A stretch of 64,000 nt of DNA from a virus. Below the pieces are notes generated by a model. That model saw only the letters and a list, made by a program, of their open reading frames with translations, was not told where the DNA came from and ran no database searches. The translations under genes and the position numbers were made by a program. The stretch lies in IMG/VR virus record IMGVR_UViG_3300036828_000547, positions 14,661 to 78,660 of that record. The stretch is one strand, 5' to 3'. The number at the start of each line of letters is the position of its first letter. Within the stretch, counting starts at the first letter, position 1. Of the stretch, positions 1-64,000 are shown piece by piece.

Positions 1-1
1 T

Positions 2-2638
2 CGTCGCAATACTGTTACTCCTCTTGCTGCTTGGACCGACTTTACCCCAGTCGGTCCATGGGCGGATGGGACTACTGTTGTTCGTAATCTTGATGGTATC
101 GGATTTACGTATTCTGCTTCTTTAAATGCTTTGATTGTTATTCCGAATGAATCTTTTAGTATAAAGGATGCGAATAATTTTATTGTTCAAAATCTACCAG
201 CACCGACTAATGGAGGTGACGCAGCAAACAAGACCTATGTAGATGGTCATGCCGGTGGTGGTGGACTTGCCGATGCACCATCCGACAGTACTCTCTATGG
301 TCGTATGAATGCTACTTGGACACATGCTGTTCCACTAGCTGGTGGAACAATGACAGGGTTACTTACTCTTTCTGCTGATCCTACAGCACCGCTTGGAGCG
401 GTGACTAAACAATATTCTGATCTAAAAGCACCTTTAGCTTCTCCAACTTTCACTGGTGTTCCAGCGGCTCCAACTCCTGCCACTGTTGATAATAGTACAA
501 AGATTTCAACAACTGCTTTTGTAAAGGCTCAAGGTTATCTAGTCACTAATGCAACAATTACTCTTTCTGGTGATATCAGTGGTTCTGGTACTACAGCTAT
601 TTCTGCAATACTCGCAACGGTCAATAGCAATGTAGGAACATATCAAGGAATTACAGTCAATGGCAAGGGGCTCGTCACAGGCGCTGTGAATATGAGCTAT
701 GCGCCATTGGCTTCGCCTACCTTTACAGGTGTCCCAGCCGCTCCTACTCCAGCCACTGCTGACAATAGCACGACTTTAGCAACGACTGCTTTTGTTAAAG
801 CTCAAGGTTATTTAATTACTAACCAAACGATCACATTATCTGGTGATATTTCAGGCACAGGCACAGGCGCAATCACTACAACATTACCGACTGTCAACAG
901 CAATGTAGGAACATTTCAAGGTATCACGGTTAATGGTAAAGGTCTAGTTACTGGTGCAGTGAATATGAGTTATGCACTGGCGTCTTCAGTTCCGTCTCCA
1001 TCAGGCACAACTCCTATTATGGATGGAACTGCTGCTGCTGGTGTCGCAGTCGCTTATTCTAGAGGAGATCACGTACACCCTACAGATACAACGCGAGCAC
1101 CTCTAGCTTCTCCGACATTTACAGGAACTCCAGCCGCTCCAACCCCAGCGACTGCTGATAATAGCACAACAATTCCAACAACTGCTTTTGTAAAGGCTCA
1201 AGGTTATCTTATCGGAAACCAAACTGTCACGTTGTCTGGAGATGTTACCGGTTCTGGCGCGACTGCGATTACGACTGCAATTGCTGCGAATGCTGTCACT
1301 AATGCTAAGATGGCAACGGCTCCTGCTTTTACTTTGAAGGGTAATGCGACTGGAAGTGTTGCCGCTCCTCAAGATTTTACAATTGCTGGTTTGACAGCTA
1401 AGGCGACTCCAGTAGCTGCTGATAGTCTTTTACTATCCGATAGTGCAGCATCTGGTGCTCTAAAACAAATTCTTTGGTCTTCATTGCCGAGTGGTGGAGG
1501 TGGTATTACTGATGCACCTTCTGACAGTACATATTATGGTCGTTTCAATGGAACATGGGCAAATGTTCTCCCACTTACTGGTTCAGCGGTGCGTTATGAT
1601 ATTACACAGTCACTAACAGCGTCGCAATTAGTCCAAGCACGACAGAATATCTACGCTGCACCATTCGATGCACTTGCCTATAATGGAATACAGATTAATG
1701 GCTCGATGGAGGTCAGCCAGCAGTGGGGAACGACCGCTACAACCGGTGGGTATACTATCGATGGATGGGTGGGGGCCGTTAGCGGAACGATGGTCCTATC
1801 GTGCGCGCAAGTGGCAGATGCTCCTTCGGGTTACAGTAATTCGTTCAAGATTTCTGTCACGACTGCGGAGGCGTCGCTGGGGGCGAATGACTATGCGGCT
1901 ATTTTCCAGATCATGGAAGGTTTTCGGACTTCACGCCTTGCTTTCGGGAAAGCGACGGCGCAGCCGATCTCGATTGGGTTCTGGACAAAAATCCACCGCA
2001 CCGGTATGTATTCAGGATCAATCCGTAATTCTCCATCCAACCGTTCCTACCCGTTCTCGTTCACCCAAAATGTTGCTGACACTTGGGAATACAAGACGAT
2101 TACGATCCCCGGTGATGTTACCGGAACGTGGACTGGTAATACGAATGCGGCGAGTTTTATCCTGACTCTTAGCATGGCCTGCGGAACCACATATCAAGCT
2201 ACAGCCGGGGCATGGACAGGAGTGGGCCAGTCTTTCGCAGTTACAGGCACCACCAACGGCGTCGCCGCGACGACCGACACTTTCCAGATCACTGGTGTGG
2301 TTGTTCTCCCAGGCATCGAGCTTCCATTGGCCGCCCGCGCGCCGTTTATCATGCGGCCATTCGATGAAGAATTGCGGATATGTCAGCGTTATTATGAAGT
2401 CAGTGTGAGTGGTGTCTCGCAGTTTCCTGCTGCTGGGACGGGCACGATGATTTATTCTTGGCATGAAACGAAGAGAATTAATCCCACTGCTGCCTTCATA
2501 ACTGGTCCTAGTTACTCAAATGCGAATAGTGCTGTTATCAATTCTGCTAATGTGGATATGTATGTTCTACAATTTACAACCACCGCTATCGGAGGCTATA
2601 TATTTGGAATGGTAGTTTCCGGAGATGCGAGACTCTAG
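2..2638 (+). CDS. Tail fibre / virion fibre protein, 5'-truncated
   Basis: The frame is open from nt 2, upstream of the ORF-track start at 131. It has three APLASPTFTGxPAAPTPAT..STT..TTAFVKAQGY repeats, LSGDISG repeats and DAPSD...YGR motifs typical of phage fibres. The C-terminal domain is of the IxNGxMxxSQ...CQRYY type. Confidence 0.75.
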   Translation, partial: RRNTVTPLAAWTDFTPVGPWADGTTVVRNLDGIGFTYSASLNALIVIPNESFSIKDANNFIVQNLPAPTNGGDAANKTYVDGHAGGGGLADAPSDSTLYGRMNATWTHAVPLAGGTMTGLLTLSADPTAPLGAVTKQYSDLKAPLASPTFTGVPAAPTPATVDNSTKISTTAFVKAQGYLVTNATITLSGDISGSGTTAISAILATVNSNVGTYQGITVNGKGLVTGAVNMSYAPLASPTFTGVPAAPTPATADNSTTLATTAFVKAQGYLITNQTITLSGDISGTGTGAITTTLPTVNSNVGTFQGITVNGKGLVTGAVNMSYALASSVPSPSGTTPIMDGTAAAGVAVAYSRGDHVHPTDTTRAPLASPTFTGTPAAPTPATADNSTTIPTTAFVKAQGYLIGNQTVTLSGDVTGSGATAITTAIAANAVTNAKMATAPAFTLKGNATGSVAAPQDFTIAGLTAKATPVAADSLLLSDSAASGALKQILWSSLPSGGGGITDAPSDSTYYGRFNGTWANVLPLTGSAVRYDITQSLTASQLVQARQNIYAAPFDALAYNGIQINGSMEVSQQWGTTATTGGYTIDGWVGAVSGTMVLSCAQVADAPSGYSNSFKISVTTAEASLGANDYAAIFQIMEGFRTSRLAFGKATAQPISIGFWTKIHRTGMYSGSIRNSPSNRSYPFSFTQNVADTWEYKTITIPGDVTGTWTGNTNAASFILTLSMACGTTYQATAGAWTGVGQSFAVTGTTNGVAATTDTFQITGVVVLPGIELPLAARAPFIMRPFDEELRICQRYYEVSVSGVSQFPAAGTGTMIYSWHETKRINPTAAFITGPSYSNANSAVINSANVDMYVLQFTTTAIGGYIFGMVVSGDARL

Positions 2639-2646
2639 AGAGAACA

Positions 2647-3987
2647 ATGCCTTCTGCATCAGAAACATTAAATTCTAAACCTCCACTCGGTGCAGCACTT
2701 GCAGAAGGTGTTCGTGTACTATCTGCAGATCAAGAATTAGCATTCTCTTTATATCGGCGGTATGTGTTTCCTTTAGATGGTATGAATTATTGGATTAGGA
2801 TTCCATCGAGTTCTGGATCTGTTACTACTCCCGGTATTCAGACAACTCCGGGACTAATTTCACAAACAGATGATGGTGGTGCGGCTATTCAGGTATCACC
2901 GGGTGGAATAGGTGCAGAAGATGTTGTTGGAGGTACGATAACGAATCCATTGTCTGCTACTGATCAAGGGCTTACGACTGCTGAATCCTTATTTGTAGAT
3001 TTTACTGGTCCAGCTTATGATGAAGTAACAGCGACAACCAGTGAATTGAAACCTGGAGCTAGCATAAATATCCCGGCTAATTGTACGACTGGAGCATGGG
3101 TCTGTTCTCCATCAGATAACCATCAATTTTCTGTTGTTTTACAGCAATCAGTAACGTCTGTTACTATGCCTACAGATGTTCAGGTTAAAGGTTCATTTCA
3201 TTATAGCTCACAAATTAATCAGGATGAGGATGCTGTTTTTGATTCTAACAGTGTAGTTTTTACGTCATTATCGGAAATTCAGCCGTTTAACCAAATTGGT
3301 CCTGATTATCTGTATATCTGTCACTATGACGATTTAACGTTTGCATTTGCTTCACGTGGTCGTTTATACGAGCAAGCAGACTTATATCATTATCAAGGTA
3401 GTGCTCTTAGGAGTAGACACGCTACTCAAATTATTGAGGATGCTAGCCAATTTAATCCAACGCTTATCGTTTCTAACTCACTTCCTATCTGGCTTAACAT
3501 GCCGAATTATGTTCCACCTTATCCAGGATTTACTTGTCCTCTTCCTTTGTACCCTTCCTATTTGGTTGATGATAATTTACCACCTCCTTTCGGTGCTATT
3601 CATATAGAAGATACGGAATGTATAGAAATGGGATCTGCTTATGGGCCGCGTCTACAACAATCTCAATTGTCTAGGGAAAAGGTTAAAGTTCATTTGTATG
3701 GCGCAGATAACTTGATGGCGAGTAATTTTGTATCTTTTGTAGAACAATATTCATTAGATTGGATGAAACTTGGTTTGTCAGATTCACCAGCAATTAAGGA
3801 TATCAAGTTAACACATCCAGAGTTTAAGATTTTAGCTCAGCGCAAGCTTGTAGAATTTAATATCAATTACCGGCAAAATGTTGTTCGTGATGAAGCCAGA
3901 CAGTTTATCCTACATGCCAAGGTTCAGTTTTATAGTCCTCATTGGCTAACAGATCCACAAATGGGAGAAGCTTATGCCACAGAATAA
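2647..3987 (+). CDS. Virion structural protein (neck / tail completion-like)
   Basis: 446 aa, just upstream of the sheath gene; contains an inserted ~90-aa module shared with other structural genes. Confidence 0.5.
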   Translation: MPSASETLNSKPPLGAALAEGVRVLSADQELAFSLYRRYVFPLDGMNYWIRIPSSSGSVTTPGIQTTPGLISQTDDGGAAIQVSPGGIGAEDVVGGTITNPLSATDQGLTTAESLFVDFTGPAYDEVTATTSELKPGASINIPANCTTGAWVCSPSDNHQFSVVLQQSVTSVTMPTDVQVKGSFHYSSQINQDEDAVFDSNSVVFTSLSEIQPFNQIGPDYLYICHYDDLTFAFASRGRLYEQADLYHYQGSALRSRHATQIIEDASQFNPTLIVSNSLPIWLNMPNYVPPYPGFTCPLPLYPSYLVDDNLPPPFGAIHIEDTECIEMGSAYGPRLQQSQLSREKVKVHLYGADNLMASNFVSFVEQYSLDWMKLGLSDSPAIKDIKLTHPEFKILAQRKLVEFNINYRQNVVRDEARQFILHAKVQFYSPHWLTDPQMGEAYATE

Positions 3988-4303
3988 TGTTCTACCAGAT
4001 TGGCGTGCCACTTATCCGAATGATGCTCCAGCGCAGAAACCGGGTGGTGTGACCGTTTCGACAACTGCCACTGCTCCTCGTGTTCCAAACAAGTTCACCT
4101 ATAATGCTGGAACTATTCAGATGGTGAGTGCAGAAGGAGTTCTTCAATTTCTAACTCCTGAAGGGGAATCTGTGGTAGAAGAACCACAGGCTGCAACTGA
4201 GACTGTGGAAGAAGAGACTGTGGAAGAACCTGTGGAAGAGGAATCGGTGGAAGAAGAGGAAGAAGCTCCTACTCCCACGAAGGGTAAGCCTCGTCGTCGC
4301 TAA
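3974..4303 (+). CDS. Hypothetical protein with acidic Glu-rich C-terminus
   Basis: 109 aa, overlaps the previous stop, GGGAG RBS. Confidence 0.6.
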   Translation: MPQNNVLPDWRATYPNDAPAQKPGGVTVSTTATAPRVPNKFTYNAGTIQMVSAEGVLQFLTPEGESVVEEPQAATETVEEETVEEPVEEESVEEEEEAPTPTKGKPRRR

Positions 4304-4332
4304 TCAATTCACATTCGTAAAGGGACGTAGCC

Positions 4333-5793
4333 ATGGCAATCCAAACTCAATTTAGTACGGATCCCAATGCGATTGTTACGGTTCACGTTTCAATCATTGA
4401 GGCTCCAACTCCTAACACTTATCAGCGCACAGGTGCGCTGGTTTCATGTGGTGCGACGAATTTACTACCGGCGAATAATACTGCACTTTTGACTCAATTT
4501 GAGGATCTTATACCTCTGCTTAATCCTCCAATTGCCATTACGACAACGACTTGGGCGGCGGGTATCGCAACGTGTGTAGCATCAGCCCCACTTCCTGGAC
4601 CACCAGTAGTCGGTGATACATTCACGTATGTTCTTTCTGGGTTCACTCCTGCTGGCTATAATGGAAGATATGTGTGTACGGCGACAGCACCGAACACGTT
4701 TACATTCCCATTGGCAGTTAGTCCGGGAGCAGTAACGATTGAAGGAACTGCTGTTCAAGCAACTGTCATTGAACTTCAGCAAATGGCCACGACCTATTTT
4801 GGGCAGGGTAATGAAATTGGTGTCTGGGTTCTGGAACTTGGATATCAGTCATCTTTCCCAAATCGTGTAACGGCTCTTCAAAATTGGTTGAACAACAATC
4901 CATTAACAATTTATAATTTCTTATTGCCGCGTGAATGGGGTACGGCAACGAATATCGTTTTGGCTGAAAACTTGCTGAAGCAATATCAAGCTCCAGAAAA
5001 AATGGAATATTTCTGGATAACCGTTCAACAAGCCGCAATGTCAATTCTGGGGTCAACATATAAAGATGTAATCCAACTGATTGAAGCCCCTTCGCTTACT
5101 GACCCGACTCTATCGAACCTGAATGCCACCAATGGTGAATTTACGCTGGCTTCGATGCTCTACAATGCGTTGCAATATCGTGCATCGAATACCAATCGTA
5201 TCTGCCCCATGGCATTCAAGTATCTATATGGAGTCACCCAATATCCACAAAAGGGGAACGGCCCACTTCTTGTAAGCTTTAAGACAGCGAATACGAATTA
5301 TGTCACAACTGGTGCTGAAGGTGGTATTGCCTTTACGATGGTCTATGAGGGCGTAACACTAGATGGTCATGATTTCTTTAACTGGTGGTATACGATTGAT
5401 TGGGTCCAGATTGAAGTTAATCTGAATTTGTCGAATGCTATCATCAACGGTTCCAACAATCCGTTAGCACCACTCTATTATAACCAGGACGGGATCAACT
5501 ACCTTGAAGTGGTGCTGATGGGTACGATGCAGGATGCTCAGACTTTTGGAATGGTGCTAGGAAAGATTGAGATGACCCAATTAGATGGTCCTGATCTCAC
5601 TGCGGCCATCTACAGTGGGCAATTCGCTGCTAAGTGTGATGTAAATGCAGTTCCATTCCTCAATTATACCTTATCAAATCCTGGTGATTATAAGATTGGT
5701 GAATATGATGGACTTTCCACTCTATTCATCCCAGCACGAGGCTTTATTCATATTCTTGTGAATATAGTCGTTAGTGATCTAGTTTCAATCTAA
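4333..5793 (+). CDS. Contractile tail sheath protein (DUF3383-like)
   Basis: 486 aa. The C-terminus (DWVQIEVNLNLSNAIING..NPL.Y.QDGI) and its position before a ~145-aa tube gene fit sheath proteins of small myoviruses. Confidence 0.7.
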   Translation: MAIQTQFSTDPNAIVTVHVSIIEAPTPNTYQRTGALVSCGATNLLPANNTALLTQFEDLIPLLNPPIAITTTTWAAGIATCVASAPLPGPPVVGDTFTYVLSGFTPAGYNGRYVCTATAPNTFTFPLAVSPGAVTIEGTAVQATVIELQQMATTYFGQGNEIGVWVLELGYQSSFPNRVTALQNWLNNNPLTIYNFLLPREWGTATNIVLAENLLKQYQAPEKMEYFWITVQQAAMSILGSTYKDVIQLIEAPSLTDPTLSNLNATNGEFTLASMLYNALQYRASNTNRICPMAFKYLYGVTQYPQKGNGPLLVSFKTANTNYVTTGAEGGIAFTMVYEGVTLDGHDFFNWWYTIDWVQIEVNLNLSNAIINGSNNPLAPLYYNQDGINYLEVVLMGTMQDAQTFGMVLGKIEMTQLDGPDLTAAIYSGQFAAKCDVNAVPFLNYTLSNPGDYKIGEYDGLSTLFIPARGFIHILVNIVVSDLVSI

Positions 5794-5803
5794 GGAGTGA
5801 CCC

Positions 5804-6244
5804 ATGGCCTTTCAGTTCACACCTCCTGGAGTTCTGAATAGGCTCCGGGCATCTGTCACCTATAGTGATCATCCTGAACTTAACGTCACATCCAGCTTTC
5901 TCACAACAGAGGGAATTCGGCTGGCATTGGAAGGAAATGCAACAGACTTACTCCCGGCTATGGTGAGTCTGGTCAGTAGTCCTGCTCCATATCTTGCGGC
6001 ATCAATAACAATGTCGATTGTGCGTAGTTCTGCACTGGCACAACTCTATAAGCTTCAGATTGAAGATACGACTCTTATGGGTCTTGTCACAATATGGCCT
6101 GATACAGATGTGCTGACACCATTTGTACTGAATAATGTAGCACTGGAAAGTGTCCGGGAAATGGCGATGGCGGGAATGGAAGCCGCCATGGTTGTGACGG
6201 CTCGTGGTTACTATAACGTGAACACAACGTTCTTTGGTACGTAA
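5804..6244 (+). CDS. Tail tube protein
   Basis: 146 aa directly after the sheath gene; AAGGAG RBS. Confidence 0.6.
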   Translation: MAFQFTPPGVLNRLRASVTYSDHPELNVTSSFLTTEGIRLALEGNATDLLPAMVSLVSSPAPYLAASITMSIVRSSALAQLYKLQIEDTTLMGLVTIWPDTDVLTPFVLNNVALESVREMAMAGMEAAMVVTARGYYNVNTTFFGT

Positions 6245-6253
6245 AGCAAAATG

Positions 6254-6282
6254 TTGCGGTTCACGATATAGTGTGGTATAAT
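6254..6282 (+). promoter_or_regulatory. Sigma70-type promoter (extended -10)
   Basis: TTGCGG-17 nt-TATAAT with TG upstream of the -10, in front of the Pro-rich gene. Confidence 0.7.
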
Positions 6283-6319
6283 ATTCATCTTACTCATCTA
6301 CAACAAATGGGAGATATAA

Positions 6320-6979
6320 ATGCCGTTCGTAAAAGGCTATCTCGAGATTATTGGTGACGCACCGGGTTATCCGGCACATCCTATCGCTCCTGGTGGTCCG
6401 CCTCCGCAAGTTTGGCCGGGACCTGGATATCCAGCGCATCCGATTGCACCGGGCGGTCCGCCTCCACAGGTTTGGCCGGGACCGGGTCAGCCAACGCATC
6501 CGATCGTTATCCCACCGGATGCAATTGCACCGGGAGTACCGACGCATCCGATCTATATTCCGGTGTATCCAGGTCACCCAATTGTGATTCCACCGGGTAG
6601 CCTCGGAGGTGGCAAGCCTGAACATCCTATCTATCTGCCGCCGCCTGAGGTCTGGCCGGGACCGGGTCTACCGACGCATCCGATTGCTCCTGGTGGTGGA
6701 CCAGCGCATCCGATTGTTATCCCACCGGACTCGGTTGCTCCGGGCGTACCATCTCATCCGATTGTGATTCCACCTCCACCGCTCGGCATCTGGGGTGGCG
6801 CTCCGGTTCCTGTCCCTACGCCGCCAATCTTCCTGCCACCTGATACTCCAGATGAGGAAAGGAAGAAGCTGATTACTTGGCACATTGGTTGGAGTGAACC
6901 CACTGGATGGGTCGTTGTCGGTACACCCAATGTTCCGGCACCGGCACCGTCTGCTGCGAAGCCTGCTGCGAAGACTTAA
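6320..6979 (+). CDS. Proline-rich repeat protein (9 x PxHPI), moron-like
   Basis: 219 aa; GGGAG RBS; tandem 60-nt repeats at about 6361-6480; own promoter and terminator. Confidence 0.75.
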   Translation: MPFVKGYLEIIGDAPGYPAHPIAPGGPPPQVWPGPGYPAHPIAPGGPPPQVWPGPGQPTHPIVIPPDAIAPGVPTHPIYIPVYPGHPIVIPPGSLGGGKPEHPIYLPPPEVWPGPGLPTHPIAPGGGPAHPIVIPPDSVAPGVPSHPIVIPPPPLGIWGGAPVPVPTPPIFLPPDTPDEERKKLITWHIGWSEPTGWVVVGTPNVPAPAPSAAKPAAKT

Positions 6980-6985
6980 GAAATC

Positions 6986-7020
6986 AGGGTCTGCTACCTA
7001 ATGGTAGCAGACCCTTCTTA
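6986..7020 (+). terminator. Intrinsic terminator-like hairpin
   Basis: AGGGTCTGCTACC-TAAT-GGTAGCAGACCCT, a 13-bp perfect stem followed by TCTTA. Confidence 0.65.
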
Positions 7021-7041
7021 CTAGGAAATCGGAGAAAAGTA

Positions 7042-7611
7042 ATGGCGGAAGTAAAGCTAAACAGAAAACTCAATCTGGTAATGGATGTTGAAACTGGTGA
7101 GGGTATTATTCATGTCCATTCAGTGCCGATTAGCAGGGAGGTATTCGAAGATAACTTTCTTGTCATATCGAGAACATTCACGGCGGTTTACACGAATGGC
7201 CTTGGACCAGTGACCGGGCCGCGAGTAGCGGCCCTTCTTCTAAAGCAAGAAGCTGAAGCATTGGGTGTATGGCCACGCACTCAACAATCCTTGATGGCTG
7301 AAATCTATCGGCTAACGAATGTGATTGCTCCTGGTCCTACTGGTTGGGAATCTATGCCGTTTGATGTTGCCAAGAAGCGTGGCATTCTTGATGACGATGC
7401 AGCCGCAGAAGTGGAGAACTGTATCGTATATTTTACATGCGCCTCGTCGATCCACCTAAAAGCGGAGCTAACGGTGGCGACGGAGGGCTTGAGCACACTC
7501 TGGGGCGCGCAAACCATCTCATCGAATGCTATGGAATATACTCGTTCTTTGCCGATCTTGACGCAGGAAGAGACTACTGGCGAGAGTCTGAAAACGGCGA
7601 CGAATCCATAG
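7042..7611 (+). CDS. Tail assembly chaperone-like protein
   Basis: Start reassigned to ATG 7042 (GGAG RBS, MAEVKLNRK); lies between the tube and tape-measure genes. Confidence 0.55.
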   Translation: MAEVKLNRKLNLVMDVETGEGIIHVHSVPISREVFEDNFLVISRTFTAVYTNGLGPVTGPRVAALLLKQEAEALGVWPRTQQSLMAEIYRLTNVIAPGPTGWESMPFDVAKKRGILDDDAAAEVENCIVYFTCASSIHLKAELTVATEGLSTLWGAQTISSNAMEYTRSLPILTQEETTGESLKTATNP

Positions 7612-7742
7612 TTCAATCTTGTTTGTCGTGGTTGGTGGACGAAGGATTCAAAGCATTCTTCGATCAATTTGAAATGTCGTGGCCGCATAACTCCCGGTTA
7701 GAGTGGCAGCAGCGATATATGATTGCTATGTGGAAAGCTTGA

Positions 7743-10451
7743 ATGGCTACAATTCCTATAACAGTCCCGCAAGACTTCTTCAAGAACATGAACCAATTCA
7801 TGGCGAATGTTCAGAAGATGCAGCAACTTACGGATAAATTTCTTCGACAGGCGCAACAGTTGTCATCGGCGCAAAGTCTTATTCTATCACATAAGGCTAT
7901 GACCAGTCGAATGAGTCAATTACTTCAAGTGTTGCGAAAAATTTCCGCATCACTTCAGAGAACCCTTGATATGATCGTGAATGCACTAGGACCAACAGCT
8001 AGGATATTCATGCGAAGTTTGGCTTTAGCTGGAGAGGTTCTTGGCCCTATTATAGCTATTTCTATTGGGATAGGAGGTATGGCTATTTCTGCCGCAATGT
8101 TTGGAATGAAGTGGTTCTGGGATAAGATGGTTTCTCTTGGTGATTCTATGCTCCAAGATTTTCTGCTTGCTTCTGGATCTCTTTCTTCGATTGGTGGATT
8201 ACGAGCATTCCGTGCTGCTTTTGGTGGATTGCCAGGAGATCTTGGTTTGCCGGGAATGGTACAAGCACGTGGATATCAAGCTTCTCCGCAATTTGCTGCT
8301 TTGAAATTATTGGGGATCAAAGCTCAAGCAGATACTATAGACATGATGTTACAGACAACTCTGGCGGCAGCGGCGTTTATGAAACGTCAGCCAAAAGGGC
8401 TTACACTAGGAATGGCTGAAGCAACTGGTTTAACTTCAATCTTTAGTCCAGAACGTTTAATGGCATTAAGAGAAATGGATGAGAAAGAACTACAAGCCTA
8501 TAAAGAAGTATATGAACGATATAAACCGTTGATGCAAATAACTGATAAGGTACGCAAAAGCTGGATGAATTTTTCGTTTCAAATAAAGGCGGCAGGAGCA
8601 CAGATCGTAGCAATAATTGTAGAAAAGTTGGCTGATCCTAATGCTCCATTTACTCAAGCTGTAACTCATTTAAGTGAGAGTATCGTGAAGTTTTTTAGAG
8701 TTTTTATGGAGACCCCGCTCACAAAAAAGTTAATAGAAAGACTTGGATACTATATTGATGAATTTGCAAAATGGATGAAAAAGCCAGAAACTACTCAAAC
8801 AATAGAAAAATTGATAGAAGATATAGGTGATATAGTAAAGTCTACAATAGAGGCGATAAGTTATCTCAAACAGATAGTAGAGATGTTTCGTGGGGTTACA
8901 CCAGAACATCTTCATGGTAGAAGAGCTCTTGCACAACAATTAGGAATGGAACATCCTGGAAGAGCTCGTGCTGAGTTTGTTGCTAGACATCCAGGTATGG
9001 CTAGATTTACACATAGGATTGGAATAGAACGACCTGCTGGTGCTCCTCCTGCTGCTGTTCCCAGTGCAGCGCCCATTTCGCGATATCCTGGTAGAGAAAG
9101 ATTTCATGAGAAGATTGGAATAGCCCGTCCTCCAACGGCTCCTAGGATTTCTCCTAGAACTGGGAAAAGTGAAATTAGCAGTGGTCGACGTGGATACAGG
9201 GGTGACTATGGCGACATTAAACCTTCAACTGGAACATTAAGAGAAGGACAGGTTAATTCATCTGATTTATATAATTCGTACAAGGAGAAATTTAAAAATT
9301 CTTCTCTCAATGGTTATGTTCCAAAAGATGGTGCCCGGTGGGGTATCACAAAAGGTACACCAGAAGAATGGGCTCGGTTGGCTACAGCAACTTCGAAACA
9401 AGAATCTGGCTTAAACTCTAATGCCGGAGGTGGTGGTCTTAATCAATTTCAATCAAATGATCTTCGTAATTATGGTGTAAGTGGAAGTGTGAATGACCCC
9501 AATGTACAGGTTGATGCACTGGTAAATCAATGGTCTAAACATATTCGTCAAGATGGTGTAGTTTCACAACCGGCACCTGGGAATGATGGACGAGGAAATA
9601 ATTGGCTTGGTGCTGGTCGTTACTTCGGGTCAATGCGTGATCAAGGATGGCATGGGAAAAAACAAGCTGATGTTGATAAACATCTAGGTGAGAATGGATG
9701 GGCTGACAAAGCTCAGAGACAGGCAGAAGGAAAAGCACCACCTCCTAGAGTTCCAGTTGGTGGTGATGCTGGTGGGGTTTCAAGAACTTATGAACGACGT
9801 AAAGGTGAGCCGGGTGAATTTAACTATGCCGCGACTGGTGCTCTCGGTGCTCCGGGTCAAAATTTAACGACAGTTACATTTAAGGATGGACAGACAGCAA
9901 CAGTCAATAAAAATGTAGCAGAACGATATACTGGATTTGTAAATGAAATGATAGATAAAGGATACCCGGTTGATTTAAAGGGTGGTGGTGGATACGCAGA
10001 TCGTGGAAAGCGCGGTGGTGGTGGTCTTTCGATGCATTCATATGGTGCAGCATTAGATATCAATGTGTCGAAGAATGCATATAAAGGCAGCACAACTGAT
10101 CTACCAAGTGATGTTGAAGAAACTGCTTGGAAACATGGATTATCTTGGGGTGGTCGTTTTGGTGACCCTATGCATTTTGAGCCTATGAGTCCTGAAGCTT
10201 GGGAGCATAAACGTAAGATATTAGAAGGACAGGGAAAAGACCAAACAACAGCGACAACTACACCTTCACCATCAGTTCAAACGCAATGGCCAGATCCAAA
10301 AATAACAAGATTGCCAGAGCGTACAAATCCTGTTGATCACGTGAAGATTGATAATCGCTCTGATCATGATATCAGTGAGACTAAGACGCATTCTGACAAT
10401 GATTCAGGTAAAACAGAAAATGCGGATCAGTTAGAACCAGCAGATCAATGA
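7743..10451 (+). CDS. Tape-measure-like protein with muralytic domains
   Basis: Helical N-terminus with a hydrophobic segment; a lysozyme/SLT-like segment (QESGLN...GLNQF); a C-terminal M15 peptidase motif (SMHSYGAALDIN...WGG.F.DPMHFE). Confidence 0.7.
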   Translation: MATIPITVPQDFFKNMNQFMANVQKMQQLTDKFLRQAQQLSSAQSLILSHKAMTSRMSQLLQVLRKISASLQRTLDMIVNALGPTARIFMRSLALAGEVLGPIIAISIGIGGMAISAAMFGMKWFWDKMVSLGDSMLQDFLLASGSLSSIGGLRAFRAAFGGLPGDLGLPGMVQARGYQASPQFAALKLLGIKAQADTIDMMLQTTLAAAAFMKRQPKGLTLGMAEATGLTSIFSPERLMALREMDEKELQAYKEVYERYKPLMQITDKVRKSWMNFSFQIKAAGAQIVAIIVEKLADPNAPFTQAVTHLSESIVKFFRVFMETPLTKKLIERLGYYIDEFAKWMKKPETTQTIEKLIEDIGDIVKSTIEAISYLKQIVEMFRGVTPEHLHGRRALAQQLGMEHPGRARAEFVARHPGMARFTHRIGIERPAGAPPAAVPSAAPISRYPGRERFHEKIGIARPPTAPRISPRTGKSEISSGRRGYRGDYGDIKPSTGTLREGQVNSSDLYNSYKEKFKNSSLNGYVPKDGARWGITKGTPEEWARLATATSKQESGLNSNAGGGGLNQFQSNDLRNYGVSGSVNDPNVQVDALVNQWSKHIRQDGVVSQPAPGNDGRGNNWLGAGRYFGSMRDQGWHGKKQADVDKHLGENGWADKAQRQAEGKAPPPRVPVGGDAGGVSRTYERRKGEPGEFNYAATGALGAPGQNLTTVTFKDGQTATVNKNVAERYTGFVNEMIDKGYPVDLKGGGGYADRGKRGGGGLSMHSYGAALDINVSKNAYKGSTTDLPSDVEETAWKHGLSWGGRFGDPMHFEPMSPEAWEHKRKILEGQGKDQTTATTTPSPSVQTQWPDPKITRLPERTNPVDHVKIDNRSDHDISETKTHSDNDSGKTENADQLEPADQ

Positions 10452-11833
10452 GATATTACAACATCAAAATTGACGGAGCACCGTCTGTATTCCCGGCTAG
10501 GTATGATGGAGGTGCGCAATGGGGAACTACATTGAATGGTGTGCATGATCCAAATGCACAACAAATTGATTTTCAATTAATAGCATGGGATTCAGGAGCA
10601 CCTACTGAAAATAGTGTTCTTACCGTTTATGGTGTTAGTTGGGATCAAATTAAAGCATGTAATCAATTAGTCGGTAAGCCGATTGCAGTTAATGGAGGAA
10701 TGTCAAGTCCTGGACTGCCTCTTGCTGAATTTCAGTCTCATAGACCTAAAAATTTGATATATGGTACAATTCTTAAGTGTTGGGGAAACTGGATTGGGAA
10801 TGAAACTTCTATTGGATTTGCCTTCTTACCTTCTGGAGCAGTCTCCGCTGGGAGTGATATCGGTGGAGGTGGTGGTGGAGGGGGAGGAAATGGTGGGGGA
10901 GATGGTGGTGCTGCTAGTCCCGGAGGACAGAGCTTTAGTGTAAATCGCTCTGGATTACGCTCAATAGATCGTAGGTCATTTTCCGTAGGTCGCCCTTCAG
11001 TTGATAATCGTGCTTTTTCTCCATTAGGTGTGGATCCATCAACCCTTGCACAACAGATAGGAGGGAAAATTATTTCTGATTTTGATATTGGTCCTGCAAC
11101 ATCACAAATTGGAGGTGTCATTAATTCATTTTTTGGTGGTGGTAACGTTTCTCCATTGTCTAAACCTTTGAATTTAATCCATAATATGATGCCAAATATA
11201 CCTTTGTCGAGCGCAATGCAAGAAACATTATCGAAAGCATTTCCTCATGCTGATCTCAATATAGCTATTTCTTCAGCGTTGAAATTAGGATATCAAGATG
11301 CAGGTATGTATCAATCTGTTGAACAATATATTGGATATATCAATAAGCTTAGTCAATCTATTTTTGGAACTAAATCATATCCTGGTGTTCATTTAAGTAC
11401 AATAGATAATAAACTAGACGTATGGGATGGATCCTCATCTATTGGTAGCGGTGATATTAATTATTTAGAGTTAATTGGGCAACCGACTTGGATAGAAGTA
11501 AATGTGGTGAATATTAAAGTTGTATTGCGAGGTGGATTTAGGGTTGGCATGGATCTTACATTACCTCAAACTGTGGTTAATTTCAGTGGACCAGATGCAT
11601 TTTCCGCAGCTCCTGACCAAAGATCACACATTTCACTTCCAGGTGTTTATAAGATTCGAAAAATCCTTCATGTTGGTGATTTCCGAAATCCAGATGGGGC
11701 AAATTGGAGCACTAATATAGAAGCATGGGGTAATGCTTCAGTAACCGGTGCTCAGGATTCTGAGCCACAACCACCACAGACTGAAACTGTGATTACAGTA
11801 CGTCCACCTCCAGGCGGATTCCCAGGTCATTAA
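10448..11833 (+). CDS. Baseplate hub-like protein
   Basis: 461 aa; C-terminal LIGQPTWI...G.Y.I..I.HVGDFR.P.G.NW.T pattern typical of myophage hub proteins. Confidence 0.55.
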   Translation: MRYYNIKIDGAPSVFPARYDGGAQWGTTLNGVHDPNAQQIDFQLIAWDSGAPTENSVLTVYGVSWDQIKACNQLVGKPIAVNGGMSSPGLPLAEFQSHRPKNLIYGTILKCWGNWIGNETSIGFAFLPSGAVSAGSDIGGGGGGGGGNGGGDGGAASPGGQSFSVNRSGLRSIDRRSFSVGRPSVDNRAFSPLGVDPSTLAQQIGGKIISDFDIGPATSQIGGVINSFFGGGNVSPLSKPLNLIHNMMPNIPLSSAMQETLSKAFPHADLNIAISSALKLGYQDAGMYQSVEQYIGYINKLSQSIFGTKSYPGVHLSTIDNKLDVWDGSSSIGSGDINYLELIGQPTWIEVNVVNIKVVLRGGFRVGMDLTLPQTVVNFSGPDAFSAAPDQRSHISLPGVYKIRKILHVGDFRNPDGANWSTNIEAWGNASVTGAQDSEPQPPQTETVITVRPPPGGFPGH

Positions 11834-13471
11834 ATGGCGAAGCAACCAAACTTAACGATTAATGTAAATTCGCAACAGTTTAAACAGTTTGCGACGCAGT
11901 TCAATGCGTTTTCTGGGCAGATCAAGAATATGAATGCTCAGTTTAGTCAGATTAATGCTTCTCTTAATAGATCAAACATACTAATTCGATCAGCTACAGC
12001 TTCAATGACTCCATTCTTATATGCCGCTAGGTCGGTTCATTCAGTAGTTTCAGGGATTACGAAGAAGTTGTTAAGTTGGGGAACGATTGTTGGTGGTGTT
12101 ACTGCTCTATTAGGGATGGGAGGTGGTCTGTTTGGTATTGAGCGACTCGCTGCTTCTATCATGGCAAAAAGGAGAATGACACTAGGTTTAGGTCAGGATT
12201 ATGGTCGGACCCAAGCAAGTATGATCTTTCGTCAAGGTATGACGGATTCACCCGGCAATGTAATGAAAAATATCCGGATGGGTATGGCCGGGTCTTCTGA
12301 TCAGATGACTGCTCTGATGGGCTTGGGAATCAATCCATTTGATCCTTCGACGCAAAAATTGAGTCCAGATGAACTTATGGATAAGATTGAAAAAAGAATT
12401 CCTGATATTCTGAATAGAGCTGGGAAGGGTAGAGAATTAATGATGGCTCAATCATATAAACTTGAGTCATTAGGTTATAGTCCAATGGACCTGTTGCGGA
12501 GGGCAACTCCAGAAGGACAAAAAGAAATTGAGGAAGAACGACAATTGAAAGAGAAATATGCGCCTTTAATGGTAATATCAAAGGCAGCACAAAAAGCATG
12601 GACTGAATTAGAATTACAGTTTCAAGCGGCTAAATCGCAGCTAGAATCAGTATTTGGTGAAAAGCTTGCTGACCTTGCTGAACCATTAAAGCATTTGAGT
12701 GAGGGATTCACACAACTGGTTCGTACGTTAATGCAATCTCCGGCAGTTCAAGCAGTGATAAAGCAATTAGCAGAGTGGATAGATACTCTTGCCAAAAAGA
12801 TGAAAGAGCTAACTGAAGATGATATTCAAAAGTTTATAACTAAGATAGAAACATTGCTTCCTACAATGGAGCAATTTAAGACTGCTATGAAAGACTTTGT
12901 GGAAGTTCTGCAAGCTGCTGTTTCTGTATTACGTTTTATTAAAGACTTAGTTCCAGGTGGGGGAACTATGGCGGGCGCTGCTCAGGCTACTGGAGCCGGA
13001 GCGGTGCATGGCTGGTTGGGTAAGCATCTTACCCCCTACGGAAAAGAACTTCTTGGCTTTGATTCTGGTATAAAAGGAAGTCCAACATCTGCTTCAGCAG
13101 CAACGGCTGGAGGAAATGTATTTAATGCTTTTGGTGGAAGAGGAGGAGGCTTTAGCGGTAGTAGTCCAGGATTAGCTTCTGGATTTGGTTGGCAACATAC
13201 ACTTTTTAATCAAGGTCTTGCTCCAGAGAGTGGGACTCTACCATCATCAATAGCTGGTCCTTGGTCTAGTGCTGCTTCTAAAATGGCTCCTCCAAAAACT
13301 AGTGGTGGTGATGGATCAATATTTGGTCCTGTTCCTGATGCAGCTAAAGGAGGAAAAGCCGTAGGACCATTATCTATGGATAACTGGCAAATGAATAGAA
13401 CAGCGAGTCTTGTTGTACGTAATGTTCCAGGAGCCAATATCTTTATGACCGCAGCGGGGATGACAGGATAA
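11834..13471 (+). CDS. Second tape-measure-like protein
   Basis: 545 aa, helical with a Gly-rich hydrophobic stretch; local similarity to 7743-10451 (YAPLMVISKAAQKAW vs YKPLMQITDKVRKSW). Confidence 0.55.
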   Translation: MAKQPNLTINVNSQQFKQFATQFNAFSGQIKNMNAQFSQINASLNRSNILIRSATASMTPFLYAARSVHSVVSGITKKLLSWGTIVGGVTALLGMGGGLFGIERLAASIMAKRRMTLGLGQDYGRTQASMIFRQGMTDSPGNVMKNIRMGMAGSSDQMTALMGLGINPFDPSTQKLSPDELMDKIEKRIPDILNRAGKGRELMMAQSYKLESLGYSPMDLLRRATPEGQKEIEEERQLKEKYAPLMVISKAAQKAWTELELQFQAAKSQLESVFGEKLADLAEPLKHLSEGFTQLVRTLMQSPAVQAVIKQLAEWIDTLAKKMKELTEDDIQKFITKIETLLPTMEQFKTAMKDFVEVLQAAVSVLRFIKDLVPGGGTMAGAAQATGAGAVHGWLGKHLTPYGKELLGFDSGIKGSPTSASAATAGGNVFNAFGGRGGGFSGSSPGLASGFGWQHTLFNQGLAPESGTLPSSIAGPWSSAASKMAPPKTSGGDGSIFGPVPDAAKGGKAVGPLSMDNWQMNRTASLVVRNVPGANIFMTAAGMTG

Positions 13472-14253
13472 TGCCTCCTCCTAATACAGCAATTCAATTA
13501 TCATACCAAGTGTGTCCGATCATTCTATCTGGTGGGGCAGCGGCTCAGATTCCTGGTGGCATGTTACCGATATTGAGTTTATTTTCTGGAGTGGGTGCTA
13601 ATTCAATAGGGCTTCCATTTGATATTGGTGACCTAGATGATGCTTTTGGTGCATTCAACGTTTTACCGGGAGGTATGCTAATAAATCAGCAGATTGCGAA
13701 ATATCCATTTGCTAATCAGTCAGTGGCGGCAAATGCGACTATTCGAGAACCATTGACCTTGTCTGTTATTATGGATGCTCCCATGCGAGGACCTTCTGCA
13801 TGGGCTTATAAACAAATGATAATGACAGCATTAAAGGCGACACTTGATAATCATAATAATCAAGGGGGAACCTATGTTGTCATCACTCCAGCTTATATGT
13901 ATACAGATTTAATTATGACTTCTTTAACTGATAACTCTCGTGGGAATAATTCACTACCACAGAATGCATGGCGCTTTGATTTTGAAAAACCGTTGGTTTC
14001 TTTAGCTGATCTCCAAGGTGCTCAAAATCAACTAATGTCTAAAATCTCAAATCAAGTACCAACTGGTGTAAATCAGTCAGGTATCCAAGTCGGAACGCCA
14101 GTTGCACAGCCACAGCTTCAGTTAGATCCAAGTGTAGGATTAGGGGCTAGTCTCTCAACTGGTTCTCCAACCGTGATGAATACAGCACAATCTTTTCTTA
14201 ATTATCCAGCACTTCAAAGTGGGGCTTCTTTCCCATTCAGTGGTATTTCATGA
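13471..14253 (+). CDS. Baseplate / tail-tube initiator-like protein
   Basis: Position after the tape measure; YPFANQSVAANA.I.EPL motif. Confidence 0.5.
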   Translation: MPPPNTAIQLSYQVCPIILSGGAAAQIPGGMLPILSLFSGVGANSIGLPFDIGDLDDAFGAFNVLPGGMLINQQIAKYPFANQSVAANATIREPLTLSVIMDAPMRGPSAWAYKQMIMTALKATLDNHNNQGGTYVVITPAYMYTDLIMTSLTDNSRGNNSLPQNAWRFDFEKPLVSLADLQGAQNQLMSKISNQVPTGVNQSGIQVGTPVAQPQLQLDPSVGLGASLSTGSPTVMNTAQSFLNYPALQSGASFPFSGIS

Positions 14254-14771
14254 CTACGGTTATTCCATTCCTGCCATCTAATTTAGTGGCTCCTAAATTT
14301 ATTGTGACGTTAGATGGGATTGATTATCAGACTGTAGTTACTTGGAACGTTGCTGCACAGAGATATTATGTCAATATTTATGGGTCAGATGGTACGTGGA
14401 TTGTAACAGTACCTCTTATTCAAACACCTCCAGCTCGTGGAATTGAAGCTGTTAGCTATGATAATTTACGAAGAGTTGTAACCGTGACGATGGTAGATCC
14501 ATCACAATGGCCGATTCCATTGTCTTCAGCCGGACTTTCGATACCTCCCGGCACAATCGTTGACTATACTCTAGACAATTTTGATCCACCTGTATTTAAT
14601 GCGACATGGAGATCACTGCATGTAAATGATACTACGTTTTCGTTTCCATTAGCTACTGATCCTGGTGAAGTGCTTATTGTTGGTTCTGTTTCTCGATTAA
14701 TGAATATGGTCGGAGGACTTTTTAATTCTACATTTGTCTATCGCAACGGAGCCTTTGAGGTAACACCATAA
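14250..14771 (+). CDS. Baseplate protein
   Basis: 173 aa; LDG..Y..V.WN....RYY.NIY pattern; position in the operon. Confidence 0.5.
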   Translation: MTTVIPFLPSNLVAPKFIVTLDGIDYQTVVTWNVAAQRYYVNIYGSDGTWIVTVPLIQTPPARGIEAVSYDNLRRVVTVTMVDPSQWPIPLSSAGLSIPPGTIVDYTLDNFDPPVFNATWRSLHVNDTTFSFPLATDPGEVLIVGSVSRLMNMVGGLFNSTFVYRNGAFEVTP

Positions 14772-15622
14772 TGGGACGCTACGACTCACATAAACATCCA
14801 TTCCACTATCAGATGAACCAATGGGCGTCTAAGAGGATAAACACGAATAGTGAACAGAGTGCTAAGTCTATTCCATGTCATGTTCAGAAAGTTGATAAAG
14901 ATTTTATTACTGTGGCATTCGAAACTCAGAATGGTATCTTTACTCCGCCGACTGTTAAGATTCCTCAATCGATGTCACAATATGGCCGTGATCCAACTCA
15001 AGTAGGAGATAAGGGATATGCGGTTCCTGGAGATTATTATCTTGGTGGTGTTACTGGCGACGCTGGCGGCAATACGAACTTTTATCCCCGTGGAAACCTC
15101 ACGACATTATCCTTCCAGCCGGTAAGTCATAAGCAAAATCCTAGCAGGGATTATGATCAAAATACACATATGGGTGGACCAAATGGCTGGACTGTTGGGC
15201 CATATCAAAAACAACAACAAGATCAACAAAGTCAACAAAATGGTGGCAGTCAAACAGGAACAGGGTCAACAAATTCATTTAGAGCTCAGCAAGAAAGACT
15301 GCATAGCAAAATGGTGAAAGCTGGGACACTCGCCACAAATGGAAGTAGCAGTAGCGGAAGCAGTGGGAGTGGAAGTAGTCAACAAGGTCAAAGTCAAGAT
15401 AGTGACAAAACACAGTTTAGTTTTGATAAGGATGGCAAGGCGGTAATGCAGAGTAAAGATGCGGATCATGTTATTACTGTAGATCAAAAGAACTCAAAAA
15501 TTACAATCAAAGTACCAACTGGTCATAAGATCTATGTTGGTGGTGATGGTTCAGAAGGTCAATATGCGCAGCTTACTACTGTGAAAGGTCCTGTCATTAA
15601 TGCTTTAGGGCGGATTGGCTAA
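14771..15622 (+). CDS. Baseplate central spike-like protein
   Basis: OB-fold-like N-terminus (PTQVGDKG), Ser/Gln/Gly linker, beta-rich C-terminus; position in the operon. Confidence 0.55.
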   Translation: MGRYDSHKHPFHYQMNQWASKRINTNSEQSAKSIPCHVQKVDKDFITVAFETQNGIFTPPTVKIPQSMSQYGRDPTQVGDKGYAVPGDYYLGGVTGDAGGNTNFYPRGNLTTLSFQPVSHKQNPSRDYDQNTHMGGPNGWTVGPYQKQQQDQQSQQNGGSQTGTGSTNSFRAQQERLHSKMVKAGTLATNGSSSSGSSGSGSSQQGQSQDSDKTQFSFDKDGKAVMQSKDADHVITVDQKNSKITIKVPTGHKIYVGGDGSEGQYAQLTTVKGPVINALGRIG

Positions 15623-16014
15623 TGCGAACTTATGGCCGTACCAGAGATGTTCTTACCGGTGCAAAGAAATGGTGGGTTGTCGTTACTGATAGTAATGGAT
15701 ACAATGATTCAGTTTGGGTCACTACTCTTGCTCAGGTGTGTAAATTGAACTTGGGTGAAAGTCCGTTTTTTGCTAATTATGGCATTCCGGCTCATCCTGC
15801 TGTTGTAACTCAAGTTTATCCTGATTTTTATATGGTTCGTACTCAACAACAATTCGTTGGTTTCTTTGCTTCATTAATGCTAACGAGGCAACTAAACGCT
15901 GAAGATGATGATAATAGACCTGCACCATCATATCTTATAAACGCACTCACGAACTACGGTTCCAGGATTGGTGTACGGACTGCTCCCGGCTATCCTCTCG
16001 ATCAACCTATCTGA
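15622..16014 (+). CDS. Baseplate wedge protein (gp25/gp46-like)
   Basis: 130 aa with L.LGESPFFANYGIP, just before the baseplate J-like gene. Confidence 0.55.
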   Translation: MRTYGRTRDVLTGAKKWWVVVTDSNGYNDSVWVTTLAQVCKLNLGESPFFANYGIPAHPAVVTQVYPDFYMVRTQQQFVGFFASLMLTRQLNAEDDDNRPAPSYLINALTNYGSRIGVRTAPGYPLDQPI

Positions 16015-16020
16015 GTCAAC

Positions 16021-17448
16021 ATGGCACTCTTACCTCTTATAATGACTGCACAGGGATTACAACCGGCAGCTCCGGCTGATTTGCGGGGAAGACTGATTAC
16101 ATTGGTTGCTGCTAGCAATCCAGACTATACAGCGAATTTGCCGGGGTCATTAATAGAAGATATATCGAGTACAGATGTCTTTGCTCTGGTTGTTAGTGAC
16201 AGTTTTCTTGTTGATTTAGTCAATTCTGTTACGCCTTATGCTGCAAATCCATACTTACTGAATCAACTTGGCATTCTGTATGGTGTTGATCGACAACCGA
16301 TCACTAATACTTCTGTTTATGTCGTATTTTCTGGTACTCCCGGCTATGTGATTGCGCAAGGGTTTGTTGTATCTGATGGAACTTATCAGTATGTTTGTCA
16401 GACTGGTGGTATAATTGGAGTTAGTGGAACTTCACTACCAATCTATTGTTTAGCAACTCAAGATGGTGCATGGCCTGTTCAAGCGAATACCGTTGTACAG
16501 ATGGCAACGTCAGTTCCAGCCAATGTTTCGCTTGTTGTAAATAATCCAGTGTCTGGTATTCCGTCTCAATCTGGTGAACCAATCAGTATCTATAGAGAAC
16601 GTTGTTTCACGGCTGGTTTAGCTTCATCCACAGGAATGGCTCGTTATTTAAAGACATTGGTGGGAAATATTCCCGGTGTACAGAGTCGTTTGATCTCTGT
16701 ACAAGAGCAAGAAGATTTAGAGGCATATACAATCATCGTAGGTGGAGGAGACCCATATCAAGTTGCGTATCAAATCTGGTGTTCAAATTTCTATACTCCA
16801 GGTTTAACTGGAGCAGTTATTCGTGTTTCAGGAATTTCAAATACCAACCCTGTGAGAATTACCACAGCAGATAATCATAATTTGTCAACAGGAAATATTG
16901 AAGTTGTATCTGGAAATGTTGGATTTCCTTATATTAATAATCAACCATATCCTATTACTGTAACGGGACTAAAAACCTTTACCATTCCAGTTGATGGTAC
17001 ACAGTATGGAACATGGCAATATGGTGGCGTGGTAACTCCTAATCCTATAAACGAACTTGTTACTGTTTCTGATTATCCAGATGGATTTAGTATCCCATTT
17101 GTAATCCCTCCTCAAGAAACTGTAAATATTATTGCGACTTGGGTAACAGATTCACCAAACTATGTATCTGCCGCAGCTATCGCACAAGCTGCATCCCCGG
17201 CTATTATTGATTATATCAATAGCTTACCGGCTGGGACTACTCCAATTAATCTCAATGTGCTGAATGAAGTTTTTCTTGATTCTATTGCCAATATTCTTGC
17301 TGGTGAATTGGTTATTGATATTTCATGGACTATTTCTATTAGTGGAGTTGGAGCACTTCCACAATCTGGTACTCAAGTTATCTATGGAGATAGATATAGT
17401 TACTTCTATACAGATACTTCGCAGGTCTCAGTTATTCAGGGTCTGTAA
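16021..17448 (+). CDS. Baseplate J-like protein
   Basis: 475 aa; N-terminal LPGSLIEDI...N...A...L..LG..YG and ES...YR.R-like features. Confidence 0.7.
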   Translation: MALLPLIMTAQGLQPAAPADLRGRLITLVAASNPDYTANLPGSLIEDISSTDVFALVVSDSFLVDLVNSVTPYAANPYLLNQLGILYGVDRQPITNTSVYVVFSGTPGYVIAQGFVVSDGTYQYVCQTGGIIGVSGTSLPIYCLATQDGAWPVQANTVVQMATSVPANVSLVVNNPVSGIPSQSGEPISIYRERCFTAGLASSTGMARYLKTLVGNIPGVQSRLISVQEQEDLEAYTIIVGGGDPYQVAYQIWCSNFYTPGLTGAVIRVSGISNTNPVRITTADNHNLSTGNIEVVSGNVGFPYINNQPYPITVTGLKTFTIPVDGTQYGTWQYGGVVTPNPINELVTVSDYPDGFSIPFVIPPQETVNIIATWVTDSPNYVSAAAIAQAASPAIIDYINSLPAGTTPINLNVLNEVFLDSIANILAGELVIDISWTISISGVGALPQSGTQVIYGDRYSYFYTDTSQVSVIQGL

Positions 17449-18692
17449 TGTTTATTCTTAAACCAGCACTCTTTACTCAAGTTAGTGTTGGTGGGCAATC
17501 TGTACAGATTGCTGATACTACGATGGGTGCTAAAGGAGGGTTAATTATTAATCCTCTTAATCCTCAAGATCAAGGATTAGCGGTTTCTGAGTCATTGTGG
17601 GTTAATCTTTTAGGATCTGCTGTTACGGCGGCTGTTAATGGAACAGTTGAAGTTCTTCCCGGTCAAACATTTCTTGTTCCACCTAATGTGAATGTTTGGG
17701 TCACAGCAGTAACTTCAGGTCATCAATTTTCAGCATATTTCTCCTCGAATTATTCAGTCCCATTTCCTCCAGGTATAGTTCCCGGTCAGCCAGGAAGTGG
17801 GACCGGGGCCACCTTGGGTGGATTTACAGGAGGACAACCATTTCCTCCGAGTGATGTGACAGGATTGAAGAAAACAATCCCATCATATCTGTATCAAGAA
17901 TATAGTGATGATGATGATTGTCAAGGTTTCGTAGATGCACAGAATCAATGTCAAGACGACTATGTCGATACATTCAATGCGTTAAATCTACCAATCTATC
18001 CTGGTCCTATTGTTTCTGAGAAATTGCTTGATTGGGTAGGAACAGGTTTATATGGGATGGCTCGTCCAGCACTTAGTTCTGGTCGGCCGGTGCTTATGGG
18101 TCCACTTAATACGTGGGGTCCAAATTGGATATTCCCACAGTGGGGCATGGCACCTTCAAATCAGGCAGTATTCTTTGGTTTGAATGAACTACAATTCTTG
18201 AGTCCCGGTGATATCGTTATAACAGATGATGATTTGTACCGTCGTATTCTTACATGGCATCTGTACAAGGGGGATGGCAATTATTTCAATATTCGATGGA
18301 TGAAGCGACGTATCTGGCGATTCCTCTATGGAGTAAATGGAACAGCTCCAGAAGTAGTTCCGCCCGGTACAGGTGATTCTTCAATTGCAGATACTGAGCA
18401 AATTAGTCTAAGTTTAGGTGTTGACCAGAATGTTACAATTCGATTTGTTCTAGGACATAGGAAGGTTACTGGTGGGTCATTACTCAATGCATTTGGATGC
18501 AATGGGTTTGAGCCTGCAATCGCTAAAACTCCACCATGGGATATAGGGGTTGCTTCAATCACGTTAAATGATTTAGAAACGACGTATGTCCCTTATCTAC
18601 CGCTTCCTTATATGTCGACGTTTAAAGAAGCGTTGGATTCTGGGGTCTTAGAAGTTCCGTATCAATTCAACTTCACTTGTCATGTTGGATAG
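17448..18692 (+). CDS. Baseplate wedge (gpI / DUF2612-like) protein
   Basis: LLDWVG..LYG..R and DDDLYRRILTW motifs; follows the J-like gene. Confidence 0.6.
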   Translation: MFILKPALFTQVSVGGQSVQIADTTMGAKGGLIINPLNPQDQGLAVSESLWVNLLGSAVTAAVNGTVEVLPGQTFLVPPNVNVWVTAVTSGHQFSAYFSSNYSVPFPPGIVPGQPGSGTGATLGGFTGGQPFPPSDVTGLKKTIPSYLYQEYSDDDDCQGFVDAQNQCQDDYVDTFNALNLPIYPGPIVSEKLLDWVGTGLYGMARPALSSGRPVLMGPLNTWGPNWIFPQWGMAPSNQAVFFGLNELQFLSPGDIVITDDDLYRRILTWHLYKGDGNYFNIRWMKRRIWRFLYGVNGTAPEVVPPGTGDSSIADTEQISLSLGVDQNVTIRFVLGHRKVTGGSLLNAFGCNGFEPAIAKTPPWDIGVASITLNDLETTYVPYLPLPYMSTFKEALDSGVLEVPYQFNFTCHVG

Positions 18693-18701
18693 GGCGTCAA
18701 A

Positions 18702-20144
18702 ATGACCATTCTCTGGAGCAATAACGCCTCTACCACGGTATCAGGCACAATTACGGCTGCAAGTACATCTGTTCAACTTGCTGCTGGCACGGGAGTCTTG
18801 TTCCCTAATCCAACAGGAGGAAACTATTACGTCGCAACTTTCTATGATCAGGCAACTAAGACTGTAAACGAAATTGTGCATGTCACAGCTATGGCGGGGG
18901 ATGTTGCGACCCTTGTGCGTGCTCAAGAAGGAACTACTGCAAGAGTCTGGAATGCTGGTGATATATTTGCCAATTTGGTGACTGCTGGAACGTTGAATGC
19001 TTTTGTTCAGGCTGGAGTTGGTCCTGCAAATACGGCTCAGGTTTATGTCGGTACAGACGTTTCAGCAACTCCGGGAACAATCATTTGTCCTACGAATCCT
19101 GTGCCAGCGTCACTTGCAGTTGGAATGCTTTTTGATATTAAGGTCGCCAATCTAAATCCTGGGCCTGTTTTATTGCAATTCAATGGTAATGCAGGAATTG
19201 CAGCGGTACGAACCGATGGCTCTGCTATGGTCGGTGGCAATCTGGTTGCCGGTGAAAATTATTTGTTCTTATATAATGGAGTGAATTTCACTTCTACAAT
19301 TCCACCAATTCCTCTACAACCACCAGTGACTACATTTTATGTTAGACCGGATGGTAATGATAATAATAGTGGATTTGCGAATACTCCTACAAGTGCCTTC
19401 TTAACTATTTCTGGAGCAATGTATTCAATCAAATCTCGATATATATCTCAAAGTACAATCACTATTCGTGTTGCTGATGGTACTTACCTTGATAGCCCTG
19501 CTGAGAGTCAAAGTTACATTGCTTCTTGGGCGATTATTGGTAATACAGCTAATCCTGGCAATGTTGTTATCAATGCAACATCAGTTAGCCAAGCAGCGTA
19601 TCCTCCCCATGCAAGTATTGCTCGTGGAATTAATGCACAACAAACGGCAAATATCTCTATAAGTGGGTTTACTTTTCAATCTTATCTTGAAAACGCAGTG
19701 GCGGATGGTGGTGGTGTTCTTTACATCACTAATTGTAATTTCACAGCATCGACTTCTGGAACAGGAGCGCCAATTATTGCAAATTCTGGAGGTAAACTTT
19801 CTCTTTTTGGAAATTGTCAATATAGTGGTGCAACACCGATGCAATCTATATTTAATTGTGGTAGTGGATCAAATATGGGCTTCGGATATGATGATGGTAT
19901 CAATAGTGTCCCTCTTACATTTAATATCGCAGGAACTCCTCCGATTACTCTCGCCACAGTACTTGCTACTGAAGCAGGAGTTGTGACAATCTTTGAAACA
20001 GTTACCTCTTTTACCGGAGGAGTTCCTGCGTGTCACCAATATGAATGTACGACAGGTGGTGGTATCGGCTTTACTACTGGTGTCACTACAATATTCCCTG
20101 GAACATTGCCAGGAGTTGTAACATCCCCTGGATGGATCGCTTAA
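18702..20144 (+). CDS. Tail fibre protein
   Basis: N-terminal NNAST...RAQEGT.AR.W attachment region; YVRPDGNDNNSG motif; beta-helix-like C-terminus. Confidence 0.7.
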   Translation: MTILWSNNASTTVSGTITAASTSVQLAAGTGVLFPNPTGGNYYVATFYDQATKTVNEIVHVTAMAGDVATLVRAQEGTTARVWNAGDIFANLVTAGTLNAFVQAGVGPANTAQVYVGTDVSATPGTIICPTNPVPASLAVGMLFDIKVANLNPGPVLLQFNGNAGIAAVRTDGSAMVGGNLVAGENYLFLYNGVNFTSTIPPIPLQPPVTTFYVRPDGNDNNSGFANTPTSAFLTISGAMYSIKSRYISQSTITIRVADGTYLDSPAESQSYIASWAIIGNTANPGNVVINATSVSQAAYPPHASIARGINAQQTANISISGFTFQSYLENAVADGGGVLYITNCNFTASTSGTGAPIIANSGGKLSLFGNCQYSGATPMQSIFNCGSGSNMGFGYDDGINSVPLTFNIAGTPPITLATVLATEAGVVTIFETVTSFTGGVPACHQYECTTGGGIGFTTGVTTIFPGTLPGVVTSPGWIA

Positions 20145-20156
20145 GGAGTATACGCA

Positions 20157-20465
20157 ATGGCTACGACTCCAGTTGTTGGACTTGCAACGCAAACCTCTCC
20201 TACTGCTGGTATTCCGGTTAATGCTATATCTGCTAACCAGAGTGGTGGATATATTGTCAATCCCTTGCTTGCCGCAGATCAAGGACTTGCGTCGGCTGAG
20301 CCATTATATGTCAATCAGGTCGGTGCGGCTGTTGTCGTTGCTAATGGAACAACCATAGCTCTACAACCGGGGCAATCGTATACAGTAATCCCACAAACCA
20401 CAACTCCTGTCAGTGTTGCTTCTTCTAGTCCCAACCATAAATTCACGGCGGTGATGTGGCCATGA
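20157..20465 (+). CDS. Small virion protein; stand-alone copy of a shared structural module
   Basis: 102 aa, GGYIVNPL...DQGL..AE.L.V; TAAGGAG RBS. Confidence 0.6.
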   Translation: MATTPVVGLATQTSPTAGIPVNAISANQSGGYIVNPLLAADQGLASAEPLYVNQVGAAVVVANGTTIALQPGQSYTVIPQTTTPVSVASSSPNHKFTAVMWP

Positions 20466-21217
20466 CTGAACTTGAACCAACACCACTAGAGAATGTTCTA
20501 GGATCAGGAGCTGGAGGACCGCTTACGGCTCCTACCCCATGGATCCAATACACTGGATATCTTCAATATGCGGGTGGTATTGTCATTGGCAGTCCGACAG
20601 GAGGGAATGAAGGTGCTGGAACAGTAAATGCTTCAGCAGTCTATACCAATGGAACCCAAATCATCCCGGCTAATTATGTCAAGTTAGCCGGAGGAATTAT
20701 GACTGGTATACTGACCTTATCAGCAGACCCGGTTAATCCGCTTGATTCTGTGACCAAACAATATTCAGATACAAAGATTCCTTTTACTGGTGGGACTATG
20801 TCTGGTTTACTGACTCTGTCAGCAGACCCGACAGCAGCTCTTGGTGCTTCGACCAAACAGTATGTTGATACGAAAGCAGGGAACTATCTTCCCTTAACAG
20901 GTGGAACATTGACGGGATTCCTGACTTTGTCAGGAGCTCCTACTGGTAATCTACATGCGGCAACCAAGCTATATGTTGATGGTCAAATCACCACAGTCAA
21001 TGGGACATTTGCAAATTATCTTCCTATTGCCGGAGGTACTCTTACGGGGCCGTTGACGTTAGCCGCAGACCCTACACTAGCTCTTGGTGCAGCCACGAAG
21101 CAATATGTAGATACACGAGCATCAGGGTTTACCATACCTGATGCTCCGAGTGATGGTAATACTTATGGTCGGAAGAACGCCGCATGGTCAAATGTCATTG
21201 ACGCGGGGACTTTTTGA
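20456..21217 (+). CDS. Tail fibre repeat protein
   Basis: Four LxGGTxTGxLTLxxxPT..L.AxTKQYVD repeats and DAPSDG..YGR. Confidence 0.7.
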   Translation: MAMTELEPTPLENVLGSGAGGPLTAPTPWIQYTGYLQYAGGIVIGSPTGGNEGAGTVNASAVYTNGTQIIPANYVKLAGGIMTGILTLSADPVNPLDSVTKQYSDTKIPFTGGTMSGLLTLSADPTAALGASTKQYVDTKAGNYLPLTGGTLTGFLTLSGAPTGNLHAATKLYVDGQITTVNGTFANYLPIAGGTLTGPLTLAADPTLALGAATKQYVDTRASGFTIPDAPSDGNTYGRKNAAWSNVIDAGTF

Positions 21218-22518
21218 TGGCCAATATTATTAAAGTTCTTCGTTCACTAACAGCCGGGATTCGTCCTTCTGGTCATACATATGGTGAGCCATATGTCAAT
21301 TTCTCTGATAATCAATTTGGTATCTTAGATTCTGGCAATACTCCTCGTGATTTGATTGGTGTTCCGTTCTTTTCTCCTAGTACGACCTATAGTTCAGGTC
21401 AGCCGGTTAATTATCAAGGTCAGCTTTTTGTAGCAAATATGAACATTGTGGCAGGGGCATGGAATCCATTACAATGGAATTTGATTACGTCTCGAGTGAA
21501 AAATTACATCATCAACGGCGCGATGATGTTTAGTCAGCAGAATGGGTCGAACGCGGTCACGACGAATAACTCTTATCCGGTTGATATGTTTACCTTTTAC
21601 TTTGGTACTGGCACATTCACCGGACAACAAGTGCAAGTCACGACACCGGGTGGATCGTACTATCGCCTTCGCTGGACGATTAATACCGCAAGCTCACTTG
21701 GTGTCTCCGATTTCTTAATGATTCAGCAGAGCATCGAGGGATATCGAATGTCTGATCTGTTGTTTGGATCGGCAGCAGCCAAGACAATTACGGTCCAATT
21801 CGGCTTCAAGGGTCCGGCTGGAAACTACGCTCTGTCATGTCGTACTGTATCAGGTAATCGTTCCTATATCGTGCCATTTACGATCTCTTCTGGCCAAGCC
21901 AACATTGATCAGCGGATAGCGATCACCATTCCGCCCGACCAAACCGGCTCGTGGCCGATCGGCAATGTGGCCTCGATGACCGTCAGTTGGGTGTGCTTCT
22001 GTGGAGTGAACTATCAGGGCACACCGAATACGTGGCAGAATGGAAACCTTATTTGGCCGACAGGTGTGACTGGAGTCAATGTTCCTGGCAGCGTATTCGA
22101 ATTATTCGACGTCGGACTCTATGTAGGCACCGTCGCGCCCGTGTTTCAGGTACCGGATTCTACAACTGAATGGACTGCTTGTCTACGATATTATTTTAAT
22201 GCATATCTTCAGGGTACCGGTTTTCGACTCAATACTCATCCGGCAGGTACCTTTTCGGTCCCTCTAACTTGGCCTTGTGTGATGCGTGTGGCTCCAACTT
22301 TCACTGCTGCATGGGGTGGTGCAGTACGAAGTTCCGATGGGCAGTATGGCTTTTCAAGTACATCTGGTCCAACATATGCCAACTATTATCCATCAAATAA
22401 TGCTGATATTAGCCAGTTTGGTGGAACGATTGGCTTTGCTATGCCCACCACTATTCCGACTACGTTCGATCGACCTCAAGCAGTATCGGTCCTGCTAGAC
22501 GGTTCGGCGAGGATGTGA
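21214..22518 (+). CDS. Tail fibre / receptor-binding-like protein
   Basis: KNYIINGAMMFSQ...CLRYY domain paralogous to the C-terminus of 2-2638. Confidence 0.6.
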   Translation: MMANIIKVLRSLTAGIRPSGHTYGEPYVNFSDNQFGILDSGNTPRDLIGVPFFSPSTTYSSGQPVNYQGQLFVANMNIVAGAWNPLQWNLITSRVKNYIINGAMMFSQQNGSNAVTTNNSYPVDMFTFYFGTGTFTGQQVQVTTPGGSYYRLRWTINTASSLGVSDFLMIQQSIEGYRMSDLLFGSAAAKTITVQFGFKGPAGNYALSCRTVSGNRSYIVPFTISSGQANIDQRIAITIPPDQTGSWPIGNVASMTVSWVCFCGVNYQGTPNTWQNGNLIWPTGVTGVNVPGSVFELFDVGLYVGTVAPVFQVPDSTTEWTACLRYYFNAYLQGTGFRLNTHPAGTFSVPLTWPCVMRVAPTFTAAWGGAVRSSDGQYGFSSTSGPTYANYYPSNNADISQFGGTIGFAMPTTIPTTFDRPQAVSVLLDGSARM

Positions 22519-23444
22519 AAATGAATATTGTCATATCATCCGGCCATGGTAAGCTCGTTCGCGGTGCGAGCGGCTATATTGATGAGGTTGATGAAGCTCG
22601 CAAGGTTGTAGAAAAACTAGCGGATAACTTATCAGATATTAACATCAATGTTTTAACATTTCATGATGATACATCGACCACACAGGATGAAAATCTGAAA
22701 ACGATTGTAGATTTCCACAATAGCTGTCAGCGTGATTTAGACGTGTCTGTACACTTTAATGCTTACGAAACTACAAGTGAGCCAATGGGAACTGAGGTAT
22801 TATATGTCACACAAGGGGACCTCGCGTCGGAAATCGCGCAGGCGATCTCGAAAGCCGGGAGGTTGCTTAACAGGGGTCCTAAGAAACGCTCTGACCTTTA
22901 TTTTCTTAATAACACCAATGAACCAGCCATTCTGATAGAGGTTTGCTTTGTCGATAGTTCTGCTGATACAAATACATATCGAACTCATTTCAAAGCAATT
23001 TGCAGAGCTATCGCAGATGTTGCGAGACCAACTGATCCAAACATACAGATCAATAACCCGGCTCCTGTACCGGAAAACCAGAAAGATATCATTGCTTCTG
23101 TGTTTGGCGGTGAAGATGACTATAATACTTCTGCTTATGATCCTGACAAAGTTCTTAATGATACAGATCTATATGTTGCGTTGCCAGATAAATTTATTGA
23201 AGAAAGGCCTCTTGTCAGGGTGTATAACCCGCAGATAAACGAATTCGCAACAGCAGAAATCTTGGACGTAGGGCCGTGGAATACGGACGATCCATATTGG
23301 GATAAGGGAACACGTCCACAAGCAGAATCTGGTACTGATATGACGGGTCGCACAACGAACGGTGCCGGGATAGACCTATCCCCGGCCTTAGCCAAGCTTT
23401 TGAAGATAGATGGGATGGGTATGGTCGACTGGGAATTTATCTAA
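22515..23444 (+). CDS. Endolysin: N-acetylmuramoyl-L-alanine amidase (Amidase_3) plus a C-terminal DPBB/RlpA-like domain
   Basis: ISSGHG, E, SVHFNA and ILIEVCFVD zinc-amidase motifs; C-terminal I.DVGPW...IDLSPA.A..L motif. Confidence 0.85.
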   Translation: MKMNIVISSGHGKLVRGASGYIDEVDEARKVVEKLADNLSDININVLTFHDDTSTTQDENLKTIVDFHNSCQRDLDVSVHFNAYETTSEPMGTEVLYVTQGDLASEIAQAISKAGRLLNRGPKKRSDLYFLNNTNEPAILIEVCFVDSSADTNTYRTHFKAICRAIADVARPTDPNIQINNPAPVPENQKDIIASVFGGEDDYNTSAYDPDKVLNDTDLYVALPDKFIEERPLVRVYNPQINEFATAEILDVGPWNTDDPYWDKGTRPQAESGTDMTGRTTNGAGIDLSPALAKLLKIDGMGMVDWEFI

Positions 23445-23463
23445 TTGGGGGAGGAATTAATGA

Positions 23464-23718
23464 ATGATAAACGCGGGAATAACCTCTTTGGTCGTTTATC
23501 ATTTACTCATGATGCATTTGCCGGGAGGGCGACCGATTTATATCAATCCAGGTGAAGTAGTGATACTACGTGAACCTCCGCATCCGAAGCAGGGTTATGT
23601 GCATGAGGATACGATGTGCGTTGTGCAGACTACAGATGGTAAAAACACCAATGTGATCGAGACCTGTGAGCAAATTAGGAAACAGATTGAGGAAATCAAA
23701 CAGAATGGGAACAAATAA
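23464..23718 (+). CDS. Hypothetical protein
   Basis: 84 aa, GGAGGA RBS. Confidence 0.55.
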   Translation: MINAGITSLVVYHLLMMHLPGGRPIYINPGEVVILREPPHPKQGYVHEDTMCVVQTTDGKNTNVIETCEQIRKQIEEIKQNGNK

Positions 23719-23721
23719 CCT

Positions 23722-23805
23722 ATGCTGGCGCCGAAGGACGCCATACTCGTTAACTTCGGGCTGTGGGTTATAGTAATTGTGATTGTCTGGTATATGGTGT
23801 CATGA
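23722..23805 (+). CDS. 27-aa single-TM microprotein
   Basis: Translated by hand: MLAPKDAILVNFGLWVIVIVIVWYMVS. Its stop overlaps the next start (ATGA). Confidence 0.45.
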   Translation: MLAPKDAILVNFGLWVIVIVIVWYMVS

Positions 23806-23891
23806 ATAATAATGGTGTGATTTGGTCGTTAATCGGTGCAGCTCTGGTTTTAATCGTGTTTCTTTGGTTATGGGCGGCTTTTGTACATTAG
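23802..23891 (+). CDS. 29-aa single-TM microprotein
   Basis: Translated by hand: MNNNGVIWSLIGAALVLIVFLWLWAAFVH. Confidence 0.45.
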   Translation: MNNNGVIWSLIGAALVLIVFLWLWAAFVH

Positions 23892-24048
23892 AAAGCTATT
23901 TTCAGCCCCTACGGTGCCCCGTGGTGCGTTATTTCTGGGTGCCCGCTAGGGTAGTAACCCCCCTTGGTTCCGCCTACCAGTGGCCTTTAAAACGCGTGAA
24001 CTTATTGTCCAGCAAAAACAAGGGGTTAGCCCCTCTTTAATCTTCCCA

Positions 24049-24267
24049 TTACTTCAACCACCCTTCCTTCCTCCAGTGATTATATAATAGACATGCTCCC
24101 TGGGCAGACATCCCAATAATAGGCCCTATCGTTCGCCATTGCAGCCTTTCTTCATCTCTTAGGCGGGCGATCTCTAGTAGCCTTTCAGGATTTCTCGGTG
24201 CGCCGTGTGGGTATCTACTCACACGGCTTTTCTTTTTTGGTGGTGATAGTTCAGTTATATCAGCCAT
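24049..24267 (-). CDS. Small HTH-like protein
   Basis: LQWRTIGPIIGMSAQGACLLY helix-turn-helix-like pattern. Confidence 0.5.
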   Translation of the reverse strand: MADITELSPPKKKSRVSRYPHGAPRNPERLLEIARLRDEERLQWRTIGPIIGMSAQGACLLYNHWRKEGWLK

Positions 24268-25730
24268 TGCTTGAATGCATCTCCTTGTAGGGTTGATGCC
24301 ATATTAATCTTTTTTCTAAGCACTTGAATTAATCGTTCGTCGATAGTACCTTTGGTACGTAGATCAATATAAGTCACATATTTAGTTTGGCCAATGCGAT
24401 GAGCTCTGTCTTCGCTTTGCTGGCGGTCTTCGTTATCAAATGAATTTGCATAATAAATCACTAAATTACAACTCGTCCACGTATTTCCAAACTTGCCGAC
24501 ACTTTGATTACTCACAATAAACCTGCACTTGTCATCATTCTGTATTCGATTCCGAGCTACTAGTCTTTCCTCTAGCTTTGTTTCCCCCCAATAGCAAACG
24601 GTACTGTCTTCACCAAACTCTTCACATAACCTATTCGCAATCTTACGTAAGGCTTGTGGATATGGTGCCCATATTATAGCTTTACCAGCGTATTCATGCA
24701 ATATTTCAACAACGGCCTCAGTACGATTTTCTGGAATATCGTGTAATGTCCCATCTTCCTGACGAATATGCCCACACAGAATATGCTGCATTTTTCCTAA
24801 TTGGTCAAGCTTCATAGTGGCTGTCGCATAGCTATTTTCCGAGAGTTTTGTCATGGCGATGTCACGCATCTCCCGGTAATTACGCTCCTGCTCCGCAGTA
24901 AGCTCGACATCCCAAAACTTATAGATCTTTGGTAATAGATCTAAGACTTCATCCTTGGTAACACGGTAACTCTTTGTCATAATTTTTTGATTAAGTTCAT
25001 TTAAATTACGGAACTCAACGATAACCGGTGCCTTACGAAATGGTCTGTCATTGTTGCGAAGGTGTGCAGGTCTGAAATCTATTTCTTCAACTATAGCATA
25101 ACGATTTCTAAAACCGTAGAAGCTACGTTGACCAATAATTTTCCAGTCTAAAAAGTGATATTGAGAGTATAGGTCCATAGGAGATTCTGGAGCAACTAGG
25201 CCAGATAATATGCGCCTAGTAACGAATCGATGTGCCACATCACGAAGTAGAAATTCAGTCCTCTTTGCAGATTCATGAGCTATGGTTGTGGACTCATCAA
25301 TAACTCCTATGACTTTGCGACCTTCAACAAATTTAAGGAGATATAGTCGCGCAGCACCTGGACGATTCAGTGCTTCTATATTCATAGCAAGGAATCGTGG
25401 TACTGTGGCATGAAGCAACTGCTTCGTAGCTGACTGCTGCGCGGCGGTACCACCGCTCACCCATGGTGCAACAAGAATCTTATCTTTCCATTCATCAGAA
25501 ACCCACTTATCTAATTCACCCGGCTCCTCGTCAGTACCGATCCAATTCATATAACAGCCTTTAGGAGCCAGTACCACAAGGTCATCAGCCAGTCCCGCCG
25601 CAATTCGGTTCAACCAGTCATCAATAACAGGTCGTGACTTACCGGTGCCCTGCTCCATGATCAAGGCATAGTTTTCATGACTTAATAATAGATCTTTGGC
25701 TGTTAGTTGGTGCTTGAAATGTGGGTCCAT
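24255..25730 (-). CDS. SNF2-like superfamily 2 helicase
   Basis: MEQGTGKS Walker A, IDEST, LSG, QSEDRAHRIGQ motif VI. Confidence 0.85.
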   Translation of the reverse strand: MDPHFKHQLTAKDLLLSHENYALIMEQGTGKSRPVIDDWLNRIAAGLADDLVVLAPKGCYMNWIGTDEEPGELDKWVSDEWKDKILVAPWVSGGTAAQQSATKQLLHATVPRFLAMNIEALNRPGAARLYLLKFVEGRKVIGVIDESTTIAHESAKRTEFLLRDVAHRFVTRRILSGLVAPESPMDLYSQYHFLDWKIIGQRSFYGFRNRYAIVEEIDFRPAHLRNNDRPFRKAPVIVEFRNLNELNQKIMTKSYRVTKDEVLDLLPKIYKFWDVELTAEQERNYREMRDIAMTKLSENSYATATMKLDQLGKMQHILCGHIRQEDGTLHDIPENRTEAVVEILHEYAGKAIIWAPYPQALRKIANRLCEEFGEDSTVCYWGETKLEERLVARNRIQNDDKCRFIVSNQSVGKFGNTWTSCNLVIYYANSFDNEDRQQSEDRAHRIGQTKYVTYIDLRTKGTIDERLIQVLRKKINMASTLQGDAFKQWLI

Positions 25731-25750
25731 ATTCCTGCCCGTGTAGGTCG

Positions 25751-26137
25751 CTATTTTCCGTTTGGCTTCTTTTTAGGTCTGCGCTTTTTCTTCAGCCCCT
25801 GCTTCAATAACCAATTGGCTTGCTTCTCAATTTCCTTTTCGTAATCCAGTTTGGTGCCAGAAGCTTTGACGAACCCAACGACCACTTGGCCGTCAGGCTT
25901 TAATTCATCCCGGCGCACGTAGCCAAGAGCCGCAGCGACTTGCGTAATAGTGGCATTTTGCGGACGACGAACCCCACCATCAAACCATCCATCGAATGTG
26001 CTGGCAGTGACTCCTGTTATTCTTTCTGCTCGTCCATTGGTTAGTTTTTCATCGCTCCTAACCATAGTCTTTGCAGCATATAGAATAGGGTCCTTATCCA
26101 GGAACCGGTAATTGCGGTAGATGCGGACTTTAGCCAT
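25751..26137 (-). CDS. XRE-like HTH regulator
   Basis: ERITGVTASTFDGWFDG..RRPQ..TI..VAAALG. Confidence 0.6.
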   Translation of the reverse strand: MAKVRIYRNYRFLDKDPILYAAKTMVRSDEKLTNGRAERITGVTASTFDGWFDGGVRRPQNATITQVAAALGYVRRDELKPDGQVVVGFVKASGTKLDYEKEIEKQANWLLKQGLKKKRRPKKKPNGK

Positions 26138-26549
26138 GCTTCGCCGCCTTTCTAGCTGCCTGATGGCGTAACCTATCCTTCATCTTTTTGGTGAGGACGT
26201 AGCCATCTCCTGTGTTTTCGACTAGGCCCTCTCCTTTATAAGTAAAGATAATAGAATGCACTGAATTTGGTGACCTACCATCGTCTTCGAAAGCTTGACG
26301 AAGGGCTGATGCCTGTTGTGGTTTTCCTTTTGCTAAAAGCTTGATAAGGAAATCCCTGCCAGTTATCCCGAATACCTTCTTTGGTACTCCAACACCAGCA
26401 TGAGGTTTACCGGAACCATTTGGCTTTGGTTTGGTATCTCCCATGTCAAGATCTAGTTTGGCTACTCCTTCTAAATTATGCAGTAGGCGCATCACGCGTC
26501 CTACAGCTACTTCCTCCACCTCGATGGATATAGAGAATAGTTTAGGCAT
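26130..26549 (-). CDS. Hypothetical, possible winged-helix DNA-binding protein
   Basis: 139 aa, basic; AGGAG RBS; promoter upstream. Confidence 0.5.
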   Translation of the reverse strand: MPKLFSISIEVEEVAVGRVMRLLHNLEGVAKLDLDMGDTKPKPNGSGKPHAGVGVPKKVFGITGRDFLIKLLAKGKPQQASALRQAFEDDGRSPNSVHSIIFTYKGEGLVENTGDGYVLTKKMKDRLRHQAARKAAKHG

Positions 26550-26623
26550 TCGGTTTTTATCTCCTTTACTCTAGTATGTTAGTAAAGTATTTTAGCACGC
26601 CGGTATAATGAATGCAACTTGCT

Positions 26624-27049
26624 TTAAAACCTGACTTCTAAAGTTAAGATCTTTGAAATTTCATCCCAATTCCAGTTGCTCGGTCCTCCTCCCCAACACA
26701 TTGCAGTTGTTCCATTCAACCCATCATAATAAAGAGCTTCAGCTTGGTCGCCAGACATGAGCCACAACTCATCCAGATGATTATACTTTACGGCTGAAGG
26801 AGTACGACGCACAGCGATCCACGCGTTGCCTCCATACCGGCAACGACGCATGAGCCATGCAACTTGTAGTGGTTTGATTACAACAAAGAAGATTGTGGTT
26901 TGTTTGAATTCTATCCAACCTTGAATACCGGTTGGTGTACAGAATTCAGAATCAGGGACGCCACTGGCAGTCCCGGCAGTCTCGATACTGGACCATTGCC
27001 ATGCCTTAAATTTTTGACGAAATAGTGGTCTTAAGCCACCATCCTTCAT
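26624..27049 (-). CDS. PD-(D/E)XK nuclease (VRR-NUC / resolvase-like)
   Basis: GVPD...WIEFK...Q..W motif. Confidence 0.7.
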   Translation of the reverse strand: MKDGGLRPLFRQKFKAWQWSSIETAGTASGVPDSEFCTPTGIQGWIEFKQTTIFFVVIKPLQVAWLMRRCRYGGNAWIAVRRTPSAVKYNHLDELWLMSGDQAEALYYDGLNGTTAMCWGGGPSNWNWDEISKILTLEVRF

Positions 27050-27831
27050 GACTGTAAGATAGAATCCAATGTAAATTTTAGGTCTTCGTCAAGATTAGAT
27101 TGTCCCCTTAGCCATTGAAGATAGTCTCTAGGGATCTGACTAAAGTCAGTCCCTTTATGCTTACCGAATCCAATGTTTTGTAATCGTTGTGGAGTATTTG
27201 CAATCCGATACAATTCTTCTGGAGAATGTTTCTCTAGCATTTTTTGTAAGATACCGACAGTTGTTGCAACATCATAAAGAGCTTGATGCGGAGCTCTTTG
27301 TTTGATAGTTGGTGCCATTCCCAAATTTGGTTTTATCCCAAGCCAATAGCGAAGAACTTGATTAGCATGACCGGGAGCTTCTGGCCAGATTCGTTTAGCT
27401 ATGCGAAGAGTACAGATCCATGGGTTTGTAAGTTCTGGCAAGAATTTACGATCAAAATCTACGTTATGGGCAACTAAGAAAGAATCTGGTTGGATCTCAT
27501 TTAAAAGATCGGCCACAGCTTGTTCTCTTAGTATAGCTCCACGTTCTGCGGTTAAACAGTCGGCTCTAATGTGATGAGAAGCTTGTGCGCGTGGATCCAT
27601 TGGGCCAGAATATTGAATATAGTTTTCGTATGCAGAAGATGTCACCCAATTGGCTCCATCTAGTGATACTACCATCCACGCTAATTCAATCATTTGACCT
27701 CCTGATTCAGGAAGGCCAGACGTTTCTGTGTCTAGAACAATTAGTTTCATGTCCGGTGCCTTCGCCCATTCGCGCCATGAATTTATGTCGCTTTCTACAT
27801 GAGGCCAATCAATAAATTGGTTCATGCTCAT
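27046..27831 (-). CDS. DEDDh 3'-5' exonuclease (ExoX-like)
   Basis: LDTETSG, VAHNVDFD, PHQALYD; C-terminal FGKHKG...IPRDYLQWL. Confidence 0.85.
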   Translation of the reverse strand: MSMNQFIDWPHVESDINSWREWAKAPDMKLIVLDTETSGLPESGGQMIELAWMVVSLDGANWVTSSAYENYIQYSGPMDPRAQASHHIRADCLTAERGAILREQAVADLLNEIQPDSFLVAHNVDFDRKFLPELTNPWICTLRIAKRIWPEAPGHANQVLRYWLGIKPNLGMAPTIKQRAPHQALYDVATTVGILQKMLEKHSPEELYRIANTPQRLQNIGFGKHKGTDFSQIPRDYLQWLRGQSNLDEDLKFTLDSILQS

Positions 27832-27837
27832 AAACCA

Positions 27838-27867
27838 AAAAGAACCCCGCTAGAAATCTAGCGGGGT
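27838..27867 (-). terminator. Intrinsic terminator
   Basis: ACCCCGCTAGA/TCTAGCGGGGT stem with a U-tract on the minus strand. Confidence 0.7.
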
Positions 27868-27875
27868 CCAATTGA

Positions 27876-28364
27876 TTACTCAGCAGCGGCTTGCTTCGGT
27901 TCAGACTTCGCAGCCTTTTCTGGCTTGGCTGGCGGCTCAGGAATCGGAACAACCGTTGGGCCGATGTTGATGAGTTTGCGATTTGGATCTGTATCCCACC
28001 GCAAGTCAGCATATACCTGACCAACTGTACGGTTCCAAGGTTCAGCAGTCATTTTGTCAATGTATGTTTTCACCGTCATCCCGTTCACATATTCATCATA
28101 GCGTTTGCCAGATTCACGAATCTTGGCTTTGGGTCTGAGAACCGTGATAACATGGGTCTCATCAAACTTGGGCAGACGAGGACGTGAAACACCGGTCTTC
28201 GGCTTTGCCACCTTTTTCTCTTTCTTCGGCTTCTCACCCTCTGTCGCTGGAGCAGATGCCGCAGCCGGTGCTGATGCACCCGGCGCTGATGCTGATACTG
28301 GTTTTGATGCTGGATGGACTACTCCAGGTGCAGGAGCAGAACTAGGAATACTAGGATTTGCCAT
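27876..28364 (-). CDS. Ala/Pro/Lys-rich protein of the DLRWD paralogue family
   Basis: Low-complexity ends; core RYDEY..GMTV..Y...ADLRWD; AGGAGG RBS. Confidence 0.65.
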   Translation of the reverse strand: MANPSIPSSAPAPGVVHPASKPVSASAPGASAPAAASAPATEGEKPKKEKKVAKPKTGVSRPRLPKFDETHVITVLRPKAKIRESGKRYDEYVNGMTVKTYIDKMTAEPWNRTVGQVYADLRWDTDPNRKLINIGPTVVPIPEPPAKPEKAAKSEPKQAAAE

Positions 28365-28473
28365 ATAAAACCTCCTTTACATATACGACAACAATATGCT
28401 TAACATACTTTTTGACAGAATACAACCCATGATTGATATAATAATTTTTCTTTTATTGTCCAAAATAAAAATA

Positions 28474-30474
28474 TTATTTCTTTAAGTCACCCCATGATTT
28501 ACCGATCTTAATGTCTGTTAACATTGGGATAGTAATAGATGGCACTGCTTTCTCCATTATCTCTGCACAGAGCTTGGCATGAGCTTGGTTACTGAAACTA
28601 AAGCATAATTCATCATGAACTTGCAACAGTGGTGTGAATCCTGCGTTATGAACATTAACCATCGCTTTCTTAATTTGTCGTGCAGCATCCCCTTGTATTT
28701 TTCGATTGAATGATTTGTGTGTGAATGAGCGTCTAAGCGCACTGTTATGCCACGGATGTTCTGGATCATTAACTCGTTGTAGAGCTTCTTCATGTGAGCA
28801 TGAAAATGTATCAATCTGCTTATTTGGGTATCTCTCTTGATACCAACTGATATCAAAATTACGATATTCTGCTGGTTCCCACAAATTAAAATGACTTCGT
28901 GCTCCATCTATTAATTCAATATACCCTTGTCGTTTTGCCATCCATGTATACTCATTATAGGCTTGACGAACAAATGGTAGTCTTTCATCATACTGTTTTA
29001 ATGTAGATTCAGCCTCAGTTTCATCCATACCAGTCATCAAGGCAAACTTTCCAACACCGGCTCCATAACTGACTGCGAAGTTAACATCCTTGGCTCGTCT
29101 GCGCTCTAGACGAGTTATGGATGCTACATAATCATGAAAATCAGTATTAGGATCATTGCGATACATATCCGCAGCTTGTTTCGCACCCCTCGCCCGTAAC
29201 TTTTCAGCGACATAAACGATAAGCCGATATTCCTGTTGCCGGTAGTCAATGCTGCACCATTCCTCACCATCCTCAGGTTCAAAGCAAGATCGTATGAGCG
29301 GAGCCCACTCTTCATCCCGGCTAGGCATTTGTTGAAGTGGTGGATCAGAATAACTAAAGCGATGACTTCTTGCGCCACCACTTTCACTTCTAAATTGATT
29401 AACTGTTGGATAAACACGACCTTTATGGGCATATTCACAAATATAGCCTAACAGAAACTTTTCTGCCAGTTCTGTATCATGTTTAATCTTGTGTATAAGC
29501 CGAGGAAATTCTTCCTTATAGCTTTCCATCACTTCCTTACTGAAACTCGGATTGCCGCGTGCAGTTCGGAAGATTAAAATACCTCTTTTTTGAAACTGTT
29601 CAGAGAGCCATTGACTCTTACGTATTTCTTTGATTGTAACTTTATTACCTGTTTCCCTACTGAGCTCATTTAGTTTAACTTCACAATTTGCCGATATACT
29701 CTTAGCTAATTTCCTAGCTCTATCTGTATTGACTTTCACCCCACGTTGTTTCATCTTCAGCGTGATAGGAAGTAAATCACGTTCGATTTGATATGCCTCG
29801 TCTAAGTATTCTGCTGATAACTGTGGCCGCAGCTTTTGAGCCAGACCCAATGTGCTCATTGCATCTTGTTCGGAATACGGTCCTACATATCTACCCGGTA
29901 AACGCCACAGACCCGCTTTTCCGGTGGCTGAATAAGCCAATCCGGCTAAGTTTAATAATGATTCATCTTTACCGGGTAGTCCTTGCCATTGACATAGATT
30001 CTCTAGGCTAAATGAAAATTGGTTTTCATCTAGCATGGCGGCCATTGCTCCCGTGTCATCTAATAATTTGGGTGGCTCCAAACCAAAGGTGGCTTGAATC
30101 CATCCCCAATCGTATTGAAAATGATGGAATATAAATCGTGTTTGATTTTGTGCTCTAAGACACTTGAGCCAATCATAAACCTTATTATGATCAAAGCATT
30201 TTGTTTCTGGATGGCGTAAAGGGATATAGATTGATTGATCTCGCCATGCAGCAGATATTCCACAAATGTAACCAGTTCTTAAATTAGTTCGTTCATATTG
30301 GTGAAATCCAGGACCTAGGTCTTTGGCTAAAAGATCGTCACGAGTCTCTGTATCAATGGCTACCTCAGTTTCCCGGCTAAGGTCAGGAAGCTGTTCTGGA
30401 GATTGCCAGTCACTATCAGGTGTAAATAAGGGAAGTTGATCTGGTGAGGGTTTTCCCTTGCTTATTTTTGCCAT
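28474..30474 (-). CDS. polA: DNA polymerase, family A (with 3'-5' exonuclease)
   Basis: DTET exonuclease motif; motif A DYRQQEYR; motif B RRRAKDVNFAVSYG; motif C VHDEL. Confidence 0.92.
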   Translation of the reverse strand: MAKISKGKPSPDQLPLFTPDSDWQSPEQLPDLSRETEVAIDTETRDDLLAKDLGPGFHQYERTNLRTGYICGISAAWRDQSIYIPLRHPETKCFDHNKVYDWLKCLRAQNQTRFIFHHFQYDWGWIQATFGLEPPKLLDDTGAMAAMLDENQFSFSLENLCQWQGLPGKDESLLNLAGLAYSATGKAGLWRLPGRYVGPYSEQDAMSTLGLAQKLRPQLSAEYLDEAYQIERDLLPITLKMKQRGVKVNTDRARKLAKSISANCEVKLNELSRETGNKVTIKEIRKSQWLSEQFQKRGILIFRTARGNPSFSKEVMESYKEEFPRLIHKIKHDTELAEKFLLGYICEYAHKGRVYPTVNQFRSESGGARSHRFSYSDPPLQQMPSRDEEWAPLIRSCFEPEDGEEWCSIDYRQQEYRLIVYVAEKLRARGAKQAADMYRNDPNTDFHDYVASITRLERRRAKDVNFAVSYGAGVGKFALMTGMDETEAESTLKQYDERLPFVRQAYNEYTWMAKRQGYIELIDGARSHFNLWEPAEYRNFDISWYQERYPNKQIDTFSCSHEEALQRVNDPEHPWHNSALRRSFTHKSFNRKIQGDAARQIKKAMVNVHNAGFTPLLQVHDELCFSFSNQAHAKLCAEIMEKAVPSITIPMLTDIKIGKSWGDLKK

Positions 30475-30641
30475 GTACCACCCCTATTAAGATGCCTCTA
30501 GGAAGGCTAGCGTGGCCCGTGGGTGCGTTTTGAACCGGGGTGCGCTACCATGCCCTAGCTAGGTGCGACAGGCCATCCAGCGGCCTTTATTTGGCTATCG
30601 TAAAGCATTTTTCCATGAATTGCAAGCATCAGCATATGCGA

Positions 30642-31793
30642 TCTGTTACACTGTACACTTACAAGCCCGTTGCAGCTTTTATTGTTCCTTGTCTTTCTTA
30701 TCTTTTGTCACCACCTTTAGCGAGGGCTTTGATGGTTTTAGATATCTACGCCACATCTCTTCGAAGTCTGCACGGATATAGCATCGTTCTAGCCGCCTAT
30801 ATTCAGACCAACGTGTAGGTTTATTTTTGATTTGAAAATCACTAAGTATATGAGCTAGTATGGTCAATGTTAAGCGTGACCATTCGCCTAGACCATTATC
30901 TAACTTAAATAGTCTGGCTAGAAGTGTATGACTGGGCAGCACTTCAGCTTGTGCTTCATCAAACACTATACGCACATCATGCAGCAATTCTAATTTTCTA
31001 TTGGTGGGGGCATCTTCTTTAGCAAATTGAATTGCAGCCTCACGTGCTATATCCCCACGGCCTAATGCATTTGCAATAGATATCAGTACGCGCCAGTTTT
31101 CTGCCCCACGACCCTTTGTGACTATTGGCGGCATAGTGGGGTCTAGATTCAAGTTAACTAGTTTGCTCTTAACCTGTTCGGCCCACTGTTCGATTTTTAT
31201 TCCTATATTAGCTAATTCTTCAGCATAAGTGATACTGCTGAATCTCATTTTTGAATAGGAACGGTGCATACGGATAATAACTGAACGTGATAAAAGTGGG
31301 CCGGGTAAAGAGCCTATTCCTGCAAGAGCAACAGGGCCAAAAACCGGAAATAAAATCATTTCCCCATCTATCTTGCGTGGTACAACTCCATCCCTTCCAT
31401 GGCCCGCGTTTAAAATACCTCTCAGGTCTTTATCCATACGCACATTATCGACTTCATCAATAAGTAATGTATGGCTCTGTGAGAAATGGTATATGGTTGA
31501 CCTTGGATCTATAAGTAGTTTTGGCTTCCAAGCCATCCCTAGAAGAATTTTTAGGGCTGTGCTTTTTCCAGTCTCTTCTACCGGGCTAAGAATTGCAAGT
31601 CTAGGAGACACATCAAATTTATTATAGATGTGTGTGTGGAAAGGCCATAGCGCCATTCCAATTAGTTGATGAGGTTTTGCATCAACATGTCGTTCAAGAA
31701 AACTATGAACAAGACCAAAGATATCCTCTTCTTTTTTGACCTTCCTTTTCATAAGTAACCCCTAACGGTGTTGTAAGTGTACAGTGTAACAGA
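30642..31793. repeat. 23-bp perfect inverted repeats flanking the DUF3631-like gene
   Basis: TCTGTTACACTGTACACTTACAA (30642-30664) and TTGTAAGTGTACAGTGTAACAGA (31771-31793) are exact reverse complements. Confidence 0.9.
30679..31752 (-). CDS. DUF3631-like P-loop ATPase (replication-associated)
   Basis: SPVEETGKST Walker A, LLIDEVDN Walker B, LNAGH, ALAGIG..P..LLSRS, WRVLISIA. Confidence 0.7.
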   Translation of the reverse strand: MKRKVKKEEDIFGLVHSFLERHVDAKPHQLIGMALWPFHTHIYNKFDVSPRLAILSPVEETGKSTALKILLGMAWKPKLLIDPRSTIYHFSQSHTLLIDEVDNVRMDKDLRGILNAGHGRDGVVPRKIDGEMILFPVFGPVALAGIGSLPGPLLSRSVIIRMHRSYSKMRFSSITYAEELANIGIKIEQWAEQVKSKLVNLNLDPTMPPIVTKGRGAENWRVLISIANALGRGDIAREAAIQFAKEDAPTNRKLELLHDVRIVFDEAQAEVLPSHTLLARLFKLDNGLGEWSRLTLTILAHILSDFQIKNKPTRWSEYRRLERCYIRADFEEMWRRYLKPSKPSLKVVTKDKKDKEQ

Positions 31794-31855
31794 CCTCCTC
31801 ATGGTTGCCTGTAAAGCATTTTACCATACCCAAACAGGAGGTACAAGTTTGATTA

Positions 31856-32683
31856 TTAGTTTTCCTGTTTGCGGAATGGAGTTTCCACGTCGCACATAGG
31901 CGCATCAACCTGACTAAGTCTCTTGTGACCTAGCATCCTTTCTGCCAATATCTGACCCCACTTTTTTATCCCTTTAAATTCAATTGCCAGTCGTTGTTTG
32001 GCAACTTCATCCATTTGGTCTACGTACAGTGACAATTGGAACAACTCGTGACAATGTTGATTTACTTCTCTTATATGTTCATAAAACCTTTGCTTGGCGT
32101 TATCTGGCATCCGTCCAATCGGAACATCATCCTCTACAACAATCCAAGCTTTATACCCTTCTTTTTCATTCAATTGTTGAAGCATTTCTCTTTCAGCCAA
32201 TTGATGTTTGCTTAGAACCGGGGGTTGTGGTATAGTGGGTCCAGGAAAAGTTTTTTCAGCTATTTCCACAGCATGTTTACGCGGCCCGCGTAAACATACA
32301 TCTTGGTTACGTGGAATTGGTTGTTCACGTAACCCAGATTCTACCAAAAAAGGGATTGTTTCTTCTCGCCAAATGTGTTGCCAAGAAGCAAGGTGAGTAC
32401 GTATTAACACCTCTTTAGCTTTTTCCCTATACTTAGGATTTCCCATATTAATAAGGGAACTTCGATCTTGATGACTTATTACAGTTTTACCATATCCTTG
32501 TTCTGTTAGCCATTGCCCAAAAGATTTATCGGCACTGTGACCTTGACCAAGGTTCTCACGTGCTTCCCACAGAGTTACCGCAAGCTCCATAGTTCCATCA
32601 ACCCAATCAACTGTGACTTTTTTCCAGGCTTGGTCTAAACGTTCCTTATACATCTGTATTCTCCTAAAGAAAAGGCCGCACAT
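31856..32683 (-). CDS. Hypothetical protein
   Basis: Long ORF; likely start MYKERL near 32653 (AGGAG RBS). Confidence 0.6.
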   Translation of the reverse strand: MCGLFFRRIQMYKERLDQAWKKVTVDWVDGTMELAVTLWEARENLGQGHSADKSFGQWLTEQGYGKTVISHQDRSSLINMGNPKYREKAKEVLIRTHLASWQHIWREETIPFLVESGLREQPIPRNQDVCLRGPRKHAVEIAEKTFPGPTIPQPPVLSKHQLAEREMLQQLNEKEGYKAWIVVEDDVPIGRMPDNAKQRFYEHIREVNQHCHELFQLSLYVDQMDEVAKQRLAIEFKGIKKWGQILAERMLGHKRLSQVDAPMCDVETPFRKQEN

Positions 32684-32704
32684 AATAATACCATGTGCGG
32701 CCTT
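32668..32704 (-). terminator. Intrinsic terminator
   Basis: AAGGCCGCACAT/ATGTGCGGCCTT 12-bp stem with a U-tract on the minus strand. Confidence 0.65.
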
Positions 32705-32720
32705 AGATTAGCAAATTTGA

Positions 32721-33335
32721 TTATGCTGTTTTTCTGTAATAACCTTCCACAGCCCATCGTGACTTTGGTAGCCCATTCTGAGCAGCTTTTTGTCCCGGGA
32801 CACTGATTGGTTTCACAATCGGTTTGGTTTCTACTACTTCCTTATTATTATTTTCAGCTTTTGGAGCTTCCTTAATATCATTCTCAGCTTTTGAAAGAAT
32901 CTGACTTACTAAAGTAGCTTTAGGAGGTCCAGGCCTAAACTTTTCTACTCGTCTCGATGACTTACGTTGCCGATTCTTCTGTTTACCTGAACGAAAGTGA
33001 ATGGAAATTACTGTGGGGTGAACATCGCTCCTATTTATGTCGAACATATTTGCTAAGTCCCATGCTTCTTCTGACATGTAGAACTCAAGTTCCCATTTTT
33101 CATCACCAAAGTCTATCCATACATAGATATGATTGCCAGCTACTTCAGCTCTATAACAAGACTCAATGGCAGAATGAAGTGCCCGAACAAAGGCACAATT
33201 CCGCTTATCTCCAGGAATAGCATCGTCTATATTTTCTTGGGAAACATAGATTGTAATGCGTCTTCCTGGAGTTAGACCTAGCAAATCTTTTGCTGTATAA
33301 CGAACAAAAGACGTAGCTGTATCTAGGCTTGACAT
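32721..33335 (-). CDS. Hypothetical protein
   Basis: 204 aa, AAGGAGGA RBS. Confidence 0.65.
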   Translation of the reverse strand: MSSLDTATSFVRYTAKDLLGLTPGRRITIYVSQENIDDAIPGDKRNCAFVRALHSAIESCYRAEVAGNHIYVWIDFGDEKWELEFYMSEEAWDLANMFDINRSDVHPTVISIHFRSGKQKNRQRKSSRRVEKFRPGPPKATLVSQILSKAENDIKEAPKAENNNKEVVETKPIVKPISVPGQKAAQNGLPKSRWAVEGYYRKTA

Positions 33336-33438
33336 GTTATCCTCCTTAATCTTAGTGTTCCCGTACGAGGTCTAACCCTAAGGTACGTACACTAAAATTA
33401 AGTAGCACACCTTAATATGAGAGCACAAGTTTGATTGT

Positions 33439-33873
33439 TTAGTCTTCCATTCTTGAGTGATGACCTCCATCTTCCGGTGTCCCAGGTCTATTCTGCTCTT
33501 CTGTAGCCAGAGCAAGGATTTTTGTAAGAATCTGGTGAGCACCTTTCAGTGCCCTTTCATTTTGGTATGTACACAGTATGAATAAATATCGCTGCTCTAA
33601 TTGGCTTAGATTGTTTGCTTCTGCGAACCGGTTAAGCTCCATGTCTATCTCAACATTGTTTCGCTTAACATCGTAAGTTGCAACCTCAATCAATTTATCT
33701 AGATAATGCATTGCTTTCTGTAGATCTTGGACTCCAAGTTTCTTACGCCATCTAGCAACATGCTTGGTCGTACATCCCTCTAGGTAGCCTAGAGGGATTT
33801 TCACGCATAGATCCCAATGTTGGTATGATGTCTGATAATGATTTCCACCAACTTGACTTTCATTCGCTGGCAT
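33439..33873 (-). CDS. DUF3310 protein (T7 gp1.7-like nucleotide kinase family)
   Basis: QVGGNHYQ...KHVARWRKK.G.QDLQKA.HY; start reassigned to MPANESQ. Confidence 0.75.
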   Translation of the reverse strand: MPANESQVGGNHYQTSYQHWDLCVKIPLGYLEGCTTKHVARWRKKLGVQDLQKAMHYLDKLIEVATYDVKRNNVEIDMELNRFAEANNLSQLEQRYLFILCTYQNERALKGAHQILTKILALATEEQNRPGTPEDGGHHSRMED

Positions 33874-34465
33874 TTGGTTTCTCCCATTTCTCAATAAACC
33901 ACCAGTCTTCTTCCATTCCATACACAAAGGCTGTAGGACACTGTCTAAAAAATAACTTCAACCTAAGCGCGACATATCCTGCTAAACGAGGGCTGGGTGA
34001 GCTTTCATACACAGATTTGAGACATCTGTTGGCAATAATAAATCCATGATTATTGCCTATTGTGACTTGATCTAAACCAAACTCTGCCATTTCTACAAGT
34101 TCAATCTGTTTAAAGAATGCCTTATCAGTATCTGATAAGACTGTTTGTCTAAAAGAATTCCAGTACTCCATCTGGGTAGCTTGAGATTTTAATTCTAAAA
34201 ATTCCATCTGTTCCTTTAGTACAGGATTATCCCGCTTAACCGGGTATGGAATATCTCCGGTAGAATGTTCTCCTATATCGTGGAACATAATATGCTGAAT
34301 CATGTGTAGATCTGGTGTATTTGTAATACTAAGATAGATTCGTAAGATCTGCCAGCAGTGTTCTGCGACAGACTGCTGACCCACAATCGGCCAAGTGTGG
34401 TATCTACGAATCTGACCAGCTAATCGGATATCTAGACGTACACATTCATCATCATTTTCTGACAT
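33860..34465 (-). CDS. HD-domain hydrolase (YfbR-like 5'-deoxynucleotidase)
   Basis: RRYHT, QSVAEH, FHDIGEHSTGDIPYPVK; start reassigned to MSENDD. Confidence 0.75.
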   Translation of the reverse strand: MSENDDECVRLDIRLAGQIRRYHTWPIVGQQSVAEHCWQILRIYLSITNTPDLHMIQHIMFHDIGEHSTGDIPYPVKRDNPVLKEQMEFLELKSQATQMEYWNSFRQTVLSDTDKAFFKQIELVEMAEFGLDQVTIGNNHGFIIANRCLKSVYESSPSPRLAGYVALRLKLFFRQCPTAFVYGMEEDWWFIEKWEKPNASE

Positions 34466-35471
34466 TGCGCCTCTCCAACCATTCACGACCAGCTTGTTTC
34501 CAGTCTGGAGCAGATACTGCTTCAACAACATCTAAAGCGTCTACCATCTTTCCATTTTTATATAGGTGATGTGCCATAGCCATTCTGAGGACTACTTCAC
34601 GTAAAAACGTATTCGAAATATTTCCATCGTATATTTGCAGATCACCATGATGCATCGCATCTACAAAGGCCATGATCTCTAATAGTTCTTCATCGAACAC
34701 TAGAGGACGCTCTATCAATGGTAATTTCGGGCCATAGACACTGGTATCTAAAAGATGGTAGTCTAATCTATCATTGATCATGTCTTTATTTAGACGCTTC
34801 TGTAAAAGTTCAATATGGTCCGTATACAAATGTAGATTAGTTGTAATCTGCCAATACTCACCAATATCAACACCAATTCTACTGGCAAGATACTCTTGTA
34901 AGATTGGAAAATGGACTGCATTCGCACCACAACATCCCCACATCAAATCGTTAGAACGATTAAATACTACCATGTTTAGTTTACGATCCATAATCCTGAA
35001 TGTGACAACAAGATTACATGGCACGGCAGAATAAGCTCTTAAGTCATCTCTACCTGCTCCCCACATTTGTAGAACCATTTGCCGGGTGGAGGGATTCTTC
35101 CGAAGCTGGTTGACGATATTATCCAACTGGTTGTATCCTAGACCATATCTCCATCTTTGCCCATAGGCATCCATCACAATACCATTGGTCGCAAACATCT
35201 TACTAAAATATGAAATGTAATTATCCAGGAATGCCCCGTCATCCCTCCCGGCTAACATCCACATGGCTTCCATTAAATGGAAGAATGGATTGGCATCTCG
35301 GACCGGGTTTAATAAGACATGTTCTTTGGGATATGTATAACGGATTGTAACGGGCTCAGGAAATACCAGTGCTTTTCCAATTCTGGTATCTTCTTCTACG
35401 CCATGGTCTAGAAGAAGTCCTACAGCCGCTGGAAAAGCATCACGGAGATTATTAGCATTGATGACGTGCAT
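34452..35471 (-). CDS. Thymidylate synthase homologue, probable dUMP hydroxymethylase
   Basis: Catalytic PCN; NRSNDLMWG...NAVHF with the Asn associated with dUMP specificity; NLHLY; adjacent 5hmdU kinase-like gene. Confidence 0.75.
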   Translation of the reverse strand: MHVINANNLRDAFPAAVGLLLDHGVEEDTRIGKALVFPEPVTIRYTYPKEHVLLNPVRDANPFFHLMEAMWMLAGRDDGAFLDNYISYFSKMFATNGIVMDAYGQRWRYGLGYNQLDNIVNQLRKNPSTRQMVLQMWGAGRDDLRAYSAVPCNLVVTFRIMDRKLNMVVFNRSNDLMWGCCGANAVHFPILQEYLASRIGVDIGEYWQITTNLHLYTDHIELLQKRLNKDMINDRLDYHLLDTSVYGPKLPLIERPLVFDEELLEIMAFVDAMHHGDLQIYDGNISNTFLREVVLRMAMAHHLYKNGKMVDALDVVEAVSAPDWKQAGREWLERRNVRK

Positions 35472-36300
35472 GTTTGCCCTCCTCATATGCTTTTTGCCAT
35501 TGAACCATTACATCAGAACGCTCTTCCATGTCCTTCCAGACTGACCCAGCAGTTTTGGTAACAAGAGTCACATATTCAGGGTGATACTGTTGAAGTTGTT
35601 TTGCGGCTTGTGTCTGCATCTCTTCAGTCCGATATTTACTACATCCACCTTTCGCACCACTGCCACGTTGATTCCAAACGTATTGATATGATACACGGTT
35701 TGGATAACCTTTACGCAAGAGTTGCAATGTCAGGTCAAAATCTTCCATAACCGGGATACGGCCAAACTCGACGCCTAACTCCTGCAATGCCTGAACATCA
35801 TAAGCGTAGGCATTCATCATGCGGGTAACATCACGATACGGTTCTGGGCCTAAGAAATGATTGCTACCTTGCCGTGCGGCGAGGCCAATATGAACAAATC
35901 CTTCTGCCAGCCATTGTTCAAGTCGTAGAAACATAGCCTCTAAACGTTTAGAATCTTTTATTGTTTCAAGAGCAGGATCACTCATGATAGGTCTATAACA
36001 AAAATCCATGTCATCATCTAACATCAATATATGCCGTTCTCCACGGGATGCAGCATACTCTGTCATAATCCATTTGCGGGTGTGCGAAATGCCATAATGT
36101 TCATTAGGCACGTAAGCATCTGTTAACTTTAACATCGGATTCTCATCTCTTATAAAGTTAATATTGTTGATATAACTAATCCGTTCATTTCTGGGAATGC
36201 ACAGCACAACCTCACGCTGTGACTTCATATCAATGAAATTACGCACTGTCACCTGTTCTTTCCAGTGCCCTCTACCACTGCTAGGAATGCAGATTAACAT
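35452..36300 (-). CDS. GT-A glycosyltransferase (TET/JBP-associated, DNA-base glycosyltransferase-like)
   Basis: IPSSGR, TRKWI, MLDDDMDF, EDFDLTLQLL..G, GGCS..R motifs. Confidence 0.7.
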   Translation of the reverse strand: MLICIPSSGRGHWKEQVTVRNFIDMKSQREVVLCIPRNERISYINNINFIRDENPMLKLTDAYVPNEHYGISHTRKWIMTEYAASRGERHILMLDDDMDFCYRPIMSDPALETIKDSKRLEAMFLRLEQWLAEGFVHIGLAARQGSNHFLGPEPYRDVTRMMNAYAYDVQALQELGVEFGRIPVMEDFDLTLQLLRKGYPNRVSYQYVWNQRGSGAKGGCSKYRTEEMQTQAAKQLQQYHPEYVTLVTKTAGSVWKDMEERSDVMVQWQKAYEEGKHARHQC

Positions 36301-36310
36301 ACCTCTCTCC

Positions 36311-37207
36311 TTAGATATGACGGAACACCTGCCTTGGACGACCTATACCTAACCGAGTCTTTTCATACTTGCTAAACTCACAACAATGGTTTTGTGTATC
36401 CTGACAATGGAATGGCCCTAGATCCTTTAGTGCTTCGTTTTCTCGCAGATTTAAACATTGAATTTCGACTTGCCACTCTTTCTCATTCCAATGTGTAGCC
36501 ATAAATCGATTGAGTACAGCGTTCAGACCTTTCTGGCTACCCGGTCCCGGTGCCGCCCATGTCCACCAGTCCTCAACTTCACGCATGAATGGCAAATATT
36601 TCAGGTCTGCTACAAGTTGAGCAGCCATGAATGGACCTAGTCCATTACAGTCTTCACGAAGCCAATCGTACATCTGTTGTAGTGTTGGCGGGGTCTCCAG
36701 TAACCATTCTTTCCATTGCTCCTCCCATGGCTTCTTACACCATTCATGGAAGTAACAGACAACCCCGACACCCTTATCGTGACCCGGCTTTCCATTTATA
36801 ATGAATGCTCCTGTCACATGTGGCGTTGGAATCTTTTCTAAGCACTCAAGCAAAATTCTTATATCTCTATTGCCATCAATGTATCGTTCGAATACTGATT
36901 TCCCCCCAAAGTCTGGTTCATTAAATAAAGCATCACAAGTTGATATCCTATTGAACCACCGATAAAGGACTGTTGCCGGGAGAACCCACGCATCGTCTTG
37001 GGTGTAGGGGTTACGTATGGTTTTCTGATAATGCAGAGAAGTACGGTCTCGTTCCCGGTAAATATCTGTGAAGCGATAAAACTGTAAGATTCTATCTTCT
37101 GTCCAAGGCCAAGGCTCGCCACCAGTCTTTCTATGATATATCTCATTTCTCTCGCGGATGAACGCGATATACCGATCGAATGGGTCTTCGATGTCAGTGA
37201 TACTCAT
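36311..37207 (-). CDS. 5-hydroxymethyluracil DNA kinase-like protein (aGPT-Pplase1 family)
   Basis: PWPWTEDRIL..YRFT...RE.DR, YRWFNR, GLGPFMAAQLVADL, PGPGS..GL, CEFSKY. Confidence 0.8.
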   Translation of the reverse strand: MSITDIEDPFDRYIAFIRERNEIYHRKTGGEPWPWTEDRILQFYRFTDIYRERDRTSLHYQKTIRNPYTQDDAWVLPATVLYRWFNRISTCDALFNEPDFGGKSVFERYIDGNRDIRILLECLEKIPTPHVTGAFIINGKPGHDKGVGVVCYFHEWCKKPWEEQWKEWLLETPPTLQQMYDWLREDCNGLGPFMAAQLVADLKYLPFMREVEDWWTWAAPGPGSQKGLNAVLNRFMATHWNEKEWQVEIQCLNLRENEALKDLGPFHCQDTQNHCCEFSKYEKTRLGIGRPRQVFRHI

Positions 37208-38763
37208 TCGAACAGCCTCTCAAAGTGATATCGTCTATCTGGATGTACAAGGATAAGATCTTGATATGTCCTAGTCACACCGGTATAGAAAACCCTTGTT
37301 TCTTCGTCCATATTACCAGTCCCAAATCTTTCTGCTGCCTTGGCAGTATCTGAGAGCAAGATGACCTTGTCAGCTTGCCCTCCCTTAACGCGATGGATAG
37401 TAGAAATATGTACTGAAGGAATCTGTAAAAGTGAGTTGCCATTATTCAAAACCTTTTCTATATATTCAACATCTCTTTGTTCTATTTCTACAAAAGCTTC
37501 TTGCCATGTTCCCTGAGCCAGTAGGCCATAATCTCGTCTTAATTCGTGTAGTGTAACATCAATTGTTTCACTTTGTCCAGCTAGACGTTTCAATCTAGCT
37601 TTATGACCATAAGCAACTCCCGGTTTTTTCTTACTTGGGTTTCCTTCACCTGGAAGTAGCTCATAAATTTTGAGAGCATCGGTCGCTGGTATAGTCTTAC
37701 CTTCGTGTAGATCAACCCAAGCTGTGATTGCTCTGGCATAGGTTGGTTTGATACTATTAGCATCAAAATAACGATATAGAATACCTTGACTACGGCAATA
37801 TGGAATGAACTTCCGTCGTAATGATTTTACAGTACGCCCCAGCATCATCACACTCTTGCCAGAGTCTAAGATACTTGGGTCTAATTGTGATATGCCCTCT
37901 AATGTACTGCAACTACCCTCGGCTGATCGAGGGAGCCAATGCTTTTCACGGCGATTGTAGATTTTACTAATCATACGATTAGCTAACTGATGAACAGTTG
38001 TTGGAACCCTATAGCTTTGTTTGAGAACAGTGACTTGACCGGGTAACGAAATAAACCGCGTACTCGCTCCGGCCCAAGTAAAGATTGTTTGGTCATCATC
38101 ACCAGCCACGTACATTCGTTTAACGAATCTTGCTAATTGTTCAACCATCAACCATTGCAACTCACTCAAATCTTGTGCTTCATCAACAATAAGAACTTCT
38201 AGGCGTGGTGGGTCATCTATTTTAATAAACTCTTCTAGCATATCAGTAAAATCAAGCAATTGTCGCTCTGTTTTATATTGCCTGAACTCTTTGATTATTC
38301 GTTGTGCGCGCTCAAAATCTGGTACAATAAAATCATTCTGTAACAATACAGCATCTACTGATTGTCGGGTAATACGGGCAAAGTTTTCAAAGAATAAAAC
38401 TAAATCATCTCCATAGAAATTCGTATAAGTACCATCGTCAGATGATAAGCTGCCACGAATCTCGTATCCATACTCTTCACCAAACTCCTGCACTTTTCTA
38501 CCGGTAAAAACCTGATTAGTGTTGAGACCTAGTTGTCTGAACGCTGCTGAGTGCAGTGTGTTGAAATACCGAAACCGGCTGCGGGGTAGCTGAAATCGTT
38601 CACTCGCACGAGTGATGGCTTCCTCTACACCGCGCTTTGTGAATGTCATGAACCCTATGTGATCTGGTGGGATACCGCGGTCCATTTCCATGTCCACGGT
38701 ATCCAACAGAGTTGTGGTTTTCCCGGTGCCGGGGGGACCGACGAATATGGTGGGTTTTATCAC
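37204..38763 (-). CDS. UvrD/Rep-like superfamily 1 helicase
   Basis: GPPGTGKT, VDEAQD, GDDDQTIF.W.GA, QSYR, STIHRVKG, YTGVTR. Confidence 0.9.
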   Translation of the reverse strand: MIKPTIFVGPPGTGKTTTLLDTVDMEMDRGIPPDHIGFMTFTKRGVEEAITRASERFQLPRSRFRYFNTLHSAAFRQLGLNTNQVFTGRKVQEFGEEYGYEIRGSLSSDDGTYTNFYGDDLVLFFENFARITRQSVDAVLLQNDFIVPDFERAQRIIKEFRQYKTERQLLDFTDMLEEFIKIDDPPRLEVLIVDEAQDLSELQWLMVEQLARFVKRMYVAGDDDQTIFTWAGASTRFISLPGQVTVLKQSYRVPTTVHQLANRMISKIYNRREKHWLPRSAEGSCSTLEGISQLDPSILDSGKSVMMLGRTVKSLRRKFIPYCRSQGILYRYFDANSIKPTYARAITAWVDLHEGKTIPATDALKIYELLPGEGNPSKKKPGVAYGHKARLKRLAGQSETIDVTLHELRRDYGLLAQGTWQEAFVEIEQRDVEYIEKVLNNGNSLLQIPSVHISTIHRVKGGQADKVILLSDTAKAAERFGTGNMDEETRVFYTGVTRTYQDLILVHPDRRYHFERLFE

Positions 38764-38936
38764 TGGCGACTCTTAATGAATGCACGCATTTCTGCTTCAG
38801 TCACTGGCATACCCAACTTCTTCTTTTCCTTGTCAGTCATTAAGATATAACCGGGTTCTTGGTTCAATCGGGCAACTTCCAACTTCAACCATCCTGGAGG
38901 CCATTCCTCCAGAGGTACGTCTCTGATATGCGGCAT
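38760..38936 (-). CDS. 58-aa hypothetical protein
   Basis: Translated by hand (MPHIRDVPLEEWPPGWLK...); fills the gap, and its stop overlaps the helicase start. Confidence 0.5.
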   Translation of the reverse strand: MPHIRDVPLEEWPPGWLKLEVARLNQEPGYILMTDKEKKKLGMPVTEAEMRAFIKSRQ

Positions 38937-38947
38937 GTATTACCCCA

Positions 38948-39718
38948 TTAGAATGGAATATCTTCACCTTTTCCACCATCGATGGGTGCTTCAGCTTTCT
39001 TTTCACCCTCTGCGATTGCATTGCTGAATGCTATACAAGCTTTTATCTCTTCAACTGTAGATTTACCGACATCTTCAAACTTGAGGCCGAACCATTTTCC
39101 CTTGACGTTGCTTTGTGGAACAGTCGAAAGACGATATTTGTGTGCAAAAGCTGGCATGATTTTGCCGGTTGTCGGGTGCTTAAACCGGTGGAACATGGTC
39201 TGCCATTGACGTGCGAATGTGTGTTTTGTTGAACTGCATGGGAATACATATGGATCCCCATCAACTATGAGATAAAATTCTCTAGTGTCTACAATGAAAT
39301 TTCCATTCCCACGTACCATGACTTCTCGTTCCTTGCCATCATCACCGATTATTGTCTTAGCAACCATATCCATTGGTGGACTATCATGACGAGTTACAAA
39401 CCCACCTCGGTTAGGAAGCCATTCAATCCATGTACGGAACATTTCAACAGGAATAGCCTCAATTCCTTCTTCACCGTTACGAATAGGGTCGAGGGAATTG
39501 CGTAACCAGAAGTCCCCAGCCTCTGCGCCTTCAATATAGTTATCCCCGCGTTTCTCTACTTGAGGCGACAATGCTTGTAGAACGTAGATCAAAGGTACAA
39601 GCTGATCTTCTGCCTTGAAGCTTACGCCCCTCTCAGCATACTGTTCTGTGAGGGAAAGGTACTCATCCTGCTCGGCAGGAAGTTGTGTTTCTACTGTTTT
39701 TAGCGCCTTATCTGCCAT
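38948..39718 (-). CDS. Putative ssDNA-binding protein
   Basis: 256 aa, acidic C-terminal tail ending EDIPF; replication context; AGGAGGAG RBS. Confidence 0.6.
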   Translation of the reverse strand: MADKALKTVETQLPAEQDEYLSLTEQYAERGVSFKAEDQLVPLIYVLQALSPQVEKRGDNYIEGAEAGDFWLRNSLDPIRNGEEGIEAIPVEMFRTWIEWLPNRGGFVTRHDSPPMDMVAKTIIGDDGKEREVMVRGNGNFIVDTREFYLIVDGDPYVFPCSSTKHTFARQWQTMFHRFKHPTTGKIMPAFAHKYRLSTVPQSNVKGKWFGLKFEDVGKSTVEEIKACIAFSNAIAEGEKKAEAPIDGGKGEDIPF

Positions 39719-39733
39719 TTTGCTCCTCCTAGG

Positions 39734-40075
39734 TTAGAATGGTAGCTCCTTGTCCGGGAATTCATCTTCGCCCATAATACTTGACCATGAGATAACCACA
39801 TATCGTTCAGGACTATCTCTTTGGTCACCATGGTTATACAACCAGATAGCTCTTTCAAAAGAAACAAGCTGCTGTTCTTCTCTCTTATTTTGAAATAGCA
39901 CTGACTCTATTTTTAAATAATAAGCGACCTTAAAATCTTCGTGGTTTATGGAACAATTTTCATGTTCAGACGATTTACTGAATAATGCCGTACCAACATC
40001 CATACCGATATCTTCATATACACGTATAAGATCAGCCTTATATAAACGGAGTATCTTTCTGGGTCTCCATTTCAT
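39734..40075 (-). CDS. Hypothetical protein ending in ELPF
   Basis: 113 aa; GGAGG RBS; upstream promoter TTGCGC-17-TACACT. Confidence 0.55.
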   Translation of the reverse strand: MKWRPRKILRLYKADLIRVYEDIGMDVGTALFSKSSEHENCSINHEDFKVAYYLKIESVLFQNKREEQQLVSFERAIWLYNHGDQRDSPERYVVISWSSIMGEDEFPDKELPF

Positions 40076-40148
40076 GTCACCCTCCCATCGTGGAAAATAT
40101 AGTGTAAGCCATTATTTCCATGATGCGCAAGCCTTTATAATGGCTTTG

Positions 40149-40706
40149 TTATTTGATCTTAATCTCATCAAACACAAATACTCCTAGAAGGTCCATAGGA
40201 ATTTGATGTCCTTTGAGTATCTCGGATTTTACAAACGCCTTCAATGTCATGTGATGTACAGACTCGTTTGTGTAGTATTGGACTTTGGCATCACTCAATA
40301 TTTTCATAACTCGTAAACGCTCTTCATGCTCCTGCATTCCGAAGAAGATATTAATGACTGACTTGACCAAGTCACCATGGTCATTCTGCTCTAACCATTC
40401 AAATGCTGCTTGGCGCTTGTCTTCAGGAATCTTTGCATTGTAAACCGTCCCTCGTTCGGCTACGAATGCTGGATGGTTCCCCGTCGCCTCTACGGTAACA
40501 CTGGAAATACGAGCTTGAGTAAACATTTCCGGCAGTTCTTCGCGCTCGATTTTCTTAATGTTGTTTTCTACGAGCTTAACTTGATTCTCCAGATCAGTTT
40601 TCTTGAGGTACGCATCACGCAATTCTGAAGCACGCTTCCGAATTGTGTTGAGGTCCACCGGCTTTTCGTAGCCTTCGAGAAGGTCTAATGCTTCTTGATC
40701 AGTCAT
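40149..40706 (-). CDS. Conserved phage replication-module protein
   Basis: Coiled-coil, then AFEWL...HGDLVK and VHHMTLKAFVK; start reassigned to MTDQE. Confidence 0.55.
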   Translation of the reverse strand: MTDQEALDLLEGYEKPVDLNTIRKRASELRDAYLKKTDLENQVKLVENNIKKIEREELPEMFTQARISSVTVEATGNHPAFVAERGTVYNAKIPEDKRQAAFEWLEQNDHGDLVKSVINIFFGMQEHEERLRVMKILSDAKVQYYTNESVHHMTLKAFVKSEILKGHQIPMDLLGVFVFDEIKIK

Positions 40707-40888
40707 TGGGTTGCTCCTGATAGAAAAGATGCGTGGGTTTGCTTTGCAACATTGCATCGCTTCTGGTGTCCTTGGACCGACTACGACATTGCCCTCTAAC
40801 TAGAAACGGCAGGACACCTTTCATTTGAGCAGAGCCTACTTCTGGCTTTGCCGAATCCGACGCCCACGCTCGCCGAACAGGTTACTTT

Positions 40889-41122
40889 CTAGCGAGGGAA
40901 CTCGGTTGTTGACATTGAAAGCGCGGGCCACGCACTTTCTACAAGCTGATACAAGCCACGCTGAAGGCGTATCACCTTACCAGCTTCGATCAGTACTTGC
41001 AGCTCCGCAGCCATCTTGAAGCACTCACCTTTGGAAAAGTTTTCCATTTTACCGAGCACCAGAGCACTGCGGCAAAACTCTACCCAACGAAACGTATTAG
41101 CTGGTCGTAAGCTATGTATCAT
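40889..41122 (-). CDS. Small hypothetical protein, possibly winged-helix
   Basis: 77 aa; AGGAG RBS; upstream TTGTAA-17-TATAAT promoter. Confidence 0.5.
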   Translation of the reverse strand: MIHSLRPANTFRWVEFCRSALVLGKMENFSKGECFKMAAELQVLIEAGKVIRLQRGLYQLVESAWPALSMSTTEFPR

Positions 41123-41213
41123 CTTATTTCTCCTATGGGCGCTGAATGCGCTACTTTGTAAAGCATTATACCCCCAAAACCCATGAATTACAAGGGGTTA
41201 GCTGTGGATCTGG

Positions 41214-42363
41214 TTATGCGTCTTCCTTACCCTCATCCTCATCATCATCGTCATCACCATCAGTCTCAAACCAAGATATGAATTCCTCGAAAGCTGTCTC
41301 TAGTCTTTCATTTGCAACAAGAGCCTGTCTTATTGCATCTCGCTTTATGGTCCAACGTTGGCTGTCATCGTCCACCACATCTGCGATGAGGTCAAGCAGT
41401 ATCCCTATTTTACCCATGCTTATCTCCATTGAGTTTACTAGTGTCGATTAGCTACCCGTAGAAAGTCATCTTCTGCTAATTCAATCATAACTTTCTGCGT
41501 TAACAAGTGATCAAAGTGTGGCACCATACCGTGTGGAGCATGGGCACAGAGTCGATGGTTCTTACCAAGTACGTCGATATTACCTGATATGCTACTCCCA
41601 TTAATGCGATACTTCTGCTTGGTCCTACCTCCTTCGACAATAAACCAACCATTTTCATTAAACGTCTTACGTTGTTCTGCTGTTAAATGTGACAGCAGTA
41701 GTTCTTTGGCTCTATTATTGGCCGTCCTAAGTAGTTCCTGTTCTATTGCCCGAGCGGCTTCTCGCTCAGCTTGCCGCGCCGCGCTGGCAATACGGTCTTC
41801 TTCCCTTTCATGCTGGTCAGACAGCCTGCGGATGATAGCCGGGGTGTAGGGAACAAACTGTGATACCAGTTGAGGCACCACCATCATCTGTTCTTCCATA
41901 TTGGAAAGACCGTACCATAACCGAGGAATAGTACTCGTTGTTTGATTTATGGTTGGATAGATGATAGGAGTCGCAAGAGTGGTCGCAACAGGTGATATCC
42001 ACTGTGGCCATGTTGGCAATGTGCTTGATATCCACTGTGGCCATGTCGGCAATGTGCGAGGGTACGAACGGACCTGATACATTGGAACCATGTCTAGCCG
42101 CCACGCAACTGAGGCACGAACATAACCTTGGAGGCTTTGGGGTCAAAGGTATCCATCCGTGATCCCTGCCCTCCAGAACCAGTCATATTGAATGCCCGAT
42201 AGCCCTTCCCGATCATATCATCAAAGGTGCTTTCGGCCGCTTCGACTTCGACTTCAACAGCCGGGTCCCATGTCACGCTAGTATGACCAGTGTGATCTAA
42301 CTTAATAGTTTCATGCCTCATGAATCTACTCCATTGGTTTCTACAACTATAATGGTGCCACAA
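41214..42363 (-). CDS. Three small hypothetical genes (41214-41429, 41438-42091, 42094-~42321)
   Basis: Contiguous minus-strand ORFs. 41438-42091 carries a 33-nt tandem duplication. Confidence 0.5.
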
Positions 42364-42390
42364 ACAATTATGAATGTAAAGTAAATTTAC

Positions 42391-42419
42391 TTGTAACTTT
42401 TATGTGATTATGTTACAAT
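42391..42419 (+). promoter_or_regulatory. Sigma70-type promoter at a divergent strand switch
   Basis: TTGTAA-17-TACAAT with an extended TG, next to a GTAAAGTAAATTTAC near-palindrome. Confidence 0.6.
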
Positions 42420-42448
42420 GGCTTACGGGTGACTCATGCAGGTGACTC

Positions 42449-43275
42449 ATGGGCAAAATTTATGAAATCAAAACTGGACAACGAAGAAGGGTGGGTCGCA
42501 CAGAGTTCATCGGAATGTTAGAAACTGCTGAAAAATACATTGGACAGCTAAACTTTAAGAATTCTAATGAAGCAATAGATATTATTACCACCATGAAATG
42601 GAATGGAATGTTTAGTCCAAAATTTCGTGACGCCAATACCGAACCGTTGGAAGAATTGCTTGACGATCTCTACCTTAAACTTAACGAAGAAGGGGATGGT
42701 GCATGAACACGCTTAAAAAGTTGTGGATGCGCCTATTCCATAGGCATAGTTACGAAATGGTGTTTGAAGGAGATGAGCTAAACTTCAAACTCATTTGCCG
42801 GTGTGGTGACATTGCCGCAGACTTTACCGAGGCCCTTGCAAAGATGGAGAATGTAGTAAAAGAAAACGAAAGGAAGAATTATGAGTTACTTCGCATGGGT
42901 GAGGGGACACCAACCTTGGTCCCCGGTGATGATATCCCCTCAGATCATCTGGGACGAAAAGATGGCTGACTACGTTAAATCGCAAGGGCACCTGGACGTA
43001 GCCCAGAAGCATCAGTTAACAGAAGAAGAGGAAAAGCTCACATTAGACCAACTTGCGGCAAAGTATCCATTCAAATGATTAGATTTCTAATAAGCTGCTT
43101 TCACCGTCTAAACCGCAGAACAGACATGCAAATACTCTGGCCTGCGTGTAAGGAACACGCTGGCGACCTAGATCATGCTAAAGCTGCATTCTTCCTTCAC
43201 GTATCCAACGACCCAGCGTGGACAGACCACTACTCACACGGGGAGCTTATTAACTTCGTAGGATCGCTTAAATGA
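42449..43275 (+). CDS. Cluster of small hypothetical genes
   Basis: Overlapping ORFs 42449-42706, 42703-42969, ~42962-43078 and 43075-43275, several with ATGA coupling. Confidence 0.5.
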
Positions 43276-43364
43276 GGGGAATCCTAGGAGACGATCTTGG
43301 GGGCAAAACCGCCTCCTAGGTCCACTACACAGAAGGTGTGAGACCTCTGCGTAATGTCTGATTA

Positions 43365-43733
43365 TTAGGGTCTAACGTTGGTGAATCCAATACCGACGCC
43401 AGCGCCCACATTGTTCGACAGACCACCCGAAACCGCAGCACCGTTACCGATGCTGAGAGCACCGGACGCGGCGTTGCTCTGACCTGCGGAAGCACCGACC
43501 GCAGACGAGAGGCTACCAGCCGGGGAGTTCGCGGCAATGCCAGCACCAAGAGAGGTGTTGGTTCCGGTCGCAATTGAACCAGCCGCAGCCGATCCAGTTG
43601 AGGCCGCACCAGTCGCGGTCTGTACGTGACCGAAGTTAAACCCCGTGCCAATGGCAACGGTCGATCCAGCCTGAGCCGGACTGACCGCAGCAATAAGAAC
43701 GAGCAAAGATACAGACGCCAATAGCTTCTTCAT
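43365..43733 (-). CDS. Secreted Gly/Ala/Ser-rich protein
   Basis: Signal peptide MKKLLASVSLLVLIAAVSPAQA; low-complexity mature part; AGGAG RBS. Confidence 0.65.
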   Translation of the reverse strand: MKKLLASVSLLVLIAAVSPAQAGSTVAIGTGFNFGHVQTATGAASTGSAAAGSIATGTNTSLGAGIAANSPAGSLSSAVGASAGQSNAASGALSIGNGAAVSGGLSNNVGAGVGIGFTNVRP

Positions 43734-43761
43734 GTGGGGACTCCTAATGCTGCCAGAAAGA

Positions 43762-44439
43762 TTAATGTGCCCAGACACGGCAGCGTTGCTTGGGACCATC
43801 ATAGTCGTTGCACAGCCGATCCTTTCCGGTTGTGCCTTCGACTAACCAGATTTGACCACCCTTGAGTTCCTGATTGAATGTGGCTCTGAAGTTGTCCATT
43901 AAGTTGTTGGACTTCTCAGCACTAGCGGTGCTGAGAACAACTGGCTGCGGTTGCGCCTGTGGAAGATAGCGCCAGCACACCTCAGGCATGGCCCGGTATA
44001 TGTCTGTATTCAGACATAGACGGGCAACAGCGGCCTTTTTGAGCCCGAAGGACCATAAAGTACGAGCGTCCAAACGAGCCGCGCATCCCGGATCAGGGAT
44101 GGTTGTACCGAAGCTGAAGCCAGTCCCGACGAATGCGCCGCCTCCGGAAACGGAGCCGAGGCACGTTTCCAGACCCGCTGCTGCAAGTCCAGGAGCGAAT
44201 TCGGTGGGAACGTTTTTTATGGTTTGAGTCGCTGGAATAGTTGTGCCAGCGTTGACGACTGTAGTCGTTTTAACGGCCCCGACTCCGGTCCCCCCTTGAC
44301 CAGATATGGCAACAGCCTTGGAGGCTGAATTAGAGTTAGCAGTGCCGGTTCCGGTGCCAATCGCTGTTGTTGTTTGTGCCATAGCAGAAGTAGAGACTCC
44401 ACACATAGCTATGATGGAAGCCACGACTAATGGTTTCAT
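43762..44439 (-). CDS. Secreted Cys-containing protein
   Basis: Signal peptide MKPLVVASIIAMCGVSTSAMA; CLGSVSGG..GFSFG...C..RL.AR.L...LC core. Confidence 0.65.
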   Translation of the reverse strand: MKPLVVASIIAMCGVSTSAMAQTTTAIGTGTGTANSNSASKAVAISGQGGTGVGAVKTTTVVNAGTTIPATQTIKNVPTEFAPGLAAAGLETCLGSVSGGGAFVGTGFSFGTTIPDPGCAARLDARTLWSFGLKKAAVARLCLNTDIYRAMPEVCWRYLPQAQPQPVVLSTASAEKSNNLMDNFRATFNQELKGGQIWLVEGTTGKDRLCNDYDGPKQRCRVWAH

Positions 44440-44568
44440 GATTGTTCCCCAAGATGGTTAGGAGGCACCCCCGCCCCGAAGGTAACATGATGGCACAAAT
44501 AGGGCCATAAAGCAATAGTGAATATGGACTAAAGCTATTTTATGGCTGGAGTGTGGTATTGATGCCAC

Positions 44569-46156
44569 TTATTCACCGAATTCGCTATGATACATCAGTT
44601 CGGCATCATCATCTTTTACGAGGACTCCTCCTTTGACTTTGTCAAACACAAACTTCCCGCACTCAGGGCAATAGTTTGGGAAGCGTGGATTGACCCAGCA
44701 CGCCAGGAAGTTACAGCACGGCATCTGGATCAATCTAAATACCACTCGCTGAGTTGTCTTCATCGTTGGGATTTTCCTTGCCATTGAGGCCACCCTTTTC
44801 AAGCCAAGCTTCGTATCGTTCTGCACTACCCCAACAGTCATGAGGAGCGTAGTTATACAGAAACTTGACGTAATTGGGAAGTATCGTTATATTAATGTTG
44901 TCAGCACGTTCGACCGCTCCAGTAAGATCGTTCCTAAAAACAGCCCGAAGAAAGTCCCCCGGTTGAATACCATCTTCAATGTATCTCCTCAACCCTCCTA
45001 TCATGTACTCTGGAATAAGGGTCCAGTCTATATCTTGACCAATCGTGTAATCAATCGGGTGTGGATAGGTCTTTTCTGCGGGGTATCTCATGGCTGTTCC
45101 TCCGTATCATCAGGGTTAACGAATCCATCATCCTCATCATCTTCGACAGCACGGTGGAAATGTTCATCATTTAGCCCTGTCATCAGCATTTCACGATTTA
45201 CCGGTGATAAGCTAGGAAGAACGTCTTGAATCAGCATACCATCCAGCCACATCTGATAGCCGATGTATTGCTCGGCCGTTAGCCTGACGATAGCCGTCGG
45301 TGGATTTTTGAAGAACGCGCGTGGCGGGGTGACTTCAATAATGAAGGTACCATCGCTCTGAGGTTTCACTACACGTGTCGGGCCAAAGCCCAGATTATCG
45401 ATTGGTTTGATCATCTTAGTTAATCCTCCGGTTCGATTGGCTCATCTGCCCAATAGTTGGGGTCCTCCAAGACATCCTTACGGTACTTGGACATCTGCTT
45501 GTCATGGCAGTTTTCGCACGTGCGGCATAGTTCTATGCCCCTTGCATCGAACTGCCATTTACTTTCTTTCCCTGAACCGCAGGGACATAGCCTTATCCTT
45601 GCCATTACTCAGCCGCCTCAAGAACAGGGACACCCAGCACTTCGTCAACTAACTTGCCGGTGATAATAGCCTTGAGCAATTGCTGCATAAGGATTCTCAT
45701 GTCCATACCCTTGGCACGGGCTTTCTTATCGTATACCATCAGAACATCAGGGCCAAGGTGGAGCTTAACGTGTTGAGCTTTGCTGAAATACAAAGCCTTC
45801 TCATATGTCATTGGCTCGTGTTTCATATCCAATGTGCGTAGGGTGATACCACGACGGCAGCATTGAACCTGGAGTGTCTGGGGTGTACAGCCAAAGTATG
45901 CTGCGATCTGATGCTTGTTCCAGCCATCAGCAATCAGCTCAGGAATCCATGCGTAGTGCTCTGGCATTAATACTTTCTTGCCGTTCATAGCTTTTGGTTC
46001 CTGTTGTTCCATAAGTTTGAGTAATTTTTCATGATCGTGCTCAATTCGCCAGAGCATGAAATTACGCGCCTTGATTTGTATATCAAGGCGCTTAATCTCT
46101 GACTGCATTATGAACCATCCTCTATCGCTTATCTCGTGCTTATGCACGCAACACAA
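44569..46156 (-). CDS. Cluster of small hypothetical genes (Zn-ribbon ORFs; HTH protein 45605-~46108)
   Basis: ORFs ~44569-44760, 44735-45091, 45088-45414, 45420-45605 (CPCGSG SEC-C-like) and 45605-46156 (WNKHQIAAYFGCTPQTL HTH). Confidence 0.5.
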
Positions 46157-46276
46157 TATACTTTACAAAATGTGGACGCGCAAGTGTGATTGTGTAAAGT
46201 TCACTGTTGTAATCACGGGCAATACACTTTACTATTACATGGTGCAATTAGAACGGGTAAGAGGAGTTTCTTGGCG

Positions 46277-48099
46277 ATGAGATATATCACAAACTATGGT
46301 GTGCAAATCACACTATTGCATCCTAATTGCACGCTTGAGCATCTTGGCTTCCTTCCAGGATGGCTGGATGAAAATGACCCGACACCGGCTAAGGAGCAAT
46401 TGGGTCGGAACTATATGCATGGTGGTGGATGGAGGCCATTCACTGGATTTAAAATGATAAGAGAGTTCTGCTTAAAGTTTCCTGGTGATCCTATACTCAG
46501 GCCAATCGCACAATTCAAACTGCATAATGAATTTATATTCATGTACGACCATGCATGGGTATCGATCGTACAGCCAGATAAGACGTTTGAAGTATGCAGA
46601 ATGGATTAATAAAAACTGTAATCGTTGTGACGGTTCTTGGGTTTGGAATCGTTGCCTTTGGCGCAGCGGTAGAAGAGACTATACGACAATGGCAGCAGCA
46701 GAATGCTCCAGAAGAAGGTCAGACCAGTACCCCTAAAAGCGATCGGGAAAAGATAACAGCCAGAATTGAGTCAGTTGTACCAAAGAACACTGCTCCGATA
46801 CCGGAACCTATGCCGGAGCCAGTAATCGTTAAGGTTGAAGAGGCTAATAAGATTGACCTAAAGCAAGCAGCCGAAGAACGGCATACAAAGAAACCAAAGA
46901 ATATTTGTGAACGAGGAGGAGGACGTAAGGAAATCTACAGAAGGGGTAGATCATGGCGGTGCATCTATGAGCACAAACCGTAAAGTCTTGGAGTACAAAT
47001 CATAAACATTGAAGGATAACAGAATCATGAGAGAACTAAATGAGCGTATAAAGAATATCCCGATCCCGGATAGACTGCGTAAGCTGTTAATCGATGATCG
47101 TGGTTTTCCAATTCCAAAGTTTGTGCCATATGTGGACGGCAAGCCTGAGTTTCGTGGCATGGACGGCCCACATCTCAAAATGTGTGTAAGATTGAAACGA
47201 TGTTGGGTGTGTGGTCAGCCACTCGGGGTTCATATGACATTCGTCATTGGGCCAATGTGTGCGGTCAATCGTGTTAGTTCAGAGCCTCCAAGTCATAATT
47301 CTTGTGGCAAGTACGCCGCTCTAGCATGTCCGTTTCTGACACAACCAAGAATGCGCCGAAATGAAAAGGATATGCCACTGGAAAAAGGTGAAGTTGCTGG
47401 AATTATGATAAAGCGAAACCCCGGTGTAGCCCTCTTGTGGACTACACGGTCTTATAAGATAATGAAAACACCAACCGGACCATTATTCAGAATAGGAGAC
47501 CCAGAGCAGATAGAGTTCTATGCAGAAGGACGTCAGGCCACTCGCGAGGAAATAATGACCTCAATTGAAAGTGGTATGCCAATTCTACGGGATATGGCGA
47601 AAGAAGATGGTCCTGAAGCCGAGAAACAACTACAGCAACAGTATCATGATGCAATGGAACTGGTGCCAGCATGAGTATACTTATCATAGGACCTGAAGAG
47701 CAAGAAGCAATCCGTGTTGCAATTGCAATGGCACGAAGCAATCCTGTTCCGTGGGAAGTTATGCAAAGCATTGCTGACCCGACACCTACGTCAACTCTAC
47801 GTATGGATCAAGAAAAACAAAAAATTGTGGATGATGTCTACAAGCAATATCCATCACAAAGCTTGACTTTGGGAAACTGCCGGGTGGCATTCAGTTTCGA
47901 ATATCAACCAGCAGGGTTGTTCAGGCACTTATCTGTATCGGTACAGAGGAAAAGAAAAGTTCCTCATTACGAGGTTGTGAAGATGCTTGCTCTAGAGTTT
48001 GGATTTTCTAGCTTTCCGCCAGAACGTCCGTTCAGAATCTGGAACGAAGAATATGAAAAAGACCACTTTGCCGTGAATATAATTGAGATAGAACCATAA
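46277..48099 (+). CDS. Operon of four hypothetical genes (46277-46609, 46594-46983 membrane-anchored, 47009-47674, 47671-48099)
   Basis: Closely packed ORFs with RBSs. 47009-47674 has CWVCG...H..C...CPFL metal-binding residues. Confidence 0.55.
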
Positions 48100-48198
48100 A
48101 ATCCCTGTGTATAACTAATTTGAATGCTTGCCATTCTTGGGGCCGTATTGTAAAGTAATATTGCCCCAAGTAGGGGTGATTGAGCAAGGTGGAGGGTT

Positions 48199-50177
48199 AT
48201 GGATAGGGAAGGACTAGGCAAGCTTGAATTGCTTGTTAATGAGTATGGACTAACCGGTGTGTTGTCAGGGCTTTCATATATTTGTGGTGAGAAATCGCAG
48301 CACATTGCAGCACACTGGCAAGATGAGGATTTGTCCAATTTGTGGATGGGCCATGCGGCCAGATTGGACAGGGTGGCAGCTCGCATAGAAAGCAGGGGAA
48401 ATGGAAGACTTGGTGAAACGAAACAATGATCGACTGAAACTGCTCAATGACTTAGAGGAAGCACTAGAGCGGTTCAATGCACTAGAGGCATATCTTAACA
48501 TAGATACAAGTGAAGATAGGGCCGAACTACGCATGGTTATGATGCGTATTCAAAAATGGCGAGGGGTTGGGGAGCATTAGCTCCCCTTCTTGCTTTTAAT
48601 CAAGGGGAAACAATGGTCGCAAGTCATACAACTGTAGAGCAGATTGTTAAGATTATGCTCAAGTACATGAATAAAAAGGATGCTCTTCGAATGGCAAGGG
48701 AAATCCACAACCACGTCAAGGGCAATCAAAGCGTGACCCATACATTCCATAGGATTGTACAGGAACTTGTGGAAATGGATGGGGATTTAGTAAGTGTGAT
48801 CAATCGAGTAATAAATAGGGAGAGTGGTGAGTATGAGTAGAAACATATTTGGGTGGTCTCTACCTCCCGGTGTTACCAACAAGATGATCGACGAGGCTGC
48901 TGGAATGGACCAGCCTTGTGCGGTCTGTTGTATGGATGTCGCAGACTGCTGTTGTCCAGAGTGTCCGAACTGCGGGGAGCAGGGAAATCCAAAGTGTTAC
49001 AAGGAACATGGGCTCAAGCTCAATAAAGAACAGGTTACTAACCGGGTGAACTGTCGTATCTTTCAGCTAAATCTACAAATTGCTGATGAACAGCAATATC
49101 TTGGATACCTCGCAATAACAGGGCAAACGGAATGGGATATAAGCGAAACTCGAGATCCTTTTGGTTAGGAGGGTACAATGAAATGGAAGAAGCGCCTAGA
49201 GGAATTAATTAGACTACGCGCCAAGCATGGCCGGGATAGGCACTTGGCACGAAGCTTCCCCAACCTCAAGGTGGAGCAGCGTACCGCGCCCACATCAGAC
49301 AGGATGGGTCCTCCGCCATTGCTGAGTAAAGAACAGCTAACAGCGATCCTTGGGCCAAACTTTGTTATCAGTCACTTACACAAGTCTGGATATCAGGTGC
49401 TACTGAAGGACGAAGCACCGTACTTTGGGAAGAAGCCATAGCGTGACTCTATACAACCTTAAATCGACACCAGACGGCTACCGGATGGTTAAGTTCGATG
49501 ATTATCTGAACGTCGAAGCTGTATATGAAATACTGTTCCGACGTGGCAGGTTCTATTGCGATTGTCCACAAGGCCAGAAAGCACCGACTTGTAAGCATAG
49601 GGATATGGTCCCTGTATTCTGTAGTAAGAGAGCAGTCAACAGCGGGAGGTTTTATTGTCAAGAAACTGGGGAGTGGGAATCGAAGATAGAATGCTAAAAC
49701 GAGCCTATATCCAGATCCCATATGCAGAGCTATCCAAACTTCTGTTTGGTGATAGTGGAATTGCTATCTTTCGGGTGGAAAAAGATGTCCCGGGGCCTAA
49801 TGGATACATCGAGTTTATCGCCTACGGCAGTCATAATTCTAATATCGAGCGTGGGGCAACTTATCGTTTAGAAGTTGGCAACAAGGTGAAGAAATTACAT
49901 GATTAGAAAACATGACTACAGATACGACGTGGATTACACCCGGCAAGTGGTATTGCCGATACGAGATATGTACGATAAGGGGGAAATTTACTGTCAGGTC
50001 ATTGTATATGGCTGGACAACCAAAGAAGCTCTTATAATACCGGGAGGGAGCGACCCTTTCCTCCATGCGGTTAAACGACTTGGGTTAGATCCAGTTCGAT
50101 ATCAAGCCGTAATATGGGATATCAATCTGACACCACGAGATAAACTAAGGAATGAGATCTTCAAAGGATTAACATAA
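48199..50177 (+). CDS. Operon of small hypothetical genes including a SWIM Zn-finger (49425-49697) and a Cys-rich ORF (48824-49168)
   Basis: YCDCPQ....TCKH SWIM pattern; upstream promoter TTGCCA-17-TAAAGT. Confidence 0.5.
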
Positions 50178-50203
50178 TTCTCTGCTAGTTGCTACCAATC
50201 TGC

Positions 50204-50240
50204 TTGCGCTTCATGTTACTGTATTGGTAAAGTAATGTGC
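50204..50240 (+). promoter_or_regulatory. Promoter with overlapping GTAAAG operator-like motif, upstream of the repeat-array operon
   Basis: TTGCGC-18-TAAAGT; GTAAAGTAATGTGC; shares AATCTGCTTGCGCTTC with the promoter at 52663-52705. Confidence 0.55.
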
Positions 50241-50344
50241 AATTAGGGCTAAGGAGCTTCTAATAGCGGCCGGTGGTGATTAGGATAGAGCGTGGCTAAT
50301 TCCTTATGGTCACCACCGGTTTCCATTTGCAACGGGGGATACTG

Positions 50345-50575
50345 ATGGCTATTCGGGTAGGCTCAGGTAAAAAGATTCCACAGGTAAGGTGTCTAAACTG
50401 TGCCGACCCGTTTAGTTCAGTGTCTAACGTAGAGGGTGAAGCAGCTCCATGTGAAGGAGCATACGTGGTCTGCTCTAAGTGTGGGCATATCATGGGCTTC
50501 GATAAGTCCCTCCAGCTTCGCAGCCTAGACAATGCTGATCTCCAACTTATAGCTAGAAGGTTAAGAAATAAATGA
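50345..50575 (+). CDS. Zn-ribbon protein
   Basis: CLNC...CSKC; GGGGA RBS before MAIRVG; its stop abuts the array. Confidence 0.55.
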   Translation: MAIRVGSGKKIPQVRCLNCADPFSSVSNVEGEAAPCEGAYVVCSKCGHIMGFDKSLQLRSLDNADLQLIARRLRNK

Positions 50576-51480
50576 TCAGCGTGGCGTGGCGTGGTCCAGC
50601 GTGGCTCGGTCCGGTGTGGCACGGTTTGGCTGGGCAAGGCACGGCTTGGCAGAGCTCGGCAAGTCAAGTCAGGGCTTGGCGTGGCTCGGCGGGGCGGGGC
50701 GAGGCACGGCTAGTCATGGCTAGGCACGGCTTGGCGAGGCACGGTTTGGCTGGGCAAGTCTGGGCACGGCTAGTCATGGTTAGGCTTGTCATGGCGTGTC
50801 CCGGCTAGGCGTGTCCCGGCTAGGCATGGCGAAGCGAGGCGTGTCCCGGCTAGGCGAGGCAAGGCTGGGCTCGGCACGGCTAGCCAGAGCGAGGCGAGGT
50901 ATGACGTGGCTAGACATATTATCTAGCTTCGCCATGGCTCTAGGCGCGGCAAGACTCGGTCCGGCGTGTCATGGCAGGGCTAGGCGAGGCAAGGCCCGGT
51001 CCGGTGAGGCATGGCGTGGCGGGTCGGGGCGAGGCGAGGCAAGGCAGGTCTGGGCGAGGCACGGCAGGTCTAGGCTCGGCAAGGCAGGTCTGGGTTCGGC
51101 GTGGCATGGTGAGGCGAGGCAAGGCAGGTCTAGGCTCGGCTCGGCTCGGTCTGGCATGTCTTGGCTAGGCGCGGCATGTCTTGGCTAGGCTTGGCAAGGC
51201 GCGGCTTGGTCTGGCTTGGCTCGGTGGGGCGTGGCAAGACGTGGCAAGACGTGGCAAGGCGAGGCGGGGTATGGCGAGGCTTGGTGCGTCTAGGCGAGGC
51301 GAGGCGTGGCTCGGCTCGGCATGGCAGAGCAAGGCGCGGCGAAGCGCGGCAAGGCTCGGCTGGGCGCGGCGTGGCAGGGTATGGCGAGGCTTGGTGCGTC
51401 AAGGCGTGGCTCAGCGTGGCTAGGCTCGGTCTGGCATGGCAAGACTAGGCAGGGCTCGGCAGGTCCAGGCAAGGCATGGT
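50576..51480 (+). repeat. Pentameric (NN-GGY)n array, probable non-coding guide-like RNA
   Basis: Two blocks in one unbroken 5-nt register: 50576-50915 (68 units) and 50941-51480 (108 units). By hand count about 141 of 176 triplets are GGC/GGT; the rest are single-substitution variants (GTC, AGC, GAC, GCC). The dinucleotides are highly variable. Confidence 0.9.
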
Positions 51481-51508
51481 AAAACTCTTTTAACAGAAAG
51501 GATAAAAA

Positions 51509-52144
51509 ATGGTATTTGTTCTAATAGAGATGTGGATTGACGGCACAACACCGTTACTTCAAAATCGTGCCACCGAGGAAGATTTGAGTGGTACCACACG
51601 AAGGAACACTGCAACAGAACCAGAAAACCCGCGCCTCACGTGCGACAAACACATCTACCGATTATCACCCAGCAAGCAGATCGCCGTGCCGGGAGGTGCC
51701 TTTGCGCGGATGCTACGCGAAGCTGGAGGCTCACATAAAGCCAAAGGATCCCGCAAATCTGTCAAATATATAGTCCCGGCAGCAGTTACCATCTTAGATG
51801 AACTGTGTGGCTTGTATCTCAATGACCGCAAAACACAGATCACAGACTTTGAGGTGGATTCACGTCCCGTTACCATCCCTTCTACGAAGGGGAAAGTAAT
51901 GCGGCACCGAGCTCGCTTTAACGAGTGGTCTTGCCGGGTACAGTTGCGTATCAACACTAGTATCTTGGATGAAAAGCTGGTGCGCCAGATGATGGGTGAG
52001 GGGCTTTCTCAAATTGGTATTGGCGACAATCGTCCCGAAAAAGGAGGACCGTTTGGCACCAGTGGTCTAGTAATCTGGAAAGAAATATCGGTGCCTGCAC
52101 CGCTGAATGTGGCGCAACTTCGCAATACTAAGCGAAAGGAATAG
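51509..52144 (+). CDS. Stand-alone Cas7/RAMP-like RNA-binding protein
   Basis: N-terminal strand IDGTTPLL; IAVPGGAFARMLREA (compare the RAMP IPGSSLKGALR motif); RARFNEW; C-terminal Gly-rich loop GIGDNRPEKGGPFG. GAAAGGA RBS; starts 28 nt after the array. Confidence 0.7.
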   Translation: MVFVLIEMWIDGTTPLLQNRATEEDLSGTTRRNTATEPENPRLTCDKHIYRLSPSKQIAVPGGAFARMLREAGGSHKAKGSRKSVKYIVPAAVTILDELCGLYLNDRKTQITDFEVDSRPVTIPSTKGKVMRHRARFNEWSCRVQLRINTSILDEKLVRQMMGEGLSQIGIGDNRPEKGGPFGTSGLVIWKEISVPAPLNVAQLRNTKRKE

Positions 52145-52150
52145 AGCGTA

Positions 52151-52664
52151 ATGCCGAAACCAGTTTGTGTTCCCTGCGGGCGGTTTTTCCGGCCCAATAA
52201 GACTGGACGAACGTGGACGGAGATGAAGCCAAATGGAGGCGTGCTTGCTCCTCCAGGAAATGAGGCTCCATCGATGTGGAGCTTCTACAAGGTGTGGCAA
52301 GGTGATGAGTGGATATGCCACGGTTGCGGTGCATTGATTATTGTCGGTCATGGCAGCAATCCATGGGTTGTGGATTATGAGCCAGATGCAATTGAGAAAC
52401 AGATCGCATTTGAGGCTGATAAGATTATTGTCAATGACTGCTAGGGAGTGGATAATGAGAAAGATTATATTCGATAGTCTTAACTTTGCGAACGCCAATG
52501 GCTACTTTGATAAAGGGGAGCATCTTGATGGAGCCAGCCCTGAAGATATTGCAGCAGATCTAATTCAGTACGCCATAGACTGCGAGCACTATACAGTAGA
52601 GCAGATTTTACCTCATGTTAAGGAATGGTTGGAATTAAGAACAATGATAGGAAGAGTATTTTAA
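52151..52664 (+). CDS. Two small hypothetical genes (Zn-ribbon 52151-52444; ~52455-52664)
   Basis: CVPC...CHGC; co-oriented with the RAMP-like gene. Confidence 0.5.
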
Positions 52665-52740
52665 TCTGCTTGCGCTTCCGCTAATTTTGTTGTAAAGTAT
52701 AATGTGCCGCAAAGGGCGGACGCAACAAAGGATACTTACT

Positions 52741-55700
52741 ATGACGATTAATCCAGAAGCACACCGTCTCCTTACTGACCAAGGCGCTGTTGTCTTCATC
52801 GAGCACATCGAAGCAGATTTTGATGATGGCGATGTAGAGAATGGTCCCGGTACTAGGGGGCATCCTGAGTGTGACGTGTACCAGAGCGAAAGCCACAACA
52901 TCGGCATCGACTGGCGTGGCATGGACCATAATGTGCGGGACTTTGATATGGAAGCATATTGTGCCGAGCACATGGAGGATGGCCATTATGAGTAAGTCAG
53001 AAGCAGACATCGAGCGTGAGGCCGAGCGCCGCATGAATGTATTTGACCGTGGCTACCAGCGTGGTGAACTCACTGATGCCATGTACGGTCAGCTAGTCCA
53101 GGATTTAGAAGAGTGGACCCAACAGCAATTGTGTAAACATATTCTAAAGTTCAATAGTGAATTCTGGCTAACTTGTATCAAGTGCGGTGCGCAACCATAC
53201 AAGTGCGAGGAGGCGCAATGAAACGAATACTAATCGTGGCGACACTGGCATTGATGGTCAGTGCTGCCCATGCGCAAGATGTCAAAATGAGGGCATTGCC
53301 GAAGGTTATGCAGGGTCAATGGTGCGTTGATCATAACCATGGTGATGGTGACTTGAACCTGCGTCGGGACTGTGGTGACTATGACAACATCTATAATGTT
53401 ACTATTGATTCCAAGTCCTTTAACATAGATGCACCTTGCGTAGTCCGTCTTATTACGAAGGCACCAGACAATACTTACTTCATCACTGCGCGTTGCAAGA
53501 TGGAGAATGGTGGTTTGTTATCAGAAAGCAGTTCAGTACATTTATCAGATGATGTATTGCACTGGCACATGGACCACGAATTAAAAGGAGAGTGAAAGTG
53601 AATACTCCTTGTGAGCGCATCGACCTACCCTAACCCAATTCAAGGTAGTACGATGCACTTCTGCATCACAAAGGAGGAAGTTAACATGAAACGTATCGTA
53701 TTTACTTTGTTATTCATTAGCATTATTTCCCCGGCACTCGCGGAGCAGAAGAGGACCAAATCCGTGGAACAGATTAAGCGGAATGTAATCCTCGAGGTGG
53801 CACCAGTTCCGGTGTTACCAAACTTTAGCAATGAGAATTGGGATCGAGTGCTCGGCAAGGCCAAGGATCAGAACTCAGGCGGCTAAATAATAGCGACTGC
53901 CCTCCCCCTTATGGGGAGGGTAGCCTATCGGATAGAGGTTTAGATGAGCGGACTTTATCACTTGGTCTTTGGGGTCAACCCACTGGCTGGTCCTTTGCTG
54001 AGGGCATTGGAGATAGATTACAAGACCGTGCCACGCTTCCGTGATTGTTTCCTAAGTGTAGATGGTGATACAATTATCATCTACACTCGCACAGGTGGCA
54101 ATAACCGGGAGGATTACGTCGCAGAAATAGACGCGATGCGAAAATATCCCGGCTATCTGCGTGATGAGGATGACAGCTACGATAATACCTATGCGCTGTT
54201 CTATTACGCAATCCCAGAAGCGATTGCAGCGCATTGCAAAGAGATTCCGCAAGAATTTTGTGTAGACCCAGCCAAGCGTTGGGGTGAGCTTATTGACAGC
54301 ATAGGAAAGAAGTGAGGTTCAGATGGGTTATGCTCTGTGTATGGGCTCTTGTTTCGCGTGCCGCAAACCATTTGCATTCAACCCTCTGCGGGTGCCCTCG
54401 ATCCGTGTACGCGGGTCGAGGGAGCCTGTTTGCCGGGAGTGCATAGAGGCAGCAAATCCTATGAGGATAGCAAATGGGTTAGAGCCCATTGTGCCCGCGC
54501 CTGACGCTTACGATGCATGTGATGAGGGTGAGCTGCGATGAAATATCTTGCCATACCATGGGGATTGATAGCCATGGGGGGAGATCCGAACTATCCTATG
54601 GTTATTCGTGTAATATCTCTGATAATTCTACTCATTCCTTGTGTGTTTGGATATATCATATTGCCAGCTCATGCATTATACGAATGGTGGAGCGAAAGGG
54701 GTAAGGTCATGCTGCCAATAGTTGATGATCATGTGGCGATTGCCAAGCGGCTTGCAGAACTTACAGGGGAAACTAAGAAGTTCCCACCAATTTGCACTGT
54801 CTGCCGCGAACTAGGCTGGACACTCAACGCATCTGGTGATTGGCGAGAATGTATAAACTGTCGCAACCCACGACGATTGCCACACCCACCATGAAAACCA
54901 TGTACAAAGACTTTCCGTTTGATGAAGTCTGTGATACGGCAAGAAGGTTAGCCGTAGAAGGTCACAAGGTGTATCAAAAGTTCACCTGTGTCGGTTGTGG
55001 CCAGCGGTTGACCATGGATGAGCCCAACCACTTCTACGAAGAGGGCACGTGTGACAAGTGTGACGCCGTCACCGACATCAAGAAACAAGGCTGTAACTAC
55101 ATGGTCGTTAGCGGAGGCCCAAAATGAAGTGTTATTATATCGTAATCGAACGTACTCCCGGCTATAGAAAGACTGAGGAGTACTTTGACTATCACGCCAA
55201 CACCATAGATGAAGCATGGGACTATGCCCGTCAAGTAGCGCGACTATGCAGTTCAACAGCCCGTGTCAAAGAAGTCAGAGAAGTTGTAATCCCTATTCAA
55301 CAAATTGAACCTCACATCTATTCACCTGACTATCAAGCCATGGGAGACTGCCGTGTCTGTGGCCACGGACAGGACAAACCATGGCACCGATGACCTTGAA
55401 AGAGATTTGTTTCCATGAACGTCGTTCGATGTATGCCCGTCGCGTCAATGGATATGGCCAGTACGATGACCATGTCTGGCGGTGGCTTAACTACCACCTG
55501 AGGATAAGGAGAGGCAATGAAGCTACAGTTCCCAAGCCATGACTTAGCGTTAGGGTTCGCAGATGGCTTGGCTGACCCAGATGGCCTTGACGTTTATGCC
55601 ACGGTCGAGGGTTGCATTCTTGAGCTATTGGGCGTTGACGATTCCAGCATAATCGAGAGCGCAATCGAGTTGGGCGCTATTGAGATAAAGGAGAGGCAAT

Positions 55701-57332
55701 GAGTGAGTATACAGGATTTCGGATTAAGGAAATACACGCCATTGTGGCAGTGGGTGATGATGATGAAGAAGGTGTAGTCGCATATCTTGGCAAACTAGGG
55801 TCGATCCCACTAATCGCAGCAGACCCAAAGCGATTAGATATCATCAAAGCAATGGCACAAGTCGTGGCCGATCAGCTTGGGAAAAACTTCAAAGTTGTCA
55901 GGTTTTCCATACGGGAAGACATTGGAGAGATAAGGAGCGAGAAGAATGAGCACGACACTACGTGAGTTTTTGGCTGATGCTGCTGTGGCTGCAAGTAGGA
56001 TCTTCGAAGAAACAGGTGAACTACTGCCATTGTATCATGTCGTAATTGGCACGGGAGAAGAAATAGCATTTCCTGGATTGCCGGGAAACAAGGACGTTGC
56101 GGTCGCTGCGGTTCGTGAGCTTTTTCGTATAACCGAAGCTACCCGTTATGTCTTTATGAATGAGGCATGGGCATTAATGTCCGAAGATGAAAAGACTACA
56201 CAGGAGGTTTACCGTGATGGCGTAAGAAATCATCCGGATCGTGTGGAGATAATTATGTTCAGTGCCGAAGATGTTAATGAAGGAATGTTGTTGGCACACA
56301 GAGATATTATAAGAGAAGATGGTAAGGTGCGTCTAGGCCCTCTGGAAATACAGGATCGGGGGACCAATGAAGGACGGATGGTTGGATTATTACCGCAACG
56401 TGGAACAACACAGTAAGGAGATGTAAATGGTGACGCTCAGTAAGGCAGTCGTGGAGTTCTTTGGTAAGAAGCCGGGGCAGACTCTGCCTGAGTTTTTGGC
56501 CGAGCTAAAAGCTTTGACTAAAGAGGACAGGGAATGGTATGTGAAGGAATTTGCTAAGATTGGAGTTGAAGTGGAACCACCGAAATGAGACAATCTAATA
56601 AATATACTTGTGCCTTGTGTCATGGCACCTTCATCAAGGGCCGGTCTGATGATGAAGCATGGGCAGAGCATCTTGCTCGCAATCCAGACGTTGTTAAGAA
56701 GAAAGATACTGACATGGTCTGTGACAATTGCTTCGAGTATGTTATGGCCGTTGAGGAAGGTCGAGCTTCCCCGATTCGTAGGAAGCGGGGTTCTGTAAAG
56801 TAACCGCTGTTGTGCCTCCCGTAAAAATGTTGTAAAGTGTTTTGCGCAGGGGGCATTCCGCCCCGTGCAAAACAAGGAATATTACATGGCTGAAGTTTTT
56901 GATACTGTGAGCTTTACTGTTAAGTCTGGTGAAACCCTCACCGGGAAGGTTTCTGCTGTGGTCCAAACCGAATGTGGGCCGGGTTCCCTTAGAACAATAT
57001 ATGAAGTAAGGGTCAACCCAGCGAATGAAGAACCCGAATACGAAGTCGATGGTGACACCATGGAAGGTCGTAAGTTCCTTGTCACATACCTAGATTAAGG
57101 AAATTCGGTGGCAAAAATCCTACCTCGCCTTCATAAGCGCCGCAACTCGGCCATTGAAGAGTACTACATGGCTCGAGAAGAATATGCCGTGTTTCTACGA
57201 AATAAGAAGAAAATGACCTATGCAGAAATAGGACATCGTTTAGGTGTCAATCAGCAAAGGGCTACTCAGTTGGTTTGGCGCGCGCAATACGGACGTGGGA
57301 ACATATATCTAAAATCACTAGCCGCTCTGTAA
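52741..57332 (+). CDS. Long run of small accessory genes (many CxxC, some with signal or TM segments; HTH at 57108-57332)
   Basis: Tightly packed + strand ORFs with ATGA overlaps and RBSs, e.g. 53218-53595, 53944-54315, 54323-54541, 54538-54894, 55699-55965, 55946-56416. Confidence 0.5.
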
Positions 57333-57433
57333 AGTAACCGCTTGCGTGATTTTGGGGCCGGGTGTAGGCTTTACACAACCACCATCTAACTGACATCAAA
57401 TTGATATAAAAATGACACAAACGATTTAAAAGG

Positions 57434-57472
57434 AATCCGCCGCCCTTTCACGAGAGCGGCGGATTTTTGTTT
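57434..57472 (+). terminator. Intrinsic terminator, possibly bidirectional
   Basis: AATCCGCCGC...GCGGCGGATT followed by TTTGTTT. Confidence 0.65.
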
Positions 57473-57516
57473 GGTCCAAGGAGCTGGACGTCACCTGCCT
57501 AGGAGGCACTAGGAAA

Positions 57517-59253
57517 ATGACAGCCGAGCACATATTTACCACACTCCCTATAGGAAAGCAAGCGTTAATTATTAAAGAGTTTAGTGAACTCTTTAATAGT
57601 AATAAGCGCGGATATGGTCTTGGTGAATTTGAGGGTGCTCGCTTTAATGAAGATAAGAATAAGTGGATACCTGGGAGTGTTCGGTGGACTTGGGGCACGG
57701 CTGGTGAGGAAGAATGGCGAGCACATTTAGCCGGGAAGAGACTATTAGGTCTTGGAGTTCTTTGCGACGATAATATGGTCTGGTATGCTTGCCTTGATAT
57801 CGATCAATATGAGATTGACTATCAAGACGAGATGGCAAAGATCAAACGTAGCTCACTACCTTTGGTTGTATTTAGGACTAAGTCAGGCGGGCTGCGCGTT
57901 ACCCTATTCTTTGAAGAAGCAATAGAAAGCGAGCTGGTTATCCCGAGGATGAAGAAAATCTCTTCACTCTTGGGATACGCAGGCTGTGAAATCTTCCCCA
58001 AACAGATTAAGTTAGATGTCGCGAACGGTGATTGCCCGTCGTGGATCTATATGCCATACGGAGGGACAGGCGCACGTTATATAGGAGGTGATGAAGTATC
58101 ACCTCCTATGTTCCCCGAGCAAGGTTGTATGAACGAGGCTGGGAATTTAATGGATATAACAGAGTTTATACCCTATGCCAAAGATCGTAGGGTATCAAAG
58201 AAACAATTCATGGAATTGTTTGCCGGGGAAGAAAAAGCAAAAACAAACGGGAAGAGCAATGGTAGGAAACACCCAAAGGGGTCATGGGTCCAGGAAGAAT
58301 CAGCCGAAGTAACGATCAATACCATGTTCTGCGACGGTCCTCCTTGCATGTGGACGATTGCCCATAACCGATGTCATGATTTTCAGAATAACTTCTTGCT
58401 TGATGTCGCGACATTTCTCAAGCAAAAGTATTCAGAGAACTGGGAAAAAGCGTTAGAATGGGTCAATTACAACGTACTTCAACCGGTAGGGGATAGGGAG
58501 AAATTGAATGGCATCATTAAACGAACACAGGGCCATAAATATGACTATATGTGTCAGCAAGAACCGATATGCTCACACTGTAATCCTCATGCATGTCGTC
58601 GTATGCCGTGGGGTGTTGGGCAGAATGGGAAGGGTGCTGATCATTTAGAATTAGGGGTAACGATTATATTAACAGAGCCTAATCTATACATAGTGAATCT
58701 AGGTGAAAAACGAGTTATGTTTAATCCTGAAGATTTAATAAGGCAGGACAAGTATCAACTTAAATGTGCTGAATACAGTGTTCCAGTTCCTCATAGAAAG
58801 AAGCCAGATGAGTGGATTGATTTGGTAAACAGGAGTTTGGAGACAGCGACACGGGTGCAGCCTTCACATGCAATACGATCACATGCCAGCCACTTTGATA
58901 TGTTGATGGTATTTCTCAATGTCCATATTCCTAATTTCTTGCGTTATGGTGAAAAGCCTGATGATATGGCCCGCGCCAGGATTGATGAAAGAAGGGTTTA
59001 TTTCAAGGATCATAGATTATTGACATGGGCTAAACGAGATGGTGGTGTGAAGTATGAGATTGAGATGAGGCGGTTTATTCATGATAAATGTGACTACCAT
59101 GACAAGAAAACAAGTGGAGGGCGATGGTGGCGATGCACATATAGTATATCTTTCGATATGCTAGATGAGGATGCGGTAGAGAAGTGGTTGAGCATAGCAA
59201 AGGAGGAGGATGATGGGCGACAAGCGGAACCAAGCAGAGATATTGTTGAATGA
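57517..59253 (+). CDS. AEP-superfamily primase with a Cys-rich domain
   Basis: HL.G...LG, CLDIDQY (DxD), RTKSGG, EIFPKQ; then PPC and C..EPICSHC..HAC clusters. Confidence 0.7.
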   Translation: MTAEHIFTTLPIGKQALIIKEFSELFNSNKRGYGLGEFEGARFNEDKNKWIPGSVRWTWGTAGEEEWRAHLAGKRLLGLGVLCDDNMVWYACLDIDQYEIDYQDEMAKIKRSSLPLVVFRTKSGGLRVTLFFEEAIESELVIPRMKKISSLLGYAGCEIFPKQIKLDVANGDCPSWIYMPYGGTGARYIGGDEVSPPMFPEQGCMNEAGNLMDITEFIPYAKDRRVSKKQFMELFAGEEKAKTNGKSNGRKHPKGSWVQEESAEVTINTMFCDGPPCMWTIAHNRCHDFQNNFLLDVATFLKQKYSENWEKALEWVNYNVLQPVGDREKLNGIIKRTQGHKYDYMCQQEPICSHCNPHACRRMPWGVGQNGKGADHLELGVTIILTEPNLYIVNLGEKRVMFNPEDLIRQDKYQLKCAEYSVPVPHRKKPDEWIDLVNRSLETATRVQPSHAIRSHASHFDMLMVFLNVHIPNFLRYGEKPDDMARARIDERRVYFKDHRLLTWAKRDGGVKYEIEMRRFIHDKCDYHDKKTSGGRWWRCTYSISFDMLDEDAVEKWLSIAKEEDDGRQAEPSRDIVE

Positions 59254-59467
59254 GGCGATGGATCACATTGCTGGGACATTGGAACAGCCGGGAGATATGC
59301 GGGCCTGGGACCATTTATTGATCTATTGCCCACGTGAGGCTTTGGAACGTCGCCTTGAGCGTATGAACGAGAGGAAGAGGAACGGTGTGTTGCCGGGAGA
59401 GGTCGCACAGAAATTTCGTGAAAGATATGAAGGACAGACCGTGTTTGAGTTCGATAATGACGACTGA
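59210..59467 (+). CDS. Hypothetical protein
   Basis: 85 aa, strong AGGAGG RBS. Confidence 0.5.
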   Translation: MMGDKRNQAEILLNEAMDHIAGTLEQPGDMRAWDHLLIYCPREALERRLERMNERKRNGVLPGEVAQKFRERYEGQTVFEFDNDD

Positions 59468-59558
59468 TGTGGGAGTTGAAGAGCAACTCCCACAGGAGTT
59501 GAGGACGATGTGGGAACTAAGGCTGAACACTTGCTGTTCTTGGAATTAACGTGGTACA

Positions 59559-60146
59559 ATGGCTACGTGGGAGAGTATCATAATGACATATGATCCACTT
59601 ACGTATCAGCCGGTAGAACGTGGGCGCGACCCGTTATGGTCATTGTTGAAGTTAAACCCTATCAAAATGGAGCACTACCTTGGGTTGTTACATCAGTATT
59701 ACCCACATATTGAGTCTTATTTTCCTGTATATCTAAGGTTGTGTAGACCTCATGGATGCAGGAGGCCGGTAGAGGTGGTAAGTCCTGTGTATCCTGGGTA
59801 TTTGTTCTTGAAAGTAAATTGTGATAATTTGTTTAGACCTGTGAGTTTGCCGGTGAAAGCAAGGTGGGTTCGGTGTGGTGGGAATGGTGATCTTTCTAAA
59901 GGTGGTGATATTACGATCGTACCTGATATAGCGGTGGAGCGGTTGAGGAAGTTGGAAATAGCCGGTGAGTTAGTAAGGGAGGTCAAATATGTCAATCCTT
60001 ATAGAGCGGGGGTTGCGGTCCGTGTGCATCTGCCAGTGCAGGATATTAGAGGGGTTATTGTCAAACTTATTGGGGGGAATAGAGCAGTGGTTGAGAACAG
60101 TTTTTGTCGGGTATTGGTGCCAATTCATGGGTTGGAGGTCTGTTGA
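59559..60146 (+). CDS. NusG/RfaH-family transcription factor
   Basis: NGN motif YFP...PVYPGYLFL, VPD..VERLR, and a C-terminal KOW-like G..VRV....G.I. Confidence 0.7.
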   Translation: MATWESIIMTYDPLTYQPVERGRDPLWSLLKLNPIKMEHYLGLLHQYYPHIESYFPVYLRLCRPHGCRRPVEVVSPVYPGYLFLKVNCDNLFRPVSLPVKARWVRCGGNGDLSKGGDITIVPDIAVERLRKLEIAGELVREVKYVNPYRAGVAVRVHLPVQDIRGVIVKLIGGNRAVVENSFCRVLVPIHGLEVC

Positions 60147-60180
60147 CTGGGGTGGTAGGATAGTGTGGTGTGGTCTTGGT

Positions 60181-60419
60181 GTACAGAGTGTACATGGTGT
60201 ACATGATGTACATCTGTACACTTCCGGGTACACTGATATTGGATGCGTAAGCTGTAATACGCACGCCCAAGAGTTCGTACACTTTGTACACTTTGTACAC
60301 CGACGACTTCGTTACAAATTCCGTGCGCCCCCGCGCACATGCACGATTAGTCGAAAGTGTACACGACGGTGTACAATCCCAAAAAATACCCTTGCGCGTC
60401 ATTCCCAGACTGTGGTACA
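60181..60419. repeat. Cluster of 12 GTACA motifs with 9-bp periodicity (origin-like)
   Basis: GTACA at 60181, 60190, 60199, 60208, 60216, 60228, 60277, 60286, 60295, 60359, 60371 and 60415. Confidence 0.7.
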
Positions 60420-60497
60420 ATATTCTCATGTAGCCGCTAGGCAACGAGGACCGCCGTGGTCCTATCACCCGGCTACATTGAACCCAAGGAGCAGAGT

Positions 60498-60887
60498 ATG
60501 AAATACATGTCACCAGACACCTTTGCAGATGTCATAACATTCACTCGAAAGGAAAAGCTTCTTCGTTGGGCGAATCTTGTCCGTGAGGACACCAAGATCA
60601 ACAGCTCACTCATGGTATTCTATGATCTGGAGCACCTTACTCTGGCTGAATTACGAAGACTACCTATTCATCATACTCAAGCCCAGAACAATGTTTTCGG
60701 CATCGCGACCAAGGACCCAGTATTCCAATCCTTGGGGCTAGCAGCCGACGCTCCTATCTCGGACATTGTGAATTTCCTTGAGATCAACAGACATGAACTC
60801 CATGCCGTATCGTGTGGATGCCACACCGCTATGGATCGTCATGAGGTGGTAGCTCAGAGGATTGAGCAACTAGCGAATAAAGCTTAG
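60498..60887 (+). CDS. Hypothetical protein
   Basis: AAGGAG RBS before MKYMSP; ends with an H..SCGCH motif. Confidence 0.55.
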   Translation: MKYMSPDTFADVITFTRKEKLLRWANLVREDTKINSSLMVFYDLEHLTLAELRRLPIHHTQAQNNVFGIATKDPVFQSLGLAADAPISDIVNFLEINRHELHAVSCGCHTAMDRHEVVAQRIEQLANKA

Positions 60888-60924
60888 GACCGCACCTCCT
60901 GCCCCAAGCCCAAGCGGTCCTGAG

Positions 60925-60975
60925 AACGGCAGGAGGACTGGGAGCCAAGACCCATGATCCTCCTGCCGTTTTTAT
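60925..60975 (+). terminator. Intrinsic terminator
   Basis: AACGGCAGGAGGA...TCCTCCTGCCGTT followed by TTT. Confidence 0.65.
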
Positions 60976-61132
60976 ATTCCGGCAAGTCGTTGAAAATATT
61001 TCAACGATCGTTGTCAATTTCCTGCATGGTGAATTCTTGTGAACCATACCCACCCTCTAAGATCTTTGAATTCTTTTCGAAGATCTTAAGAAATAAAAAA
61101 AGGAGTCGGCGGAATGAACCACCGACCCTATT

Positions 61133-61507
61133 CTATGCTCTCTCTTTTTTCTTCTTCGCGACGACGGGCTTTGCCTCTTCCACCGGCTGTTTCTCGGAGG
61201 GGAAGTACCGCTGCCCATTGATCTCGATGAAGTCACCCCACGTGTAGAGCCACCGGAGATGCTGCATCGTGTTGTATGGATCATATCCTATTTCGTGGGC
61301 ATCTTTAATAATTTGACCGATGGTCGTGGTGGTCTTTTTCCTGAGCACATGCTCGAAGAGATTCCACCCCAGCGCGGTCGGTCGCCATGGATTATGAGTA
61401 CTGATCACGCGAACTGTAGCGTCGTACGGAAATGACTTGCACGCCTTCCACGCGGTTACATGCTTGACCGTCGCGCTAGGCGCGATCGGCATATTCGTCG
61501 GGCTCAT
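61133..61507 (-). CDS. Divergent member of the DLRWD paralogue family
   Basis: HLRWLYTWGDFIEING; AGGAGG RBS; own promoter at 61535-61564. Confidence 0.6.
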   Translation of the reverse strand: MSPTNMPIAPSATVKHVTAWKACKSFPYDATVRVISTHNPWRPTALGWNLFEHVLRKKTTTTIGQIIKDAHEIGYDPYNTMQHLRWLYTWGDFIEINGQRYFPSEKQPVEEAKPVVAKKKKERA

Positions 61508-61569
61508 ATCAACCTCCTATTAGTGCCTGTGGCTATTTTACCACGCCCGTATCGTGAACCGCAAGTTAG

Positions 61570-61597
61570 AAAAAGGGCGGTGATTTCTCACCGCCCT
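61570..61597 (-). terminator. Intrinsic terminator
   Basis: AGGGCGGTGA-TTTC-TCACCGCCCT with a U-tract on the minus strand. Confidence 0.7.
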
Positions 61598-61604
61598 ATT
61601 CCTA

Positions 61605-62039
61605 CTACTCAGCGGCTACGGTTTCCTTCTCGGCGACCGCCGGGGTCTCGAGCTGGATGAGCCCGTGCTGGAGGTCCCAGCGCAGGTCATTGCGGGCCAG
61701 CATACGCGGTTCGTTGTTGTCCTTGTATGCTTGGCAGAACTCGGCGACGGTGATGCCGGTCTTGTAGTACCGGTTATACCGAGTGGACGACTTGGACTTG
61801 CCCGTTTGGCCTTTGGCTTCGGGCTTGAACCAAGTGATGACCGCCGTGTCCGGAATCGCGGCCACGTTGGCGTAGCGGGTCTTCTTGACCTTGGCAACCT
61901 TCGGCTCTTCAGCCTTGGGTTCCTCGACCACCTGTTCGGTGGTGGACTCGGTCTGCAAGAACTCGGGCGAGATGGTCTCAGCCGTGTTGGGCTGGGACTG
62001 CTCGGTCTTGGCCTTCTGCTTTTTCTTGAACGATACCAT
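61605..62039 (-). CDS. DLRWD-family protein
   Basis: RYNRYYKTGITV.EF...ARNDLRWDLQHG; AGGAG RBS before MVSFKK. Confidence 0.7.
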   Translation of the reverse strand: MVSFKKKQKAKTEQSQPNTAETISPEFLQTESTTEQVVEEPKAEEPKVAKVKKTRYANVAAIPDTAVITWFKPEAKGQTGKSKSSTRYNRYYKTGITVAEFCQAYKDNNEPRMLARNDLRWDLQHGLIQLETPAVAEKETVAAE

Positions 62040-62267
62040 AGTAGTCTCCTGTGTTGGCCTCTCGGGCCGGGTTAGGGTTTGTCGGTTGACCAACCCTGCA
62101 AATTACTTTACAGGGTTTTTTGACGATCCGCCATATACTTTACAGCATAGATGCAAAATATTTTTGCATGGATGATCATCGACAGCTTTTCTCTTGAAAA
62201 TGATCAACAAGTTTTTTCTCAAGAAAAAGAGCCACGACCCTTAGATCGTGGCTCGTTGGTGATTTTC

Positions 62268-62809
62268 TTAGCGAATTTCTTTTCCGCCTTCTTTATGTTC
62301 TTTGCCTTTGATGTGCTGTGACCAGCGGCCGAACGGCAACCACCGATCACAAATGTCACACCGGACGAAGAGTCTGTGCTTGCTGACCTTGACGCGATGG
62401 CCATTGTAAACGCGAGGTTCCTTTGCTGGTTCACACTTGAACAAGGCACCACCGATCTCGCGCGGTGCAAACCCTTCCTTGGGAAGATGACCCCCTGGAG
62501 GAATGCCAAGGGCAGGATAGAGATGATAATGTTGCATGAAGCGACCGTATTGATCTTTGATCATAGTGATTTTCCTTGGTGATGCGGAAGTGCATCGTGC
62601 TGCCCTCCGAAGAGGGCAGAGTCGATGGACTAAGCGTGATGCCACCAACGACCAATCTTGGCGACTACGAGGAGGACGATGCCGCCTAAGACAGCGCCAC
62701 CATCATGCGCCACGAATAGGCCACCAAATATCAAGCAGAGACTGAGCATCCATAGAAGTTTCCACGTTTTGCCAGTCTGTTGGATCGTTACATATTTTCC
62801 GTCGTTCAT
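62268..62809 (-). CDS. Two small genes: C2H2-like Zn-finger (62268-62564) and 2-TM membrane protein (62630-62809)
   Basis: Both are preceded by AAGGAAAATCAC; CDIC...H....H in the first; hydrophobic helices in the second. Confidence 0.5.
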
Positions 62810-63142
62810 TGTGATTTTCCTTTGATCTTGGATGGTGGGCGGGTTAAGATGTAGCAACACCGGATGCCTGATATGAGTTTCATGGCATCGCGTGCGGCGC
62901 GCAATGTGCGAAATCGCACATCTGTGATCGTGCCATCGTGCTCTATGAATCGTACTACGGTCATTGCGTAATCCTGACGCCAGCCTCACGACACGCCATG
63001 AGTATCGCCTCTGTTAAGATCTCAGGGGCAATACCTTGAGCCTTAAGCTCTAGCAGGGTCGTAGCTAGCCGCGAGTATGCTTTCGCCAGATCTACACTTA
63101 GCTTTGGTTTTGTGGTCATAGGAATTTTCCTTGGCTGGAGGT

Positions 63143-63173
63143 AAAAAAGTAGGGGCGGCCGGAGCCGCCCCTA
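63143..63173 (-). terminator. Intrinsic terminator
   Basis: TAGGGGCGGC-CGGA-GCCGCCCCTA with a U-tract on the minus strand. Confidence 0.7.
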
Positions 63174-63184
63174 GAGGTACCGCA

Positions 63185-63511
63185 TTACCCGAGGGTAATG
63201 AAGCCATGCTGCAAATCCCAGCGCAAGTCATTGCGCGCCAGCACGCCGGGAAGGTTTGCCGCTTTGTAAGCAGCCACGAATTGATCGACCGTGATACCGA
63301 CCTTGTAGAACTGGTTGTAGCGGACGGCCGACTTAGAATTGCCCTTTTTGGCGTTTGCCACGAAGGACGAAATTACCGCGCTACCCGGGATGGCTGCGAC
63401 GGATGCATACCGAGCCTGCTTTGCCGCGACGAGCGTGGCGACCGCAAGGATGGGATGCACTGCGGGAGCAGTGGTAACAGGAGCGGGGGAAGCCTTTTTG
63501 GATGTTGCCAT
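63185..63511 (-). CDS. DLRWD-family protein
   Basis: RYNQFYKVGITV.QF...ARNDLRWDLQHG; start MATSKK. Confidence 0.7.
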   Translation of the reverse strand: MATSKKASPAPVTTAPAVHPILAVATLVAAKQARYASVAAIPGSAVISSFVANAKKGNSKSAVRYNQFYKVGITVDQFVAAYKAANLPGVLARNDLRWDLQHGFITLG

Positions 63512-64000
63512 AATGATACACCTTGGTTGAATGGGCGGGCGGCGGTATTGCCCCCGACCCATGCAAAACACTTTACAGGCCAATTGTGGCAAGATTGTGG
63601 CGTGCAATATGCTTTACACGCAACATTGTTGCGTTGTTTGAGGTGTTTTTGTAATAAAAATGTTATTTTAGACTATTATACGCAATATTATTGCTCTACG
63701 CAACATTATTGCGTATATGCACATGAAAATGTAATTATGTTACGTATTTAGCCCGAACAAAGCAATATAATTGCTCAAAATAATTCGGTAATGTTATTGC
63801 GAAGATGGACCTGTATTCGCAACAAAATTTCACAGTCAAATTCCGTCTGTCGCCTATATACCTATCAGACAACTGAGACTTCAAAAACCGATTTTATATT
63901 GAGATCCAAAACCAGACCCTACCCCAATACCTCCGGTCCCCAGTCCACTCCCCAAAAACCGAGAACCCCTCCCCCCGTACCCTTACTCCACTCTCTTATA

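What the first reader, a model, noticed from the sequence alone, without database searches (positions are those of the whole stretch)
33439..37207. Thymidine hypermodification cluster pairing a 5hmdU DNA kinase-like gene with a glycosyltransferase
Seen: contiguous genes for a 5hmdU-kinase-like protein, a GT-A glycosyltransferase, a thymidylate synthase homologue with the dUMP-type Asn, an HD nucleotidase and DUF3310. Established: in phages such as ViI, M6, phiW-14 and SP10, hmdU in DNA is phosphorylated by this kinase family and then substituted by an amino acid or amine transferase; related GT-A enzymes glucosylate hmU to base J in kinetoplastids. I found no amino acid:DNA transferase (aGPT-Pplase2) gene in the window. 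Inference: the DNA may carry a glycosylated or phospho-glycosylated hmU, possibly an uncharacterised base.
Basis: partly seen in the sequence, partly recalled or inferred. Interest (0 to 1): 0.7.

Follow-up and report, generated by a model that had tools for sequence, protein, structure and literature searches.

The report
Kinase-free sugar-on-thymine phage DNA operon
An uncultured soil phage carries a compact operon that most likely swaps thymine for hydroxymethyluracil in its DNA and then hangs a single sugar on it, but the gene read as a "DNA kinase" is not a kinase, so the phospho-sugar idea does not hold.

Summary
The "5hmdU-kinase-like" gene is only the PF18723 protein (formerly aGPT-Pplase clade 1). 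It has a helix-hairpin-helix DNA-glycosylase fold and no P-loop. The validated kinases (M6 gp54, PaMx11 gp49) are a separate P-loop family. That family is absent from the whole genome, as is the amino acid:DNA transferase.

The thymidylate synthase homologue belongs with the dUMP hydroxymethylases (Asn, not Asp). The glycosyltransferase is an intact GT-A of the TAGT family with a DDD motif.

In 83 related loci, PF18723 sits beside either a glycosyltransferase (51 loci) or the P-loop kinase (22), never both. The partner has switched several times on the PF18723 tree.

Best reading: the phage makes 5hmdU DNA before replication and O-glycosylates it afterwards without a kinase, giving a base-J-like product. 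This is the minimal one-sugar version. PF18723 keeps an invariant Cys/Asp set shared with the transferase family, so it is probably an enzyme, but its reaction is unknown.

No DNA product has been reported. This scan has already found the same class on at least 13 other genomes. Cultured PhiJL001 and phiRSL1 carry it and are testable.

The parts
37204..38763 (-). UvrD/Rep-type SF1 helicase, immediately upstream of the cluster. This is context; the position is syntenic in relatives and in PaMx11.
   Evidence: PF00580 8e-25 and phrog_1967 4e-64. It holds the only credible Walker A in the genome (GPPGTGKT). It is conserved upstream of hel in L005-L028.
36311..37207 (-). PF18723 protein ('HMUDK_hel', formerly aGPT-Pplase clade 1; called hel in this report). 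It has an HhH DNA-glycosylase fold and is a paralogue of the amino acid:DNA transferase. It is not a kinase.
   Evidence: PF18723 1.2e-38. The AF2 model has pLDDT 91.7. The top 25 VIA-align hits are all HhH glycosylases, DUF2419 or PaMx11 gp46, at Z 10.3-5.3, then a drop to 4.4. D201, D213, C276, E277 and K280 are invariant in 81 homologues. There is no Walker A.
35452..36300 (-). GT-A glycosyltransferase of the TAGT family, the same family as T2/T6 beta-glucosyl-HMC-alpha-glucosyltransferase. It is the predicted 5hmdU-DNA glycosyltransferase.
   Evidence: PF20691 8.3e-15 and phrog_842 2e-40. The AF2 model has pLDDT 93. It has a GT-A fold (SpsA, TarP/TarS, GalNAc-T) and matches TAGT models in BFVD. 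DDD95-97, R10, H137, R143 and D187 are invariant.
34452..35486 (-). Thymidylate-synthase-family enzyme of the dUMP hydroxymethylase clade.
   Evidence: PF00303 2.8e-26 and phrog_5131 1e-92. PaMx11 gp51 matches at 1.5e-76. The nearest cultured homologues all come from thymidine-hypermodifying phages. It has the catalytic PCN Cys, Asn at the N177 position, and a C-terminal extension of about 100 aa shared with the SP10 dUMP hydroxymethylase.
33860..34531 (-). HD-domain phosphohydrolase, YfbR-like 5'-deoxynucleotidase type. It probably remodels the pyrimidine pool (dTMP/dTTP or dUTP). The true start is probably at Met23.
   Evidence: PF12917 9.4e-8 and PF13023 2e-7. PaMx11 gp52 matches at 1.1e-13. 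The H...H...HD...D motif is visible in the translation.
33439..33927 (-). DUF3310-related protein, homologue of PaMx11 gp53. It is a possible T7 gp1.7-type nucleotide kinase. The true start is probably at Met18.
   Evidence: DUF3310 E 0.0042, below cut-off. phrog_5839 2.4e-31 and phrog_236 'nucleotide kinase' 3.6e-12. PaMx11 gp53 1.4e-17. The T7 gp1.7 kinase carries DUF3310 at residues 122-184, but the direct BLASTP to gp1.7 is not significant.
32672..32704 (-). Terminator-like hairpin (15 pairs followed by a T-rich tail) that probably closes the operon, one gene after the DUF3310 gene.
   Evidence: Consensus scan only.
28474..30474 (-). Family A DNA polymerase with a 3'-5' exonuclease domain. 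It is the replicase that would have to accept 5hmdUTP. This is context.
   Evidence: PF00476 8e-44 and phrog_17 5e-97.

Best explanation
This is a kinase-free thymidine hypermodification operon in its minimal form.

Before replication (inferred):
- The TS-family enzyme converts dUMP to 5-hydroxymethyl-dUMP.
- The HD phosphohydrolase, and possibly the DUF3310 protein (a candidate gp1.7-like nucleotide kinase), bias the pool towards 5hmdUTP.
- The phage PolA incorporates 5hmdUTP in place of dTTP.

After replication (inferred):
- The single TAGT-family GT-A enzyme transfers one sugar from a host nucleotide sugar directly onto the 5-hydroxymethyl oxygen of 5hmdU in DNA.
- The product is a 5-(glycosyloxymethyl)uracil, a base-J-like nucleotide.
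- There is no phosphorylated intermediate, because the genome has no 5hmdU DNA kinase and no amino acid:DNA transferase.

Role of the PF18723 protein (weakest step, inferred):
- It is a base-flipping paralogue of the amino acid:DNA transferase with an HhH glycosylase fold.
- It keeps that family's Cys and the HhH Asp.
- It works on hmU-derived DNA together with whichever enzyme decorates the hydroxymethyl group: the kinase in M6-type phages, the glycosyltransferase here.
- It could present the flipped base to that enzyme, or it could catalyse a further, still unknown, Cys-dependent step.

Shown here: the gene identities, the folds, the conserved residues, the absence of the kinase and the transferase, and the comparative pattern. 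Inferred: every chemical step.
For: Gene identities rest.

The TS homologue is dUMP-type and groups with the hydroxymethylases:
- It has Asn where the dCMP enzymes have Asp, a PCN motif, and the C-terminal extension shared with the SP10 dUMP hydroxymethylase.
- Its best cultured hits are PaMx11-like (41%), YuA-like (38%), phiRSL1 (37%), SP10 (33%) and ViI-like phages. True T-even td enzymes score only about 22%.

The GT is intact and of the right type:
- It has a GT-A fold, an invariant DDD motif and TAGT family membership.
- Phage GTs found with TET act on 5hmC in DNA, using UDP-Glc or UDP-GlcNAc (PMC8256090).

The kinase and transferase are absent from the complete genome (CheckV 100%):
- Searches found neither.
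- The PF18748 search found the kinase in its positive controls.
- A Pfam scan of the other 94 ORFs found no other GT, kinase, methyltransferase, deaminase or dioxygenase.

Comparative pattern across 83 loci:
- hel-TS-HD-DUF3310 is a conserved core.
- A TAGT GT is present in 44 loci (45 with the window), a GT-B or a divergent TAGT in 7, the P-loop kinase with or without ADDT in 22, and both never.
- The GT lies within 200 nt of hel in 40 of 45 loci.
- Whole genomes of PhiJL001, phiRSL1, MW202897 and two complete relatives also lack PF18748.
- hel is absent from SPO1, which has plain hmU, and from a T4-like phage.
Against: - No chemistry has been measured for any member of this class.
[quoted passage not shown] That argues against dense bulky modification, at least in that phage.
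- The characterised phage enzymes of the TAGT family that I could read about act on 5hmC or on glucosyl-5hmC, not on 5hmU.
- Hydroxymethylase rather than methylase activity of the TS homologue rests on homology only.
- The role of PF18723 is unknown. Its M6 homologue gp55 was dispensable in vitro (PMC8989533).
- The sugar and its anomeric configuration cannot be predicted.
Confidence: 0.55

Rival explanations
1. The PF18723 protein phosphorylates 5hmdU in DNA, and the glycosyltransferase then builds a phospho-glycosylated base or displaces the phosphate.
For: Pfam names the family '5-hmdU DNA kinase, helical domain'. In SP10 the domain is fused to the kinase in one 653-aa frame. SP-15-type phages do carry phospho-sugars on a thymine derivative (PMC12686479).
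Against: The protein has an HhH glycosylase fold with no P-loop and no nucleotide-binding fold. PF18748 is absent from the whole genome, and that search found the kinase in its positive controls. The validated kinases are the separate P-loop proteins (PMC8989533). The GT and the kinase never co-occur in 83 loci.
Confidence: 0.04
2. Sparse or no glycosylation. The DNA carries mostly plain 5hmdU (or T), and the GT modifies only a small sequence-specific subset, or modifies another acceptor altogether (a protein, or a nucleotide).
For: PhiJL001 DNA is reported to be cut normally by restriction enzymes (PMC4276943). In M6, ViI and PhiW-14 only part of the thymidines are hypermodified (PMC8989533, PMC5889632). 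The GT's acceptor has not been tested.
Against: The GT is adjacent to hel and to the dUMP hydroxymethylase in 40 of 45 loci, inside replication modules. It belongs to a family whose characterised phage members act on DNA bases (PMC8256090). The model is a soluble globular GT-A. Relatives add further sugar-tailoring genes at the same spot.
Confidence: 0.22
3. PF18723 is the true group-transfer enzyme. By analogy with the amino acid:DNA transferase, its Cys attacks C6 and an activating group leaves the exocyclic methylene. That group would be the glycoside made by the GT here, and the phosphate in kinase-type phages. The final base would then be something other than a simple O-glycoside, for example thymine or a C- or N-linked adduct.
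For: Cys276-Glu277, Asp213 and Asp201 are invariant in all 81 homologues, whatever the partner. The alignment with ADDT is collinear and places C276 on the catalytic C247 of gp46. The fold matches gp46 at Z 9.3 over 220 residues. The ADDT profile weakly hits the PhiJL001 hel. hel is tied to an 'activating' enzyme in nearly every locus and is absent from SPO1.
Against: A glycoside is a poor leaving group. M6 gp55 added nothing detectable in lysate reconstitutions (PMC8989533). The sequence link to ADDT is statistically weak (E 0.05-0.5). No donor or cofactor is suggested by the sequence.
Confidence: 0.12
4. Ordinary nucleotide metabolism. The TS homologue makes dTMP, the DNA is canonical, and the GT and PF18723 genes are unrelated passengers.
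For: Many records annotate these genes simply as 'thymidylate synthase'.
Against: The enzyme clusters with dUMP hydroxymethylases of phages with proven hmU-derived bases, and scores only about 22% identity to true phage TS. The gene order is conserved with modification genes in 83 loci. PF18723 occurs in hypermodifying phages and not in SPO1 or T4-like genomes.
Confidence: 0.05

Closest known systems
Thymidine hypermodification clusters of Pseudomonas phages PaMx11 and M6/YuA (also ViI, PhiW-14, SP10, SH-Ab 15599): dUMP hydroxymethylase, then P-loop 5-HMUDK, then amino acid/amine:DNA transferase (PMC5889632, PMC8989533, PMC11472151, PMC13458397)
   Same: The gene order is syntenic with PaMx11: uvrD ... 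PF18723 (gp50) - TS homologue (gp51) - HD (gp52) - DUF3310 (gp53) ... PolA. The predicted pre-replicative supply of 5hmdU is the same, and a PF18723 gene is present.
   Different: There is no P-loop kinase, no ADDT/aGPT-Pplase2, and no PLP, radical SAM, FAD or acetyltransferase tailoring genes. A GT-A glycosyltransferase sits where the kinase sits. The predicted product is an O-glycoside, not an amino-acid-derived adduct.
T-even phage hydroxymethylcytosine glucosylation (gp42 dCMP hydroxymethylase plus DNA glucosyltransferases; T2/T6 beta-glucosyl-HMC-alpha-glucosyltransferase)
   Same: The logic is the same: a TS-family hydroxymethylase before replication and a DNA glycosyltransferase after it. 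The window's GT is in the same PHROG and structural family as the T2/T6 enzyme. In T4-like Kha5h that GT gene abuts gene 42.
   Different: The base is uracil, not cytosine: Asn here against Asp in gp42. The first sugar in T4 is added by GT-B enzymes. T-even phages have no PF18723 gene.
Base J (beta-D-glucosyl-hydroxymethyluracil) of kinetoplastids, made by JBP1/2 and a glucosyltransferase
   Same: The predicted product is of the same chemical class, a sugar on the hydroxymethyl group of hmU in DNA. From memory, the J glucosyltransferase is said to belong to the same GT-A/TAGT group. I could not check this with the tools.
   Different: In kinetoplastids hmU is made in DNA by a Fe/2OG dioxygenase acting on T. 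This genome has no TET/JBP domain and makes hmU at the nucleotide level.
Phage TET/5mYOX-associated glycosyltransferase pathways (PMC8256090; bioRxiv 10.1101/2023.12.21.572611, later Cell Rep 2024)
   Same: The GT family is the same (PF20691). The preprint already reports that many GT-A contigs lie next to a thymidylate-synthase homologue, with secondary GTs and APH-like genes.
   Different: Those characterised pathways start from C5-methylated cytosine oxidised in DNA. The papers I read do not mention PF18723/aGPT-Pplase, hmU as acceptor, or any product for the TS-linked clusters.
Cultured phages with the same gene set: PhiJL001 (gp19-gp26) and Ralstonia jumbo phage phiRSL1 (ORF228-238)
   Same: PhiJL001 has PF18723, TAGT, TS homologue, HD and DUF3310, and no kinase. 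phiRSL1 has PF18723 (ORF231), three TAGTs and the TS homologue.
   Different: PhiJL001 adds an Nmad5 protein. phiRSL1 adds a sulfotransferase, an APS kinase and nucleotide-sugar enzymes. The window has one GT and nothing else. I found no report of the DNA product of either phage.
Sugar-bearing thymine derivatives of SP-15, YerA41 and Carin-5 (PMC12686479, PMC5977210)
   Same: These are also oligosaccharide or phospho-sugar decoration of a thymine replacement in phage DNA.
   Different: They have a dihydroxypentyl-type carbon linker, different glycosyltransferases and a UDG-PolA type polymerase. No PF18723/TAGT core is described for them.

Membership tests
[quoted passage not shown] | P-loop (Walker A) kinase domain matching PF18748 or the validated kinases | tested here: not met
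   No Walker A in the 298-aa protein or in any credible ORF other than the helicase. PF18748 gave no hit in the genome, and the same search found SP10, MP1412, Sonora and PaMx11. phmmer --max with two kinases gave nothing.
PF18723 HMUDK_hel (formerly aGPT-Pplase clade 1) | Full-length match to the family profile above the curated cut-off | tested here: met
   133.6 bits against a cut-off of 25, covering profile positions 4-274 of 281. 35% identity-level homology to PaMx11 gp50 (2.1e-35). JGI names for close homologues carry both the old and the new family name.
Amino acid:DNA transferase (AADT/ADDT, aGPT-Pplase2, PF18724) | Match to PF18724 | tested here: not met
   No hit in the whole genome. 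phmmer with PaMx11 gp46 and Sonora ADDT gave no hit.
Amino acid:DNA transferase (AADT/ADDT, aGPT-Pplase2, PF18724) | Catalytic Cys (gp46 C247) and HhH Asp in equivalent positions of the PF18723 protein (paralogy, not membership) | tested here: inconclusive
   The fold matches gp46 at Z 9.3, rmsd 4.5, 220 residues aligned. hhalign places C276 on C247 and D201 on D153, but with E only 0.05-0.5. No coordinates were available for a superposition.
HhH (HhH-GPD) DNA glycosylase superfamily | Two-lobed helical fold with a helix-hairpin-helix motif | tested here: met
   The top 25 VIA-align hits are all from this superfamily or its derivatives: Tm Ogg Z 10.3, Mag1 9.7, EndoIII 8.5, AlkA, MutY, AGOG. 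There is a clear drop to Z 4.4 afterwards. The GLG hairpin at 189-191 is conserved.
HhH (HhH-GPD) DNA glycosylase superfamily | N-glycosylase activity with a catalytic Asp about 20 residues after the hairpin | not testable with these tools
   An invariant Asp213 lies 22 residues after Gly191. Activity cannot be inferred from this: the paralogue gp46 is a transferase, not a glycosylase (PMC11472151).
TET-associated glycosyltransferase family (TAGT, PF20691; GT-A) | Profile match above the cut-off, GT-A fold and a DxD motif | tested here: met
   55.7 bits against a cut-off of 27.5. GT-A structural hits have probability 1.0. TAGT models in BFVD match with E down to 5.5e-30. DDD95-97 is invariant in 30 homologues.
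TET-associated glycosyltransferase family (TAGT, PF20691; GT-A) | Acceptor is a hydroxymethylpyrimidine in DNA | not testable with these tools
   Only context speaks for it: adjacency to hel and to the dUMP hydroxymethylase in 40 of 45 loci.
dUMP hydroxymethylase branch of the thymidylate synthase family | TS fold with the catalytic Cys, and Asn (uracil-specific) at the E. coli N177 position | tested here: met
   PF00303 2.8e-26. PCN Cys and GAN Asn are aligned with TS, whereas gp42, MilA and Xp12 have Asp.
dUMP hydroxymethylase branch of the thymidylate synthase family | Product is 5hmdUMP rather than dTMP | not testable with these tools
   Inferred from the closest homologues (PaMx11, YuA-like, SP10 'dUMP hydroxymethylase') and from the shared C-terminal extension.
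Base J pathway (JBP dioxygenase plus glucosyltransferase) | Fe/2OG TET/JBP thymine dioxygenase | tested here: not met
   No TET/JBP family appears among the Pfam hits of all 114 ORFs scanned.
DUF3310 / T7 gp1.7-type nucleotide kinase | Match to PF11753 and similarity to gp1.7 | tested here: inconclusive
   17.5 bits, below the cut-off of 24. phrog_236 'nucleotide kinase' 3.6e-12. gp1.7 itself has DUF3310 at 4.5e-23, but the pairwise BLASTP gives E 0.74.

The most novel reading that the evidence does not exclude
PF18723 may be an uncharacterised DNA-base enzyme. The family has about 4,700 clusters at 50% identity and is almost entirely viral. It would be a Cys-dependent paralogue of the amino acid:DNA transferase that acts on 5-hydroxymethyluracil derivatives, and it would be the common, obligatory partner of two alternative activating enzymes, a kinase or a glycosyltransferase. 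In GT-type phages like this one it would then either be needed for glycosylation in vivo, by flipping or selecting the base, or convert the glycoside into a further base not yet described. The phage DNA would carry base J or a new sugar-thymine, made without a dioxygenase and without a kinase.
Probability: 0.3. Interest if true: 0.8.

Novelty: new variant of a known kind. Interest (0 to 1): 0.6.

Why it matters
All thymidine hypermodification pathways solved so far go through phosphorylation of 5hmdU by a P-loop kinase. Sugar-decorated pyrimidines in phages are known mainly for cytosine.

A widespread kinase-free route that puts a sugar directly on hmU would add a bacterial-virus counterpart of base J. 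It would explain a large set of 'thymidylate synthase + glycosyltransferase' contigs already noticed in metaviromes. It would also supply new enzymes for labelling or protecting 5hmU in DNA.

This case also corrects a naming trap. 'HMUDK_hel' is read as a kinase, but it is a glycosylase-fold protein with a conserved Cys/Asp centre and no known reaction.

The one-GT cluster here is the simplest version and so the easiest to reconstitute. PhiJL001 and phiRSL1 are cultured, so the product can be measured directly.

Tried and rejected
- blastn of the cluster against 50,697 phage records found no match.
- My first guesses at Pfam accessions were wrong. PF18744 and PF18745 are SNAD1 and SNAD2, so those two searches say nothing.
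I took gene neighbourhoods from the search for related loci instead.
- Sequence searches of the PDB with hel and with the GT gave only chance-level hits.
- Foldseek of the hel model gave nothing at E <= 0.001. The fold became clear only with VIA-align.
- Global hhalign of hel against ADDT failed. The first profile comparison had probability 0.1%.
- BLASTP of the DUF3310 protein against T7 gp1.7 was not significant.
- Sequencing runs: one soil metagenome, probably the source sample, holds the DNA, and no RNA holder is listed. I did not use read laying, because contigs cannot show base modification.
- Iyer et al. 2013 (PMC3763556) and Lohr et al. 2005 (PMC1065128) are not held. The statement about restriction digestion of PhiJL001 is therefore second-hand.
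- A literature search linking JGT to TAGT found nothing.
- I considered that phiRSL1 ORF238 might be a hidden 5-HMUDK. It is an APS kinase (PF01583, 2.7e-15) that pairs with a sulfotransferase.
- Promoter-like sites are not above chance: 35 found against 28.6 +/- 5.3 expected.

Full report
**What is there.** The window is bases 14661-78660 of a 78,660-bp IMG/VR virus record that CheckV rates as complete. The finding covers five tightly packed, partly overlapping ORFs on the minus strand. Read in gene order:

- 36311-37207 matches PF18723 'HMUDK_hel' (E 1.2e-38).
- 35452-36300 matches PF20691 TAGT (8.3e-15) and phrog_842, the beta-glucosyl-HMC-alpha-glucosyltransferase family (2e-40).
- 34452-35486 matches thymidylate synthase (PF00303 2.8e-26; phrog_5131 1e-92).
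- 33860-34531 is a YfbR-like HD phosphohydrolase (9.4e-8).
- 33439-33927 is weakly DUF3310 (E 0.0042, below cut-off) but clearly phrog_5839 (2.4e-31).

Upstream lie a UvrD-type helicase and Pam3 gp33/gp34-like genes. Downstream lie two unknowns, a DUF3631 protein, PolA, an exonuclease and an SNF2 helicase. A strong terminator-like hairpin at 32704-32672 follows one gene after the DUF3310 gene.

**The 'kinase' is not a kinase.**

- In PaMx11 and in Stenotrophomonas phage Sonora, the P-loop kinase (PF18748 HMUDK_HMUD1) is a separate gene just upstream of the PF18723 gene. The amino acid:DNA transferase (PF18724 ADDT, formerly aGPT-Pplase2) is a third gene.
- The enzymes shown experimentally to phosphorylate 5hmdU in DNA are the P-loop proteins M6 gp54, PaMx11 gp49, ViI gp67/gp243, SP10 gp186 and PhiW-14 gp37 (PMC8989533, Table 1).
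- The window's protein is the homologue of PaMx11 gp50 (2.1e-35), which corresponds to M6 gp55. Lysate reactions without gp55 still made N-alpha-glycinylthymidine (PMC8989533, section 16).
- JGI names for close homologues show that PF18723 is the family formerly called 'alpha-glutamyl/putrescinyl thymine pyrophosphorylase clade 1'.
- In SP10, PF18748 and PF18723 lie in one 653-aa frame. This fusion probably explains the present Pfam name.

**Whole-genome absence of kinase and transferase.**

- PF18748, PF18724 and PF18746 give no hit in the 78.7-kb genome.
- The PF18748 search does find SP10, MP1412, Sonora and PaMx11, so the negative result means something.
- A Walker A scan of all six frames finds one credible motif, in the helicase.
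- phmmer --max with the PaMx11 and Sonora kinases, ADDTs, FAD enzyme and acetyltransferase finds nothing. The TS, HD, gp53 and gp50 homologues are found at 1e-13 to 1e-76.
- A Pfam scan of the remaining 94 ORFs yields only structural proteins, lysis enzymes, a NUDIX protein, an AEP primase and a sigma-70 region 4 match. There is no second glycosyltransferase, no nucleotide-sugar enzyme, and no methyltransferase, deaminase or dioxygenase.

**The TS homologue.**

- It has the catalytic Cys (VPCN).
- In the segment NRSNDLMWGCCGANAVHF it has Asn at the position of E. coli N177. The dCMP-specific enzymes (T4-type gp42, Xp12, and the CMP hydroxymethylase MilA) have Asp there.
- It shares a C-terminal extension of about 100 residues and the PCN motif with PaMx11 gp51, YuA-like MP1412, phiRSL1 ORF230, PhiJL001 gp24 and the SP10 dUMP hydroxymethylase.
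- Its best cultured relatives are all from phages with hmU-derived bases, at 31-41% identity. True T-even td enzymes are at about 22%.
- A dUMP hydroxymethylase is therefore the best call. This is by homology, not by test.

**The glycosyltransferase.** The AF2 model is confident (pLDDT 93). It matches GT-A enzymes (SpsA, TarP/TarS, GalNAc-T4, RmlT) and TAGT or T-even-type models in BFVD. Thirty homologues keep an invariant DDD (95-97) plus R10, H137, R143 and D187. The enzyme looks intact and metal- and NDP-sugar-dependent. Because the genome has no sugar-nucleotide genes, the donor must come from the host.

**The PF18723 protein (hel).**

- *Fold.* The AF2 model (pLDDT 91.7) gave only weak Foldseek hits. 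In an all-against-representatives VIA-align search, the top 25 hits are all HhH DNA glycosylases (Thermotoga Ogg Z 10.3, Mag1 9.7, EndoIII 8.5, AlkA, MutY, AGOG, MBD4), the queuine-salvage enzyme DUF2419 (9.5), or PaMx11 gp46, the glycine:DNA transferase (8z2m; Z 9.3, 220 residues). The next hit drops to Z 4.4.
- *Conserved residues.* Across 81 homologues, down to about 28% identity, these are invariant: R20, F46, R51, D54, R83, N86, F193, D201, D213, G221-P-G223, G227, C276, E277 and K280. They are equally invariant in kinase-linked and GT-linked members.
- *Link to the transferase.* Profile comparison with ADDT is statistically weak (E 0.05-0.5) but collinear over 203 columns. It puts the GLG hairpin and D201 on gp46 G144/D153, and C276 on gp46 C247. 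That Cys is proposed to attack the pyrimidine as in DNMT or TS enzymes (PMC11472151), and it is essential in the family (PMC13458397). The ADDT profile also weakly hits the PhiJL001 hel (E 7.8e-4).
- *Reading.* I take hel to be a probably active paralogue of the transferase. Its reaction is unknown.
- *Family size and fusions.* The family is large (4,657 representatives at 50% identity with E <= 1e-3) and mostly stand-alone. Longer forms are fused to PolA, primase-PolA, a RecA-type helicase, a C5 DNA methyltransferase, a ParB-like protein and P-loop kinases. None is fused to a GT. These partners point to action on DNA.

**Comparative genomics.** I collected 80 IMG/VR loci encoding a hel homologue, and added PaMx11, Sonora and PhiJL001. 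I marked each locus with phmmer and Pfam.

- hel-TS-HD-DUF3310 is a conserved core.
- Next to hel there is a TAGT-type GT in 44 loci plus the window, a GT-B or divergent TAGT in 7, or the P-loop kinase with or without ADDT in 22. The two never occur together. Eight loci show neither, and some of those are truncated.
- The GT lies within 200 nt of hel in 40 of 45 loci, and the kinase in 16 of 22.
- On a quick maximum-likelihood tree of hel (the careful search did not finish), the two classes are interspersed. Well-supported branches force at least five changes for GT and four for kinase. PhiJL001 (GT) is sister to PaMx11 (kinase) at 99% SH-aLRT. The rows include near-duplicates, so these counts are not independent events.
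- Complete genomes of PhiJL001, phiRSL1, MW202897 and two IMG/VR relatives (100% and 97% complete) also lack PF18748.
- hel is absent from SPO1, whose DNA carries plain hmU, and from a T4-like phage. This ties hel to further modification rather than to hmU synthesis, though it rests on a single plain-hmU genome.
- Close relatives insert more genes between the GT and the TS gene: a second TAGT, a transaldolase-family enzyme, MobA-like nucleotidyltransferases, an APH-like protein, and a radical SAM/SPASM enzyme.
- phiRSL1 has three TAGTs, a sulfotransferase, an APS kinase and nucleotide-sugar enzymes.
- The window's cluster, with one GT and nothing else, is the minimal version. Its nearest relatives L005, L006, L015, L016 and L027 have the same arrangement.

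**Mechanism proposed.**

- Before replication: dUMP goes to 5hmdUMP via the TS homologue. The HD enzyme, and perhaps the DUF3310 protein, bias the pool. PolA incorporates 5hmdUTP.
- After replication: the GT-A enzyme puts one sugar on the hydroxymethyl oxygen of 5hmdU in DNA, giving a base-J-like nucleotide with no phosphate intermediate.
- hel acts on the same flipped base, either presenting it or carrying out a further Cys-dependent step.

Only the gene identities, the folds, the conserved residues, the absences and the co-occurrence pattern are shown. All chemistry is inferred. I put 0.55 on 'virion DNA carries a glycosylated hmU' and about 0.9 on 'the 298-aa protein is not a kinase'.

**Evidence against, and rivals.**

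[quoted passage not shown] I could not read the original paper. If the statement holds, modification in that phage is sparse, absent or not bulky, and the 'sparse or other acceptor' rival stays at about 0.2.
- A rival in which hel is the true transferase and the sugar or phosphate is only an activating group gets about 0.12.
- The phospho-glycosyl route gets about 0.04.
- 'Plain TS' gets about 0.05.

**Comparison with the literature.** Burke et al. (PMC8256090) and Pyle et al. (bioRxiv 10.1101/2023.12.21.572611) characterised TET-linked GTs acting on 5hmC. They noted that many GT-A contigs lie next to a thymidylate-synthase homologue. The text I read does not mention PF18723 or aGPT-Pplase, hmU as the acceptor, or a product for these clusters. 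Searches for a glycosylated hmU in phages returned only kinetoplastid base J, the SP-15/YerA41/Carin-5 type, and the works above. I therefore class this as a new variant of a known kind.

**Earlier notes of this scan.** Another first-stage note on this same stretch already says 'no P-loop kinase'. Follow-ups on at least 13 other genomes describe the same kinase-free sugar-on-thymine class. My analysis was done before I read them and agrees with them. This report adds:

- the partner-switching tree;
- the residue set that is invariant in both contexts and aligned with the catalytic Cys of the transferase;
- the hel fusion partners;
- the SPO1 negative control and the PF18748 positive control;
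- the point that this genome holds the simplest, one-GT form.

Noticed in passing
window 50001-52000 (about 50565-51480): There is a local GC peak (0.565 against about 0.45). Overlapping short ORFs on the plus strand gave spurious Walker-A-like matches (GSVGRGKT and similar). Another first-stage note describes a pentamer (NN-GGY) repeat array at this place.
   Followed up: no
L088 (Ralstonia phage phiRSL1) 1716-11370: The same hel-TS core (ORF231 is hel, 1.1e-19; ORF230 is the TS homologue) is preceded by three TAGT glycosyltransferases, a galactose-3-O-sulfotransferase-like gene, an APS kinase (PF01583 2.7e-15) and two nucleotide-sugar enzymes. This is a candidate sulfated glycan on hmU in a cultured jumbo phage.
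   Followed up: partly
L010 9653-11816; L017 8919-10393; L007 2586-3596; L035 4673-6975: Close relatives insert sugar-tailoring genes between the GT and the TS homologue. These include a transaldolase/F6P-aldolase family enzyme (7e-35), MobA-like nucleotidyltransferases, a weak APH-like match, radical SAM/SPASM enzymes and GT-B enzymes. The same core therefore seems to build more elaborate adducts elsewhere.
   Followed up: partly
P0121-P0134: PF18723 is fused in single proteins to a C5 DNA methyltransferase, PolA, primase-PolA, a RecA-type helicase (PF13481), a ParB-like protein and thymidylate-kinase-like or PF18748 P-loop kinases.
   Followed up: no
window 38948-39718 and 40149-40757 (minus strand): Pam3 gp34-like (PF23977 1.4e-32) and Pam3 gp33-like (PF23984 1.1e-23) genes of unknown function sit upstream of the helicase. 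The gp34-like gene recurs upstream of hel in many related loci, and also in Sonora and PhiJL001.
   Followed up: no
L085 8318-9433 (genome bases before the window): A 371-aa protein with an N-terminal NUDIX box (PF00293 3.4e-16) lies among the structural genes. It could be a nucleotide-pool enzyme relevant to dTTP/dUTP exclusion, or it could be unrelated.
   Followed up: no
L003 (PhiJL001) 8184-8783 and L001 (Sonora) 6978-7688: An Nmad5 (PF18757) 'nucleotide modification associated domain 5' gene sits between hel or the GT and the TS homologue, in both a GT-type and a kinase-type phage. It is absent from the window.
   Followed up: no
window 32721-33335 and 31856-32683 (minus strand): Two ORFs of 204 and 275 aa directly downstream of the cluster have no Pfam or PHROG match and no homologue in any of the 80 related loci.
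   Followed up: partly
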